Source: an uncultured Lentisphaeraceae bacterium (GTDB taxonomy: Bacteria; Verrucomicrobiota; Kiritimatiellia; RFP12; DVOR01). From it: DNA of 64,000 nucleotides. The stretch is from contig CASEMS010000015.1 in the NCBI GenBank assembly GCA_949288955.1, forward strand, positions 4,269 to 68,268. The letters are read 5' to 3'. The notes beneath the pieces were generated by a model, which made no database searches, had not been told where the DNA came from, and saw only the letters and a program-made list of their open reading frames with translations. A program made the position numbers and the translations under genes. Shown here piece after piece: positions 1 through 64,000 of this stretch (position 1 is its first letter; the number at the start of each line of letters is the position of its first letter).

Positions 1-248
1 CGTGAAAAGGAGGCGCGCCGGACGGCGCACCTCGCCCAAACACGTTGCCCAGGTGTGAAAGGTTCCAAGTTTCAGTGGGACAACTTGTTTGCGCAAAGCG
101 CAAAGAGTGCGATGGCTGATCCCATCGCGTGCCACAATGATACCAAAAAGCCCCCACCCCACGCCGCGACCGTCAGCCCTCCTCCACCCAGCGCACCTCC
201 CCCTTTCCCCGAAACGCCACCCGACGACGCCCCCACCCCAAGAACGTC

Positions 249-497
249 AGCCGCCGACGCGAGGTACGTCAGCCGCCGATGCACAGTGGCTCGGCGGCCA
301 CCTTTGTGCGGTGCCCCGTCCCTCGGGTCTTTCGGATTCCCCAAGTCCTTCACGTTCTTCGGGCGGGAAAGGACCTGAACGACCTGAAGGACGGCAAGGT
401 GCCGAAGGAGAGGCTCGGAGGATTGGCGGCCATCCCTCCGAGACTTAGCGGCTGAGGTGAGGAGGGGCAGCCGCCATCTCTCGGAGGATTGGCGGCG
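249..497. repeat. Two clusters of 22-bp-phased imperfect repeats (GTCAGCCGCCGA-type and CGGAGGATTGGCGGCC-type) in the leading intergenic region
   Basis: Seen directly: cgtcagccgccgacgcgaggta / cgtcagccgccgatgcacagtg at 249-314 and ctcggaggattggcggcc...ctcggaggattggcggcgg at 411-497. These are related to the TCAGCCGCTGA/GGCCGCCAATCC units found at other intergenic loci in this window. Confidence 0.5.
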
Positions 498-525
498 GGG
501 GCAAGGGGGAGGAGTCGGGGGATGG

Positions 526-572
526 TGCAAAAAAAGCCCCCGGCCGGGGGGCCGGGGGCTTTTTGGATGGCG
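526..572 (-). terminator. Rho-independent terminator (bidirectional hairpin) downstream of PFOR
   Basis: aaaaaaagcccccggccggggggccgggggctttttgg is a GC-rich hairpin flanked by an A-run on one side and a T-run on the other. It sits just past the PFOR stop at 590. Confidence 0.55.
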
Positions 573-589
573 GCTTGCCGCGGGGCGTC

Positions 590-3500
590 TTAGTAGACGT
601 TGAGGGCGGCGAGGGCCTGGAGGTACTCGTACTTGCGGGAGTAGAACGCGTCGGCCTCGGCGAAGAGGAGCTTGGCCTCCTCGGGATCCATCTTGGCGAG
701 CTGCTTGAAGCGGTTCTCGGTGGGGGCCTGGGCCTCGGAGAACTTCTTGGTGGGCGCCTTGGAGTCGAGGGTGAGGGGGTTCTTGCCCTGCTTGGCGAGG
801 TCGGGGTTGTAGCGGAACAGGGGGAAGTGGCCGGTCTCGACGGCCATCTTCTGGTGTTCCAGACCCGTGGCGAGGTTGATGCCGTGCGCGATGCAGTGGG
901 CGTAGGCGATGATGAGGGCGGGGCCGTCGTACTCCTCGGCCTCCTTGAACGCCTTGACGGCGGCCTCGGGGTTCATGCCCATCGAGATCTGCGCGACATA
1001 GATGTTCTTGTAGGTCATGGAGATGGCGGCGAGGTCCTTCTTCATCTGCGGCTTGCCCGCGGCGGCGAACTTGGCGACGGCGCCGATGGGGGTGGACTTG
1101 GAGGCCTGCCCGCCGGTGTTGGAGTAGACCTCGGTGTCGAGGACGAGGATCTTGACGTTGCGGCCGGTGGCGAGGACGTGGTCGAGACCGCCGTAGCCGA
1201 TGTCGTAGGCCCAGCCGTCACCGCCGAGGATCCAGACGGAGCGGCGCACCAGGAAGTCCGCGACGGTGGCGAGCTTCTTGCAGGTGGGGCAGTCGCAGGC
1301 GGCGGCGATGTCCTTGATCTTGGCGACGCGGGCGCGCTGGGCCTTGATGTCGTCGTCGGTCTTCTGGGCGTCGGCGGCGTCGATGGCCTCCTGGAGGAGG
1401 GTCTTGACGTCGGCGGGGGCCTCAGGGCTGGCGACGATCTTGGCGGCGAGCTCCTTGGCGAAGGCCTTTTGCTTGTCGCGGGAGATGACCATGCCCAGAC
1501 CGAACTCGGCGTTGTCCTCGAAGAGGGAGTTGGACCACGCGGGGCCCTTGCCTTCGGCGGTCTGGCAGTAGGGCGTGGTGGGGAGGTTGCCGCCGTAGAT
1601 CGAGGAGCAGCCCGTGGCGTTGGCGATGCAGAGGTGGTCGCCGCAGATCTGGGTGAGCATCTTGATGTACGGGGTCTCGCCGCAGCCGGCGCAGGCGCCG
1701 GAGAACTCGAAGAGCGGGCGCTTGAGCTGGGAGGTCTTGGCGGTGAGGGGGGCGCCGGTGAGGTCGGTCTCGGGGAGGCCGAGGAAGAAGTTCCAGTTGG
1801 CCTCGCCGGGCTTGCGGAGCTTGTCCTGGTCGTAGTGCACCATGGTGAGGGTGCGGCCGGTCTTGGGCAGCTCGGGGCAGACCTTGGTGCAGAGGCCGCA
1901 GCCGGTGCAGTCCTCGACGGAGATCTGGAGGGTGAACTTCTTGCCCTTGAAGGGGGGCTTGGCGTCGGCGGACTTGAAGCCTTCGGGGGCGCCAGCCAGC
2001 GCGGCCTCATCGACGACCTTGGCGCGGATGGCCGCGTGCGGGCAGACGGTGGAGCACTTGAGGCACTGAATGCAGGTGGCGTTGTTCCACTCCGGCACGT
2101 TGATGGCGATGTTGCGCTTCTCGTACTGGGTGGTGGCGGTGGGCCAGGTGCCGTCGTCGGGGATGGCGGAGACGGGGAGGGTGTCGCCCTCCTGGCGCAT
2201 CATGACGGCGGTAACATCCTTGACGAAGTCAGGGGCCGTGGCCGCGACGGTGGCCGGCTTGCGGAGCTTGCCGGAGGGGGCGGCGGGGACGGAGACTTCC
2301 TCGATGGCGTCCTTGGCGGCGTCGATGGCGTCCCAGTTCAGCTTGACGACGTCGTCGCCCTTCTTGCCGTAAGCCTTCTTGGCGGCGGCCTTGAGGAGCT
2401 CGATGGCCTTGTCGACGGGCTTGATGATGCCGGAGATGCAGAAGAAGGCCGTCTGCATGATGGTGTTGGTGCGACCGCCGAGGCCGAGGGCCTGGGCCAC
2501 CTTCACGGCGTTGACGACGTAGAACTTCAGCTTCTTGTCGATGATGACCTGGGCGACCTCATCGGGGATGTGCTCCCAGACGGTCTTGGCATCGTACTCG
2601 GACTGGAGCAGGAAGGTGGCGCCGACCTTGGCCGCGGAGAGCATGTCGTACTTCTCAAGGAAGGAGAAGTTGTGGCACGCCACGAAGTCGGCCTTGGTGC
2701 AGAGGTAGGGGCTGTGGATCGGGTTGGGGCCGAAGCGCAGGTGGGAGACCGTCAGGCCGCCGGCCTTCTTGGAGTCGTAGACGAAGTAGCCCTGGGCGTA
2801 GTTGTCGGTGTTGGAGCCGATGACCTTGATGCTGTTCTTGTTCGCGCCGACGGTGCCGTCGGAGCCGAGGCCGTAGAACATGCACTCGGTGCAGCCGGAG
2901 TCCTTGAGGAGGAAGGTGGGCACGTCGATGGAGGCGCCGGTCACGTCGTCGACGATGCCGACGGCGAAGTGGTTCTTGGGCTGGGCGGCCTTCATGTTGT
3001 CGAAGACGCCCTTGACCATGGCGGGGGTGAACTCCTTGGAGCCCAGGCCGTAGCGGCCGCCGTAGGTCTTGGGATACTGGATGTCGAGCCAGCCGTTCTG
3101 CATGGCGTCGCCGATGGCGGTGCGGACATCGGTGTAAAGCGGCTCACCGACGGAGCCGGGCTCCTTGGAACGGTCGAGCACCGTGATCTTCTTGACCGTC
3201 TTGGGGAGGGCGGCGGCGAAGGCCTTGACGTCGAAGGGGCGATAGAGACGCACCTTGACGACACCGACCTTCTCACCCTCGGCGTTGAGTTCCTCGACCA
3301 CTTCCTGGACGGTCTCGGCGCCGGAACCCATGATGACGACGACATCCTCGGCGTCAGGGGCGCCGACGTAGTCGAAGAGATGATAGCGGCGGCCGGTCAG
3401 CTCCGCCAGCTTGTCCATGTTCTTCTGGACGATGGCGGGGACGGCCTCGTAGTACTTGTTGACGGTCTCGCGGCCCTGGAAGTAAACGTCAGGGTTCTGC

Positions 3501-4153
3501 GCGGTGCCGCGCATGGTGGGCTTCTCGGGGTTGAGGCCGCGGGCGCGGAAGGCGTTGACGGCGTCCTCGTCGATCATCGCGCGGATGGTCTCCTGCGGGA
3601 TCTCCTCGATCTTCTGGACTTCGTGCGAGGTGCGGAAACCGTCGAAGAAGTGGACGAAGGGCACCTTGGCCTCAAGGGTGGAGGCATGCGCCACGAGGGC
3701 CATGTCGGAGCACTCCTGGACGCTGGAGGCGCCGAGGAAGGCGAAGCCGGTCTGGCGGCAGGCCATGATGTCGCCGTGGTCGCCGAAGATCGAGAGGCCC
3801 TGCATCGCGAGCGCGCGGGCGGAGACATGGAAGACGGTCGGCGTCAGCTCGCCGGCAATCTTGTACATGTTCGGGATCATCAGCAGGAGGCCTTGGGAGG
3901 CCGTGAAGGTGGTGGTCAGCGAACCGGTGGTCAGCGCGCCATGCACCGCACCGGCGGCGCCACCCTCGGACTGCAACTCGACGATCTGCGGGATGGTGCC
4001 CCAGAGGTTCGTCTGCTTGCGGGCGGCCCACTCGTCGGCGAACTCAGCCATCGGCGAGGAGGGGGTGATGGGATAGATGGCGGCGACCTCGGAGCACGCG
4101 AACGCGACGCGCGCGGTGGCCTCGTTGCCGTCACACATGATGTACTTGGGCAT
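590..4153 (-). CDS. nifJ: Pyruvate:ferredoxin (flavodoxin) oxidoreductase, single-polypeptide PFOR
   Basis: The 1187-aa ORF has PFOR-typical domain order. It carries 2x[4Fe-4S] ferredoxin motifs (CIQCLKCSTVCP, CTGCGLCTKVCP) and the TPP-binding region GGDGWAYDIGYGG. An AAGGAGAG RBS precedes the ATG at 4153. Confidence 0.95.
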   Translation of the reverse strand: MPKYIMCDGNEATARVAFACSEVAAIYPITPSSPMAEFADEWAARKQTNLWGTIPQIVELQSEGGAAGAVHGALTTGSLTTTFTASQGLLLMIPNMYKIAGELTPTVFHVSARALAMQGLSIFGDHGDIMACRQTGFAFLGASSVQECSDMALVAHASTLEAKVPFVHFFDGFRTSHEVQKIEEIPQETIRAMIDEDAVNAFRARGLNPEKPTMRGTAQNPDVYFQGRETVNKYYEAVPAIVQKNMDKLAELTGRRYHLFDYVGAPDAEDVVVIMGSGAETVQEVVEELNAEGEKVGVVKVRLYRPFDVKAFAAALPKTVKKITVLDRSKEPGSVGEPLYTDVRTAIGDAMQNGWLDIQYPKTYGGRYGLGSKEFTPAMVKGVFDNMKAAQPKNHFAVGIVDDVTGASIDVPTFLLKDSGCTECMFYGLGSDGTVGANKNSIKVIGSNTDNYAQGYFVYDSKKAGGLTVSHLRFGPNPIHSPYLCTKADFVACHNFSFLEKYDMLSAAKVGATFLLQSEYDAKTVWEHIPDEVAQVIIDKKLKFYVVNAVKVAQALGLGGRTNTIMQTAFFCISGIIKPVDKAIELLKAAAKKAYGKKGDDVVKLNWDAIDAAKDAIEEVSVPAAPSGKLRKPATVAATAPDFVKDVTAVMMRQEGDTLPVSAIPDDGTWPTATTQYEKRNIAINVPEWNNATCIQCLKCSTVCPHAAIRAKVVDEAALAGAPEGFKSADAKPPFKGKKFTLQISVEDCTGCGLCTKVCPELPKTGRTLTMVHYDQDKLRKPGEANWNFFLGLPETDLTGAPLTAKTSQLKRPLFEFSGACAGCGETPYIKMLTQICGDHLCIANATGCSSIYGGNLPTTPYCQTAEGKGPAWSNSLFEDNAEFGLGMVISRDKQKAFAKELAAKIVASPEAPADVKTLLQEAIDAADAQKTDDDIKAQRARVAKIKDIAAACDCPTCKKLATVADFLVRRSVWILGGDGWAYDIGYGGLDHVLATGRNVKILVLDTEVYSNTGGQASKSTPIGAVAKFAAAGKPQMKKDLAAISMTYKNIYVAQISMGMNPEAAVKAFKEAEEYDGPALIIAYAHCIAHGINLATGLEHQKMAVETGHFPLFRYNPDLAKQGKNPLTLDSKAPTKKFSEAQAPTENRFKQLAKMDPEEAKLLFAEADAFYSRKYEYLQALAALNVY

Positions 4154-4215
4154 GATTCTCTCCTTTGGGAAAATGGTTCGGGGGCGCCCGTCTCTCTCAG
4201 GCGCCCCCGTCGGGG

Positions 4216-5172
4216 TCAGGCGTTGGCCTTGCAGAAGTCGCGCACGTCGTCAAGCTGGCCGGCGGAGCCGAGCTTCACGTTCTTAGCGGCGATGAACTTG
4301 GCGTACTCCTCCATGAAGATCTTGCCGATCGGGCGGAGGTCGAAGTTCTCGGGGTGGTCGCGGAAATACTCGCGGTGGACGCGGCACCACACCAGACGGC
4401 CGTCGGTGTCGATGTTGATCTTGGTGACGCCCAGCTCGGCGGCACGGCGGAACTGGTTGTCGTCCACGCCCTTGGCGCCGTCGAGTTTGCCGCCGGCGGC
4501 GTTGATGCGCGCCACCTCGTCCTGCGGCACGGAGGAAGAACCGTGCATCACCAGCGGGAAGCCGGGCACCTTCTTCTGGATGTCGGCCAGCACGTCGAAG
4601 CGCAGCCCCTGCGTGCCCGTGAACTTGAAGGCGCCGTGCGAGGTGCCGATCGCGCAAGCCAGCGAGTCGCAGCCCGTGGCCTCGACGAAGCGCTTGACGT
4701 CCTCGGGGTTCGTCAGGCAGGCATCCTTCTCATCCACCGCCACGTGCTCCTCGACGCCACCGAGCTTGCCCAGCTCGGCCTCGACCACGAGGCCCTTGGC
4801 GTGGGCCATGTCCACGATCTTCTTGGTGATGGCCACGTTCTCGTCGAAGGGCTTGGAGGAGGCGTCAATCATCACCGAGCTGTAGAAGCCGGAGTTGATG
4901 CAGTCGATGCAGGAGGCCTCGTCGCCGTGATCCAGGTGCACCGCGAAGACCGCCTCGGGGAAGATCTGGTCAGCCGCGCGGATGACGTTCTCAAGCATCA
5001 GCTTGTCGGTGTAAGAACGCGCGCCCTTGGAAATCTGGATGATAAAGGGGGCCTTGCTCGCAATGCACCCACGGAACAGGCCCATGCACTGCTCCATGTT
5101 GTTGATGTTATAAGCACCAATGGCATACTTGCCGTACGCGTGCTCGAAGAGCTTCTTCGTCGTAACGATCAT
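4216..5172 (-). CDS. fba: Fructose-1,6-bisphosphate aldolase, class II
   Basis: Class II FBA motifs are present (IIQISKGARSY, HLDHG, GTSHGAFKF). Start assigned to the internal ATG at 5172 (MIVTTKKLF...), which has an AGGAG RBS. The longer ORF to 5238 has no RBS. Confidence 0.9.
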   Translation of the reverse strand: MIVTTKKLFEHAYGKYAIGAYNINNMEQCMGLFRGCIASKAPFIIQISKGARSYTDKLMLENVIRAADQIFPEAVFAVHLDHGDEASCIDCINSGFYSSVMIDASSKPFDENVAITKKIVDMAHAKGLVVEAELGKLGGVEEHVAVDEKDACLTNPEDVKRFVEATGCDSLACAIGTSHGAFKFTGTQGLRFDVLADIQKKVPGFPLVMHGSSSVPQDEVARINAAGGKLDGAKGVDDNQFRRAAELGVTKINIDTDGRLVWCRVHREYFRDHPENFDLRPIGKIFMEEYAKFIAAKNVKLGSAGQLDDVRDFCKANA

Positions 5173-5282
5173 CGTTGAGACTCCTGTTCGGGTTGAATCG
5201 ATAGGTGCAAGTATACCACGTGCCTCGGCAAACGGCAAACATCTTTGTCTCCGCTCCCTCCCTTGACTGTGCGTCAGAGTCA

Positions 5283-5348
5283 GGATCAGCCGCTGAGCCG
5301 AGGTGGATCAGCCGCTGAGCCGAGGTGGATCAGCCGCTGAGCCAAAAT
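5283..5348. repeat. 3 tandem 22-bp units GGATCAGCCGCTGAGCCGAGGT
   Basis: Exact tandem duplication seen in the fba / NifA-like divergent intergenic region. The core TCAGCCGCTGA is an 11-bp palindrome. Confidence 0.85.
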
Positions 5349-5439
5349 TGGCCGGGGCCACCTTCATTCGTGCAAGGGGGACGCCCCCACGCATCCGCGG
5401 CGATTATGATACACTGCGACGCACAAGGCAGGCAAAACC

Positions 5440-6937
<1,498 letters not shown>

Positions 6938-6966
<29 letters not shown>

Positions 6967-9900
6967 CGGGGCGGACGAGGACGAAGCGCGGGAGCCAGAC
7001 GGCCCAGTCGGCGAGGAGGCGTTTGGCCTTGGGGCTCCCGGTGGCGGCGGCGTGGGCCTCCACCAACGCCCGAAGCGCGCGCTCCTCCTCAGTGCCGGGG
7101 TCGATGTTCAGGAGGTCGACGGAGGCGAGGTTGCACCGGAGGTCGAAGTCCCCCGCCTCATCGAGGGCGTAGGCCAGGCCACCGGTCATGCCGGCGGCGA
7201 AGTTGTCCCCCACGGGGCCGAGGAAGAGCGCCGCCCCGCCGGTCATGTACTCGCACCCGTGGTCGCCCGCGCCCTCGCAGGTGAGGGTGGCGCCGGAGTT
7301 GCGGATGGCGAAGCGCTCGCCGGCCTGCCCGCAGACATGGATGCGCCCCGCGGTGGCGCCGTAGCCCACGGCATTGCCGACGGCGACGTTCGCCTCGGGC
7401 GCGTAGGTGGCGTCGGCGGGCGGGCGCACGGCCACGACGCCGCCGGAAAGCCCCTTGCCCACGAAGTCGTTGGCCTCGCCCTCCAACGTGATCGCCACGC
7501 CGCGTGGCAGGAAGGCGCCGAGGCTCTGCCCGGCCACGCCGCGCAGACGCACGCGGAGCGTCCCCTCGGGCAGGCCCGCCGCACCCGCGAAGGCGGCGAT
7601 CTCGCCGGCGAGGCCGGCGCCGACGGAGCGGTCGGCGTTGCGCACGGGGAGGTCGGCCTCGCGCCGTTCCCCCTCACGGAGGGCCGCCAAGCCGCCGAGG
7701 GCGGGGATGAGGCAGTCGCGGTCGTAGGCACCCGCGGGCGGGGCGTCGTCGGGACGGGCCGGCCGGTCATCCGGCGCGAGCGCCACGCGGCGGAGCAACG
7801 CGGAGAGGTCGAGCGCGGCGGCACCGCCGTGGGCGACACGCGCGGGGGCGTCATCCAACGCGTCGGCACGGAGCAGGTCGGTGCGTCCGCACGCCTCCTC
7901 CAGCGAATGGAGACCGAGCGCGGCGAGGGTCTCGCGCGTCTCGCGGGCGACGAAGCGCAGGAAGCGCGCCACGTGCGCAGGCTCCCCGGCGAAGCGGGCG
8001 CGGCACGCGGGCTCCTGCGTGGCGATGCCCACGGGGCACACGCCGCGGTGGCATTGTCGGCACATCGCGCAGCCGAGGCTGACGAGCAGGGCGGTGCCGA
8101 AGCCGAACTCCTGGGCGCCCAGAAGCGCGGCCACGACGACATCCCGCCCCGTGCGCAGACCGCCATCGACCTGGAGGCGCACGCGGCGGCGGAGACGGTT
8201 GAGGGCGAGCGTCTGGTGGGTCTCGGCCAACCCGATCTCCCACGGGAGCCCGGCGTGCTGGATGGCGGAGATCGGCGCCGCCCCGGTGCCGCCGTCGCTC
8301 CCGGAGATGAGGATGACGTCGGCATGGGCCTTGGCGACGCCCGCGGCGACGGTGCCGACACCGCCCTCGGAGGCGAGTTTGACGGAGATGCGGGCCGCGG
8401 GGTTGACGGCGCGGAGGTCGTGGATCAGCTGGGCGAAGTCCTCGATGGAGTAGATGTCGTGGTGGGGCGGCGGGGAGATGAGGGTGAGACCGGGGCGGGC
8501 GTGCCGCAGACGGGCGACGGTGGCGTCGACCTTGTGGCCGGGGAGCTGGCCGCCCTCGCCCGGCTTGGCGCCTTGGGCCATCTTGATCTGGAGGTCCTTG
8601 GCGTGGCGGAGGTAGGAGGCCGTAACGCCGAAGCGGCCGGAGGCGACCTGGCGGATGGCGCTGGCGCGGTCGGTGCCGTCGCGCGCGGGATCCTCGCCGC
8701 CCTCGCCGCAGTTGCTCATCGCGCCCAAGGCGTTGAAGGCGCGGGCGATGGCCTCGTGCGCCTCGGGGCTGATGGAGCCGAGGCTCATGGCGCCGGCGAC
8801 GAAGTGGCGGAGGATGGACGCCTCGTCCTCCACCGCGTCGAGAGGAAGGGGCGTGGTGGGGGCGAAGGCGAGCAAAGCGCGAAGCGTGCAGGCCTGGGCG
8901 TCGACGGCCTGGGAGAAGCGGCGGAAGCGGGCGTAGTCATCCTCGCGGACGGCGGCGCGGAGGTCGGCGACGGTCTGCGGCCCCCAGACGCGCCGCTCGG
9001 CGCGGGGCGCCTCCTCCAAGCGGCGGTGGACGTCCCGCGCGATGGCGTCCAGCCCCACGCCGCCGACGGGGCTGGGCGTGCCGGGGAGCCAACGGTCGAG
9101 GAACGCGCGGTCGAGGCCCAACGCCTCGAAGAGCTGGGCGGAGCGGTAGGAGCGCAAGGTGGCGATGCCCATCTTGGAGAGCACCTTGAGGATGCCTTGG
9201 CAGAGGGCCTCGACGAAGTTGCCGGTGGCGGAGACGGCGTCGTTGCCCGTACGACCGCGAGCGGCAAGGTCGCTGACGGTGGCCAACGCCAGCCAGGGAT
9301 GGACGGCGGTGGCGCCGTAGGCCAACAGGAGCGCCACATGGTTGACCTCGCGCACCTCGCCGGATTGGACGATCAGGCCGGTCTGCGAGCGGAGCCCCCG
9401 CTCGGCGAGGGCGCGGTTGACGGCGGCGACGGCGAGCAAGGGCGGGATGGGCGCCTCCTCGGGGGAGAGGCCGCGGTCGGTGAGGATCAGGAGGCGCCGC
9501 CCCTCGCCCGAGGCCAAGGCAACCGCCTGTTCGGCGAGGGCCGTGAGCGCGGCGTCGAGGGCCGTGCCGTCCCCGCCCGCGGGCCAGGCCAGGCGCAGGG
9601 TGCCGGGACGGAAGACAGGGTCGCCGACGCGCGCAAGGTGCTCGACCTCGGCATCGGTGAGGATGGGGCGGCGCATCTTGAGAAGGTGGGCGTGGGCGGG
9701 GGTCTCGGCGAGCGTGTTGGGGAGATTGCCCACGTAGGTCATCAGACTCATGACGGAACGTTCGCGGATGGGGTCGATGGGCGGGTTGGTAACCTGCGCG
9801 AAACGTTGGCGGAAGTAGTCGGGGAGAATGCGGGGGCGGTCGGAGAGGACGGCCGGCGCGGCGTCGTCGCCCATCGCGCCGGTGGGCTCGCGGCCGGTCT

Positions 9901-11317
9901 TCGCCATCTGCAAAAGCCCCACCTCGACGGCCTCGCGGGTGTAACCGAAGCGACGCCACAGCGGTTCGAGCGCGCCGGGCACGGGGTCGGGCGCCGTCTC
10001 GGCGAAGAGTGCGCCCAGGGCGATGCGGTTCTCCGCGACCCAACGGCGATAGGGCCGCCGCCGGGCGATGTGGGCCTTGAGCTCGGCGTCGCCCACCACG
10101 CGGTGGGCGGGGAGGTCGAGCCAGAGCATCTCGCCGGGACGGAGACGGCCGTGGTGGACGACCGAGTCGGGCGGGAGGTCGAGGACGCCGGCCTCGGAGG
10201 CGAGGACGAAGGTGCCATCCTGGCAGAGGGTGTAGCGGGCGGGGCGGAGGCCGTTGCGGTCGAGGACGGCGCCGGCGCGGAGACCGTCGGAGAAGACGAT
10301 GGCGGCGGGGCCGTCCCAGGGCTCCATGAGGGCCGATTCGTACTCCAGGAAGCCGCGGAGGTCGTTGCCCATGCGGTGGGTCGGGCCCCAAGCCTGGGGC
10401 AGCAGCAGGAGCATCGCGTGGGGGAGGTCGCGCCCGGCGCGGACGAGCAGCTCCAGCATGGCGTCAAGGCTGGCGGAGTCGGAGAGGCCGGGCGGGATGA
10501 GGGGGAGGGCCTCGGGGAGGTCGGGCAGGAGCGGGGAGGCGAGGGCGGCGGTTCGGGCGCGGAGGGCGGCGAGGTTGCCGCGGAGGGTGTTGATCTCGCC
10601 ATTGTGCGCCAACAGACGGAAGGGCTGGGCGAGGGCCCAGGTGGGGAAGGTGTTGGTGCTGTAGCGTTGGTGGGCCACGATGAGGGCGGAGGCGAAGTCG
10701 GGCGCGCGGAGGTCGGCGTAGAAGGCGTCGAGCTGGTGCGCGAGGAGGAGCCCTTTGTAGACGACGCTGCGGGCGGAGAGGGAGCAGACGAAGAGCCGCT
10801 CGCCCAAAGCCTGCTCCATGCGACGGCGGAGGATGAAGAGGCGACGCTCCAAAGCCTCGTCCGCGAGGTCGTCGGGCGCCGCCAGGAAGAGCTGGCGGAT
10901 GCGCGGACAGCTCGCGCGGGCGGAACGGCCGATGGCCGAGGGGTCGGTGGGCACCTCGCGCCACACGAAGGGCTCGAAGCCCTCCGCGCACGCCATCGCC
11001 TCGATCTCCCCCTCCGCCCCCTCGCCGCCGAAGAGCATCGCCACGGCATAGCGTCCCGACGCGGGCAGGTTGGGGACGTGCGCGCGGAAGAAACCATCGG
11101 GCATCGCGATGAGGACGCCCGCGCCGTCGCCCGTCTCGGGATCCCACCCCGCCGCGCCGCGATGGGCCAAACGGCGGAGCGCCTTCAGTCCCAGCGCGAC
11201 GATGCGATGGCTGGGGCGGTTGTTGAGGTCGGCCACGAGGCCGACGCCGCACGCGTCATGTTCATTCTGGGGGTCGTAGAGCCCCTGACGTTGGGGGAGG
11301 TCGAGCGACTGTTCCAT
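6938..11317 (-). CDS. gltB: Glutamate synthase large subunit, stand-alone (probably ferredoxin-dependent GOGAT)
   Basis: ~1460 aa with an N-terminal Ntn amidotransferase domain beginning MEQ...NEHDACGVG, plus FMN and GXGXG domains. Start set at ATG 11317; the upstream extension to 11467 merely reads through intergenic repeats. No gltD small subunit is adjacent. Confidence 0.9.
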
Positions 11318-11350
11318 GCGTCCGTTCCTTGATTGCGGTTCTTCCACGTT

Positions 11351-11366
11351 TGCAACTTCCGTGCCA
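11351..11366 (-). promoter_or_regulatory. Sigma-54 (-24/-12) promoter for gltB
   Basis: Minus strand reads TGGCACGGAAGTTGCA, a perfect TGGCACG-N4-TTGCA consensus. It lies ~30-45 bp upstream of the gltB ATG. Confidence 0.65.
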
Positions 11367-11424
11367 ACGGGCAGGACACCCACCCAAAAGCGGCCCGGTT
11401 CCCTCCCCCCGCCTCCCCCTCCCC

Positions 11425-11818
11425 GAGGATCAGCCGCCGATCCAAGGAGGATCAGCCCCTGATCCAAGGTGACTCAGCCGCTAAGTCTCCGAGAGGTGGC
11501 CGCGGATGGATTCTTTTCCGCGAGGACGCGAGGGTGCGCGAAGGACGGCGGGCTAACGCCGGGCGAAAGCGGCGGGGGCTGACGCCCCCTGGTTTCGCCC
11601 TCCCGCCCGCCGCCTTCGCGCCGCAAGAAAGTTGGCAACCTCCCCATAGAAGCCGGGGCACTCGGCGCGGGAGGGCACGAACGTGCCCGGCGTTAGCGCC
11701 GACGTGTCCCGGCGCGACTGCGTCTTCGCGGAGAATCAGCCGCTAAGTCTCCGAGACTCAGCCGCTGAGACGAGATGGATCGGCCGCCAATCCAAAGAGA
11801 GTCGGCCGCCGAGGGGGC
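11425..11818. repeat. Composite repeat element: 4x 22-bp units, a ~220-bp GC-rich structured core, then 4x 22-bp units (copy 1)
   Basis: 22-bp units at 11425-11512 and 11731-11818 flank the core. The core (~11500-11740) contains perfect hairpins GGGCACGAACGTGCCC and GGCGTTAGCGCC. The core recurs at ~85-90% identity in inverted orientation at 46040-46290. Confidence 0.75.
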
Positions 11819-12014
11819 GAGAAGGAGGGGTTACACGATTGTAAAATAGGGGCGATGTGTTACAAAAATGGATAGGCTCGACGGAAGATTCGGCGCTTGT
11901 TGCGGTTAGACGACGACCGCCAAGGAATCGGGGAGGCGGCTCGGAAAAAACTGTAAAACCCGCAAACGCGGGAGGGGCGCGCCGGGCGGCGTTCTTGGGC
12001 ACGTCCGACGCGTT

Positions 12015-12030
12015 TGGCACGGCGGTTGCA
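12015..12030 (+). promoter_or_regulatory. Sigma-54 (-24/-12) promoter for glnN
   Basis: TGGCACGGCGGTTGCA is a perfect TGGCACG-N4-TTGCA consensus. It lies ~36 bp upstream of the glnN ATG at 12066. Confidence 0.65.
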
Positions 12031-12065
12031 ACAAAGGGCGACACCACCCCCAATACGGAGCAGTC

Positions 12066-14131
<2,066 letters not shown>

Positions 14132-14140
14132 GGCACGGCG

Positions 14141-15862
14141 ATGTCCGACGCGCTCAAGCACGAATGCGGCGTGGCCCTCCTCCGTCTGAGGGGGCCAGCC
14201 GCCCACCCCGGGCAGAGCGCCTGGGGCTTCCGCAAGGCCGCCCTCCTGTTGGAGAAGCAGCACAACCGCGGCCAGGACGGCGCGGGACTGGCCTGCCTCC
14301 ACCTCCGCCCCGCCCAAGGCCGCCCCTGCTACGACCTGGAGAAGTCCGTGGCGCGGATGCCGCTGGCCGACCTGGTGGCGCGTTGCGGTCGGCGGCTGAC
14401 GGAGGAGGGCGACGCCTTCCGCGGCGAACTCTTCCTCGGCCACCTGCGCTACGCCACCTTCGGCCGACACGACCTCGCCGCCTGCCATCCCTTCGTGCGC
14501 GACAGCGCCTTCCTCGACCGCCTCTTGCTGCTGGCCGGCAACTTCAACCTCACCGACACGCGCGACCTGGCCGAAAGCCTCGCCGCCTCCGGCCACCACC
14601 TGCCCAGTCTGGCAGACGGCGCGGTCATCCTCCAATGTCTCACGCACGCACTGGAGCAGGAACGCTCCCGTCCCGAAGATTTCCGCGGCCTCACGCACGT
14701 CCTGCGCGAGGCCGCCTCGCGTTTCGACGGCGCCTTCGTCCTCTGCGGGATGCTCGGCGACGGCACGGCCTTCGCCCTGCGCGACGCCCACGGCATCCGC
14801 CCGGCCTATTGGTGGGAGGGTGAGGAGGCGGTGGCCGTGGCCTCCGAGCGCCCCGCCATCCAAGCCGCCTTCGACGTCCCCACCGAGGCCGTGCGCGAGC
14901 TGCCCCCGGGCGAGGCCCTCATCATCCGCCCCGACGGCTCGGCCTCCCTAGAGCCGTGCCTCGACCCCGCGCCACGGCGGGCGTGCGTCTTCGAGCGCGT
15001 CTACTTCTCCCGCGCCAACGACGCCGAGATCCACGCCGAACGCAAGCGGCTTGGCCACGCCCTCGCGCCGCAGGTGATCCGCGCCCTGGGCGGCGACCTC
15101 GAACATCTCTTCCTGAGCTACATTCCCAACTCCGCGCAGATCTGCTTCCACGGCCTCTTGGAGACCTTGCTGGGGGTGGCCGCGGCGGAGGGGCGCACGG
15201 TGCGCTTCGGGCAGGTGGCGGTGAAGGACGCCCGCTTCCGCACCTTCATCGCCGACGAGGCCACCCGCGACGACCTGGCCATGCACGTCTATGACGTTAC
15301 CTACGGCCTCGTCCGCCCCGGCGACACGCTCGTGGCGCTCGACGATTCCATCGTGCGCGGCAACACGATGCGCGCCGCCATCCTCCCCATCCTCGACCGT
15401 CTCGGCCCGCGCGAGATCGTCGTCGCCAGCAGCGCCCCGCCCGTCCGTTATCCCGACTGCTACGGTATCGACATGGCCACGCTCGACGAGCTCGTCGCCT
15501 TCAACGCCTTGGAGGACGTGCTGCGCGAGGAGGGGCGCGAGGCGTTGCTGCGGGACGCCTACGCCGAGGCCCGCCGTCAGCTGGCTCTGCCGCCCGAATG
15601 CCAAACGAACGTCCTGCGCACCCTCTACGCCCACGTGCCGGAGGCGCGCCTCACCCAGGCCATCGCCCGCCGCCTCCGCCCCGACGGCCTCCGCGCCAAG
15701 CTCACCGTCCTCTTCCAAACCGCCGCCGACCTCCGCCGTTGCTGCCCCAACCACACGGGCGACTGGTACTTCACCGGCGATTACCCCACGCCCGGCGGCA
15801 ACCGCGTAGCCAACCGCGCCCTCGTCAACCACATGGAGCACCGCCATGAACGCGCCTACTGA
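14141..15862 (+). CDS. PurF-like class II (Ntn) glutamine amidotransferase / phosphoribosyltransferase family protein with propeptide
   Basis: [11 protein letters not shown]: the Cys follows a short propeptide, as in B. subtilis PurF. PRTase motif [15 protein letters not shown] is present. At 573 aa it is longer than canonical PurF. Confidence 0.8.
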
Positions 15863-16979
15863 CCGCGACCGCCTTCGTCGCGAATGGGCCGCCGCCCGCG
15901 CCCGCCACGCCTTCCTTGCCCTTGCCGATGGGGCCGTCTTCCGAGGCGTCGCCTTCGGTGCGCGCACGGACGCCCTCGGCGAGGCCGTCTTCAACACCGG
16001 CATGACCGGTTACCAAGAAATCCTCACCGACCCCTCCTACGCCAGCCAGTTCGTCGTCCTCACCACGCCGGAGGTGGGCAACTACGGGTGCAACCCGGAG
16101 GACGCCGAGAGCCGCGGGCTCTTCCTCGCCGGACTGGTGGCGCGCCACGTGAACCCGCCCAGCAACTTCCGCGCCACGGAGAGCCTGGATGCCTACCTTG
16201 CCCGCCACGGCAAGCCCGGGATCTGCGGAGTGGACACCCGCGCCCTGACCCTCCACCTGCGTGAGCGCGGCGCCCAGCGCGCCTACCTCCACGTCTCCGA
16301 CGAGCCGCTCACCGAGGCCGAGGCCGTCGCCCGCGCGCAGGCTTGGTGCGGGCTCGACGGTCAGGACTACGCCGCAAAGGTCTCCTGCCCCGAGCCCTAC
16401 GTCTGGTGCGCGGAGGGGCGTCTGCGCGTGGTGGTCTACGACTTCGGCGTCAAGCACGGCATCCTCCGCCGCCTCGCCGCCGAAGGTTGCCGCGTGGAGG
16501 TGGTGCCGGCCCGGACGCCTGCGGAGGCGGTTCTGGCGCGGCGGCCCGACGGCGTCCTCCTCTCCAACGGCCCGGCCGACCCCTCCGCCCTGCCCTATGC
16601 GCGGCAGGCCGTGCGCGACTTGCTGGCCGCGCGGGTGCCGATCATGGGCATCTGCCTGGGCCATCAGTTGCTGGGGCTGGCCTGCGGGGCACGTTGCGGA
16701 CGGCTGCCCTTCGGCCACCACGGCTGCAACCACCCCGTCAAGGCCCTCGCCGACGGCGCGGTGGCCATCACCAGCCAGAACCACAACTACGCCCTCACCG
16801 CCCTGCCCGACTGCCTGGAGCAGACGCACGTGAGCCTCAACGACGGCACCTGCGAGGGCATCCGCCACCGCACGCTCCCCGCCTTCGCCGTCCAATTCCA
16901 TCCCGAGGCCGCCCCCGGCCCGCACGAGACGCGGGGGCTCTTCCGTTCGTTCACCGCATTGATGGAGGGCCGCCCGTGA
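15846..16979 (+). CDS. carA: Carbamoyl-phosphate synthase small (glutaminase) subunit
   Basis: CarA N-domain plus a class I GATase with catalytic Cys (GICLGHQLL) and His (HPE). The start overlaps the upstream gene's end. Confidence 0.95.
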   Translation: MNAPTDRDRLRREWAAARARHAFLALADGAVFRGVAFGARTDALGEAVFNTGMTGYQEILTDPSYASQFVVLTTPEVGNYGCNPEDAESRGLFLAGLVARHVNPPSNFRATESLDAYLARHGKPGICGVDTRALTLHLRERGAQRAYLHVSDEPLTEAEAVARAQAWCGLDGQDYAAKVSCPEPYVWCAEGRLRVVVYDFGVKHGILRRLAAEGCRVEVVPARTPAEAVLARRPDGVLLSNGPADPSALPYARQAVRDLLAARVPIMGICLGHQLLGLACGARCGRLPFGHHGCNHPVKALADGAVAITSQNHNYALTALPDCLEQTHVSLNDGTCEGIRHRTLPAFAVQFHPEAAPGPHETRGLFRSFTALMEGRP

Positions 16980-18595
16980 GCGCCACCAAGCATCTCTTCG
17001 TCACCGGAGGCGTGGTCAGCAGCCTCGGCAAAGGCGTCACCGCCGCCGCGCTCGCCTTCCTGCTCCGCCAGCGCGGCTATCGCGTGGCCATGCAGAAGCT
17101 CGACCCCTACCTGAACGTCGACCCCGGCACGATGAGCCCCTACCAACACGGCGAGGTCTTTGTTACCGACGATGGCGCGGAGACCGACCTCGACCTGGGG
17201 CACTACGAGCGCATCGCCGGCGTCACCTGCACCAAGGCCTCCAACTACACCAGCGGCAAGATCTACGGCGCCGTCATCGCCCGTGAGCGCCGGGGCGACT
17301 ACCTCGGCGCGACGGTTCAGGTCATTCCCCACGTTACCGACGAGATCCAGCGGGCCATGGGCGCCCTGCACGGCCCGGAGGTGGACATCGCCATCACCGA
17401 GATCGGCGGCACGGCGGGCGACATCGAGAGTCTGCCCTTTCTTGAGGCCGCGCGACAGTTCCGCCTGGCCCACGCCCCCGGCGACGTCCTCTTCATCCAC
17501 CTGACCTACGTCCCATACCTCAAGGCCGCCAAGGAGCTCAAGACCAAGCCTTCGCAGCAATCCGTCGGCGTCCTGCGCAACATTGGCATTCAGCCCGACC
17601 TCCTCATCTGCCGCGCCGAGCGTCGCCTCGAACCCGAGCACCTGCGCAAACTCGCCGTCTTCTGCAACGTCCCCGAGGCCTGCGTCATCGAGGAGCTCGA
17701 CGTCCGCCACGCCATCTACGAGGTGCCCATCAAACTTGCCCAGCGCGGCCTCGATGAGCAGGTGCTCCGCGGCCTTCGCCTCGAACCCCGCCCTCTGGAT
17801 TTGCGCGACTACCGCGCCTGGCTCGCCCGTGCGCTCCGCCCCACGCGCCCCGTCACCGTCGCCGTCGTCGGCAAGTACATCCGCCACCAAGACGCCTACA
17901 AGAGCATTTACGAGGCCCTCGCCCACGCCGCCATGGCCCACCACGCCAAGCTGGAGACACTCCGGATCGAGGCCGAGGAACTGGAGCGCGGCGACCCCGC
18001 CCGCCTCCTCGCCCGCGCCGACGCCATCCTCGTCCCCGGCGGCTTCGGTCGGCGCGGCCTGCTGGGGATGTTCCGCGCCGTCTCCTATGCCCGCGCCACT
18101 GGCACGCCCTTCCTCGGCATCTGCCTGGGGATGCAGTGCGCGGTCATCGCCTTCGCCCGCGACGCGCTCGGCTGGGCCGACGCCGACAGCACGGAGTTCG
18201 CCCCCGACACCGCCCACCCCGTCATCGCCCTCATGGAGGGCCAGCGGGCCATCCGCGGTCTCGGCGGCACCATGCGCCTAGGCGCCTACGCCTGCGACCT
18301 CGCGCCCGGCTCCCGCGCCGCCGCCCTCTACGGCGCCACCCCTATCGCCGAACGCCACCGCCACCGCTACGAGTTCAACCCCGCCTTCCGCGACGCCCTC
18401 GAACGCGCCGGGCTGCGCGTGGCGGGGACGAACCCCGAGACGGGTCTCGTCGAGGTCGTCGAGCTCCCTGACCACCCCTTCTTCGTCGGGTGCCAGTTCC
18501 ACCCCGAGTTCAAGTCCCGCCCCCGCGCGCCCCATCCCCTTTTCGACGGCCTCCTCGCCGCCGCCCTCGCCCATCGGGAGCACCGCCATGCCTAA
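16976..18595 (+). CDS. pyrG: CTP synthase
   Basis: [21 protein letters not shown]-loop and a C-terminal GATase (GICLGMQ). The GTG start overlaps the carA stop as GTGA. Confidence 0.95.
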
Positions 18596-21500
18596 GCGCA
18601 CCGACCTCCGCAAGATCCTCCTCATCGGCTCCGGCCCCATCGTCATTGGCCAGGGCTGCGAGTTCGACTACTCCGGCACCCAGGCCTGCAAGGCCCTCCG
18701 CGCCGACGGATACGAGGTGATCCTCGCGAACTCCAACCCAGCCACCATCATGACCGACCCGGCCGTCGCCGACCGCACCTACGTCGAGCCCCTCACCCCG
18801 GAGAGCCTTGAGGCCATCATCGCCCGCGAGCGTCCCGACGCCCTCCTTCCCACGCTCGGCGGGCAGACGGCCCTCAACCTGGCGATGGCGCTCTTCCGCC
18901 GCGGCACCCTCGGCCGCTACGGCGTGGAGATGATCGGCGCCAACGCCGCCAGCATCGACCGTGCCGAGGACCGCCAGAAGTTCAAGGAGGCCATGCTCGC
19001 CATCGGCCTCGACCTCCCCCGCTCCGGCACCGCCCACACCCTCGACGAGGCCCGCGCCGTCGCCGCGCGCATCGGCACCTGGCCCCTCATCGTCCGCCCC
19101 GCCTTCACCCTCGGCGGCACGGGCGGCGGCATCGCCGACGGCCCCGAGGACTTCGACCGCGTCGCCCAAGCCGGCCTCGACGCCTCCCCCACCTCCGAGA
19201 TCCTCATCGAGGAATCCCTCCTCGGCTGGAAGGAATTCGAGATGGAGGTCGTCTGCGATCGCGTGGGCAACGCCATCGTCGTCTGCTCCATCGAGAACCT
19301 CGACCCTATGGGCGTCCACACCGGGGACTCCGTCACCGTCGCCCCGATCCAGACCCTCACCGACGCCGAGTACCAAGCCATGCGCGACGACTCCTTCGCC
19401 GTCATGCGCGCCATCGGCATCGCCACCGGCGGGGCCAACGTCCAATGGGCCGTCGACCCCAAGACCGGCCGCCGCGTCATCATCGAGATGAACCCCCGCG
19501 TCTCCCGCTCCTCCGCCCTCGCCTCCAAGGCCACCGGCTTCCCCATCGCCAAGGTCGCCGCCCGCCTCGCCGTCGGCCACACCCTCGACGAGCTGCGCAA
19601 CGACATCACCGGCACCACCCCCGCCTCCTTCGAGCCCGCCCTCGACTACGTCGTCGTCAAGGCCCCCCGCTTCGCCTTCGAGAAGTTCCACGGCGCCGAC
19701 GACACCCTCGGCACCCAGATGAAGTCCGTCGGCGAAGCCATGGCCATCGGCGCCACCTTCCAGGAGGCCCTCCAAAAGGCCCTCCGTTCCCTCGAAACCG
19801 GCCGCGCCGGCCTCGGCGCCGACGGCCGCGACGCCTTCGCCGCACTCCCAGACGCCGCGCTCGAAGCCGCCCTCGCCCGCCCCACCGCCGAGCGTCTCTT
19901 CCAAATCCGCGAGGCCTTCCGCCGCGGCTGGACCCTCGACCGCCTCCACGCCCTCACCGCCATCGACCCTTACTTCCTCCGCCACATCCAGGAACTCGCG
20001 TTCTACGAGGACGAGATCGCCGCCGTTGGCACCCCCAAGGCCCTCGCCGCCGACCCCGAACGCTTCCGCCAAGCCAAGGCCCTCGGCTTCTCCGACCGCC
20101 AGATCGCCCACCTCCTCGGCGCCGACGAGGCCGCCGTCTCCGCCGCCCGCCGCGCCGTCGGCGTCCTCCCCGGCTACGGCCTCGTGGACACCTGCGCCGG
20201 CGAGTTCGCCGCCCGCACGCCCTACTATTATTCCAGCTACGCCCTCGCCCCCGACGCCCCCACGGCCGCCCCGACCGACGCCCGCCCCGCCATCCTCATC
20301 ATCGGCGGAGGCCCCAACCGCATCGGCCAAGGCATCGAGTTCGACGCCTGCTGCTGCCAGTCCGCCGCCGCCCTCCGCGCCCTTGGCTACCGCGTCGTCA
20401 TGGCCAACTCCAACCCCGAGACCGTCTCCACCGACTACGACACCTCCGACGCCCTCTACTTCGAACCCCTCACCCTCGAGGACCTCACCGCTCTCTACGC
20501 CCGCGAACGCTGCGTCGGCGCCATCGTCCAATTCGGCGGCCAGACCCCCCTCAACCTCGCCCAAGCCCTCAAGGACGCCGGGGTCGCCATCCTCGGCACC
20601 AGCCCCGACGACATCGACCTGGCCGAGGACCGCGACCGCTTCAAGCGCCTCGCCGACGCCATCGGCATCCTCCAACCGCCCAGCGGCATCGCCCACACCG
20701 CCGAGGAAGCCCTCGCCATCGCCGACCGCATCGGCTATCCCGTCCTCGTCCGCCCCTCCTTCGTCCTCGGCGGCCGCGGCATGGTCATCGTCCACCGCCG
20801 CGACGACCTCGATGCCCTCGCCCGCCAAGCCGTCGCCATCGCCGAAGGCAAACCCATCCTCATCGACCGTTTCCTCGAGAACGCCATCGAACTCGACGTC
20901 GACTCCGTCACCGACGCCGCCGGGCACACCGTCATCGGCGCCATCCTCGAGCACGTCGAACCCGCCGGCGTCCACTCCGGCGACGCGGCCTGCGTCACCC
21001 CGCCCCTCTCCCTCGCACCCGAGACCCTCGCGCAGATCCACGCCTACGCGGAAGCCTTCGCCCGCGCCCTCCACGTCCGCGGGCTCATGAACCTCCAGCT
21101 CGCCGTCCACGGGCGCGACATCTACATGATCGAGGTCAACCCCCGCGCCTCCCGCACCGTCCCCTTCGTCTCCAAAGCCATTGGCCTCTCCCTCGCCGGG
21201 GTCGCCGCCCGCGTGATGGTGGGCAAAAGCCTCGCCGAGGCCGGCCTCCCCGCCGAGCGCACCCCCACCCGCTTCGCCGTCAAGGAATCCGTCTTCCCCT
21301 TCGCCCGCTTCCCCGGCGCCGACGTCGCCCTCTCCCCCGAGATGAAATCCACCGGCGAGGTCATGGGCCACGCCGCCACCGTCGGCCTGGCCTACCTCAA
21401 AAGCCAGCTCGCCGCCGGCGCGCGCCTCCCCCTCCCCACCCCCGACGACCCCCACCCCACCCTCCTCCTCGCCTTGGCCGACGCCGACAAACCCGCCGGC

Positions 21501-21854
21501 GTCGCCGCCGCCAAACGCCTCGCCGCCCTCGGCTACCGCTTCTTCGCCACCCGCGGCACCGCCACCGCCCTCTGGCAGGCCGGCCTCCGCCCCAACGCCT
21601 GCTTCCGCCTCGGCGAAGGCAGCCCCAACGCCCTCGACCTCCTCCGCGAAGGCACCCTCCAATGGGTCGTCAACACCGCCGGCACAGGCGCCGACCCCAA
21701 CGCCGACGCCCTCCGCATCCGCGCCGCCGCCACGCTACGCGGCCTCCCCGTAACGACCGTCCTGCAAGGCTTCGTGGCCGCCGTCGAAGGCATCGAGGAA
21801 AGCCTCCGCCTCGCCCCCACCCCGCCCATCACCCTTCAGGAGTGGCACGTCTGA
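18588..21854 (+). CDS. carB: Carbamoyl-phosphate synthase large subunit
   Basis: [33 protein letters not shown]... with a duplicated ATP-grasp architecture, 1088 aa. The start overlaps the pyrG stop. Confidence 0.95.
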
Positions 21855-21876
21855 CCCCTTTTCAACGCAAACCACA

Positions 21877-21908
21877 CGGCCCTGCGGCGAGTGCCCAGGG
21901 CCTTTTTC
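21877..21908 (+). terminator. Rho-independent terminator after carB
   Basis: Hairpin ggccctgcggcgagtgcccagggcc followed by ttttt. Confidence 0.55.
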
Positions 21909-22176
21909 ATCCACTCCGCCGCCGATCCCCCACGATAACACATCGATGAGGCAGCAACATCCTCTGCGCTAAACGTTACAAGCGATTGGGATTGCGCCTC
22001 TCGGCCAACGGACACCACCCTCTCCAATGACCCCGACCACACCAAGTTCGTCGAGTCTGCAACCGCGCCTTCTCCGCCCCCTATCCTCCGAAAATGCCGT
22101 CACAGTAAGAAAACCGCCACGGACAACCCTGACAAAACACCAGCACAGAAGCCTTCGTCGTCAAAACACTCCGACC

Positions 22177-24957
22177 TCAAACGCCCGCTTGCGGCTCAAG
22201 CGCATTGGCACGGAGCGATTGAAGAATAGCACCGATGGCCCGACCCTCAGACTCCTCAAAAAGAACCGTGAAATGCGCTGGGCGATCGAATGGCGGGCGC
22301 ACGAAAATACCAAAGTCCTCCACGGCCCCATGCAACGTTACATACGTGATGATACGTTGCACAAACGCGATTTGCGCTTGGTTCAGCGCATGGGTATTGA
22401 TAAATGCCGCAAAGGCTTGGGAGACCGCCTCGCGATCCATGTGCGCAACGCGACGCACCATCAGCCCCAACGGCATGTCCGAAAAACTGCTCGCATAGTC
22501 CGCCTTTGTCCCCAGCACATGGAAGAGGATATGCTCCAACGCCTCGAAATCCGCCTTGGTCAACGGCAAGTTGTGCGTCAATTTGTAGATAGGCGCATCG
22601 TCGGCATGGTCGCGCAGATAGCGTTCCACCCGATCGTGATAGGAAACAAAGTCGTCGCCTTGGGGCAACTCGCCCCCCTCCGCCACGCGCAACACGCGAT
22701 CCGCGACATCCGTGAAGACGATGCGCCGCTCACCTTGCTCCAGGAAACGCGCCAACTCCCGCAACTCCAGGCGCACGGCCTCGAAGGCCAAGGGATCGGC
22801 CTGCTCCCAAAAGGCATCTTCCCGCACGCGCCGCAACGTCTCCAAGCGCGCCACGACCTGCGGGATGGACGTCTTCCGCATGAGCGTCTCGGCGATGGCG
22901 CACACGCGCCGCCGCGCTTGGGAGACGGCGGGCGAACTCTCCGCCCAAGCCAACGTCAGCCCATAGATCAACGCATCGAAACGTTTCGCTGCCTCGTCCG
23001 GTTCCGGGTCGCGCACCAAGGGTGCAATTTCCTCGCACAAGGTCGCCACGTCTTCCTCCGAGAGACAGACGTATGCCTGCCGATCGCGAAACCGTTCCAT
23101 GGCGCGGGCATGGAGCCGCACGCTCACCAATTCCCGGTTTAGCGCCGCCACCTGGCCGTGGCATACCGCGACCAGCCGCTCGCGCCAGGCGCGATAGGTG
23201 TCCGCCCCATATTCCGCGCCCTGAAAAAGGGCAATCAACGCCACGCGCCGCGCGAAAAGCGTCTCCGAGAGGCTCTGCGCCGCCTGCCCTTCTTCGCCGT
23301 CTTTGTTCAGCCGGAAAAAGGCGCAATTGTCGCAATAGTCGAAGAGAAAGAAGCGCCGCTTGCCCGCGTAAGCCCCATCCACCAAGTCTTGACACGCCAA
23401 CCCCGGGCACAGACGCGTGCCGCGCCCAAGCATCTGCCAAAACTTCGCCTTCGAGTAGACCCGCTTAAAGAAGACCAGGTTCACGCACTCCGGCACATCA
23501 ATGCCCGTGTCCATCATGTCCACCGAAATGGCAATCTGCGGCACGCGCCCGGGGTCGCGAAAATGCTCAATCAGCGTCTGCGCGAAACGATCCTCGCACA
23601 CAATGCTCCGCGCGAACGACCCGCGATAGTAAGGATACAGCGCGTTGAAGCGCTCCTCGATGAACCGTGCGTGGCGTGCATTCTGCGCGAAAATAATTGT
23701 TTTCCCCAACTTCTCCCCACCATCCACCTTGATACCACGCTCCATCACGTCCTGCAACACCAAGTCCACCGTGTCCGCGTTGAAAATGAAGTGATTGATC
23801 TGTTCAGGCTCGACCACCGCCGGCGGCGGCTCGTCCCCCCAATCCTCATCGTAGCGCTCTTTGTCCCGCTCCGACAAATCATCATAGACAATACCCCGGT
23901 CCAGCCGCTCCGTCTTCACCTCCATAAGATGATAAGGCACCAACACCTTGTCCCGCCCCTCCGCCGTCTCATATTCATATGCAAAGGTCGGCTCCCCATC
24001 CTTCATCCCAAAAAAGTCATACGTATTCCGATCCACCTCTACCTTCGGCGTCGCCGTCAGCCCCACCAGAATGGCATCGAGATACGCAAAGATCGCCCGA
24101 TACTTCTTGAAAATGCTCCGATGCGCCTCGTCCACCACAATCAAATCGAAATGCGCCACCGAAAAACGGGCACCCTCCGCCGCATCAAGCGCGTTCAGCA
24201 ACGTGGGGTAAGTGGCGAAAACCACCCGCGCCCCGAGCGGCTCCTCCCCCTCGCACAGATTGCACAACGCCAACTCCGGCAAATGTTGCTTGAACGCTTC
24301 CTTCGCCTGGCGCACCAAAGCCAGCCGATCCGCCAAAAAGAGCACGTTCTTCACCCACCCCCCACGGCTCAGCACATCCACCAAACTCACCGCCGTCCGC
24401 GTCTTCCCCGTCCCCGTCGCCATCACCAGCAAATGCCGCCGCCGACCCAATTCCAACCCCTCGCAGATCGCCCGGATCGCCTCCAACTGATACGGCCTGT
24501 TCGTGATCCGCTCATCCACCCGCAGATTGTGCAGCGTCGCCCGCCGCTCCCGGCTGTCCATCAGCCGCTCCAAATCCTCCCGCGCGAAAATCCCGCTCAC
24601 CCGCCGAGGCGACCCGCTTCGGTCGTCCCAAAAGGTCGTCTCCGCCCCATTCGTCAAGAACACCATCGGCCGCCGCCCAAACCGCCGCTCCAACCCATCC
24701 GCGTAAAGCCCCGCCTGCGTCTGCCCCGCCTGGCGATCCACACACCAACGTTTCGCCTCCACCACCGCCAAAGGCAACCCATCCCCGCCAAACAACACAT
24801 AATCCGCCCGCCCCATCCCCGCCGGCAACGCCACCGGGAACTCCCGAACCGCCCCCTCCAACCCCTCGTCCGCAAGCGACCACCCCGCACGCCGCAGATC
24901 CTCGTCAATCCACGCCGCCCGCGTCTCCGCCTCCGTTATCTCCTGCCCATCGCTCAT
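22177..24957 (-). CDS. hsdR: Type I restriction enzyme, R (restriction/helicase) subunit
   Basis: N-terminal MSDGQEITEAETRAAWIDEDLRRAGW is HsdR-like. Helicase motifs GTGKT and a DEAH-like VVDEAHRS are present, 927 aa. Start assigned to ATG 24957; the longer ORF extension has no support. Confidence 0.9.
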   Translation of the reverse strand: MSDGQEITEAETRAAWIDEDLRRAGWSLADEGLEGAVREFPVALPAGMGRADYVLFGGDGLPLAVVEAKRWCVDRQAGQTQAGLYADGLERRFGRRPMVFLTNGAETTFWDDRSGSPRRVSGIFAREDLERLMDSRERRATLHNLRVDERITNRPYQLEAIRAICEGLELGRRRHLLVMATGTGKTRTAVSLVDVLSRGGWVKNVLFLADRLALVRQAKEAFKQHLPELALCNLCEGEEPLGARVVFATYPTLLNALDAAEGARFSVAHFDLIVVDEAHRSIFKKYRAIFAYLDAILVGLTATPKVEVDRNTYDFFGMKDGEPTFAYEYETAEGRDKVLVPYHLMEVKTERLDRGIVYDDLSERDKERYDEDWGDEPPPAVVEPEQINHFIFNADTVDLVLQDVMERGIKVDGGEKLGKTIIFAQNARHARFIEERFNALYPYYRGSFARSIVCEDRFAQTLIEHFRDPGRVPQIAISVDMMDTGIDVPECVNLVFFKRVYSKAKFWQMLGRGTRLCPGLACQDLVDGAYAGKRRFFLFDYCDNCAFFRLNKDGEEGQAAQSLSETLFARRVALIALFQGAEYGADTYRAWRERLVAVCHGQVAALNRELVSVRLHARAMERFRDRQAYVCLSEEDVATLCEEIAPLVRDPEPDEAAKRFDALIYGLTLAWAESSPAVSQARRRVCAIAETLMRKTSIPQVVARLETLRRVREDAFWEQADPLAFEAVRLELRELARFLEQGERRIVFTDVADRVLRVAEGGELPQGDDFVSYHDRVERYLRDHADDAPIYKLTHNLPLTKADFEALEHILFHVLGTKADYASSFSDMPLGLMVRRVAHMDREAVSQAFAAFINTHALNQAQIAFVQRIITYVTLHGAVEDFGIFVRPPFDRPAHFTVLFEESEGRAIGAILQSLRANALEPQAGV

Positions 24958-25098
24958 GACAACCCCATTATCGCACAAAACCACCCCATCGCACAAACCA
25001 ACCGCCAAAGTCGCCTTGCCTGTTCCGGTGCGTTTGCTACAATAAAGGCAGAAAGAACGCCGCCGGAGCACACGAGGGTGTATCACCAGCATGAGCAA

Positions 25099-25695
25099 TC
25101 ATGTGGCAGTCGTGCCGGGGGTTCTTTCTTTTTCTTTATCGAACCGCGCCTGCCTTTCTGCCAGAATCTCTTGAAACTCTCCAGATTGGTATGCCCTCAA
25201 CAACCATTTCGAAGGCCCATACGATATCAAGCATAATTTTTCACTTCTGTACGCTCTCGAGAAATGATGTAATGGTTTGATGAATTCATAGTCGACTAAA
25301 TACTGTACGACTCCTGCGTCTTGTGGTAAGGAAAGTCTCCTATCCTCACTCATCAACAGTTGTGTTACCAAAGCAAATGGGAGTTCATTCATATGCTTTA
25401 GTTCTTCCCACTGCTTTTGCTCCAAGGCCAACTCCTTTAATTGTTCCTTTATCCACACACCTATTTTCCCAGCGATGAAAACCACACAAACCGTTAACAG
25501 AACCAAAAAGACAAGCCCAATGAATGGCCGATAGCTTTGGACAAATCCGCTTATTCCAAATCGAATGAGAATCGATTCGGGGAGGAACAGTAATGCTCCG
25601 GAAACGATTGTCAATACAACCACGCCTCTTTTTGAAAAAAGAACCGTGTACAGCAATTTCACTACCTGTTCCAAACACGCACTTCCATCAATCAT
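25099..25695 (-). CDS. Hypothetical two-TM membrane protein embedded between hsdS and hsdR
   Basis: 198 aa from ATG 25695, which has a GAGGGGAAG RBS and overlaps the hsdS stop as ATGATTGA. Two hydrophobic helices (VVVLTIVSGALLFLP, FIGLVFLVLLTVCVVFIAG) precede a charged soluble C-terminal region. Local GC is ~45-50% against ~70% background. I recognise no family for it. Confidence 0.6.
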   Translation of the reverse strand: MIDGSACLEQVVKLLYTVLFSKRGVVVLTIVSGALLFLPESILIRFGISGFVQSYRPFIGLVFLVLLTVCVVFIAGKIGVWIKEQLKELALEQKQWEELKHMNELPFALVTQLLMSEDRRLSLPQDAGVVQYLVDYEFIKPLHHFSRAYRSEKLCLISYGPSKWLLRAYQSGEFQEILAERQARFDKEKERTPGTTAT

Positions 25696-26791
25696 TTCCG
25701 CACTTCCCCTCAATATTGAAGTAACGTTGCTTTAATGATGCTTGCAAGGTTTCCGCGACAAGGAGTGATGCCTGAATAGCCTTTTTCTGTTTTTCTATGC
25801 CCGCTGATTGATTGGAGAAGACTTCAATAAGCGATAAGGGCGGGAACGGCAGCTCAATCAGATCCATCATCTGATTGGTGATTTGGTTGATGGTGGTGGT
25901 TTTGGCCGTTCGGATTTGTAGACGAAAAGACGGGGTTTGGAAGAAGGCTTGGACATATTCAGGATATGGTGTCCGGATAATCTTCATGAAAGAGCCGAAA
26001 TACATAGGCTCCGGTAATCTGGGAATGATGGCGGACTTCCCCACTAATTGTATGCTTCCATTACAGGCGCACATAAGGATGTCGTTCTCTTTAACCAAAT
26101 AACGTTCTTTGATCGGTATCTTTACCCGAACCGTATCGTCCAAGACAAGCGCTTGGTTCTGAATGTTGCCGGCACGGAGAACAACCGTTCCTTCCAAAGA
26201 AACATCGATCGGTTTATAGTTCAAGCCATTATAATATTCGGCAATATCAGACAGTTTTCGTATTGGCCATTGTTTTGAGTTGGTCACCATATCGCCGAAG
26301 AGCTCGTGGAAGCGGGATTGAGCAAGGGTGTCCAACAGGGCGAGTTGGCGGCGGTAGTTGGCGATGAGCGCATCGGCTTGGTCGAGGACGGCGGCGATGC
26401 GGCGTTGCTCGGGCAAAGAGGGAATGTCAAAAACCAACTCTTTTAGCCATTTGAAGTGCCGACTATAGCCAGTATTTGGAATGGATGTCGAGGCCAAATA
26501 GTGATACAGATAGCGGGGATTTACATCGGCTTGCCTTGGGCGAAGAATCTTCGTACCATCAGCGCCAAGGAAGAAGGGTTCATCCACATACTTCGCTATA
26601 CGCGTGTGGTCACCAAAAACAATCGCAGGGACATCATTGAAAAGCCCTTCTTCTAAGTCCGTGTAACCTGCGACTTGATTATGGCCTTGATCGATAATCG
26701 GGTGCGCACCTTTCGACAGATAGTTACCCGTCTGGAGCTTCCTCCCTCGTTTTGTCTCATCTGCAAACAATTCTCGGAAGGGAACCTTCAC
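25688..26791 (-). CDS. hsdS: Type I restriction-modification specificity subunit
   Basis: Two target-recognition-domain (TRD) architecture with conserved central and C-terminal coiled regions (LPEQRRIAAVLDQADALI...). The GTG start overlaps the hsdM stop as GTGA. Low-GC gene. Confidence 0.85.
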   Translation of the reverse strand: MKVPFRELFADETKRGRKLQTGNYLSKGAHPIIDQGHNQVAGYTDLEEGLFNDVPAIVFGDHTRIAKYVDEPFFLGADGTKILRPRQADVNPRYLYHYLASTSIPNTGYSRHFKWLKELVFDIPSLPEQRRIAAVLDQADALIANYRRQLALLDTLAQSRFHELFGDMVTNSKQWPIRKLSDIAEYYNGLNYKPIDVSLEGTVVLRAGNIQNQALVLDDTVRVKIPIKERYLVKENDILMCACNGSIQLVGKSAIIPRLPEPMYFGSFMKIIRTPYPEYVQAFFQTPSFRLQIRTAKTTTINQITNQMMDLIELPFPPLSLIEVFSNQSAGIEKQKKAIQASLLVAETLQASLKQRYFNIEGKCGND

Positions 26792-28308
26792 AGCATGGCC
26801 TCCAGGTTGGCGAGGGAGGCGGCGGCTTGGGCGTTGAGGGATTTGAGTTCGGCGAGGAGCTGGGAAGTGGGGGGATAGGCGACGGGGACGTAGGGGATTT
26901 CTTTGTATTTGTTGATGGAGAGGTCGTAGGCGTTGGCGGCAAGTTCGGCTTTGGGGACGAGGAAACTTTGGGCGGTGCGGGGGCGGGCAGCCTCGGCGGG
27001 GAGATTGGCGAATCGGGCGAGGATGTCTGGGATGTCGTTGGCGTCGATGGGGTTACGTTTGTCGTCGAGGGAGAAGCCGTCGGCGCGCATATCGTAGAAC
27101 CAGACGTTGTCGGTGCCGCCGGAGCCGGTTTTGGTGAAGACGAGGATGGCAGTGGAGACGCCGGCATAGGGCTTGAAGACGCCGGAGGGCATGGAGACGA
27201 CGGCGCGGAGGGCGTGGTCCTCGACAAGCATTTTCCGCAAGGCGCGGTGGGCTTTGGAGGAACCGAAAAGGACTCCGTCGGGGACGATGCAGGCGCAACG
27301 GCCGCCGAGTTTGAGGAGGCGGAGGAAGAGAGCGACGAAAAGGAGCTCGGTCTTTTTGGTGTCGGCGACGGCGCGGAGGTCGGGGCTGATGGATGCCTCG
27401 TCGACGTTGCCTTTGAAGGGCGGGTTGGCGAGGCAGACGGTGAAGGCGTTCGCGCGTGCGCACTGCTTAGAGACGCTGTCTTGGTAGGCGATTTCGGGGT
27501 GTCGGATGCCGTGCAGCATGAGGTTCATGGCGGCGATGCGCAACATGGTGCGATCCATGTCAAAGCCGGTGAAGAGCGCGCCCTCGAAATGGCGCCATTG
27601 GGGCTCGGTCATGGTGTCGCCGTGGCGGGTGCGGATCCATTCGGCTGCTGAGATGAGGAAACCGGCGGTGCCGCAGGCGGGGTCGCAGAGGGTGTCGTCC
27701 GGGGTTGGGGCGACGAGGGCGACCATCAGCTCGCGAATGTGTTTGGGCGTGCGGAATTGGCCGTTGCGCCCGGAGGTGGCCAGCTTGCTGAGCATGTATT
27801 CGTAAAGATCGCCGCGGACGTCTTGGTCGCGCAGGTCGTGCTCGTAGAGCTCGTCCAAGCCGGCGACGAGTTTTTGGAGCATTTGCGGCGTGGGGATGAG
27901 GAAGATGGCGTCTTCCATGTAGCGGGCGAAGGCGGTCTCCGGCTCGTCGCCGCCGGGGCGGGCCTCGGCGAAGTCGGGGGCGTCTGGATCCGGCAATGTT
28001 CCGCCGCGCATGGCCTTGATGGCGGGGAAGACGCGGTCGCGCACGATGGCAAACATTTCGCGGGGGTCACGGTTCTTGAAGCGGCTCCACCGCATGGACT
28101 GCCCCGCCACGGATTGGGGGAAGAGGCGGGGGCGATTTGTGGGGCCAAGCCGCCCCAAGCGCTCCGTCTCGCGCTCCTGCTCATCCAAATCGTGAATGAA
28201 CATCAGGTAAGTCAGTTGCTCGATGCCCTTCAGAGGATCGGCGATGCCGCCGTTCCACAAATCCGTCCAAATCCTATCGACCTTACCCTTGATTGCGCCC
28301 GTGATCAT
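26788..28308 (-). CDS. hsdM: Type I restriction-modification N6-adenine DNA methyltransferase subunit
   Basis: HsdM N-domain (ITGAIKGKVDRIWTDLWNGGI) and the NPPF catalytic motif (CLANPPFKG). Start chosen at ATG 28308, which has a GAAAGG RBS. An alternative upstream ATG at 28332 exists. Confidence 0.88.
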   Translation of the reverse strand: MITGAIKGKVDRIWTDLWNGGIADPLKGIEQLTYLMFIHDLDEQERETERLGRLGPTNRPRLFPQSVAGQSMRWSRFKNRDPREMFAIVRDRVFPAIKAMRGGTLPDPDAPDFAEARPGGDEPETAFARYMEDAIFLIPTPQMLQKLVAGLDELYEHDLRDQDVRGDLYEYMLSKLATSGRNGQFRTPKHIRELMVALVAPTPDDTLCDPACGTAGFLISAAEWIRTRHGDTMTEPQWRHFEGALFTGFDMDRTMLRIAAMNLMLHGIRHPEIAYQDSVSKQCARANAFTVCLANPPFKGNVDEASISPDLRAVADTKKTELLFVALFLRLLKLGGRCACIVPDGVLFGSSKAHRALRKMLVEDHALRAVVSMPSGVFKPYAGVSTAILVFTKTGSGGTDNVWFYDMRADGFSLDDKRNPIDANDIPDILARFANLPAEAARPRTAQSFLVPKAELAANAYDLSINKYKEIPYVPVAYPPTSQLLAELKSLNAQAAASLANLEAML

Positions 28309-28379
28309 GCCAAACCTTTCCGTAGCCCGCATTGTAACAAACTTTGCGCAATACCTCCCCGTCGAAGACGGTTACGCAA

Positions 28380-29900
28380 TCAGGCGTCGACGAAGAGCTC
28401 GGCGGTGGCGAAGAGGGGGTCGTTGGTGGCGCGGATGCCGAGGCGGCGGAGGCCGGCCTCGTCGCCGGGGGTGAGCATATGGGAGAGGTGCATCTCGCAG
28501 TCGCGCAGGTCGGCGAGGCGTTCGAGGGCGGCCTTGGCGTCGGGATCGGTGGCAGCGCAGATGGCGAGGGAGACGAGGGTCTCGTCGAGGTTGAGCGAAC
28601 CGTACTTGCCCTTGAGGATGCCCTGCTTCATGTGGGTGACGGAGGCGATGGTCTCGGGGGCGAGGAGGTGGCGGCCCTGCGGGATGCCGGCCAGGCGCTT
28701 GACGGCGTTGAGCACGGTGGCGGCGGCGGCGTGGAGGTGGGGAGAGTTCTTGCCGCGAACGATCTCGCCGTCGGGCAGCTCCAAGGCCGCGCCGCAGGCC
28801 ACGCCTTCGAGGGCATGGGTGAGCGAGGCGTCGTGCGCGGCCTGGCGCGCGGGCACCACCACGGCGCGGTCCTCGGGGCTGAGGCGCAGTTGGCGCATGA
28901 GCCGCTCAAGGATCTCCACGGGGCGCTTGTCGGAGGAGCCTTTGGCGACCGCGTCGGAGAGGTGGCGGAAGTAACGGCGGATGACCTCCTGACGCGCGGC
29001 CTCCTGGCAGACGGCGTCGTCCACGATGCCGGCGGAGATACGGTTCACGCCCATGTCGGTGGGGCTCTTGTAGGGGCACTCGCCGCCGCGGTCGAGGCGC
29101 GTCCAGATCTCGCGCAGGAGGGGGAAGGCGTCCACGTCGCGGTTGTAATTCACGGCCACCTTGCCGTAGGCCTCCAGGTGGAAGGGGTCGATCATGTTGA
29201 TGTCACCCAGGTCGGCGGTGGCGGCCTCGTAGGCGAGGTTCACGGGATGCTTGAGGGGCAGATCCCAGACGGGGAAGGTCTCGAACTTGGCGTAACCGGC
29301 GGGGCGGCCGGCCATGCGGTCGTGATAGAGCATGGTCAGGCAGGTGGCCAACTTGCCGGAGCCGGGGCCGGGGCCGGTGACCACCACGATGGGGCGCGTC
29401 GTCTCCACGTAGGCGTTGGCGCCGTAACCTTCGGGGGAGACCACCAGGTCAAGGTTGGAGGGATAGCCCGGCACCGCGCGGTGCAGCTTCACCGTCACCC
29501 CGCGCGACTCCAACTTGTTGCGGAACTGCAACGCCGCAGGCTGACCGTCAAACCGCGTGATCACCACCGCACAGACGTGGATGCCCCAGGCGCGGAGCGA
29601 ATCGATGAGCTTGAGCGCGTCGTCGTCGTAGGAGATGCCGAAGTCCGCGCGCATCTTCTTGCGCTCGATGTCCTCCGCGTAGACGCAGAGGATGATCTCC
29701 GCCTTGTCCCCCAACGAGCGGAGCAGGCGCAATTTCGCGTTCGGGTCGTAGCCCGGCAACACGCGCGCGGCGTGGTAGTCGAACATCAGCTTCCCGCCGA
29801 ACTCCAGATAAAGTTTGTTGCCGAAAGCCTCCGCCCGCGCCATCAGGCCCTCGGCCTGTTTCCGCAAATACGCCTCGTTGTCGAATCCGATCTTCCGCAT
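28380..29900 (-). CDS. DUF1846 / UPF0371 family protein
   Basis: Matches the conserved UPF0371 blocks KLYLEFGGKL, AARVLPGY, GPGSGKLATC, FETFPVW, HPVNLAYEAATADL and NMIDPFHL. Start at internal ATG 29900 (MRKIGFDNEAYL). Confidence 0.7.
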   Translation of the reverse strand: MRKIGFDNEAYLRKQAEGLMARAEAFGNKLYLEFGGKLMFDYHAARVLPGYDPNAKLRLLRSLGDKAEIILCVYAEDIERKKMRADFGISYDDDALKLIDSLRAWGIHVCAVVITRFDGQPAALQFRNKLESRGVTVKLHRAVPGYPSNLDLVVSPEGYGANAYVETTRPIVVVTGPGPGSGKLATCLTMLYHDRMAGRPAGYAKFETFPVWDLPLKHPVNLAYEAATADLGDINMIDPFHLEAYGKVAVNYNRDVDAFPLLREIWTRLDRGGECPYKSPTDMGVNRISAGIVDDAVCQEAARQEVIRRYFRHLSDAVAKGSSDKRPVEILERLMRQLRLSPEDRAVVVPARQAAHDASLTHALEGVACGAALELPDGEIVRGKNSPHLHAAAATVLNAVKRLAGIPQGRHLLAPETIASVTHMKQGILKGKYGSLNLDETLVSLAICAATDPDAKAALERLADLRDCEMHLSHMLTPGDEAGLRRLGIRATNDPLFATAELFVDA

Positions 29901-30068
29901 ATCCGTGCTCCGCTGCTTCAACGGCCCGTCCGGGCCGACACGGGGCACCATTATAACACACCCGGGCCCGTCGTGGGAATGCGCCGCGAACAGGCCAAGC
30001 GTCTCCAGGGCCAATCGACGCCCCACGTTTTCCCTCGCAGGCACCAAGGTGCCCGGCGATAGCGAACG

Positions 30069-30200
30069 CCCCCGATCCTCATCGGGTCAGCCCCCGATCC
30101 TCAGCGAGTCGGCCCCCGATCCTCAGCGAGTCGGCCCCCGATCCTCAGCGAGTCGGCCCCCGATCCTCAGCGAGTCGGCCCCCGATCCATCCTCTATGCG
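30069..30200. repeat. Six tandem 22-bp units (CCCCCGATCCTCAGCGAGTCGG), four of them identical
   Basis: Direct tandem array seen in the DUF1846 / lysS intergenic region. There are no spacers, so this is not CRISPR. The unit is the reverse-strand relative of the GGATCAGCCGCTGA family. Confidence 0.85.
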
Positions 30201-30212
30201 GCGGGGCACAAA

Positions 30213-30250
30213 AAAAAACGCCCCCGGCGGATACCGGGGGCGTTTTGGGA
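30213..30250 (-). terminator. Rho-independent terminator of lysS
   Basis: aaaaaaaaacgcccccggcggataccgggggcgttttgg: on the minus strand this is a hairpin followed by a 9-T run, immediately after the lysS stop. Confidence 0.65.
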
Positions 30251-30263
30251 TGGCACGGGCGGG

Positions 30264-31706
30264 TCAGCCTTCCTGCTTGAGCTGGGGGAAGAGGATGACG
30301 TCGCGGATGACCTCGGTGTCGGTGAGAAGCATGACCAGGCGGTCGATGCCCATGCCGAGGCCGCCGGTGGGCGGCATACCGTATTCCAGCGCCTCCACGA
30401 AGTCGAGGTCGGTGGGCTCGGCGTCGGCCTCGACCTGACGGGTGAAGGCCTCGCGCTGGGCGTCGGGGTCGTTCTGCTCGGTGTAGCCGGGACAGAGCTC
30501 CTTGCCGGCGACGACGAACTCGAAGACGTCCACCAACGAAGGGTCGTCGGGGCAGGCCTTGGCGAGGGGGACGTACTGCTTGGGGATGCGGGTAACAAAG
30601 GTGGGTTGGAAGAGGGTCTTCTCGATGAGCTTGTCGTAGACCTCGTGGGAGAGGGTGAGGTGGTCGACGATTTCGGGGGTGAGCTCCAACCCGGCCTCGG
30701 CGGCGCGGGCGCGGGCGGTCTCGTAATCGAGCGTGAACCAGTCGGCGCCCATACGTTCCTCAATCAGCTCGCGCTGGGAGACTTCGCGGTAGGGCGGCTC
30801 GAAGTTGAGGATCTTGCCGTCGGGGCCGTAGGGGATCTGGCGGGTGCCGAGGACGGTGTCGCAGAGGTGGGGGAGAAGACCCTCGATGAGGCGCTTCATG
30901 GAGGTGCGGTCGCCGTAGGCCTCGTAGACCTCGAGGACGGTGAACTCGGGGTTGTGCGTGCGGTCGATGCCCTCGTTGCGGAAGTCCTTGCCCAACTCGA
31001 AGATTTTGTCAAAGCCGCCGACAAGGAGGCGCTTGAGGTAGAGCTCCGGGGCGATGCGCAGCACCATCTCGCGGTCGAGGGCGTTGTGGTGGGTGACGAA
31101 GGGTTTGGCGGCGGCGCCGCCGGCCTGCGCCTGCATGATGGGCGTCTCGACCTCGACGAAGCCTTGGGCGGTGAGATAGTTGCGGATGCCAAGGAGAATC
31201 TTGTGGCGCTTGTCGAAGCGGGCGCGGCTCTCGGGGTTGGACATCAGGTCAAGGTAGCGGCGGCGGTAACGCTCCTCCTGGTCTTGGAGGCCGTGCCACT
31301 TCTCGGGGGGCTGGCGGACGGCCTTGGAGAGGAGCACCCACTCGGCGACCTGGACGGTCTTCTCGCCGGCCTGGGTGGTGAAGAGCGTGCCCTTGACGCC
31401 GATGATGTCGCCGAGGTCAAGGAGTTTCGCCGCGTTGTAGGCGGCCTCGCCCACGGCGTCGCGCTTGAGCAGAATCTGGAAGGCGTCGGTGCCATCGTTG
31501 AGATGGATGAACATCAGCTTGCCCATGCGGCGCTTGGTCTGGATACGCCCGGCGACGGCGACGGCGCGGCCCTCCTCGAAGGCGGCGCGGGTCTCGCGGA
31601 GGGTGCCGGTGCGGGCGAAGGCGTGGCCGTAGGGGGCGTAGCCGAGGGCGGCGAGGGCCTCGCGGTTGGCGATGCGTTGGGCGCGGTACTGGTCGGTCGG
31701 TTCCAT
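30264..31706 (-). CDS. lysS: Lysyl-tRNA synthetase (class II)
   Basis: OB-fold anticodon-binding domain plus class II motifs (FRNEGID, GGLGMGIDRLVMLL). Start at ATG 31706 (MEPTDQY), which has a GGAGTG RBS. Confidence 0.95.
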   Translation of the reverse strand: MEPTDQYRAQRIANREALAALGYAPYGHAFARTGTLRETRAAFEEGRAVAVAGRIQTKRRMGKLMFIHLNDGTDAFQILLKRDAVGEAAYNAAKLLDLGDIIGVKGTLFTTQAGEKTVQVAEWVLLSKAVRQPPEKWHGLQDQEERYRRRYLDLMSNPESRARFDKRHKILLGIRNYLTAQGFVEVETPIMQAQAGGAAAKPFVTHHNALDREMVLRIAPELYLKRLLVGGFDKIFELGKDFRNEGIDRTHNPEFTVLEVYEAYGDRTSMKRLIEGLLPHLCDTVLGTRQIPYGPDGKILNFEPPYREVSQRELIEERMGADWFTLDYETARARAAEAGLELTPEIVDHLTLSHEVYDKLIEKTLFQPTFVTRIPKQYVPLAKACPDDPSLVDVFEFVVAGKELCPGYTEQNDPDAQREAFTRQVEADAEPTDLDFVEALEYGMPPTGGLGMGIDRLVMLLTDTEVIRDVILFPQLKQEG

Positions 31707-31711
31707 GCGGC

Positions 31712-33709
31712 TCACTCCAAGACGGCGTTGACAAGGGCGGTGAGGTTGGCGTCGGTAAAGCCGAAGTGCTCGGCGAGCACGGCGGCGGGCCCGGAGACGC
31801 CCCAGCCGGACATGGCCAGCGTGCGCCCGGCATCCCCCACGTAACGTTCCCAGCCCATCGGGATGGCGGCCTCGACGGCGACGCGCCGGGTGACGCAGCG
31901 GGGCAGGACGGCCTCGCGGTAGTCCGCCGTCTGCCGCTCGAAGAGGAACCAACTGGGCATGGAGACCACGCGGAGGTTACGCGGGTGGGCCTGCGCCACG
32001 CGGAGCGCGAGGGAGACCTCGGAGCCGGAGGCGATGAGGATGGCCTCCGGGTCGGCCGAAGGGTCGCGCTGCCAGAGCACGTAGGCGCCCTTGGCGAGGC
32101 CCTCGGCGGGGGCGAGCGCGGCGCGGTCGAGCACCGGCAGGTTCTGGCGGGAGAGCATCAGGCAGGTGGGGCCGTCCTGACGGCGGAGGGCCACCTCCCA
32201 GGCCACGGCGGTCTCCGTGGCGTCGGCGGGGCGGAGGTCGCAGACGTTGGGGATGGCGCGGAGGGCGGGCAGCTGCTCCACGGGCTCGTGCGTCGGCCCA
32301 TCCTCGCCCACGTAGAAGCTGTCGTGGGTGAGCACGTAGGTCACCGGCACGCCCATGAGCGCGGCGACGCGGAGGGCGGGGCGCGCGTAGTCGCAGAAGA
32401 CGAAGAAGGTGCCGCCGTAGACGCGCAGGCCGCCGTGCGCGGCGATGCCGTTCATCACGCCGCCCATGCCGAACTCACGCACGCCGAAGTGGAAATTGCG
32501 CCCCGCGAAGTCCCCGCGCGCCACGTCGCCCAAGCCGTTCAGGGCCGTCATGTTCGAGGGCGCCAGGTCGGCCGAGCCGCCCACCAGCCACGGGCAGGCC
32601 CCGGCGATGGCGTTGAGCACCTTGCCCGAGGCGACGCGGGTGGAGACAGGCTTGCCACCCCAATCGGGGATGAGCGCGGCGAAGTCCGCCGGCAGGCGTT
32701 GCTCCATGAAGCACGCCCAGCGTGCCGCGAAGTCCGCGTCCGCGGCGCAGGCCGCACGAAGCTCGCGGGCCCACTTGGCACGGCGGCGGCGCATCTTGGC
32801 GGCGCGCGCGTCGAAGAGTGCGCGGACGGCCTCGGGCACCACGAAGGAGGCGTCCGGGTCGAAGCCCAGAGCCTGCTTGGTGAGGCGGAGCTCCTCGGGC
32901 CCCAACGGTGCGCCGTGGCTGGCCGCCGTGCCGGCCTTGTTGGGCGAGCCCTTGCCGATGACGGTGCGGCAGATGATGAACGTGGGGCGGTCCTCCGAGC
33001 GCGCGGCCTTGCGCAGGACGCGGTCGATGTCCGCGAAGTCGTGGCCGTCGCACGTCAGCACGCGCCAACCGTAGCTCTCGAAGCGGCGCTTCGTGTCGTC
33101 GGCCACCGCCAAGCCAATGGGGCCCTCGATGGAGATGTCGTTGGAATCGTAGAGGAGCGTCAGCTTGCCCAAGCCCAAGGCACCCGCCAACGAGCACGCC
33201 TCATGGGAGATGCCCTCCTCCAGGTCGCCGTCGCCGCAGGTCACCCACGTGCGGTGATCCACCACCGTGCGCCCCTCCGCGTTGAGGCGCGCGGCCAACA
33301 TCCGCTCGGCCACGGCCATGCCGACGGCGGCGGCGATGCCCTGCCCCAACGGACCAGTCGTCGTCTCCACCCCCGGTGTTACGCCAAACTCCGGGTGCCC
33401 CGGCGTCCGCGCCCCCAGCTGACGGAACTGGCGCAGGTCGTCCAACGTAAGCTCAAAGCCCGCCAGGTGGAGCACCGCATACAGCAGCGACGACGCGTGC
33501 CCGCCCGACATCACGAAGCGATCCCGATCCGCCCACGCCGGATCCGCCCCGCAGACCTTCAGATGACGCAGCCACAGGCAAGCCACCACGTCGGCCAGGC
33601 CCAACGCCACCCCGGGATGGCCGGAGTTCGCCGCCTGCACCTCGTCCGCCGCCAAGCACCGCAACGTGTTGGCCGCCAAAAGCAACGCGTTCTCATCCAG
33701 TTTGCTCAT
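31712..33709 (-). CDS. tkt: Transketolase
   Basis: TPP-binding region GHPG...GDGDLEEGISHEA and transketolase Pyr and C-terminal domains. Start at ATG 33709 (MSKLDENALL), which has an AGAGGA RBS. Confidence 0.95.
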   Translation of the reverse strand: MSKLDENALLLAANTLRCLAADEVQAANSGHPGVALGLADVVACLWLRHLKVCGADPAWADRDRFVMSGGHASSLLYAVLHLAGFELTLDDLRQFRQLGARTPGHPEFGVTPGVETTTGPLGQGIAAAVGMAVAERMLAARLNAEGRTVVDHRTWVTCGDGDLEEGISHEACSLAGALGLGKLTLLYDSNDISIEGPIGLAVADDTKRRFESYGWRVLTCDGHDFADIDRVLRKAARSEDRPTFIICRTVIGKGSPNKAGTAASHGAPLGPEELRLTKQALGFDPDASFVVPEAVRALFDARAAKMRRRRAKWARELRAACAADADFAARWACFMEQRLPADFAALIPDWGGKPVSTRVASGKVLNAIAGACPWLVGGSADLAPSNMTALNGLGDVARGDFAGRNFHFGVREFGMGGVMNGIAAHGGLRVYGGTFFVFCDYARPALRVAALMGVPVTYVLTHDSFYVGEDGPTHEPVEQLPALRAIPNVCDLRPADATETAVAWEVALRRQDGPTCLMLSRQNLPVLDRAALAPAEGLAKGAYVLWQRDPSADPEAILIASGSEVSLALRVAQAHPRNLRVVSMPSWFLFERQTADYREAVLPRCVTRRVAVEAAIPMGWERYVGDAGRTLAMSGWGVSGPAAVLAEHFGFTDANLTALVNAVLE

Positions 33710-34058
33710 CGCAAATCCTCTCTTCAAGCCTAGCAAGAAAGTAGAAACGATACCAAAAACGCCCCCCACCCGCAAATCCCGGCCCCCTGCGCCCTCCGCG
33801 AATCATCCACAATAGACTTGCGTGGGGGCAGGAAAGAAGAGCAAGAGAAAGAAAAGTGGGCTGGCAGAGGTCGAAGTGGCGCAGATGTGGGAACGCCCCA
33901 GGGCGGTTTGACGGGGATGGAGGAGATGGAGTATGGTATGAACCAACGTTGGCGGGCAACGACGCCCGGCGGGCGAGGGAGACACACCGGTGGGCAGATG
34001 GAGACCTCCCACAAGGCAGAGGCAAACGCCCGTAAGTCGGATAAGCGGAGGATGCGCA

Positions 34059-35594
34059 ATGCGAATGTCGGTGATGGCGGCCGTGGTGGCCGTGTGTTTG
34101 GCGGCCTCATTGAAGGCGCAGGCGGTGCTTTTGGAGTGGCCGGGGAACCCGCGCCAACCATTGGAAGCGATGGCGTGCTTCCATCTGGAGGACTATCTGA
34201 AAAGGAACGACCTCGCGTTCGGCGGGGTGATGCGCTTCGATCCTGCATGGGCGCAGACCAACACGTACACGCGCTGGGCGTTGTGCGATTTCACGCTGTC
34301 GCTCAAGGTGCGGGTGCCACTGCGCGAGGGGGAAGCCTATCCGGTGGCGCGCTTTAACGCCTTCCCTGGCAATGGCGCGTTGCCGAACCGCACGATGGTG
34401 CTGGAGATTGCGCCGGCGCCGGGCGGTGGGCACCGGTTGGTCTTCCGGAAAGACCGCCTGCCGTTGGTCGAGGGCGCGGGGGCGGTGTTGGCTCCCTTCC
34501 CCAAGGCATTGGCGAACCGCTGGGCACATGTGGCGCTCTCGGTGGGAAAACTGAAGGAGGCGGACGCTCCCGAAAGTGGTGCGCCTGGGCTTCTGGCCGT
34601 GAACGGGAAGGTTACGACTGGGCCGGTGTGGTGCGACCTTTGGGGCGGGCCGCTGCGCTTCGTTGGCCTGGGCGGGCCTGGGATGGGGATCGCGGCCGTC
34701 TCGTTGCGGCTGGGTGCGCTCTCGGGTGGGATGTCGGCGTTGCGGACGTTGGCGTCTCGGCCGGTCGCGAAGACCTTCCCAGAGCGGCGTGCGCAGCCCC
34801 ACCCGACGCTTGCCAATGACTTCGGCAACAATCCCACCGTTTACGGCCCGGAGCAGTTCCACGTCAGTGCCTTCGATCTCTCCCCTTCCCTGCTGACGGC
34901 AGGGCAGACCAACCGCGAGGCGACGCCCAACGGGATGGGCGGGCGCCACGAGGTCAGAACCTCCTATGCGAACTCCGCCTTTCGTCGTAGCTGGCCTTGG
35001 CTGGAGGATCCGCTCGTCTGCGGCGATGGTTTCGCCATCGTCTTCGTGGCCAAGTCTCTCTCCGCGCCCGGTGCCACCCTTTTCTGCCAGAGCATCGGGA
35101 CGCGGCACTATCGGCGCGACACGGTCTTCCACGACCACATCGCCCTAGAGACAGGGTTGCGCCCCGAGGATCTGCGCCTCACCTTCGCGCTGAACGGGCG
35201 AGAGGTCGGCCCCCTCGCCTTCACGTTGCCGGACGCCTCCACCGCCTATCATTGTTACGCACTCAACTACGATAAAGGCACGCTGGGGTTGTGGGTCGAC
35301 GGCGTGCCCATCGGGAAACTGGAAACGCCGGCATCCGAATGGCCGCACGACCCCTCCGCGCCCTTTCTCACCGACCCCCATCGCCTGACTCTCACCGCCT
35401 TCCGCTTCGGTCGGCACGTGGCCGACAACAATACGGTGACCTTCAGGCCGGACTACGTGATTGACGACCTCGCCTTCTACGGTCGCGCGCTCTCACCCAA
35501 GGAGATCGCCGCCGCCGCGGCCGCCTTCACCCTCACCGGCAAGCCGCCCAAGGCCAATTCCGGCCGCGTCGAGCCCCCCGCCAAGCAACCCTGA
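34059..35594 (+). CDS. Secreted protein with two concanavalin A-like / laminin-G-like (LamG) domains
   Basis: Signal peptide MRMSVMAAVVAVCLAASLKAQA after a GGAGG RBS. LamG-type terminal strand motif YVIDDLAFYGRALSPKEI. Paralogous to the next gene. Confidence 0.7.
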   Translation: MRMSVMAAVVAVCLAASLKAQAVLLEWPGNPRQPLEAMACFHLEDYLKRNDLAFGGVMRFDPAWAQTNTYTRWALCDFTLSLKVRVPLREGEAYPVARFNAFPGNGALPNRTMVLEIAPAPGGGHRLVFRKDRLPLVEGAGAVLAPFPKALANRWAHVALSVGKLKEADAPESGAPGLLAVNGKVTTGPVWCDLWGGPLRFVGLGGPGMGIAAVSLRLGALSGGMSALRTLASRPVAKTFPERRAQPHPTLANDFGNNPTVYGPEQFHVSAFDLSPSLLTAGQTNREATPNGMGGRHEVRTSYANSAFRRSWPWLEDPLVCGDGFAIVFVAKSLSAPGATLFCQSIGTRHYRRDTVFHDHIALETGLRPEDLRLTFALNGREVGPLAFTLPDASTAYHCYALNYDKGTLGLWVDGVPIGKLETPASEWPHDPSAPFLTDPHRLTLTAFRFGRHVADNNTVTFRPDYVIDDLAFYGRALSPKEIAAAAAAFTLTGKPPKANSGRVEPPAKQP

Positions 35595-35607
35595 AGGAGC
35601 CTCCTCC

Positions 35608-44702: not shown

Positions 44703-45409
44703 GACTCCCCACCCTGCTCGCCCTCCTGCCCGCCTTGGCGGTCGCCGCCGCCGACCTCCCCGCGGGCTTCTTCCCCCCGCCCCCCGACGCCCCCGCCCAA
44801 GGCGAGGGCCGTTGCCTCACCTGCGAAGGCCGCGGCACCGTCGAGAGTGCCTTCAGCGACACCAGCATCGGGGAGTTCGGCGACACTGTCCGCCCCCCCT
44901 GCCCCACCTGCAAAGGCCGCGGGCGCTGCATCCGCCCCCTCACCGTCGCCGAGCGCGAACGCCTCCAACGCCAGACCCTCAACGCCTACGAACGCGAGCA
45001 GCGCGCCGCCCGCCGCACCCCCATCGGCGCCGGCTTCATGGATCTCGACGCCGCCAAGGCCCTCACGCCCGAGGCCCACGCCGCACTCGCCGCCCGCTTC
45101 CCGAAACGTTGCAAGACCTGCCTGGGCCTCGGCCAGGATGCCTGCCGCAAATGCAAAGGCCGCGGCAAGGTCGAACGCCGCGAGCGTGTCGAGGGCGAGG
45201 ACGGCGAGACCCGCACCAAGACCATCGACGTCCCCTGCGCCGAATGCGGCGCCTCCGGCGCCGTCCCCTGCCGCCGCTGCGACGGCTTCGGCCTCGCCAA
45301 GGTCTGCACCCGCTGCGATGGCCTCGGGACGACGGAGGTCGAGGCCAAACGCGACACCCCCGCCCACACCGAGCTCTGCCGCTCCTGCAAAGGTGATGGC
45401 CGACGCTGA
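44699..45409 (+). CDS. Secreted protein with eight DnaJ-type CxxCxGxG zinc-finger motifs
   Basis: Signal peptide MRLPTLLALLPALAVAAA. Eight CxxCxGxG motifs counted directly: CLTCEGRG, CPTCKGRG, CKTCLGLG, CRKCKGRG, CAECGASG, CRRCDGFG, CTRCDGLG, CRSCKGDG. The ATG overlaps the regulator stop as ATGA. Confidence 0.7.
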   Translation: MRLPTLLALLPALAVAAADLPAGFFPPPPDAPAQGEGRCLTCEGRGTVESAFSDTSIGEFGDTVRPPCPTCKGRGRCIRPLTVAERERLQRQTLNAYEREQRAARRTPIGAGFMDLDAAKALTPEAHAALAARFPKRCKTCLGLGQDACRKCKGRGKVERRERVEGEDGETRTKTIDVPCAECGASGAVPCRRCDGFGLAKVCTRCDGLGTTEVEAKRDTPAHTELCRSCKGDGRR

Positions 45410-45513
45410 GAACAAAAAAAGCCCGCCGACTGCTGTCGGCGAGCGATGGAAAAGAGAGTGGCGAGGTTGGGGCGAGGCCTTCCGCAGCAGGCGCATTGGC
45501 CCCGCGTTCCGGT

Positions 45514-45971
45514 TCATGGCGCCGTCCGCCCTTGGCCCTCCAACGCCTTCACGAGGCAGACCGTGTGGCCGATCGGCTCATAGCCGAGCCGCTGGTAGAA
45601 TCGGAAGGCCGGGACCTCCCGCGAGGTGAGAAGGATGAGATGGGTGAGCCCCTGCGTCGCCACGCGCCGCTCGATGGCCCGCAGGAACGCGCCGCCAATC
45701 CCCCTCCCCTGCAAACGCGGCGACACCCCGAACTCCTCCATCCAAAACTCCGGCCCCGTCTGCCACGTCCGCCGCCGCCCTAGCGCCAAGCCCACCAACG
45801 TTTTCCCCTCGGCGCCCCCAACAATTCGGAGAGGTAGTCCCGGAGGCGCTCCTCCGGCCAGACGTCGTTCCACGGTTCCCCGGTGAAGATGTCCAGGAAC
45901 AACGCCCTGACCACCTCAATCTCCCCCATGCCCAATTCCGTGATGGCCCCCTCGATGGTTTCCCTTTGCAT
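45514..45971 (-). pseudogene. GNAT family N-acetyltransferase interrupted by a frameshift in a G5 homopolymer
   Basis: The N-terminal part (MQRETIEG...FTGEPWNDVW...DYLSELL) and C-terminal part (RIVGGAEGKTLVGLALG...LQGRGIGGAFL...FYQRLGYEP) lie in different frames. The junction is near ttgggggcg at ~45812-45816. Either a sequencing error or a true pseudogene. Confidence 0.5.
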
Positions 45972-46000
45972 ACCGTTCAGTATACCACAGCCGCAAGCGG

Positions 46001-46352
46001 GGAGGCTCGGCGGCTGATCCACCGAGACTCAGCCGCTAAGTCTCCTTGGACTGGCGGCCGAGTCTCCGCGAAGACGCTGTCGCGCCGGGACACATCGGCG
46101 CTAACACCGGGCACATTCGTGCCCTCCCGCGCCGAGTGCCCCGGCTTTAAGAGGGAAGGTCGCCCACTTCCGTGGCGCGAAGGCGGCGGGCGGGAGGGCG
46201 AAACAAGGGGGCGCTCCGCCCCCGCCGCTTTCGCCCGGCGTTAGCCCGCCGTCCTTCGCGCACCCTCGCGTCCTCGCGGAGAAGAAAGTCTCGGCGGCTG
46301 ATCCACCGAGACTCAGCCGCTAAGTCTCCTTGGACTGGCGGCTGATCCGAGG
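46001..46352. repeat. Composite repeat element, copy 2 (inverted relative to 11425-11818): a 53-bp direct repeat flanks a ~240-bp structured core
   Basis: ctcggcggctgatccaccgagactcagccgctaagtctccttggactggcggc occurs at both 46005-46057 and 46290-46342. The reverse complement of the core between them aligns with 11500-11740, including the GGGCACGAA(C/T)GTGCCC hairpin. Confidence 0.75.
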
Positions 46353-46400
46353 CGGGGTGGCCGCGGTCGCGGTTTTTGGGGAGGGGATGGGGAGGGGGGA

Positions 46401-47960
46401 TCAGGCGCGACGGCGACGGAAGGGGAGGTCGTCGAGGACTTCGCGGAGGGCGGTGGGGACGAAGAGTCGCGCGAGGGGGAAATAGAGCGCGCCGCCGACC
46501 GCGATGGCGAGGGGAACGGTGAGGAAGAGGGTGAGGCCTTGTCCGGCCAGCCACGCATGGAGCGCGTAGACGGCCCCGGCCATGAGCCCGGCGGCGAGGA
46601 GGGCGCGCAGGGCGGTGGAAAGGAGGTTGGCGAGGTTGGGGCGGAGGCCGCGGCGGATGAGGATGGCGAGCAGGATGCCGGTGTTGGCGAAGGAGTTGAG
46701 GACGGTGCTGGTGGCGATGCCCACGTGCCGCCAGCCTTCGGGAAGGAGGAGCACGGAGAGGAGGTTGAGGGCGAAGTTGCCCAGCACGCACCAAGCGGCG
46801 ACGGTAACAGGGGTGCGGAGGTCTTTGTGGGCGTAGAAGACGGGGATGACGGTCTTGGCGGAGGAGAAGGCGATGAGGCCAAGGGCGTAGGCGGCGACGG
46901 CGCGGGCGGTCCAGAGGGTGGACTGCGCGTCGAAGGCGCCGCGCTCGTAGAGGAGGGAGACGGTGGGCGTGGCGAGAGCCATCAGCCCAAGGGCCATGGG
47001 GGCCATGATGACGAAGAGGTTGCGGAGGGAGCGTTCCAGCGTGGCGACGAGCGCGGCGCGGTCGGCGTCCGCGGCTTGTCGGCTGTAGGTGGGGAGGAGG
47101 ACGGTGGCGAAGGCGGTGCCGAAGAGGCCAAGGGGGAGGTAGATAATGCGGTCGGCGTATTCGAGTGCGGAGGGCGCCCAGGCCGCGCCGTAGAAGGCGA
47201 GCCAGCCGTCCACGCAGATGTTGATCTGGGCGAGGGCGATGCCCAAGGAGGCCGGCCCCATCTGGAGGAGCACTTGGCGCACATAGGGGGAGGCGCGCCA
47301 ACCGGTGAAGGCGAAGCGCAGGCGGTAGCCCACGCGCCGCAACTCCGGCAATTGGAAGGCGATTTGGGCGAAACCGGCGAAGAGGATGCCCCAACAGACG
47401 GCCCCAATCCGCCAGTAGCCTTCCTCGGGGAGGAAGGGGCAGACGCCCACCAGCGCGGCAATCCAGCAGAGATTGAGGATGACGGGGGTGAGGGAGGGGA
47501 TGGCGAAGCGGTCATGGACGTTGAGGGCGGCCGAAACGATGGCGGCCACGCAGATGAGGAGGGCATAGGGGAGCATGATGCGCGTGAGCGGCATGGCCTC
47601 CGCCCAACGCGAATCGGAGGCGCTCCCCCACTCCACCGCGTAGGTCACCGCCACGCCGATCCCCACCAACAGGCCGAGCGCGCAGACGAGCAAGCCGAGG
47701 ATCCGCGCCAGGAAGAGCTGGGCGCGTTCGCGCCCCTCCGTGCGCTCGATCTCCGCGAAGACGGGCACGAAGGCCGCGCCGAGCGCGCCCTCACCGAAGA
47801 GTCGGCGGAAAAGGTTGGGGATGCGGAAGGCGATGACGAAGGCGCTCTGGAGCGTCCCCGTCCCGAAGAAGTGGGCCATGATGATTTCGCGCGCCAACCC
47901 GAAGACACGGCTGACGGCGGTCATCGCGCTGACCACGCCCACCTTACCTAGGAGACTCAC
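46401..47960 (-). CDS. murJ: Lipid II flippase MurJ (MviN)
   Basis: N-terminus SLLGKVGVVSAMTAVSRVFGLAREIIMAHFFG aligns with E. coli MurJ [32 protein letters not shown]. Multi-TM. GTG start at 47960. Confidence 0.85.
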   Translation of the reverse strand: MSLLGKVGVVSAMTAVSRVFGLAREIIMAHFFGTGTLQSAFVIAFRIPNLFRRLFGEGALGAAFVPVFAEIERTEGRERAQLFLARILGLLVCALGLLVGIGVAVTYAVEWGSASDSRWAEAMPLTRIMLPYALLICVAAIVSAALNVHDRFAIPSLTPVILNLCWIAALVGVCPFLPEEGYWRIGAVCWGILFAGFAQIAFQLPELRRVGYRLRFAFTGWRASPYVRQVLLQMGPASLGIALAQINICVDGWLAFYGAAWAPSALEYADRIIYLPLGLFGTAFATVLLPTYSRQAADADRAALVATLERSLRNLFVIMAPMALGLMALATPTVSLLYERGAFDAQSTLWTARAVAAYALGLIAFSSAKTVIPVFYAHKDLRTPVTVAAWCVLGNFALNLLSVLLLPEGWRHVGIATSTVLNSFANTGILLAILIRRGLRPNLANLLSTALRALLAAGLMAGAVYALHAWLAGQGLTLFLTVPLAIAVGGALYFPLARLFVPTALREVLDDLPFRRRRA

Positions 47961-47976
47961 GCCGCGCCCCCACCTC

Positions 47977-49176
47977 TCAACGGTCGCCCTCGGCAACGCG
48001 CGGCTTGGGCTTGAAGCAAATGTGGCGGACGGCCTCGTGGAAGTTCTCCGCACCCTTGAGAATCTCAATCTCGATGCGGAGGTAGTAGACCGGCACGGCC
48101 ACGGAGGCCAGACGCGGGAAGCGAACGGCATCCTTCTCCGTGGTGATCACCGCGTCGCAGCCGAGGTCGGCGGCACGGTTGACCACATTGATGACCTCCT
48201 GCGTGGCGTAACGGTGGTGGTCGGCGTAGCGGACGCATTCCACCAGCTCCGCGCCATAGCCGCGCAGGAACCCCTCGAAACTTTGCGGCACGGCGATGCC
48301 CGAGAGCGCGAGCACCTTCTTGCCTGCCAGCCAGGAAAGGTCGCGGTTGGCCTTGCCGTAGACGTTCTTGAGGCGTTTGGGCGCGTGGCGGCACTCGATG
48401 ATCTCGGCGTGGTTGTTCAGCTTGCGGATCTTGGCGCGCAGGGCCTCCGAGTCGCCGTCGCTCTTGGTGATGAAGATGAAGTCGGCCCGGCGGAGGTTCT
48501 GGATGCCCTCGCGCAAGACGCCGCGGGGAAGAAGATTGCCGTTGCCGAAGGGGTTGGTCTTGTCCACCAGCACGATGTCGTGCGAGTGACGGAAGCGTTG
48601 GTACTGAAAACCGTCGTCGAGCACCAACGTGTCGCAGCCGAACTTGCGGATGGCGTAGCGGCCGGACTTCACGCGGTTGCGGTCCACCAACACCACCACG
48701 CCCGGCAGGTTCGAGGCCAACATATACGGCTCGTCGCCGCCGGTCTCGGAGTCCAGCAGCACACGCCGCCCATCGCTCACCACCAACGGCGGCTCAATCG
48801 TGTCGCTGAAAAGACGTTGCAGGAAAGGCTTTTCCTTGCGCCGGTAACCACGCGAGAGGATGGCCACCTTGCGGCCCTCCTTCGTCAGCTCCCGCGCGAA
48901 GATCTCCACCACCGGCGTCTTGCCCGTGCCGCCGGCCGTGACATTGCCCACGCTGATCACCTGACAGCCGAGCGGCCACCGGCGCAACACGCCGATGCGG
49001 AAGAACCACATCCGCAACCAGACGATGGCGCCATAGATCTTGGAGATGCCCATCAGCAGGGCCAACAACGCCTTGGGCCAGAAGCCGACCACCTGCTTAT
49101 CCGCGCCCTCCTGCTGAATCAGCGGGATGACGTAGCTCTCCAATCGTTCAATCAGCCGAACCCGGCTACGCGCCAC
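47977..49176 (-). CDS. lpxK: Tetraacyldisaccharide 4'-kinase
   Basis: P-loop [15 protein letters not shown] preceded by an N-terminal membrane helix, as in LpxK. GTG start 6 nt after the upstream gene's stop. Confidence 0.85.
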
Positions 49177-49179
49177 CGC

Positions 49180-50667
49180 TCACTTCCTTTCCATCGCGCA
49201 CCGATCGCCGCAAAGCGCGCACTGACCCTTGCAGCCACCGTGCCCCGACAGGGAGATGTCCTCGCCCGTCCAGCAATAGGTGCAGATCCTGGGGCCAATG
49301 CCGATGGACTTCTCCACGTCCTCCACCCGTTGGAAGGCCAGGCTCGTCATTCCCAGGCGGCGGCGCATCTCCTCCACCATCCGCTTGTAGGGCTCGCCCT
49401 CCGGGTCGCGATACTTCCGGATGTCCGCGTCCGGCCCCTCCAGTTCCAGGATGATACGGCGCGTGATCAAGTCCATGACGCTCTCCGTCCGCGAGAAGGT
49501 CAGGAACTTACACTTATAGAGAAGCGGCGGGCAGGCGATGCGCACGTGCACCTCCTTCGCCCCGGCCTTGTAGAGCCGCCCCACCTGGTTGCGCAGCTGC
49601 GTGCCGCGCACGATGGAGTCATCGCAGAAGATCAGGCGCTTGCCCTCGATGAGTTCCGGCACCGGCAACAACTTCATGTTCGCGATCTTCTGCCGCAGGC
49701 TCTGATCCGGCGGCATGAAGCTCCGGGGCCAGGTGGGCGTGTACTTCACGAAAGGCCGCGCGTAGCGGATGCCACTCTTGAAGGCATAGCCCAACGCGTG
49801 CGCCACGCCCGAATCCGGGATGCCCGCCACGTGGTCCGCATCCACGGGCTCCCTCTGCGAGAGCAACGCCCCACTCCGATAGCGCGTCCGCTCCACGCCC
49901 ACCCCCTCATAGGTGCTGGCAGGGTAACCGTAATAGACGTAAAGGAAGGCGCAGATGGCCGACTCCTCGCGCCCCTCCGCCACCGTCCGCACCCCATCCA
50001 GCGAGATCGCCACGATCTCCCCCGCCTTCAGATCCCGCGTCCTGCGGTAGCCCAAGTTCGGGAAGGCCGCCGTCTCCATCGTCACCGCGTGCGCGCCGTC
50101 TTCCTTCTCGCCCAACACGATCGGCGTCCGCCCGAAACGATCCCGCGCCGCGTAGAGCACGCCCCGCTCCGAAAGCAACAACAACGAGCACGACCCCTCC
50201 ACCCGGCTCTGCGCGTAGGCCAACCCCTCCTCGAAGGAATCCTTCGTGTTGATGAGCATCGCCAGCACCTCCAAGGTGTTGATGGCGCTGTCCTTCCCCA
50301 ACTCGCAGAAGTGCGTCCGCCGGTCTCGCACCAGCTCGTCCACGATCTCCTGCAGGTTCGTCACCAACCCCACGAACGCCAAGGCGAACATCCCGAGGTG
50401 CGACCGCACCAGCACCGGCTGGTCATCCTGGTCGCTAATCACCCCAATCGCATAATTCGGGTTCAGCCCCGCGAAACGCTTGGCGGCCCCCTCGAAGCGC
50501 GCCCGGAACTGTGCGTTCTGGATGTTGTGGATGGAACGGTGGAAGGCGTTGCCCGCGTAAATCACGATACCGCCCCGCACCGTCCCCATATGCGAATGGT
50601 AGTCCGTCCCGAAATACACATCCGGCACGCAACCCTGCTGCGCCACGACGCCAAAGAAACCGCCCAT
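49180..50667 (-). CDS. Amidophosphoribosyltransferase-like protein lacking the N-terminal catalytic cysteine (MGGFFGV), with a Cys-rich C-terminal tail
   Basis: PRTase motif LIFCDDSIVRGTQLR and the PurF-like fold are present. The position normally occupied by the Ntn Cys is Gly. The C-terminus CTYCWTGE...GHGGCKGQCALCGDRC carries extra cysteines. Confidence 0.75.
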   Translation of the reverse strand: MGGFFGVVAQQGCVPDVYFGTDYHSHMGTVRGGIVIYAGNAFHRSIHNIQNAQFRARFEGAAKRFAGLNPNYAIGVISDQDDQPVLVRSHLGMFALAFVGLVTNLQEIVDELVRDRRTHFCELGKDSAINTLEVLAMLINTKDSFEEGLAYAQSRVEGSCSLLLLSERGVLYAARDRFGRTPIVLGEKEDGAHAVTMETAAFPNLGYRRTRDLKAGEIVAISLDGVRTVAEGREESAICAFLYVYYGYPASTYEGVGVERTRYRSGALLSQREPVDADHVAGIPDSGVAHALGYAFKSGIRYARPFVKYTPTWPRSFMPPDQSLRQKIANMKLLPVPELIEGKRLIFCDDSIVRGTQLRNQVGRLYKAGAKEVHVRIACPPLLYKCKFLTFSRTESVMDLITRRIILELEGPDADIRKYRDPEGEPYKRMVEEMRRRLGMTSLAFQRVEDVEKSIGIGPRICTYCWTGEDISLSGHGGCKGQCALCGDRCAMERK

Positions 50668-50749
50668 ACGCTCTGCCTCGCCTTCCAAAGGTGAAAAACA
50701 ATGCTTTTATCTTACCACAAACGTACCCCCCGCGCAGAAGGGGCGGCGG

Positions 50750-50860
50750 TCTCCCCGAGGATCAGCGGCTGATCCAAGGTGAGTCAGCGGCCAATCCACC
50801 TCGGGTCAGCGGCTGATCCAAGATGAGTCAGCGGCCGATCCAAGGTGAGGCAGGGGCCAT
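50750..50860. repeat. Five 22-bp-phased units (GAGGATCAGCGGCTGATCCAAG type)
   Basis: Seen directly: gaggatcagcggctgatccaag / gtgagtcagcggccaatccacc / tcgggtcagcggctgatccaag / atgagtcagcggccgatccaag / gtgaggcaggggccatcagcgaag. Confidence 0.75.
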
Positions 50861-52320
50861 CAGCGAAGATGCGCGCCGATGGAGAGGATGCGCGGCTCGG
50901 CGCGGCTCTCCTCGACGACGAGGCGAAGGGCCGTGGCCTCGATGGGCGCCTCCAAACGAAGGATACGCTTATGACCGATGGTGGTGGCTCCGGCGATGGG
51001 CTCCCATGCGTCGGCCCCGGGGCGTTTGACCTCGAAGCGGAAGCGCTCGACACGTTGGCCTTGCGTGATGTCCTCTTGGGCGACGAGAGTATCGAAGCGG
51101 ATGGGCGTGGGCAGGGATACCTCGGTCTGGCCGGGCCGCACGTCGCCGAGAAGGTTGATGCCGAAGGTCTTGCGGAGGGCCTCACCGAACGCCCGGAGGC
51201 GGGCGACGTCATTGGCATGGAAAAGGCCCTCGGGCGTGGGAGGGACATTGAGGAGCAGCACGGCGTTGCGGCCGACGGAGCGATCGTAGATGGAGAGGAG
51301 TTGGTCGAGGCTCTTCACCTGATCGTCCTGGCTGTCGTGGTAGAACCAGCCGGGGCGGATGGAGACGTCGCACTCGGCGGGATACCAGACCAGACGATCG
51401 GAGGCGAGGATGTCGTCGATCGCGCCGAGCGTGGGGGCGTTGGCGGAGAGTCGGCCCTGGGCGGTTTGGCGCTTGGCCATGGCGGCGATGTCCGAGCCGT
51501 CGAAATGGAACGGCGCGAAGCCGTCGCGGACGGCCTCGTTGTCGATGGCCTCGATGGGGACGACGCTCCACTCGCTGTCGCGGGCGAGCCCCGACTCATT
51601 GCCCACCCAGCGGACGTCCGGGCCGGAGACGGCGATGACGCAGGCAGGGTTGCGTTCGCGGATGAGGGCGTAGTAGCGGGCCCAGTCGTAGGTCTGCCGC
51701 TTGCCGTTGGCGCCCTCGCCGCAGGCGCCGTCGAACCAAATCTCGTCGATGGGGCCGTAATTGTCGAAGAGCTCGGCAAGTTGCCCCACGAAGAAGTCGT
51801 TGTAGGCGTCCGTGCCATAGGTCGGCTCATGGCGGTCCCAGGGCGAAAGGTAGAAACCGACGCGGAGGCCCTCGGCGCGACAGGCATCGGCGAACTCCCG
51901 GCAGACGTCGCCCTTCCCGCCCTTCCACGGGGAGGAGGCGACGGAGTGTCGGGTGAGTTTGCTGGGCCAAAGGCAGAAACCGTCGTGGTGCTTGGCAGTG
52001 AGGATGGCCAAGCGGAAACCGGCGGCCTTGAGCGCACGCGCCCATTGGCGGCAATCAAGCGCGGTGGGGTTGAACAAGGCGGGATCCTCGTCGCCCGTGC
52101 CCCACTCGCGGTCGGTGAAGGTGTTGATGCCGAAGTGAACGAAGGCGGTCAGCTCCAAACGTTGCCACGCCACTTGGCGCGGCGAAGGTCGAACCTCCGC
52201 CGCCGCGGCGACACGTGCGCGCTCGGCGGGGGAGAGGTCGGCCAACGTGGCCGCCGCCGTAGGCAAAGCAAGGGCGACGGCGAGGAAAGCAGAAAAGGCA
52301 AAGGTAGGGAACGTTCTCAT
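50860..52320 (-). CDS. Alpha-L-fucosidase, glycoside hydrolase family 29, secreted
   Basis: Signal peptide MRTFPTFAFSAFLAVALALPTAAA. GH29 signature TAKHHDGFCLWPS and the catalytic region. Confidence 0.85.
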   Translation of the reverse strand: MRTFPTFAFSAFLAVALALPTAAATLADLSPAERARVAAAAEVRPSPRQVAWQRLELTAFVHFGINTFTDREWGTGDEDPALFNPTALDCRQWARALKAAGFRLAILTAKHHDGFCLWPSKLTRHSVASSPWKGGKGDVCREFADACRAEGLRVGFYLSPWDRHEPTYGTDAYNDFFVGQLAELFDNYGPIDEIWFDGACGEGANGKRQTYDWARYYALIRERNPACVIAVSGPDVRWVGNESGLARDSEWSVVPIEAIDNEAVRDGFAPFHFDGSDIAAMAKRQTAQGRLSANAPTLGAIDDILASDRLVWYPAECDVSIRPGWFYHDSQDDQVKSLDQLLSIYDRSVGRNAVLLLNVPPTPEGLFHANDVARLRAFGEALRKTFGINLLGDVRPGQTEVSLPTPIRFDTLVAQEDITQGQRVERFRFEVKRPGADAWEPIAGATTIGHKRILRLEAPIEATALRLVVEESRAEPRILSIGAHLR

Positions 52321-52481
52321 GGCACCCCATTTTAGGCTCCGCCCCGCAAAGAGCGACGGCAAAAGAAGCGCCAAGACCGTCTGCGTACCGCCGTATGCAG
52401 CCGCCCGGAAAAGCCATAGCCGCCCCACACGCCCGCACCATTCGGGGATAATGGGGGCGAACCTACAACCCAAGGCACCCC

Positions 52482-53555
52482 ATGAGACTTTTGCCCGCCC
52501 TCGCCCTCCTTCTCGCCGCCCTGCCCGCCCTCGCCGTGCCCGGCCCCCGGCAGACCCAGATCCGCCCCGGCGAGCTGTGGGAGGACGCCAATGGCAACCA
52601 CATCAACGCCCACGGCGGCGGCTTCCTCCTCCACGAGGGCCGCGTCTGGTGGTTCGGCGAACACAAGGTGCCCGGCGAGGCCGGCAACCAAGCCTGGGTC
52701 GGCGTCCACTGCTACTCCTCCCCCGCCGACGATCTCGTGAACTGGCGCGACGAAGGTATCGCCCTGCGCGTCTCCGACGACCCCGCGAGCGACATCGCCG
52801 CCGGCTGCATCCTCGAACGCCCCAAGGTGATTTACAACGCCAAGACCCGCAAGTTCGTCATGTGGTTCCACCTCGAACTCAAAGGCCAAGGTTACGGCGC
52901 CGCCCGCAGCGGCGTGGCCGTGGCCGACTCCGTCGTCGGCCCCTACACCTTCCTCCGCTCCGGCCGAATCAACCCCGGCCGCCCCGCCCAGAACGCCCCC
53001 GCCCCCGGCGACCCCAACGCCAAGCACTACTTCCGCGACCTCCCCGGCGGCCAGATGGCGCGCGACATGACCCTCTTCGTGGACGACGACGGCACCGCCT
53101 ACCACATCTACGCCTCCGAGGAGAACGCCACCCTCCAAATCGCCGAGCTCGACGACACCTACACCCAACACACCGGCCGTTACTGGCGCGCCTTCCCCGG
53201 CCGTTTCATGGAGGCCCCCGCCCTCTTCAAGAAGGACGGCAAGTACTACTTCATCGGCTCCGGCTGCACCGGTTGGGCCCCCAACGCCGCACGCTCCGCC
53301 GTCGCCCCCGCCGTCATCGGCCCTTGGACGGAGCTGGGCAACCCCGCCCGCGGCCCCAACGCCGAAAAGACCCACTTCTCCCAAAGCACCTACGCACTCC
53401 CCATCCCCGGCAAGCCCGGGCAGGTCATCTTCTGCGCCGACCGTTGGAACCCCAAGAACCAGATTGACAGCCGCTACATCTGGCTCCCCATCGAGTGGAA
53501 AGACGGCAAACCCATCCTCAACTGGAAGCCCGCCTGGTCCCCCGCCGCCCTTTAA
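52482..53555 (+). CDS. Secreted GH43-like five-bladed beta-propeller glycoside hydrolase
   Basis: Signal peptide MRLLPALALLLAALPALA. Blocks NAHGGGFLLHEGRVWWFGE and YHIYASEENATLQIAEL are typical of the GH43/GH32/GH117 propeller clan. The exact family is not resolvable by eye. Confidence 0.65.
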   Translation: MRLLPALALLLAALPALAVPGPRQTQIRPGELWEDANGNHINAHGGGFLLHEGRVWWFGEHKVPGEAGNQAWVGVHCYSSPADDLVNWRDEGIALRVSDDPASDIAAGCILERPKVIYNAKTRKFVMWFHLELKGQGYGAARSGVAVADSVVGPYTFLRSGRINPGRPAQNAPAPGDPNAKHYFRDLPGGQMARDMTLFVDDDGTAYHIYASEENATLQIAELDDTYTQHTGRYWRAFPGRFMEAPALFKKDGKYYFIGSGCTGWAPNAARSAVAPAVIGPWTELGNPARGPNAEKTHFSQSTYALPIPGKPGQVIFCADRWNPKNQIDSRYIWLPIEWKDGKPILNWKPAWSPAAL

Positions 53556-53579
53556 TCTAAAGCAGAATCCGCCCGTCGT

Positions 53580-54596
53580 TCAATTTGGGCGCAGGCGGAT
53601 AAGCGTGTCGGGGCCGAGCGCCTCCCGCGCCACCGGCGCGAAGGCCAACGCCCGCGCCAACGGGCGCGGCGCGATGGCCAGCCCGGGACGTGCCGCGGGG
53701 TCACCCAAGATCTTTGGCGCATACAGCACATTCAGCTCATCCACCAAACCCGCGTCAAGCAACGCCCCTGCCAGACGCCCTCCACCCTCGCAGAGCACAT
53801 CGTTCACGCCGCGCGCGCAAAGGGCACGGAGCATCGCCCGGAGATCATGGCCGTCATACCCCAAATCCCGCGTGGCGACAAGCGTCCGCTCATCCACATC
53901 CGCCGGATCGGGCGGAGTAAAGCGATCGACCAGCACGCGCCACTTCAGGGGAGCGTCAGGCAAATGCGGCTGAAGGCTGGGATGGTCGGCGCGGACGGTG
54001 CCGGCCCCGACCATCACCGCGTCCACCCGCGCGCGGAGACGCTGCACCCACGCCCGCGCCTCAGGGCCGGTGACCCACCGCGACGCGCCCATGCCGTCGG
54101 CGATAAACCCATCGAGCGTCATCGCCAACTTCAGGCGCACGTAAGGCAATCCCTGCGTGATGGCCTTGGCGAACGGCGCGATGAGGGCGCGGCAACGCTC
54201 CGCCACCTCCCCCTCCGCCACCGTCACGTCAATGCCCGCCGCCCGCAGTAAGCCGACGGCCCGACCCGCATGGCGCGGATTGGGGTCGAGGCACCCAATC
54301 ACCACCCGCCCAAGGCGCTTGGCGCGAATCAGGTCGCAGCACGGCGGCGTGCGGCCCGCGGTCGAGCACGGCTCCAGCGAGACGTAGAGCGTGGCGCCCG
54401 CGGGCTCCTCCGCGCAGGCGGCCAGGCAATTCACCTCGGCGTGCGGCCCGCCCGCGCGCAAATGCGCACCCTCGCCCAACACCCGCCCATTGCGGACGCA
54501 CACAGCCCCAACGGCAGGGTTCGGCGCCGTGTGGCCCACCTGAGCCTCACCCAACTCCGCCGCACGCGCCAACCACCGCGCGTCCGCCTCAGTCAT
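53580..54596 (-). CDS. ribD: Bifunctional riboflavin biosynthesis deaminase/reductase
   Basis: CMP/dCMP-type zinc deaminase motif HAEVNCL...PCSTAGRTPPCCD followed by a RibD C-terminal reductase domain. Confidence 0.9.
   Translation of the reverse strand: MTEADARWLARAAELGEAQVGHTAPNPAVGAVCVRNGRVLGEGAHLRAGGPHAEVNCLAACAEEPAGATLYVSLEPCSTAGRTPPCCDLIRAKRLGRVVIGCLDPNPRHAGRAVGLLRAAGIDVTVAEGEVAERCRALIAPFAKAITQGLPYVRLKLAMTLDGFIADGMGASRWVTGPEARAWVQRLRARVDAVMVGAGTVRADHPSLQPHLPDAPLKWRVLVDRFTPPDPADVDERTLVATRDLGYDGHDLRAMLRALCARGVNDVLCEGGGRLAGALLDAGLVDELNVLYAPKILGDPAARPGLAIAPRPLARALAFAPVAREALGPDTLIRLRPN

Positions 54597-64000: not shown

Follow-up and report, generated by a model that had tools for sequence, protein, structure and literature searches.

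A putative shared sigma-54 control region between the divergent gltB and glnN genes of an uncultured Lentisphaeraceae bacterium

Genes and features of the locus

The features found in the window, which is the whole 64-kb stretch of DNA that was analysed, are listed in Table 1. The genes gltB and glnN were divergently oriented, with a spacer of 748 bp between them. Pfam analysis of the gltB product identified the domains GATase_2, Glu_syn_central, Glu_synthase and GXGXG, and the match to PRK11750 scored 1579 bits (cut-off 1047). The gltD gene did not adjoin gltB at this locus.

The glnN gene was a broken ORF in this assembly. A 1-nt deletion (C4 to C3) at 12845-12847 caused a frameshift, and the true end of the gene was the position given in Table 1. 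The C run had four residues in four relatives and three here. A tblastn search with the intact protein of L001 (related loci and assemblies are numbered with the prefix L) recovered glnN split into frame 1 (12066-12854) and frame 3 (12839-14128). L021, an independent assembly with 99.974% identity, was reached by look-up through the purF-like protein and served as an independent check of the frameshift; its glnN was intact (688 aa), and it had the same control region.

Four genes followed glnN on the same strand, and the junctions from glnN to carB were a 9-nt gap or overlaps of 4 to 17 nt. No terminator-like site was found on the plus strand. The order of glnN and the amidotransferase gene (and carA) was kept in L001-L004, L007, and L015. 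These genes, from 14141 to 21854, are probably co-transcribed with glnN as an operon of PglnN.

Table 1. Positions of genes and of predicted regulatory features in the window
Feature	Position	Strand	Basis or remark
One-component GAF-AAA+-HTH_8 enhancer-binding protein	5440-6966	plus	Pfam and sequence; GAFTGA intact
gltB, glutamate synthase large subunit (1459 aa)	6938-11317	minus	Pfam and NCBIfam (PRK11750)
PgltB, sigma-54 (-24/-12) promoter, TGGCACGGAAGTTGCA	11351-11366	minus	Exact consensus; predicted start site about 11340(-)
Repeat element, about 340 bp, 22-nt pseudo-palindromic sub-repeats around a GC-rich core	11449-11788		Between candidate enhancer and PgltB
Candidate enhancer (UAS) site 1, perfect palindrome, TTACACGATTGTAA	11831-11844		-204 from glnN and -498 from gltB predicted start sites
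Candidate enhancer site 2, degenerate palindrome, TTACAAAAATGGAT	11860-11873		29 bp from site 1; -174 from glnN predicted start site
A6 tract and TGTAAAAC half-site	11945-11959		About -88 from glnN predicted start site
PglnN, sigma-54 (-24/-12) promoter, TGGCACGGCGGTTGCA	12015-12030	plus	Exact consensus; predicted start site about 12041(+)
glnN, type III glutamine synthetase	12066-14131	plus	GSIII_N
purF-like class-II amidotransferase	14141-15862	plus	Pfam, NCBIfam
carA	15846-16979	plus	Pfam, NCBIfam
pyrG	16976-18595	plus	Pfam, NCBIfam
carB	18588-21854	plus	Pfam, NCBIfam
PAS-HisKA-HATPase kinase	42157-43356		Domains
REC-AAA+-HTH_8 regulator, second GAFTGA-type activator of the window	43278-44702		Domains

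Predicted sigma-54 promoters and tandem palindromes

Promoters of the sigma-54 type were recognised by a GG doublet at -24 and a GC doublet at -12, separated by a fixed spacing of 10 nt. The original prediction placed divergent perfect-consensus sigma-54 promoters at the right distance from gltB and glnN, and both points were borne out. The pattern TGGCACG-N4-TTGCA had two matches only in the 64-kb window, PgltB and PglnN (0.00 expected from 100 dinucleotide shuffles), and both promoters fitted the extended consensus TGGCACG-N4-TTGCW at 12 of 12 specified positions. The distance from the end of the motif to the start codon was 33 nt for gltB (ATG at 11317) and 35 nt for glnN (12066). When the C of the GC doublet was placed at -12, the predicted leaders were 23 nt for gltB and 25 nt for glnN, with the Shine-Dalgarno sequences AAGGAA and GGAG. 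The start sites and the presumed RpoN dependence of the two promoters are computational predictions. Matches to a relaxed pattern (1-2 mismatches) occurred in the window at chance frequency, mostly within genes, and yielded no further sigma-54 promoter.

No rpoN, PII or amtB gene was found among the large ORFs scanned (37 in all) in the 64-kb window. Because the window lacks rpoN, the presence of RpoN in the source genome is deduced from the two GAFTGA activators of the window and from a survey in which RpoN was found in every Lentisphaerae and Verrucomicrobia genome included (PMC3372290, Table 1).

The gltB/glnN spacers of related Kiritimatiellae MAGs and of Victivallis (Lentisphaerae) were used for comparison. 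Both promoters were kept at the same position in L001, L002, L004, and L007 (Kiritimatiellae MAGs), in L009/L010 and L014 (Victivallis lenta and V. vadensis), and in L015; L003 kept the glnN promoter alone and L016 the gltB promoter alone. The pattern TGGCA[CT]G-N4-TTGC[ATG] was present upstream of gltB in L001, L002, L004, L007, L016, L009, L014, and L015, and orthologues of PglnN were present upstream of glnN in L001, L002, L003, L004, L007, L009, L014, and L015. The promoters were thus conserved beside the same genes in at least nine other loci, with spacers of 258-748 bp and unrelated content. Between loci the N4 letters changed and TGGCAYG and TTGC remained constant, although the surrounding DNA had diverged. 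L005, L006, and L008 represented lineages without the promoter, and a metagenome scan with GlnN returned one short locus only, from which the sigma-54 motif was absent. The only stretches of alignment A2 (mean identity 62%) without any variation were the two TTACA sites, the promoter, and the ATG with its Shine-Dalgarno sequence; the invariant block at PglnN was TTTGGCACGGCG.TTGCAA.

The two TTACA sites lay in the AT-rich patch of the spacer (11825-11875) and belonged to a conserved tandem pair of palindromes of the form TTACA-N4(5)-TGTAA, which were always paired and 29-31 bp apart. Site 1 was the sole palindrome match in the window with at most one mismatch (0.04 expected); it was kept in all related spacers, and TTACA..GT.A was invariant in alignment A2. 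Site 2 was degenerate in the window (2 mismatches), with an invariant left half-site TTACA in the same alignment. The tandem spacing of 29-31 bp recurred in L001, L002, L004, L007, L009, L014, and L015. Palindromes with at most one mismatch numbered 17 in 4,759 bp of spacers versus 2 in 312,880 bp elsewhere. At every locus the candidate UAS pair lay between -78 and -204 from at least one promoter, and in Victivallis it lay at -78/-108 from both predicted start sites.

These results agree with the suggestion that the AT-rich patch may host the enhancer, for which the palindrome pair is the candidate UAS. The motif differed from the types named in the original prediction: the 648 bp of spacer scanned contained neither the NifA-type TGT-N10-ACA nor an NtrC-type site (GCAC/TGCA dyads). 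The proposed IHF-like bend was not upheld, as the IHF consensus WATCAA-N4-TTR was absent from the same 648 bp. Nearer to glnN, the A6 tract with its half-site is possibly a weak third site or an intrinsic bend; similar AAA(N)TGT(GT)AAC sequences were present at -88 in L001, at -98 in L003, and also in L016 and L002, and were absent in L007. An Rfam scan of 11250-12150 for the glutamine riboswitch and other RNAs gave two sub-threshold chance matches only.

The composite repeat that had been described in the spacer together with the AT-rich patch was present, as was the patch, but its assignment to the control region did not hold. The element was absent from the spacers of relatives and present in the independent assembly L021; it is a lineage-specific insertion outside the conserved control module. 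A second copy at 46009-46348 was its reverse complement, with 85% identity (blastn of the L021 copy). An invertible switch formed by the repeat core was considered and rejected: local alignment showed that the second copy was the whole element reversed (score 419 versus 60), and its flanks only seem co-oriented because they are pseudo-palindromic. The distance from PgltB to the palindromes was about 500 bp, greater than in any relative; given the insertion of about 340 bp, activation of PgltB would therefore have to come from that distance.

Candidate activators in the window

The activator gene beside gltB was convergent with it and overlapped its 3' end by 29 nt. Its product carried GAF, Sigma54_activat (PF00158, 238 bits), AAA_lid_14 and HTH_8 domains in Pfam, and in the translation both Walker A (GATGTGKE) and GAFTGA were intact. 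The top NCBIfam match was nifA (TIGR01817), at 459.2 bits below the equivalog cut-off of 528.85, and the top PDB match was NifA 9qq6 (E = 3e-109, residues 5-499 versus 18-516). Nitrogenase genes were found neither in the window nor in the loci of the activator orthologues.

Activator orthologues were 64-86% identical, and in 7 of the 10 lineages examined they formed part of the gltB operon or adjoined it; in Victivallis the orthologue was inside the operon. This linkage spans the Kiritimatiellae-Lentisphaerae divide, that is, two PVC lineages. The activator was absent within 10 kb of gltB in L001, L002, and L004, and orthologues in L011-13, L017, and L022 were unlinked to gltB, so the link between activator and site rests on partial synteny. 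The HTH recognition region was conserved among the orthologues and unlike that of the paralogous response regulator. Domains, motifs and synteny thus sustain the view that a NifA-like GAF sigma-54 activator with an intact GAFTGA adjoins gltB, and this protein is the best candidate for binding the palindromes.

A second pair of regulatory genes, described earlier as NtrBC-like and as part of a nitrogen-assimilation regulon, was found at 42157-44702. The pair exists as a kinase and a response regulator; its identity as NtrB/NtrC and its link to nitrogen were not supported. The regulator scored 429 bits with TIGR01818 (cut-off 558.6) and 360 with PRK10923 (cut-off 620), and its top match was AtoC with 459 (cut-off 714). 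The kinase scored 123 bits with NtrB (PRK11073, cut-off 240), and its top match was AtoS with 231 (cut-off 646). The neighbouring genes encoded a class-III aminotransferase, a glycine-transporter-family protein and a DnaJ-zinc-finger protein. Around the pair there were no nitrogen genes, no good sigma-54 motif and no palindrome.

Proposed control of gltB and glnN and comparison with known systems

The comparative evidence supports a core reading in which divergent sigma-54 promoters are served by a candidate enhancer in the AT-rich patch and by the NifA-like activator next door. The full model, in which the spacer between gltB and glnN controls transcription in both directions through a shared palindrome enhancer that is bound by the neighbouring GAF activator, is probably correct. 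In this model, sigma-54 RNA polymerase would wait in closed complexes at both -24/-12 promoters. The tandem dyads (sites 1 and 2), about three helical turns apart, would form the shared enhancer. Dimers of the GAF activator would bind the dyads and assemble an active AAA+ ring, which would loop to the promoters and drive the formation of open complexes by ATP hydrolysis through the GAFTGA loop. The GAF domain probably senses a metabolite of nitrogen status; with NifA as a guide, the most obvious ones would be 2-oxoglutarate or glutamine. The output would be gltB on one side and, on the other, glnN, very probably together with the purF-like gene, carA, pyrG and carB, all of which encode glutamine-consuming enzymes. 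The ancestral form in this model is the compact and symmetrical one that persists in Victivallis.

A different assignment of the binding protein appears unlikely. The promoters and the enhancer would be real, but the palindromes would be bound by another protein, encoded elsewhere or identical with the REC regulator at 43278-44702, and the GAF protein would regulate something else. The absence of the activator within 10 kb of gltB in L001, L002, and L004, its unlinked orthologues in L011-13, L017, and L022, and the presence of a second GAFTGA-type activator with HTH_8 in the window would fit this assignment. Against it stands the close linkage of the GAF activator to the gltB operon in 7 of 10 lineages, across the Kiritimatiellae-Lentisphaerae divide; moreover, the REC regulator is encoded 30 kb away with unrelated genes around it, differs in its HTH recognition sequence, and has neither palindrome nor sigma-54 motif nearby.

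It is quite improbable that the palindromes are the operator of a separate nitrogen regulator (a repressor or a class-I activator), or the -35/-10 hexamers of a sigma-70 promoter for basal transcription. The minus strand over both sites does read TTGTAA-16-TACAAT, which is sigma-70-like, and V. vadensis (L014) has TTGTAA-18-TACAAT on either strand. In E. coli, NtrC sites overlap the sigma-70 promoter glnAp1, a precedent for dual use. However, conservation extends to the dyad symmetry of the individual sites and to their pairing at three turns rather than to a -35/-10 pair, and the hexamers are poor in L001, L002, and L007. Sigma-54 promoters require an activator, the activator found here has a DNA-binding domain, and the spacers hold no other conserved block; palindromes at -78/-108 overlap neither promoter.

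The third alternative, that the two promoter motifs arose by chance or are the inverted repeats at the ends of a mobile element, without promoter function, is hardly credible: they do form an 18-nt inverted repeat (89% complementary, 646 nt apart) with the repeat element between them, but no match was expected by chance and their conservation in at least nine other loci, where the element is absent, effectively refutes it.

Under the preferred model, the locus resembles glnAp2/NtrC (NR-I) of enterobacteria, which has a -24/-12 promoter, two dyad sites about three turns apart, looping, and an activator with a GAFTGA AAA+ domain and a Fis-type HTH. Here too, a -24/-12 promoter precedes a glutamine synthetase gene with two upstream dyads about three turns apart, the activator is a GAFTGA AAA+ protein with an HTH, and looping with ATP hydrolysis is proposed. 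Unlike NtrC, the activator is a one-component GAF protein without a phosphorylated REC domain (TIGR01818, 322 bits; cut-off 558.6). A further difference is the synthetase, which is of type III (glnN) instead of GSI; the site reads TTACA-N4-TGTAA where that of NtrC reads TGCACC-N5-GGTGCA; and one enhancer would serve two divergent promoters, one of them driving gltB.

With NifA (TIGR01817; 9qq6), the activator shared the order GAF, AAA+, HTH and aligned end to end; it differed in scoring below the equivalog cut-off, in its predicted targets (gltB and glnN), and in a spacer without TGT-N10-ACA. Oxygen-sensitive NifAs have a Cys-rich linker between AAA+ and HTH, and the corresponding stretch here is unlike it because it holds a single Cys. 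Nlh1 and Nlh2 of Aquifex aeolicus (4g3k, 4g3w) are also GAF-type sigma-54 activators and showed GAF similarity (E = 4.7e-16, residues 9-177); the relationship is distant, and we know of no established targets or ligands for them, whereas here conserved synteny and sites allow targets to be predicted. In Klebsiella, the region between nifJ and nifH has a divergent pair of -24/-12 promoters with activator sites between them. The same back-to-back layout with candidate activator sites in between was found here, but the activator, the site and the genes are different, and the compact Victivallis form is strictly symmetrical (-78/-108).

The founding case of enhancer-dependent transcription in bacteria is the control of glutamine synthetase by sigma-54, and a sigma-54 design at gltB/glnN is for that reason to be expected. 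The shared switch is most likely this classic nitrogen-control design with another activator and another binding site. A broader reading is more tentative and falls somewhat short of probable: the activator would be an undescribed one-component nitrogen master regulator of Kiritimatiellae and Lentisphaerae, perhaps of more PVC bacteria, that replaces NtrB/NtrC, senses a metabolite through GAF, binds a new enhancer (tandem TTTACA-N4/5-TGTAAA) that lies symmetrically between the two promoters, and co-activates GOGAT, GSIII and, via the glnN operon (purF-like, carAB, pyrG), those steps of purine and pyrimidine synthesis that depend on glutamine. On this reading the enhancer tolerates distance, which would account for the repeated insertion of different repeat elements into the spacer.

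No literature on sigma-54 or nitrogen regulation in gut Kiritimatiellae or Lentisphaerae was found, and searches on glnN with rpoN and on the palindrome motif returned nothing relevant. For these poorly studied gut bacteria, the analysis provides a regulon prediction that comprises an activator family, a binding motif, a symmetrical shared enhancer and a likely reach of nitrogen control to the enzymes of nucleotide precursors. Victivallis species are cultivable, and the prediction is therefore directly testable. The locus also offers a natural example in which a mobile repeat shifts an enhancer about 400 bp from one promoter.

Predicted divergent sigma-54 promoters and their genes

The two promoter motifs were found at the positions and on the strands claimed in the original prediction. 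TGGCACG-N4-TTGCA occurred at these two sites alone in 64 kb and in none of 100 dinucleotide-preserving shuffles; relaxed versions of the pattern gave extra matches at chance level only, most within genes. The motifs ended 33 nt (gltB) and 35 nt (glnN) ahead of the ATGs, in agreement with the proposed spacing. With the C of the GC doublet placed at -12, transcription was predicted to start at about 11340 (minus) for gltB and about 12041 (plus) for glnN, with leaders of 23-25 nt and ribosome-binding sites AAGGAA and GGAG; both promoters would depend on RpoN.

Features of the gltB-glnN region and related elements
Feature	Position	Strand	Description
Activator ORF	5440-6966	plus	GAF, sigma-54 interaction domain, AAA lid, Fis-type HTH
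gltB	ATG 11317, end 6938	minus	glutamate synthase large subunit; complete set of four Pfam domains
PgltB motif TGGCACGGAAGTTGCA	11351-11366	minus	exact match to TGGCACG-N4-TTGCA
Repeat element, ~340 bp	~11449-11788; 46009-46348	opposite orientations	both copies intergenic
Candidate enhancer site 1 TTACACGATTGTAA	11831-11844		perfect palindrome in AT-rich patch 11825-11875
Candidate enhancer site 2 TTACAAAAATGGAT	11860-11873		degenerate copy, 29 bp beyond site 1
A6 tract and TGTAAAAC half-site	11945-11959		~-88 from glnN start; semi-conserved (L001, L003, L016, L002)
PglnN motif TGGCACGGCGGTTGCA	12015-12030	plus	exact match to TGGCACG-N4-TTGCA
glnN	start 12066	plus	type III glutamine synthetase N-terminal domain
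Genes downstream of glnN	14141-21854	plus	purF-like class-II amidotransferase, carA, pyrG, carB
Kinase/regulator pair	42157-44702		PAS kinase, REC-AAA+-HTH regulator

Protein-family matches bore out the identities proposed for both flanking genes. GltB, whose start was set by comparison with relatives, scored 1579 bits against NCBIfam PRK11750 (cut-off 1047). No gltD follows gltB in the window, and PgltB therefore probably drives gltB alone here; gltD was present in L009 (Victivallis lenta), L014 (V. vadensis), L015 (a 'Fibrobacterales' MAG) and L016. In the gut MAG locus L007, a gap of ~1.4 kb after gltB had the right size for gltD.

The glnN frame was broken where a C run at 12845-12847 had lost one base (CCCC to CCC), and the true reading frame ended at 14131. 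The run was C3 in the window versus C4 in the gut MAG loci L001, L002, L003 and L007 and in L021, an independent metagenome assembly 99.974% identical to 9142-20862 with the same spacer. Since L021 encoded an intact GlnN of 688 aa, the frameshift probably reflects either an error in the assembly or strain variation of very recent origin. Both frames of the split gene stay open for ~700 codons by chance in 68% GC DNA.

The junctions of the four genes after glnN were a 9-nt gap or overlaps of 4 to 17 nt, and no terminator-like site was found on the plus strand. Judged from this layout, PglnN would likely co-transcribe glnN with all four, whose products take their nitrogen from glutamine. Relatives kept the glnN-amidotransferase(-carA) order, and in them glutamine synthesis and glutamine-consuming enzymes are likewise clustered.

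Conservation of the control region and a candidate enhancer

A GlnN search retrieved 85-95% identical proteins on gut MAG contigs of uncultured Kiritimatiellaeota or Lentisphaeraceae (L001-L007), and the divergent layout was also found in L001, L002, L004, and L007. A sigma-54 motif preceded both genes in every related spacer: TGGCACG-N4-TTGCA on the glnN side (L001, L002, L003, L004, L007), TGGCA[CT]G-N4-TTGCA on the gltB side (L001, L002, L004, L007, L016), and TGGCACG-N4-TTGC[TG] on both sides in L009/L010 (V. lenta), L014, and L015. The N4 positions varied freely and the -24 and -12 blocks were constant, in spacers of 258 to 748 bp with otherwise unrelated content. Four aligned glnN upstream regions (62% mean identity) held five invariant islands, namely two TTACA-containing sites, TTTGGCACGGCG.TTGCAA, GGAG, and ATG. 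This conservation across divergent spacers excluded both chance matches and mobile-element ends as explanations of the motifs.

The motif was not found in the more distant glnN loci L005, L006, and L008 (48-60% GC), whose homologues (85-87% protein identity) lacked gltB synteny; L005 and L006 carried sigma-70-like sequences in its place. In these lineages, the enzyme has apparently been switched to a different class of promoter. L004 (CAVDHG010000015.1) was labelled Agathobacter rectalis, a Firmicute, yet had 64% GC, and its gene order, promoters, and palindromes were common to the Kiritimatiellae loci; its bin is probably contaminated or mislabelled, and similar doubt may attach to L015, labelled 'Fibrobacterales'.

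The AT-rich patch had been proposed to host the enhancer and an IHF-like bend. The first part was supported by conserved tandem palindromes that lie there; the 648-bp spacer contained no IHF consensus, and neither of the activating sequences suggested, NifA-type TGT-N10-ACA or an NtrC-type dyad, was found in it. Site 1 was the sole window match at one mismatch or fewer (0.04 expected). TTACA-N4-TGTAA pairs 29-31 bp apart were present in every gltB/glnN spacer (N5 in L015), some with a third copy. At one mismatch or fewer, 17 palindromes were counted in 4,759 bp of spacers versus 2 in 312,880 bp elsewhere. In two Victivallis species, the spacer was just 258-264 bp and the palindromes lay at -78/-108 from both predicted starts; there the candidate enhancer is strictly symmetrical and common to both promoters. 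Paired dyads at such positions, separated by three helical turns, are the classic enhancer-binding-protein arrangement. A literature search found no paper describing the TTACA-N4-TGTAA motif. The A6 tract and half-site may serve as a third, weaker site or bend the DNA intrinsically.

The half-sites of both palindromes also formed a sigma-70-like TTGTAA-16-TACAAT (11838-11865, minus), and V. vadensis (L014) had TTGTAA-18-TACAAT on both strands. Dual use of the palindromes, also as a sigma-70-like promoter, is possible and has E. coli glnAp1 as precedent. The hexamer reading was not conserved in L001, L002, and L007, and it was therefore treated as a by-product of the palindromes.

The composite repeat, originally counted in the control spacer, proved to be a lineage insert outside the conserved module, present in L021 and absent from relatives' spacers. 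It had a GC-rich core, short inverted repeats at its bounds, and flanks of GACTCAGCCGCTAAGTCTCC-like pseudo-palindromic sub-repeats with a 22-nt period; it matched no protein or RNA family and looks MITE- or REP-like. Its insertion between the palindromes and PgltB places them at -498/-526 from the gltB start (relatives, -78 to -168). Arrays of GGGCCCACTGGG-type units (L002, ~9640-9870) and nested inverted repeats (L004, ~6290-6420) were seen in other gltB-glnN spacers, and repeat elements seem to have landed in this spacer repeatedly.

The activator and other regulators

The GAF sigma-54 activator predicted beside gltB was confirmed, with GATGTGKE and GAFTGA intact; its gene was convergent with gltB, with 3' ends overlapping by 29 nt (6938-6966). 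Its best NCBIfam match was NifA, aligned end to end (459 bits, cut-off 528.85), and its closest solved structure was full-length NifA (9qq6, E = 3e-109). The GAF domain, presumably ligand-binding, also matched Aquifex Nlh1. 'NifA-like' is a fair label, but tests of whether the protein is NifA itself came out negative.

Orthologues (64-86% identity) were widespread in Kiritimatiellae and Victivallis. The activator came last in gltB-gltD-dapF-aminotransferase-activator (V. lenta, V. vadensis, L023), followed gltB-gltD in L015, was convergent with the gltB(-gltD) unit in L016, L007, and the window, and was located away from gltB in L011-13, L017, and L022. Linkage to gltB was thus seen in 7 of 10 lineages, across two PVC lineages. 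The orthologues' HTH region was well conserved and unlike its counterpart in the paralogous response regulator, in keeping with the conserved palindrome half-sites. The activator is the leading candidate for a protein binding the palindromes.

The pair at 42157-44702 had been assigned to the nitrogen regulon as NtrBC-like. It fell under every NtrB and NtrC cut-off, with AtoS and AtoC as best matches; its neighbour genes were unrelated to nitrogen assimilation, and no palindrome or good sigma-54 motif was found around it. Nothing ties it to the gltB-glnN control region. The 64-kb window held no rpoN, PII or amtB gene. We infer that the source genome encodes RpoN, because the window has two GAFTGA activators and a survey reported RpoN in all Lentisphaerae and Verrucomicrobia genomes covered (PMC3372290, Table 1).

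Elsewhere, ~22000-28400 held a type I restriction-modification cluster (HsdM 26788-28332, HsdS 25688-26791) and large ORFs without family match; a GC3 screen flagged almost no ORFs, and the stretch is possibly a horizontally acquired island. In L016, a close relative (7328-7436, minus), an exact sigma-54 motif TGGCACGGGACTTGCA lay upstream of dnaK (HSP70), with four tandem TGGCACGGTGTTGGCA-like copies 11 bp apart farther upstream; the arrangement could represent a chaperone promoter under sigma-54 control, accompanied by an unusual set of repeats.

Relation to known nitrogen control

The control region has the same mechanism design as glnAp2/NtrC, but differs from it in the one-component GAF activator, the type III synthetase, the dyad motif, and the single proposed enhancer common to two divergent promoters. 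A 2025 sigma-54 regulon survey placed glutamine synthetase control mainly in Pseudomonadota, with Kiritimatiellae and Victivallis lineages outside its coverage (PMC12316311), and a literature search turned up nothing published for either group on sigma-54 or on nitrogen control. The proposed gltB-glnN switch has good support, will help annotation, and lends itself to direct testing in Victivallis, but would not surprise a specialist.

What the first reader, a model, noticed from the sequence alone, without database searches (positions are those of the whole stretch)
11425..11818. Structured ~240-bp core flanked by 22-bp repeats, present twice in inverted orientation (second copy at 46001-46352)
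Two copies share ~85-90% identity across ~240 bp and lie 35 kb apart in opposite orientation. Each core is bracketed by direct repeats: 53 bp identical at copy 2, and TCAGCCGCTAAGTCTCCGAGA at both ends of copy 1. Both cores contain perfect hairpins (GGGCACGAACGTGCCC, GGCGTTAGCGCC). Differences between copies fall in loops or look compensatory. This fits a small-RNA gene family or a MITE-like non-autonomous mobile element, not random intergenic DNA. Copy 1 also sits exactly between two divergent sigma-54 promoters (gltB and glnN), so it could act as a regulatory spacer or enhancer platform.
Basis: seen in the sequence. Interest (0 to 1): 0.7.

Follow-up and report, generated by a model that had tools for sequence, protein, structure and literature searches.

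The report
Small mobile hairpin element in repeat arrays
The two look-alike 216-bp stretches are copies of a small, non-coding, MITE-like repeat element that sits inside arrays of a 22-bp palindromic intergenic repeat and is present, absent or flipped at the same site in near-identical strains, so it is mobile "junk-like" DNA of a new family rather than a demonstrated RNA gene or regulatory platform.

Summary
There are two 216-bp cores, 90.8% identical: 11517-11732 (+) and 46065-46280 (-). Each has 13-bp terminal inverted repeats and two long hairpin end modules around a variable centre. Each is flanked by direct repeats of 21 bp or 53 bp made of 22-bp palindromic units.

Those units are not private to the element. 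They form tandem arrays in at least 8 intergenic regions of the window, and array length differs by about ±22 or +45 bp between strains.

In strains about 98% identical, the gltB-glnN site is filled (as here), filled in the opposite orientation, or precisely empty with one copy of the 21-bp repeat left. A relative with 77% identical GltB lacks the element. More copies and fragments lie downstream of rpoC on another contig, and under five spurious ORFs on other contigs.

Nothing supports an RNA gene. Rfam gave no match, there are no compensatory changes, there is no promoter or terminator, and orientation relative to neighbouring genes varies.

Best reading: a new family of non-autonomous mobile element, MITE/BIME-like, that targets one subtype of the 22-bp unit. 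Its mobilising enzyme is unknown. Interest is moderate.

The parts
11427..11494 (.). Left array at copy 1: three 22-bp palindromic units (u1-u3). The last unit is of the GACTCAGCCGCTAAGTC subtype.
11474..11494 (+). Left copy of the 21-bp direct repeat TCAGCCGCTAAGTCTCCGAGA. It is the only copy retained in the empty allele.
   Evidence: empty site in L024
11495..11516 (+). One degenerate unit ending in a T-run (GGTGGCCGCGGATGGATTCTTT), lying between the left repeat and the core. It is absent from the empty allele.
11517..11732 (+). Core copy 1, 216 nt from terminal repeat to terminal repeat (type A).
11517..11529 (+). Left terminal inverted repeat, TCCGCGAGGACGC.
11536..11621 (+). End module H1: an 86-nt hairpin read on the top strand, with internal loop TAACGCC/TCCC and an apical hairpin GGGGGC-loop-GCCCCC.
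11622..11652 (+). Central spacer, the most variable part among the four element types.
11653..11712 (-). End module H2: a 60-nt hairpin. Read on the bottom strand it carries the same motif GCTAACGCCGGGC...GCCCTCCCGC as H1.
11720..11732 (+). Right terminal inverted repeat, GCGTCTTCGCGGA. It matches the left repeat at 12 of 13 positions.
11736..11756 (+). Right copy of the 21-bp direct repeat.
11733..11821 (.). Right array at copy 1: four 22-bp units.
46065..46280 (-). Core copy 2, 216 nt (type C), between the murJ stop and a GNAT gene. It is present in the same orientation in all strain contigs that reach the core (L014-L021, L023); L022 ends about 100 nt past murJ.
46290..46342 (-). Copy of the 53-nt exact direct repeat (about 2.5 units) on the H1 side of copy 2.
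46006..46058 (-). Copy of the 53-nt exact direct repeat on the H2 side of copy 2.

Best explanation
The core is a non-coding, non-autonomous mobile DNA element of a new family (MITE-like).

Shown:
- It is 216 bp long and bounded by 13-bp terminal inverted repeats.
- It is built from two conserved end modules in inverted orientation, each a long hairpin.
- Both modules carry the motif GCTAACGCCGGGC...GCCCTCCCGC, which starts 37 nt from its terminus.
- A freely varying spacer of about 30 nt separates the modules.
- The element lives inside arrays of the host's 22-bp palindromic intergenic repeat, always next to the GACTYRGCSGCYRAGTC subtype of unit.
- It is flanked by a duplication of one to about three array units, whose sequence differs from locus to locus.

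Inferred:
- An enzyme encoded elsewhere in the genome recognises the two symmetrical hairpin ends and the palindromic target unit.
- That enzyme inserts the element with duplication of the unit.
- Later recombination between the palindromic units deletes the element precisely, inverts it, and shuffles modules.

Any effect on neighbouring genes is a by-product. At gltB, for example, the element adds 262 bp between the promoter and an upstream palindrome.
For: Anatomy:
- The terminal repeats match at 12 of 13 positions, and the shared motif lies at the same distance from both ends.
- Across four element types the ends are conserved and the centre is variable. Variable positions are 12 of 152 paired against 22 of 64 unpaired (p = 5.6e-6).
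- H1 and H2 have different lower stems, and each stays self-complementary. Four positions differ on both sides.

Mobility:
- L024 has a precise empty site with one copy of the 21-bp repeat, and its gltB-glnN spacer is 487 bp rather than 748 bp.
- L011 and L026 carry the same allele as the window.
- L010 and L025 carry the core inverted between flanks that are 98% identical to the window.
- A relative with 77% identical GltB has the same gene pair and promoter but no core.
- Relatives with 88-91% identical MurJ have no core in about 55 kb.

Other loci:
- Downstream of rpoC on L060 there is a full copy flanked by a 24-bp exact direct repeat, plus a truncated copy.
- Besides P0288, which lies over the L060 copies, five more spurious ORFs on separate contigs translate core-like DNA.

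Target:
- All 3 exact GACT...AGTC units in the window abut a core, out of 36 units that match a stricter 11-nt centre pattern.
- The flanking repeats are near-identical within a locus and differ between loci.

No coding capacity:
- ORFs across the core have no Pfam match.
Against: - The flanking repeats are 21, 24 and 53-59 bp long, not a fixed short length as for most transposases.
- Between zero and two array units lie between the left repeat and the left terminus. A simple cut-or-copy-and-paste event does not predict this.
- No transposase or recombinase gene lies in the window or in the fetched strain loci.
- No autonomous partner with the same ends was found. However, only about 100 kb of distinct DNA from this organism could be read.
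- The filled and inverted alleles have the same total length (580 and 580-581 bp between anchors). This fits an inversion in place better than a second insertion.
- The empty allele could equally be a deletion between the direct repeats.
- Truncated and module-only copies show that plain recombination also moves these sequences.
Confidence: 0.55

Rival explanations
1. The core has no enzyme of its own. It is one of several hairpin modules carried passively inside hyper-recombinogenic 22-bp palindromic arrays, as in a BIME-like mosaic. Slippage, template switching or homologous and ectopic recombination between units copies, deletes and inverts whatever lies between them.
For: - Array length differs between strains by -22, +22 and +45 bp.
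- The units are palindromic, so any two units are both direct and inverted repeats.
- The flanking repeats vary in length, as does the number of units beside the core.
- The A and B alleles have equal length.
- L060 has a 350-bp tandem duplication and a core fragment fused to another module, M.
- H2-only tandem modules appear in P0290 and P0291.
- A second, unrelated hairpin module, K, is embedded in arrays at window 300-430, L017 and L060.
Against: - Passive carriage does not explain the symmetrical bipartite ends: the 13-bp inverted repeats with the same motif 37 nt in from each end.
- It does not explain the strong conservation of both ends against a free centre.
- It does not explain the exclusive association with one unit subtype.
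- Homology of 21-24 bp is short for RecA-dependent ectopic exchange (general knowledge).
Confidence: 0.25
2. The core is the gene of a structured small RNA of about 216 nt, present as a multi-copy family. The RNA might spread by borrowing a transposase, as ssr9 does with ISPpu9.
For: - The predicted fold is very stable, and the top strand folds better because it has G-U pairs.
- Stems are conserved and loops vary.
- There is a precedent: solo copies of the sRNA gene ssr9 sit in REP sequences and are mobilised in trans by the IS110-family element ISPpu9 (PMC12288879).
Against: - No Rfam family reaches its threshold; the best E-value is 0.05, at 20 bits against a 60-bit cut-off.
- 0 of 80 predicted pairs show compensatory change.
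- There is no sigma-70-like promoter and no convincing intrinsic terminator in or beside the core.
- The two conserved motifs lie on opposite strands, so they cannot both act in one RNA.
- Orientation relative to neighbouring genes is not fixed. The core points the same way as glnN and murJ in the window, the opposite way in L010 and L025, and against rpoC in L060.
Confidence: 0.1
3. Copy 1 is a programmed invertible switch or an enhancer/spacer platform that tunes the divergent sigma-54 promoters of gltB and glnN.
For: - The core lies between the two sigma-54 promoters.
- Both orientations occur in the population.
- The insertion adds 262 bp between the gltB promoter and the conserved palindrome at 11839-11865. 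That is close to a whole number of helical turns (inference).
Against: - The two orientations differ by 5.5% in the core and much more in the adjacent units, while the flanks are about 98% identical. This is an old polymorphism, not rapid switching.
- No recombinase gene is nearby.
- One strain and the outgroup run the same promoters without the core.
- Other copies sit in unrelated contexts: murJ-GNAT and downstream of rpoC.
Confidence: 0.05

Closest known systems
Bacterial MITEs (for example Correia/NEMIS, ERIC/RU-1, MITEAba12)
   Same: Both are small (about 100-400 bp), non-coding and multi-copy. Both are intergenic, have terminal inverted repeats, fold into long hairpins, are flanked by target-derived direct repeats, and are present or absent between strains (reviews PMC3184786 and PMC2229807 listed; own knowledge).
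   Different: - Classical MITEs have a short duplication of fixed length set by the parent transposase. Here it is 21, 24 or 53-59 bp and made of whole array units.
- The conserved ends here are about 106 nt on the H1 side and 80 nt on the H2 side, and each holds its own hairpin.
- No parent IS is known.
REP sequences and BIMEs of enterobacteria and pseudomonads
   Same: The 22-bp units resemble REPs: short imperfect palindromes, strictly extragenic, clustered at regular spacing, and combined with other motifs into mosaics (abstract of PMC2817692).
   Different: - The units here are head-to-tail tandem arrays with an exact 22-bp period, not alternating orientations with linker motifs.
- No conserved GTAG or CGTC tag is seen (abstract of PMC3733652).
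- No RAYT gene was seen, and genome-wide copy number is unknown.
- The core itself is far larger than any BIME linker motif.
REPINs mobilised by RAYT transposases
   Same: They are non-autonomous hairpin-forming doublets of inverted palindromic repeats, thought to be moved in trans by a single-copy enzyme (PMC3337134).
   Different: REPINs are a single hairpin of two REPs. Here two different hairpins are bracketed by a terminal stem. No RAYT was found in the DNA available.
Solo ssr9 modules of ISPpu9 (IS110 family) in Pseudomonas putida REPs
   Same: It is a short non-coding module that sits inside palindromic extragenic repeats. It exists apart from any transposase gene and is proposed to be a selfish passenger moved in trans through circular intermediates (PMC12288879).
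   Different: - ssr9 is flanked by the A'/B' boxes shared with the IS.
- ssr9 recombines at an AG dinucleotide without a long duplication.
- ssr9 is a demonstrated RNA.
- None of these three features is shown here.
IS1549 / IS1634 (IS1634 family)
   Same: They are the known case of insertions that make long direct repeats of variable length (8-514 bp) (PMC2266710). That matches the 21-59 bp repeats seen here.
   Different: This is only a lead. No transposase of that family, or of any other, was found, and the end sequences were not compared.
Pneumococcal BOX elements
   Same: They are modular intergenic repeats built from a few hairpin-forming boxes in variable number and order (PMC3049150, listed; own knowledge).
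   Different: The sequences are unrelated. BOX modules are about 45-60 nt and are not embedded in a periodic palindromic array.

Membership tests
MITE (non-autonomous transposable element) | Terminal inverted repeats | tested here: met
   TCCGCGAGGACGC and the reverse complement of GCGTCTTCGCGGA match at 12 of 13 positions. Similarity extends about 50 nt at 73%.
MITE (non-autonomous transposable element) | Small size and no coding capacity | tested here: met
   The core is 216 bp. ORFs across it have no Pfam match. The forward-frame translation finds no protein.
MITE (non-autonomous transposable element) | Multiple dispersed copies | tested here: met
   There are two loci in the window, a third on L060 under P0288, and five more spurious ORFs over core-like DNA on other contigs. 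Genome-wide number is unknown.
MITE (non-autonomous transposable element) | Target-site duplication of a fixed short length | tested here: not met
   The direct repeats are locus-specific, but they are 21, 24 and 53-59 bp long and made of array units.
MITE (non-autonomous transposable element) | Insertion polymorphism with an empty site | tested here: met
   L024 has a precise empty site. L010 and L025 have the core inverted.
MITE (non-autonomous transposable element) | A related autonomous IS with the same ends | not testable with these tools
   The source genome could not be scanned, and there is no ISfinder access. No transposase lies in about 100 kb of this organism. There are no matches in plasmids, phages or viral contigs.
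REP / BIME (applied to the 22-bp units) | Short imperfect palindrome that is strictly extragenic and clustered | tested here: met
   The unit is a 17-nt palindrome plus a 5-nt spacer. 36 units (by a stricter 11-nt centre pattern) lie in at least 8 intergenic regions of 64 kb, and only 2 further matches lie inside genes.
REP / BIME (applied to the 22-bp units) | High copy number (over 100 per genome) and association with a RAYT | not testable with these tools
   The whole genome was not available, and no RAYT lies in the window.
Small-RNA gene family | Covariation supporting the fold | tested here: not met
   0 of 80 pairs changed on both sides. The stems are simply invariant.
Small-RNA gene family | Own promoter and terminator, or a match to a curated RNA family | tested here: not met
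   There is no Rfam match at gathering score and no promoter or terminator in the core. The promoter scan covers the sigma-70 type only.
Small-RNA gene family | Discrete transcript | not testable with these tools
   No expression data are available.
Programmed invertible switch (inverton) | The same sequence in both orientations, with an invertase nearby | tested here: not met
   The A and B cores are 94.5% identical against 98% for the flanks. No recombinase gene is nearby.
IS110-type passenger module (ssr9-like) or bridge RNA | Insertion in REP with only a dinucleotide overlap, boxes shared with an IS110 element, and both guide loops in one RNA | tested here: not met
   Long direct repeats are present. 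The two conserved loops lie on opposite strands. No IS110 transposase was seen.

The most novel reading that the evidence does not exclude
The 22-bp palindromic units are the recombination sites of a dedicated, still unidentified enzyme. The core is a cassette that leaves as a circle by unit-to-unit recombination and re-enters any GACT...AGTC unit in either orientation. That would produce the unit-length direct repeats, the precise empty site and the flipped allele. The two hairpin ends, or an RNA made from them, would recruit or guide the enzyme. This would be a cassette-mobility system built on REP-like arrays, distinct from both classical MITE transposition and REPIN/RAYT.
Probability: 0.12. 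Interest if true: 0.7.

Novelty: new variant of a known kind. Interest (0 to 1): 0.4.

Why it matters
Uncultured Kiritimatiellia-like bacteria have no described repeat or mobile-element families. A full-text search for the phylum name together with REP terminology found nothing.

The locus provides a defined new element family with a natural set of filled, inverted and empty alleles in near-identical strains. That is the material needed to work out how small hairpin elements move inside REP-like arrays. [quoted passage not shown]

There are two practical consequences:
- The element and the arrays break short-read assemblies. Contigs L022, L023 and L026 end in them.
- They generate spurious ORFs in protein databases (P0288-P0292, P0294).

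One copy changes the spacing of the gltB sigma-54 promoter from its upstream region by 262 bp. This could alter regulation of nitrogen assimilation between strains, but that is untested.

Tried and rejected
Searches that found nothing useful:
- The single genome-contig scan, with the 20-mer GGACGGCGGGCTAACGCCGG, gave only 4 chance hits in unrelated MAGs. The source genome could therefore not be censused.
- A metagenome scan with the shared hairpin motif gave 0 hits.
- A second metagenome scan, with a three-unit array pattern, gave 33 loci, none with a core.
- Two viral-contig scans and BLAST against plasmids and phages gave no match.
- Rfam gave nothing at gathering score for the whole window, and nothing credible at E up to 10 around copy 1.
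- The translated-core search in the forward frame gave no hits.
- An nhmmer profile of the four core types, run over the window and 60 loci, gave no extra divergent copies.

Ideas rejected:
- Protein-coding: the ORFs over the core have no Pfam match.
- Simple flip between the 13-bp terminal repeats: the T-run moves with the H1 end, and the flanking units differ.
- Rapid phase-variable inverton: the two orientations are 5.5% diverged.
- IS110-type bridge RNA: the two conserved loops are on opposite strands, and long direct repeats are present.
- Sigma-54 promoter, sigma-70 promoter or IHF site in the central spacer: nothing there is conserved between the types.
- A short hidden target duplication next to the termini: none is consistent across the four loci.
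- Enhancer platform: the core is absent from one strain and from the outgroup.

Full report

Yes. The window holds two copies of a 216-nt core, at 11517-11732 on the + strand and 46065-46280 on the - strand. They are 90.8% identical from terminus to terminus. TCAGCCGCTAAGTCTCCGAGA occurs at 11474-11494 and 11736-11756. A 53-nt exact repeat occurs at 46006-46058 and 46290-46342. The core is far more structured than shuffled sequence, with z = -5.5 on the + strand and -4.6 on the - strand. The divergent sigma-54 promoters of gltB (11351-11366, -) and glnN (12015-12030, +) are also there.

**2. Anatomy of the core**

The core is bounded by 13-bp terminal inverted repeats: TCCGCGAGGACGC and the reverse complement of GCGTCTTCGCGGA, which match at 12 of 13 positions. 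Inside lie two long hairpins.

- H1 (11536-11621) reads on the top strand.
- H2 (11653-11712), read on the bottom strand, has the same design.
- In both, a G+C-rich lower stem leads to an internal loop TAACGCC/TCCC and then an upper stem GGGC...GCCC.
- The motif GCTAACGCCGGGC...GCCCTCCCGC occurs three times in the window, only in these hairpins, against 0 expected by chance.
- In both ends TAACGCC starts exactly 37 nt from the terminus.

The element is therefore two-fold symmetrical, with two end modules in inverted orientation around a spacer of about 30 nt. The lower stems of H1 and H2 differ in sequence, and each remains self-complementary. Four positions differ on both sides.

**3. The flanks belong to a larger repeat system**

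The 22-bp repeats are not private to the element. A 17-nt palindrome (consensus GGATCAGCCGCTGATCC) plus 5 nt forms head-to-tail arrays. These arrays lie at about 244-499, 5283-5343, 11405-11824, 30062-30188, 41979-42051, 45982-46366, 50737-50872 and 54858-54960, all between genes.

Array length differs between strains: -22 and +22 bp at the 50737 array and +45 bp at the 5283 array. Other hairpin modules are embedded in these arrays too. One sits at 300-430 and has relatives in L017 and L060. Another, M, is in L060.

Within the window, every exact unit of the subtype GACTYRGCSGCYRAGTC (3 of 3) abuts a core.

**4. Organism and relatives**

MurJ and GltB homologues place the window in a Kiritimatiellia-like lineage. 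GltB of the window is 100% identical to P0121, which lies on a 75,217-bp contig. Ten cluster mates at 96-98% identity come from a series of ENA assemblies. The contigs of these strains were fetched and are about 98% identical to the window in flanking DNA.

**5. Alleles at the gltB-glnN site**

This is the decisive evidence. The site exists in three states.

| State | Loci | Evidence |
|---|---|---|
| Filled, same orientation as the window | L011, L026 (contig ends inside the core) | |
| Filled, core reversed (type B) | L010, L025 | |
| Empty | L024 | |

- The type B core is 94.5% identical to type A and has different adjacent units.
- In the empty allele the gltB-glnN spacer is 487 bp instead of 748 bp. 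The array reads straight through, with a single copy of the 21-bp repeat and no scar.
- The same sample as L024 carries copy 2 on contig L020.

Copy 2 is present in one orientation in every strain contig that reaches it: L014-L021 in full and L023 in part. L022 ends about 100 nt past murJ.

More distant relatives lack the element. A relative with 77% identical GltB keeps the gltB/glnN pair and a sigma-54 promoter, but it has other short repeats and no core. Relatives with 88-91% identical MurJ have neither cores nor 22-bp units in about 55 kb.

**6. More copies**

A search with the reverse-frame translation of the core against 1.84 billion representative proteins found six spurious ORFs that read across core-like DNA. 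They lie on six separate contigs. Some contain tandem H2-only modules or fusions to other modules.

The one contig that could be fetched was L060, which carries the region downstream of rpoC. It has three relevant features:

- a full copy (type D), with stems identical to the other types and with different loops and spacer, flanked by a 24-bp exact direct repeat;
- a truncated copy fused to module M;
- a 350-bp tandem duplication.

**7. RNA gene or DNA element?**

The evidence does not support an RNA gene.

- No Rfam family matches.
- Across six sequences of three types, 0 of 80 predicted pairs show a change on both sides. The stems are simply invariant, and variation sits in the loops and the spacer: 12 of 152 paired positions against 22 of 64 unpaired (p = 5.6e-6).
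- There is no sigma-70-like promoter, and no convincing intrinsic terminator, in or next to the core.
- The two conserved motifs lie on opposite strands.
- The element points with, or against, its neighbouring genes depending on locus and strain.

This conservation pattern, with two long ends conserved and a free centre, is what a transposable element whose ends are recognition sites shows. An RNA product is not excluded.

**8. Most likely mechanism**

*Shown:*

- symmetrical ends;
- direct repeats made of array units that differ between loci;
- association with one unit subtype;
- a precise empty site, and an inverted allele;
- dispersal to unrelated loci.

*Inferred:*

- An enzyme encoded elsewhere binds the two hairpin ends and inserts the element at a GACT...AGTC unit, duplicating one to three units.
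- Recombination between the palindromic units then deletes, inverts and reshuffles the element.

*Weaknesses:*

- The duplication length varies (21, 24, 53-59 bp).
- Between zero and two units lie between the left repeat and the left terminus.
- The A and B alleles have equal length.
- No transposase was seen.

Long duplications of variable length do have a precedent in IS1549 and IS1634 (PMC2266710). The main rival is passive carriage by recombination within the arrays. An invertible switch is unlikely, because the two orientations are 5.5% diverged and no invertase gene is nearby. An enhancer role is not needed, because the promoters exist without the core.

**9. Comparison with known systems**

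The element works like a MITE and meets most MITE criteria. It fails the criterion of a fixed short duplication, and the parent IS could not be tested.

The arrays resemble REP/BIME clusters. They differ in being exact tandem arrays, in lacking a GTAG or CGTC tag, and in having no known RAYT.

The nearest functional analogy is the solo ssr9 module. It rides the IS110-family element ISPpu9 into REP sequences of Pseudomonas putida (PMC12288879). Its defining features, namely the A'/B' boxes, the dinucleotide overlap and a proven RNA, are not met here.

**10. Verdict and caveats**

This is a real, non-random feature: a new family and architectural variant of small non-autonomous intergenic repeat elements. 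It is of moderate interest.

Caveats:

- All strain comparisons rest on metagenome assemblies.
- A 21-bp repeat could in principle mislead an assembler at very small k. However, the inverted allele was assembled independently twice (L010 and L025), and the empty allele is consistent with the surrounding sequence.
- Genome-wide copy number, the mobilising enzyme and expression remain unknown.

Noticed in passing
window 244-499, 5283-5343, 30062-30188, 41979-42051, 50737-50872, 54858-54960: These are tandem arrays of the same 22-bp palindromic unit in many intergenic regions, with no core in them. Array length differs between near-identical strains: -22 bp (L015) and +22 bp (L017) at 50737, and +45 bp (L025) at 5283.
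   Followed up: partly
window 300-430; L017 2147-2277; L060 9629-9700: A second, unrelated hairpin module of about 105-130 nt (GTCCTTCA...GACCTGAAGGAC) is embedded between 22-bp units. Its copies elsewhere are 77-86% identical. The arrays therefore host several kinds of insert.
   Followed up: partly
window about 12848 (glnN, 12066-14189): The window has a 1-nt deletion relative to three near-identical strains. It splits type III glutamine synthetase into two reading frames, whereas the strains encode an intact 688-aa protein. It is either a pseudogene or an assembly error.
   Followed up: partly
window 45514-45970 (- strand): The GNAT acetyltransferase gene just downstream of core copy 2 is split by a frameshift in the window and in most strains (ORFs of 63 aa and 94 aa). 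It is intact (139 aa) in L021.
   Followed up: no
window 22000-28400: This is a low-GC island (45-63% against 68% overall). It carries a type I restriction-modification system (HsdR 22177-25098, HsdS 25688-26791, HsdM 26788-28332, all on the - strand) and a SieB-like gene (25099-25713, -). A DUF3800-VII RNA motif (Rfam RF02967) lies at 25052-25132 (+). By coordinate projection, the contigs of L010 and L011 end at about window 28.6 kb and 23.6 kb, in or beside this island.
   Followed up: no
window 11839-11865: The palindrome TTGTAA-N15-TTACAA lies between the element and the glnN sigma-54 promoter and is conserved in all strains. It is a candidate binding site for the GAF-domain sigma-54 activator encoded next to gltB (5410-6966).
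   Followed up: no
L013 9540-9800 (gltB-glnN spacer of the 77% relative): The related species has a different short repeat family (GGCCCACTGGG and GGCCCAGTGGGCC motifs) at the orthologous spacer. Each lineage therefore seems to carry its own intergenic repeats.
   Followed up: no
L030, L033, L043, L050, L056, L058, L040/L044 (JGI metagenome contigs): Unrelated contigs with 44-74% GC carry tandem arrays of 22-bp period built around the same palindrome centre, TCAGCSGCTGA. L033 has units almost identical to those of the window. It is unclear whether this reflects a shared DNA-binding protein or chance among tandem repeats.
   Followed up: no
L060 8733-9432: Downstream of rpoC there is a 350-bp tandem duplication (95% identical). 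It contains a hairpin module M whose start (TTTTCACCGCAAAGACGC) resembles the H1 end of the core, three 22-bp units, and a core truncated within H1.
   Followed up: partly
L022, L023, L026 (contig ends): Three strain contigs stop inside or just beside the core or its arrays. This is expected if the repeats break short-read assemblies.
   Followed up: no

Follow-up and report, generated by a model that had tools for sequence, protein, structure and literature searches.

A SieB-like gene, here named X, was identified between hsdS and hsdR in a type I restriction-modification (R-M) operon of an uncultured Lentisphaeraceae bacterium. The gene lies in a stretch of 64,000 nucleotides, which is referred to below as the window; homologues of LysS place its source in Kiritimatiellia. 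The placement recurs in other gut bacteria, in which a clade of SieB-like genes resides inside type I R-M operons. By profile comparison the X protein is a distant relative of SieB of phage P22, within the Pfam family PF14163. On balance we consider it probable that X is a SieB-type membrane effector of abortive infection or exclusion, which is resident in the R-M operon and acts independently. In the literature, no published description was found of X or of a SieB-like gene between hsdS and hsdR.

The genes hsdM, hsdS, X and hsdR follow one another in this order on the minus strand. HsdM, HsdS and HsdR, the subunits of a type I R-M system, are all present in the one cluster with their signature domains in Pfam and PADLOC (Table 1), in line with the hsdS/hsdR slot to which the initial annotation had assigned X. 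The operon is chromosomal and flanked by carB and a DUF1846 gene, without phage genes nearby. The hsdM stop and the hsdS start overlap by 4 nt (GTGA). The ATG of X (25695-25693) is placed inside ...GGAAATGATTGA, and X and hsdS therefore overlap by 8 nt (hsdS stop at 25690-25688); the overlap had been read before. X has a plausible ribosome-binding site in a GAGGGG box, the end of which lies 10 nt before this ATG, but the strength that had been ascribed to it is not demonstrable. From its arrangement X appears to be translationally coupled to hsdS and not to hsdR, and to be a member of an hsdM-hsdS-X unit, because a spacer of 141 nt with an RNA motif parts it from hsdR; the coupling originally proposed for X inside the operon thus applies at its hsdS side only. 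For hsdM an alternative ATG is found upstream, at 28332; related contigs carry the 506-aa call. Some gene callers extend hsdR across the 141-nt spacer; the form on the source contig starts at the ATG at 24957 (926 aa). Reading hsdR on through the spacer was rejected in view of the RNA motif present there, and the ATG at 24957 is the probable start.

Table 1. Features of the hsdM-hsdS-X-hsdR region in window coordinates
Feature	Positions	Strand	Description and evidence
hsdM	26788..28308	-	Methyltransferase subunit, 506 aa; Pfam N6_Mtase (197.6 bits) and HsdM_N; PADLOC MTase_I (566 bits)
hsdS	25688..26791	-	Specificity subunit, 367 aa, GTG start, GC 0.477; Pfam Methylase_S; PADLOC Specificity_I (232.8 bits)
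Gene X	25099..25695	-	198-aa SieB-family (PF14163) membrane protein, by profile match; GC 0.43; alleles P0001-P0005 in the same slot
TM helix 1, X residues 22-37	25585..25632	-	Family motif SGxLLFLP(E); hydropathy, AF2 helix 22-37, alignments A2/A3
TM helix 2 (~57-80) and charged amphipathic stalk helix (81-100), X residues 57-100	25396..25527	-	Hydropathy, AF2
Predicted cytoplasmic winged-helix domain, X residues 104-161	25213..25386	-	Followed by two C-terminal helices (163-190)
Rfam RF02967 'DUF3800-VII' sRNA motif	25052..25132	+	Antisense to the operon; 53.8 bits against a gathering threshold of 36.2, E 3.7e-8, full-length match
X-hsdR spacer	24958..25098	-	141 nt, probably non-coding; contains the Rfam motif and the promoter-like site
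Promoter-like site (TTGCCT, 16 nt, TACAAT, with TG)	25016..25043	+	Consensus scan, consensus match only; ends ~8 nt before the sRNA motif
hsdR	22177..24957	-	Restriction/translocase subunit, 926 aa; Pfam ResIII, HSDR_N, Helicase_C, EcoEI_R_C; PADLOC REase_I (468 bits)

X is a real gene and more than a chance open frame. The chance of an open frame of 198 codons at the composition of X, computed from base composition, is ~7e-6, and the frame is unbroken in five alleles that share 31-62% identity. X is under purifying selection yet evolves fast, with a dN/dS of 0.37-0.48; the same locus pairs give 0.11-0.12 for hsdM. A pseudogene was ruled out, given the intact frames and a dN/dS below 1. The low GC content noted in the initial annotation is evident (0.43) and is shared by hsdS (0.477), while the window as a whole has 0.68, hsdM 0.636 and hsdR 0.614.

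No characterised family had been recognised for X, a statement that has to be revised. X matches PF14163 (SieB) with 67.6 bits at a cutoff of 26 (E 1.2e-18), its residues 26-144 aligning with profile positions 2-120 of 147; P22 SieB reaches 101.4 bits, and the allele P0005 of X stays under the cutoff with 21.8 bits. Since X passes the curated threshold, its likeness to SieB is one of family membership and extends beyond a shared layout. The layout itself (~160-210 aa, two N-terminal TM helices and then a soluble domain) agrees as well, as judged from hydropathy, the AF2 model and the family alignment A2, and a RefSeq relative of X carries the automatic name 'super-infection exclusion protein B'. 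A profile built from alignment A2 of the X relatives was colinear with P22 SieB in hhalign (residues 24-142 on 27-151, E 9.5e-5, probability 58.7%, ~12% identity). BLASTP of X against P22 SieB gave no match, and Foldseek of the X model against the P22 entry Q38660 (195 aa), which we take to be SieB, gave an E-value of 0.36. Taken by sequence profile, X can be classed as a remote relative of P22 SieB.

Several other identities were considered. The initial annotation had compared X to both SieB and SLATT proteins; the former comparison is borne out by the PF14163 match, whereas SLATT was ruled out, as no SLATT family is found among the Pfam matches at E up to 1. The other weak Pfam matches of X, DUF1648 and SNaCT12 (both E ~0.07), are below threshold. 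PrrC was ruled out too, as X is devoid of the ABC-ATPase and anticodon-nuclease domains and has neither a PADLOC match nor a Pfam ATPase match. PADLOC-DB 2.0.0, including its HEC/PDC models, yielded zero matches for X, the clade B protein (see below), P0005 and P22 SieB; scans of X with NCBIfam and PHROGs gave nothing significant, nor did Foldseek of the X model against BFVD and PDB. No close relative was detected when X was run by tblastn on phage and plasmid sequences or when IMG/VR was scanned with the clade A alignment.

The presence of two N-terminal TM helices, proposed in the initial annotation, is supported by hydropathy, which peaks at approximately residues 25-45 and 57-80 (reaching 2.97 in residues 58-76), and by the AF2 helices 22-37 and 56-100. 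The AF2 model, made from 61 diverse sequences, has a pLDDT of 92 and predicts a TM hairpin, a stalk helix and a MarR/ArsR-like winged helix; residues 56-100 form one single helix in it (pLDDT 95-97). X most likely spans the inner membrane as a helical hairpin of N-in/C-in topology, its stalk and winged helix being in the cytoplasm. Basic residues are absent from the putative recognition helix (GVVQYLVD, residues 128-135) and from the family consensus, and the domain is approximately neutral overall.

The collection of homologues grew from 3 to 18 proteins in word-index searches and to at least 251 family clusters in an exhaustive representative search; contexts were read for ~20 of these clusters, and P0006 and P0016 were excluded from the reading because their contigs are too short to judge. 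Every nearest relative of X with readable flanks is placed between hsdS and hsdR. These relatives make up 13 distinct loci, found in Kiritimatiellia, Lachnospiraceae, Oribacterium, Butyrivibrio and Christensenellaceae, and they could be sub-divided into two clades: clade A (window/L001-L008, L009, L017, L018-L021) and clade B (L024, L025, L028-L032, L037, L038; Clostridia lineages, metagenomes). All members with a non-R-M context fall outside both clades in an NJ tree. Between the clades HsdM is 52% and HsdR 41% identical. In clade B the X-like gene can be parted from hsdS or hsdR by a 104-aa ORF or a GmrSD-like gene, and in clade B operons the GmrSD-like gene directly adjoins the SieB-like gene. 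Almost no phage relatives are seen in clades A and B. The more distant PF14163 relatives of X are found on plasmids (including phage-plasmids), in prophages and in defence islands, with KAP NTPase, HNH, KilA-N, GmrSD, RelA_SpoT, Ltp, HEPN and NACHT genes as neighbours. The expected association of the homologues with R-M or defence islands is thereby observed, and no housekeeping family was matched. No related loci were found in GTDB genomes searched with the clade A alignment, and the GTDB locus census rests on the narrow clade B alignment and is therefore not unbiased. The 13 loci may go back to one ancestral insertion that travelled with the operon, and 'recurrent' therefore stands for retained and not necessarily for independently gained.

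Within the Kiritimatiellia population hsdS and X are exchanged together as an allelic cassette: between hsdM and hsdR flanks of 96-97% identity, the identity of X alleles falls to 32%. The homology boundary of the swappable cassette lies at window position 25133. In L018 and L019 the whole of hsdS is replaced, and in L001 and L006 only TRD1 of hsdS (window ~26412-26787), with the same X as in the window. A comparison of the window to L009 gives an identity of 35-54% for the soluble domain of X and of 76-89% for the adjacent HsdS residues 126-367. A fast soluble domain beside a conserved HsdS fits the pattern of an arms-race sensor and, by the same sequence comparison, speaks mildly against X being a fixed partner of the R-M enzyme. 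The dN/dS of ~0.9 in residues 146-198 of X may stem from a relaxation of constraint and not from diversifying selection.

On the opposite strand, the RF02967 motif reaches over the final 34 nt of X and 47 nt of the spacer between X and hsdR; its right edge and the boundary of the exchanged hsdS-X unit fall together. It is found in four loci (window, L018, L019 and L009), has a folding energy of -33.4 kcal/mol and ends in a U-run; an extended -10, TTGCTAYAATA, is kept in all four, including the diverged L009. Neither L017 nor any clade B locus has the motif, which is therefore not a general partner of the R-M-embedded SieB-like genes.

SieB has been known genetically for approximately 50 years. 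No solved structure or mechanism of SieB was found in the literature, and the SieA and SieB systems have been called "less well understood" (PMC10461980). P22 SieB, which together with lambda/Rac SieB is the closest known system, passes the same Pfam threshold as X and has a similar size (192 versus 198 aa). In both proteins a soluble domain of ~100 aa comes after two TM helices at the N-terminus, in colinear order, and both are encoded in defence-type loci. However, P22 sieB belongs to the PL region of a prophage, beside ral, whereas X is chromosomal and apparently coupled to hsdS. The P22 gene also has an internal-start product, Esc, and an antisense RNA, sas, over its 5' part. In X methionines occur only at residues 1, 102 and 115, none between residues 2 and 101, so that an N-terminal internal start is lacking, and the sole antisense element found is the unrelated Rfam motif at the 3' end.

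In the reading that we favour, X would be translated from an hsdM-hsdS-X message through coupling to hsdS. By analogy with P22 SieB, the part of X in the cytoplasm would recognise a phage product, upon which the TM hairpin, probably oligomeric, would impair the membrane and make the infection abortive; phages that get past restriction would meet X as a second barrier. Membrane damage is assumed here; P22 SieB, the only characterised member of the family and the only one with a known abortive phenotype, is described as halting cellular macromolecular synthesis midway in the lytic cycle of superinfecting phages (PMC10461980). X would most likely act on its own, as do other genes embedded in type I R-M systems such as TgvAB (PMC11411939; bioRxiv 10.1101/2024.01.29.577857). 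The TgvAB/BrxU (GmrSD-type) systems are similarly located between hsdS and hsdR and form a complementary defence layer (Payne et al. 2024 preprint; PMC11411939), but these are nucleases whereas X is a membrane protein; the accessible part of the supplementary tables of that preprint holds no SieB or PF14163 entry.

We see a modest chance that X is instead a guard of the PrrC kind, latent on HsdS/HsdM and freed to kill the cell once the enzyme has been put out of action by an anti-restriction protein of a phage, of the Ocr, ArdA or Stp type. The sensing of anti-restriction by X, brought up in the initial annotation, is speculative. The prr locus has the order hsdM-hsdS-prrC-hsdR, and X shares the slot of prrC; a suicide effector that backs up restriction would be the shared idea with EcoprrI, although PrrC is a soluble ABC-ATPase/nuclease and X has neither domain. 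Coupling to hsdS would match the stoichiometry of a guard, and the joint replacement of hsdS and X between conserved hsdM and hsdR, as well as the retention of the arrangement over the very deep divergence between the clades, agree with it. Nevertheless, co-swapping is explicable by simple linkage, with a conserved recombination flank on either side, one and the same X is found with two TRD1 alleles of HsdS (L001/L006 versus the window), the divergence of the soluble domain next to conserved HsdS is unlike a fixed interface, and in clade B other genes can intervene between X and hsdS or hsdR. We regard as doubtful the proposal that the X clade is a dedicated fourth component of type I R-M, i.e. 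a membrane winged-helix guard, co-adapted and co-exchanged with HsdS, which monitors the R-M complex or engaged DNA and responds to anti-restriction attack with abortive infection, the sRNA setting the threshold in Kiritimatiellia. It is unlikely that X acts without killing, by anchoring the R-M complex (via HsdS) or DNA (via the winged helix) at the inner membrane, or by tuning restriction. The MarR/ArsR-like fold belongs to a class that often binds DNA, X is apparently co-translated with hsdS, and membrane association has been reported for the type I enzyme EcoKI. Yet the putative recognition helix is without basic residues, most type I systems function without an X-like protein, and family members outside R-M operons stand alone on plasmids and prophages, so the core function of the SieB family would have no need for an R-M enzyme.

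Another option, quite unlikely in our view, is that X is a membrane toxin checked by the antisense DUF3800-VII sRNA, in a toxin-antitoxin-like pair that stabilises the hsdS cassette or acts as an Abi switch; txpA/RatA is such a type I pair. Lambda RexB and type I toxins with 3'-overlapping antisense RNA are, like X, small membrane proteins with presumed membrane damage, and clade A shares an antisense sRNA motif over the 3' end; they differ in having no sequence relation to X, which has a structured winged-helix, sensor-like domain. In favour of a toxin are the full-length match of the motif, its conservation in four loci with the extended -10 and the terminal U-run, and the antisense control of P22 sieB itself (as cited in PMC10461980; PMC10002423). 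Against it, apart from the absence of the motif in L017 and clade B, the DUF3800-VII family was defined by its association with DUF3800 genes and not SieB (PMC5737381), and X, with 198 aa and a folded soluble domain, is far above the size of type I toxins (<60 aa). Finally, X being a decaying or neutral membrane ORF that rides along with horizontally acquired hsdS alleles is very improbable. Its low GC, shared with hsdS, its high dN and the dN/dS of up to ~0.9 in the C-terminal third would suit such a passenger, but all alleles keep an intact frame despite saturated dS, the arrangement is retained between operons in which HsdM is 52% identical, the AF2 model is very confident, and the Pfam score is above threshold.

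Should our reading hold, natural X alleles, 32-100% identical between near-identical hsdM and hsdR flanks, could be swapped to map phage specificity, and the confident fold prediction of TM hairpin and MarR-like winged helix would offer a concrete model to test across the whole SieB family. The overlap with X gives the orphan Weinberg motif DUF3800-VII a defined genetic setting. Were X to act apart from the R-M enzyme, it would be one more embedded Abi gene, of value for annotation and unsurprising. Were it a guard, it would represent a second, unrelated solution of the PrrC type and the first functional context for the SieB fold and the DUF3800 RNA motif. If our reading is right, the SieB-like clade that abundant gut bacteria keep in their type I R-M operons would add a class of membrane effectors to the defences that are embedded in R-M systems.

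Pfam assigns gene X, for which the initial annotation recognised no characterised family, to PF14163, "Super-infection exclusion protein B" (67.6 bits, E = 1.2e-18, cutoff 26), with a match over the TM region and the beginning of the soluble domain. The SieB protein of phage P22 (from BK000583) scores 101.4 bits on the same model. Judged by sequence, the direct relation between the two proteins is remote: BLASTP of X against P22 SieB gave no match, and an hhalign comparison of a 61-sequence profile of X relatives with P22 SieB was colinear at E = 9.5e-5 (probability 58.7%, 12% identity). A structure search of BFVD returned the P22 entry Q38660 (195 aa), which we take to be SieB, at rank 7 (E = 0.36). 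None of the models in PADLOC-DB 2.0.0, including the HEC/PDC "embedded" candidates, matches X, its clade B relatives or P22 SieB, and scans of X against NCBIfam and PHROGs gave no significant match. The Oribacterium relative WP_009214424.1 is automatically named "super-infection exclusion protein B" in RefSeq, so databases already label such genes by Pfam transfer.

AlphaFold2, run on the 61-sequence alignment, gave a model with a mean pLDDT of 92 and a pTM of 0.72 (elements in the table). Both TM segments are flanked N- and C-terminally by basic residues, which suggests an N-in/C-in topology. DNA binding by X is doubtful, since the presumed recognition helix contains no basic residues.

The gene order, the hydrophobic segments (about residues 25-45 and 57-80) and the GC content confirmed the description of X as a 198-aa two-TM ORF of low GC, like hsdS, in the hsdS/hsdR slot. 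The proposed translational coupling also held on the hsdS side, as the start of X overlaps the hsdS stop by 8 nt (ATGATTGA); hsdS in turn begins within the end of hsdM, with 4 nt (GTGA) in common, and a 141-nt spacer separates X from hsdR. The ribosome-binding site had been called strong; a GAGGGG box ending 10 nt 5' of the ATG is a plausible Shine-Dalgarno sequence, but not an obviously strong one. The operon forms a lower-GC island between carB on one side and a DUF1846 gene and lysS on the other (GC 0.43 for X, 0.477 for hsdS, 0.636 for hsdM and 0.614 for hsdR, against 0.68 for the whole window). LysS shares 84-86% identity with proteins from Kiritimatiellia MAGs, Candidatus Spyradenecus among them, which makes the host an uncultured Kiritimatiellia bacterium of the gut. 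In every locus the operon's lowest GC is that of X, which suggests, besides the codon bias of TM proteins, import from low-GC donors.

Features of the window, of protein X and of the compared loci
Feature	Location	Strand	Remarks
hsdM	26788-28308 (or from upstream ATG 28332)	-	Pfam + PADLOC, strong scores
hsdS	25688-26791	-	Pfam + PADLOC, strong scores
Gene X	25099-25695	-	198 aa
hsdR	22177-24957	-	Pfam + PADLOC, strong scores; ResIII, HSDR_N, EcoEI_R_C domains
Entire R-M operon	21855-28380		GC 0.43-0.64; compositional island in a 68-75% GC Kiritimatiellia chromosome
hsdS TRD1	about 26412-26787		a different TRD1 at L001 6130-6543 and in L006
hsdR open frame 5' of ATG	24958-25098	-	47 codons
RF02967 motif	25052-25132	+	antisense to operon
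RF02967 motif elsewhere	L018 2064-2144; L019 2395-2475; L009 7400-7482
Promoter-like site	25016-25043
X N-terminal helix	residues 4-18		AlphaFold2
X TM1	residues 22-37		AlphaFold2
X two short loop helices	residues 40-54		AlphaFold2
X long helix (TM2 + charged stalk)	residues 56-100		AlphaFold2
X helix-strand-helix-wing unit	residues 104-161		AlphaFold2
X two C-terminal helices	residues 163-190		AlphaFold2
104-111-aa coiled-coil ORF	L024 2856-3170; L025 1313-1627; L010 105-440; L028-L030 about 9674-9997
GmrSD_N+HNH gene/256-aa ORF region	L024 3673-4938; L025 2184-3395 and 3416-4186; L030 10545-12543
P22 sieB and ral, divergent	L027 2850-3837 (= BK000583 29349-30336)

Among 1.84 billion cluster representatives, searched exhaustively with a profile, 251 proteins matched at E<=1e-3, and only 12 of these at E<=1e-10. 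All listed matches are short (mostly 160-210 aa) and have in common an SGxLLFLP motif in TM1, an IGxxFL motif in TM2 and a conserved soluble domain. Genomic contexts were read for about 20 of the at least 251 family clusters. Clade A consists of X, an identical copy (P0001) and the alleles P0002-P0005 at 62, 59, 43 and 32% identity; its loci, all from related gut metagenome assemblies, have the order hsdM-hsdS-X-hsdR wherever the flanks are readable (L001-L008, L009, L017, L018-L021).

The next-best matches, clade B, are proteins of 171-184 aa with 22-31% identity to X, whose loci were retrieved with clade B-specific patterns. Both flanks could be read in Lachnospiraceae (L028), Oribacterium sp. 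oral taxon 078 (L029), Butyrivibrio sp. NC2002 (L030), a Clostridia MAG (L031), a Christensenellaceae MAG (L032) and a metagenome contig (L024). In these loci hsdM and hsdS come first, in some followed by a 104-aa coiled-coil ORF; then comes the SieB-like gene, in some with a GmrSD-like gene after it, alone or together with a 256-aa ORF, and hsdR is last. L025 agrees from hsdS to hsdR, and L031 and L032 have the plain hsdS-X-hsdR arrangement of the window. P0008 lies directly 3' of an hsdS gene, and the gene immediately after P0011 is an hsdR. With HsdM 52% and HsdR about 41% identical to those of the window, the clade B operons belong to the same R-M lineage. The coiled-coil ORF (104-111 aa), found directly 5' of the SieB-like gene in most clade B loci and absent from L031, L032 and the window, matches no known family (only a sub-threshold PKK match) and may encode a partner protein. 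In some clade B operons the SieB-like gene is followed by a GmrSD_N+HNH gene (best PADLOC match NsnA, 113 bits), with a 256-aa ORF of no known family before hsdR in L025 and L030; several embedded genes are thus stacked in the hsdS-hsdR gap.

Other relatives have different neighbours: HNH, KilA-N and KAP-NTPase genes for P0010, and an island with Ltp, RelA_SpoT, GmrSD_N and a methylase/endonuclease for P0164. The short contig of P0016 carries no hsd gene, and the Bacillus and Carnobacterium members stand alone on plasmids or phage-plasmids. HEPN and NACHT genes lie near P0158 (L022). X itself has a sub-threshold match (E = 0.074, residues 26-139) to SNaCT12, a short NACHT-associated C-terminal effector domain (Pfam PF22719); with the NACHT gene near P0158, this hints at a distant link between the SieB-like hairpin and STAND effector modules. 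The PL region of the P22 prophage holds sieB, which adjoins ral (BK000583), a restriction-alleviation gene acting on type I systems. The founding SieB is thus also found next to a function tied to type I R-M, in this case one of the phage, which may be coincidence.

Within clade A, hsdS and X behave as one exchangeable allelic cassette in a single population. In blastn comparisons with the window, L018 and L019 are 96-97% identical through hsdM to its last base, and identity of 96.5-97% resumes at 25133 and continues through hsdR; between these flanks they carry another allele (HsdS 31%, X allele P0005 31-32% identical). L001 and L006, whose contigs share 96-99% identity with the window, encode an identical X and differ only in the hsdS TRD1, which is classical TRD shuffling within one population and makes X independent of a particular TRD1. 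The TRD1 of these two contigs resembles that of L009, and their hsdS, cut to 308 aa by the gene caller, has a frame that runs open as far back as the hsdM stop. X has a pairwise dN/dS of 0.37-0.48, against 0.11-0.12 for hsdM compared over the same pairs of loci. When the window is set against L009, the soluble part of X shows 35-54% identity (dN 0.34-0.54) and the adjacent HsdS residues 126-367 show 76-89% (dN 0.05-0.12); X is therefore constrained yet fast-evolving.

The 3' end of X overlaps a full-length match to Rfam RF02967 (DUF3800-VII RNA, typed "Gene; sRNA"; 53.8 bits, gathering 36.2, E = 3.7e-8), which takes in the final 34 nt of the gene together with 47 nt of the spacer. The motif is absent from L017 and all clade B loci. 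Its right edge, 25132, adjoins the cassette-swap boundary, which explains why the C-terminal tail ERTPGTTAT is kept even in the 32% identical X allele. The motif looks like a putative independent antisense sRNA gene: a promoter-like site ends about 8 nt upstream, its extended -10 element (TTGCTAYAATA) is retained even by the divergent locus L009, and a U-run closes the motif. Both strands fold well: energies in the window are -33.4 kcal/mol (z -2.4) for the Rfam strand and -33.0 kcal/mol (z -4.4) for the operon strand, and in L009 the Rfam-match strand folds better (-25.6 versus -19.7 kcal/mol); on the operon strand, the complement of the motif could also form a hairpin at the 3' end of the hsdM-hsdS-X transcript. 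The DUF3800 motifs belong to the orphan RNAs and occur near DUF3800 genes (PMC5737381), whose RNase H-like domain occurs also in type VII retrons (PMC7736814); no DUF3800 gene adjoins the motif in the window. The frame of hsdR is open for 47 codons upstream of its ATG, and gene callers give 926-975 aa on sister contigs. As this extension overlaps the motif and the promoter-like site, it is probably not translated, which supports ATG 24957 as the start.

X is best read as a SieB-type membrane effector that resides in this lineage of type I R-M systems and is expressed along with the methylase genes; there it would contribute a layer of abortive infection or exclusion. The proposed phenotype is borrowed from P22 SieB, which halts macromolecular synthesis in the middle of the lytic cycle of superinfecting P22-like phages (PMC10461980). 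The inhibition of SieB by Esc, a truncated SieB product (PMC10002423), suggests to us an oligomeric mode of action. Such embedding has precedents: the TgvAB genes are independent defence genes embedded in the hsdS-hsdR gap (PMC11411939), and thousands of embedded families were described by Payne et al. (10.1101/2024.01.29.577857), part of whose supplementary tables we covered without finding a SieB/PF14163 entry.

From its place next to hsdS, X might instead be a PrrC-like guard, which we consider unlikely, or a membrane tether, which seems improbable; its soluble domain changes much faster than HsdS, which would be its partner if X bound HsdS. With the putative sRNA gene over its 3' end, X might also be an antisense-controlled toxin, a very improbable reading. 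The fast-evolving soluble domain beside a conserved HsdS, together with the stand-alone members elsewhere, favours independent phage sensing by the membrane effector.

We found no paper that links SieB-family proteins to type I R-M; X in this setting is a variant within a known family and not a new class. In a neighbour-joining tree clade A (bootstrap 100) and clade B (77) exclude the members with other than hsdS/hsdR contexts, so the R-M association is specific to X and its closest relatives within the family. One ancient insertion may suffice to explain the embedding in both clades; it would have persisted as other genes entered and left the adjoining slot.
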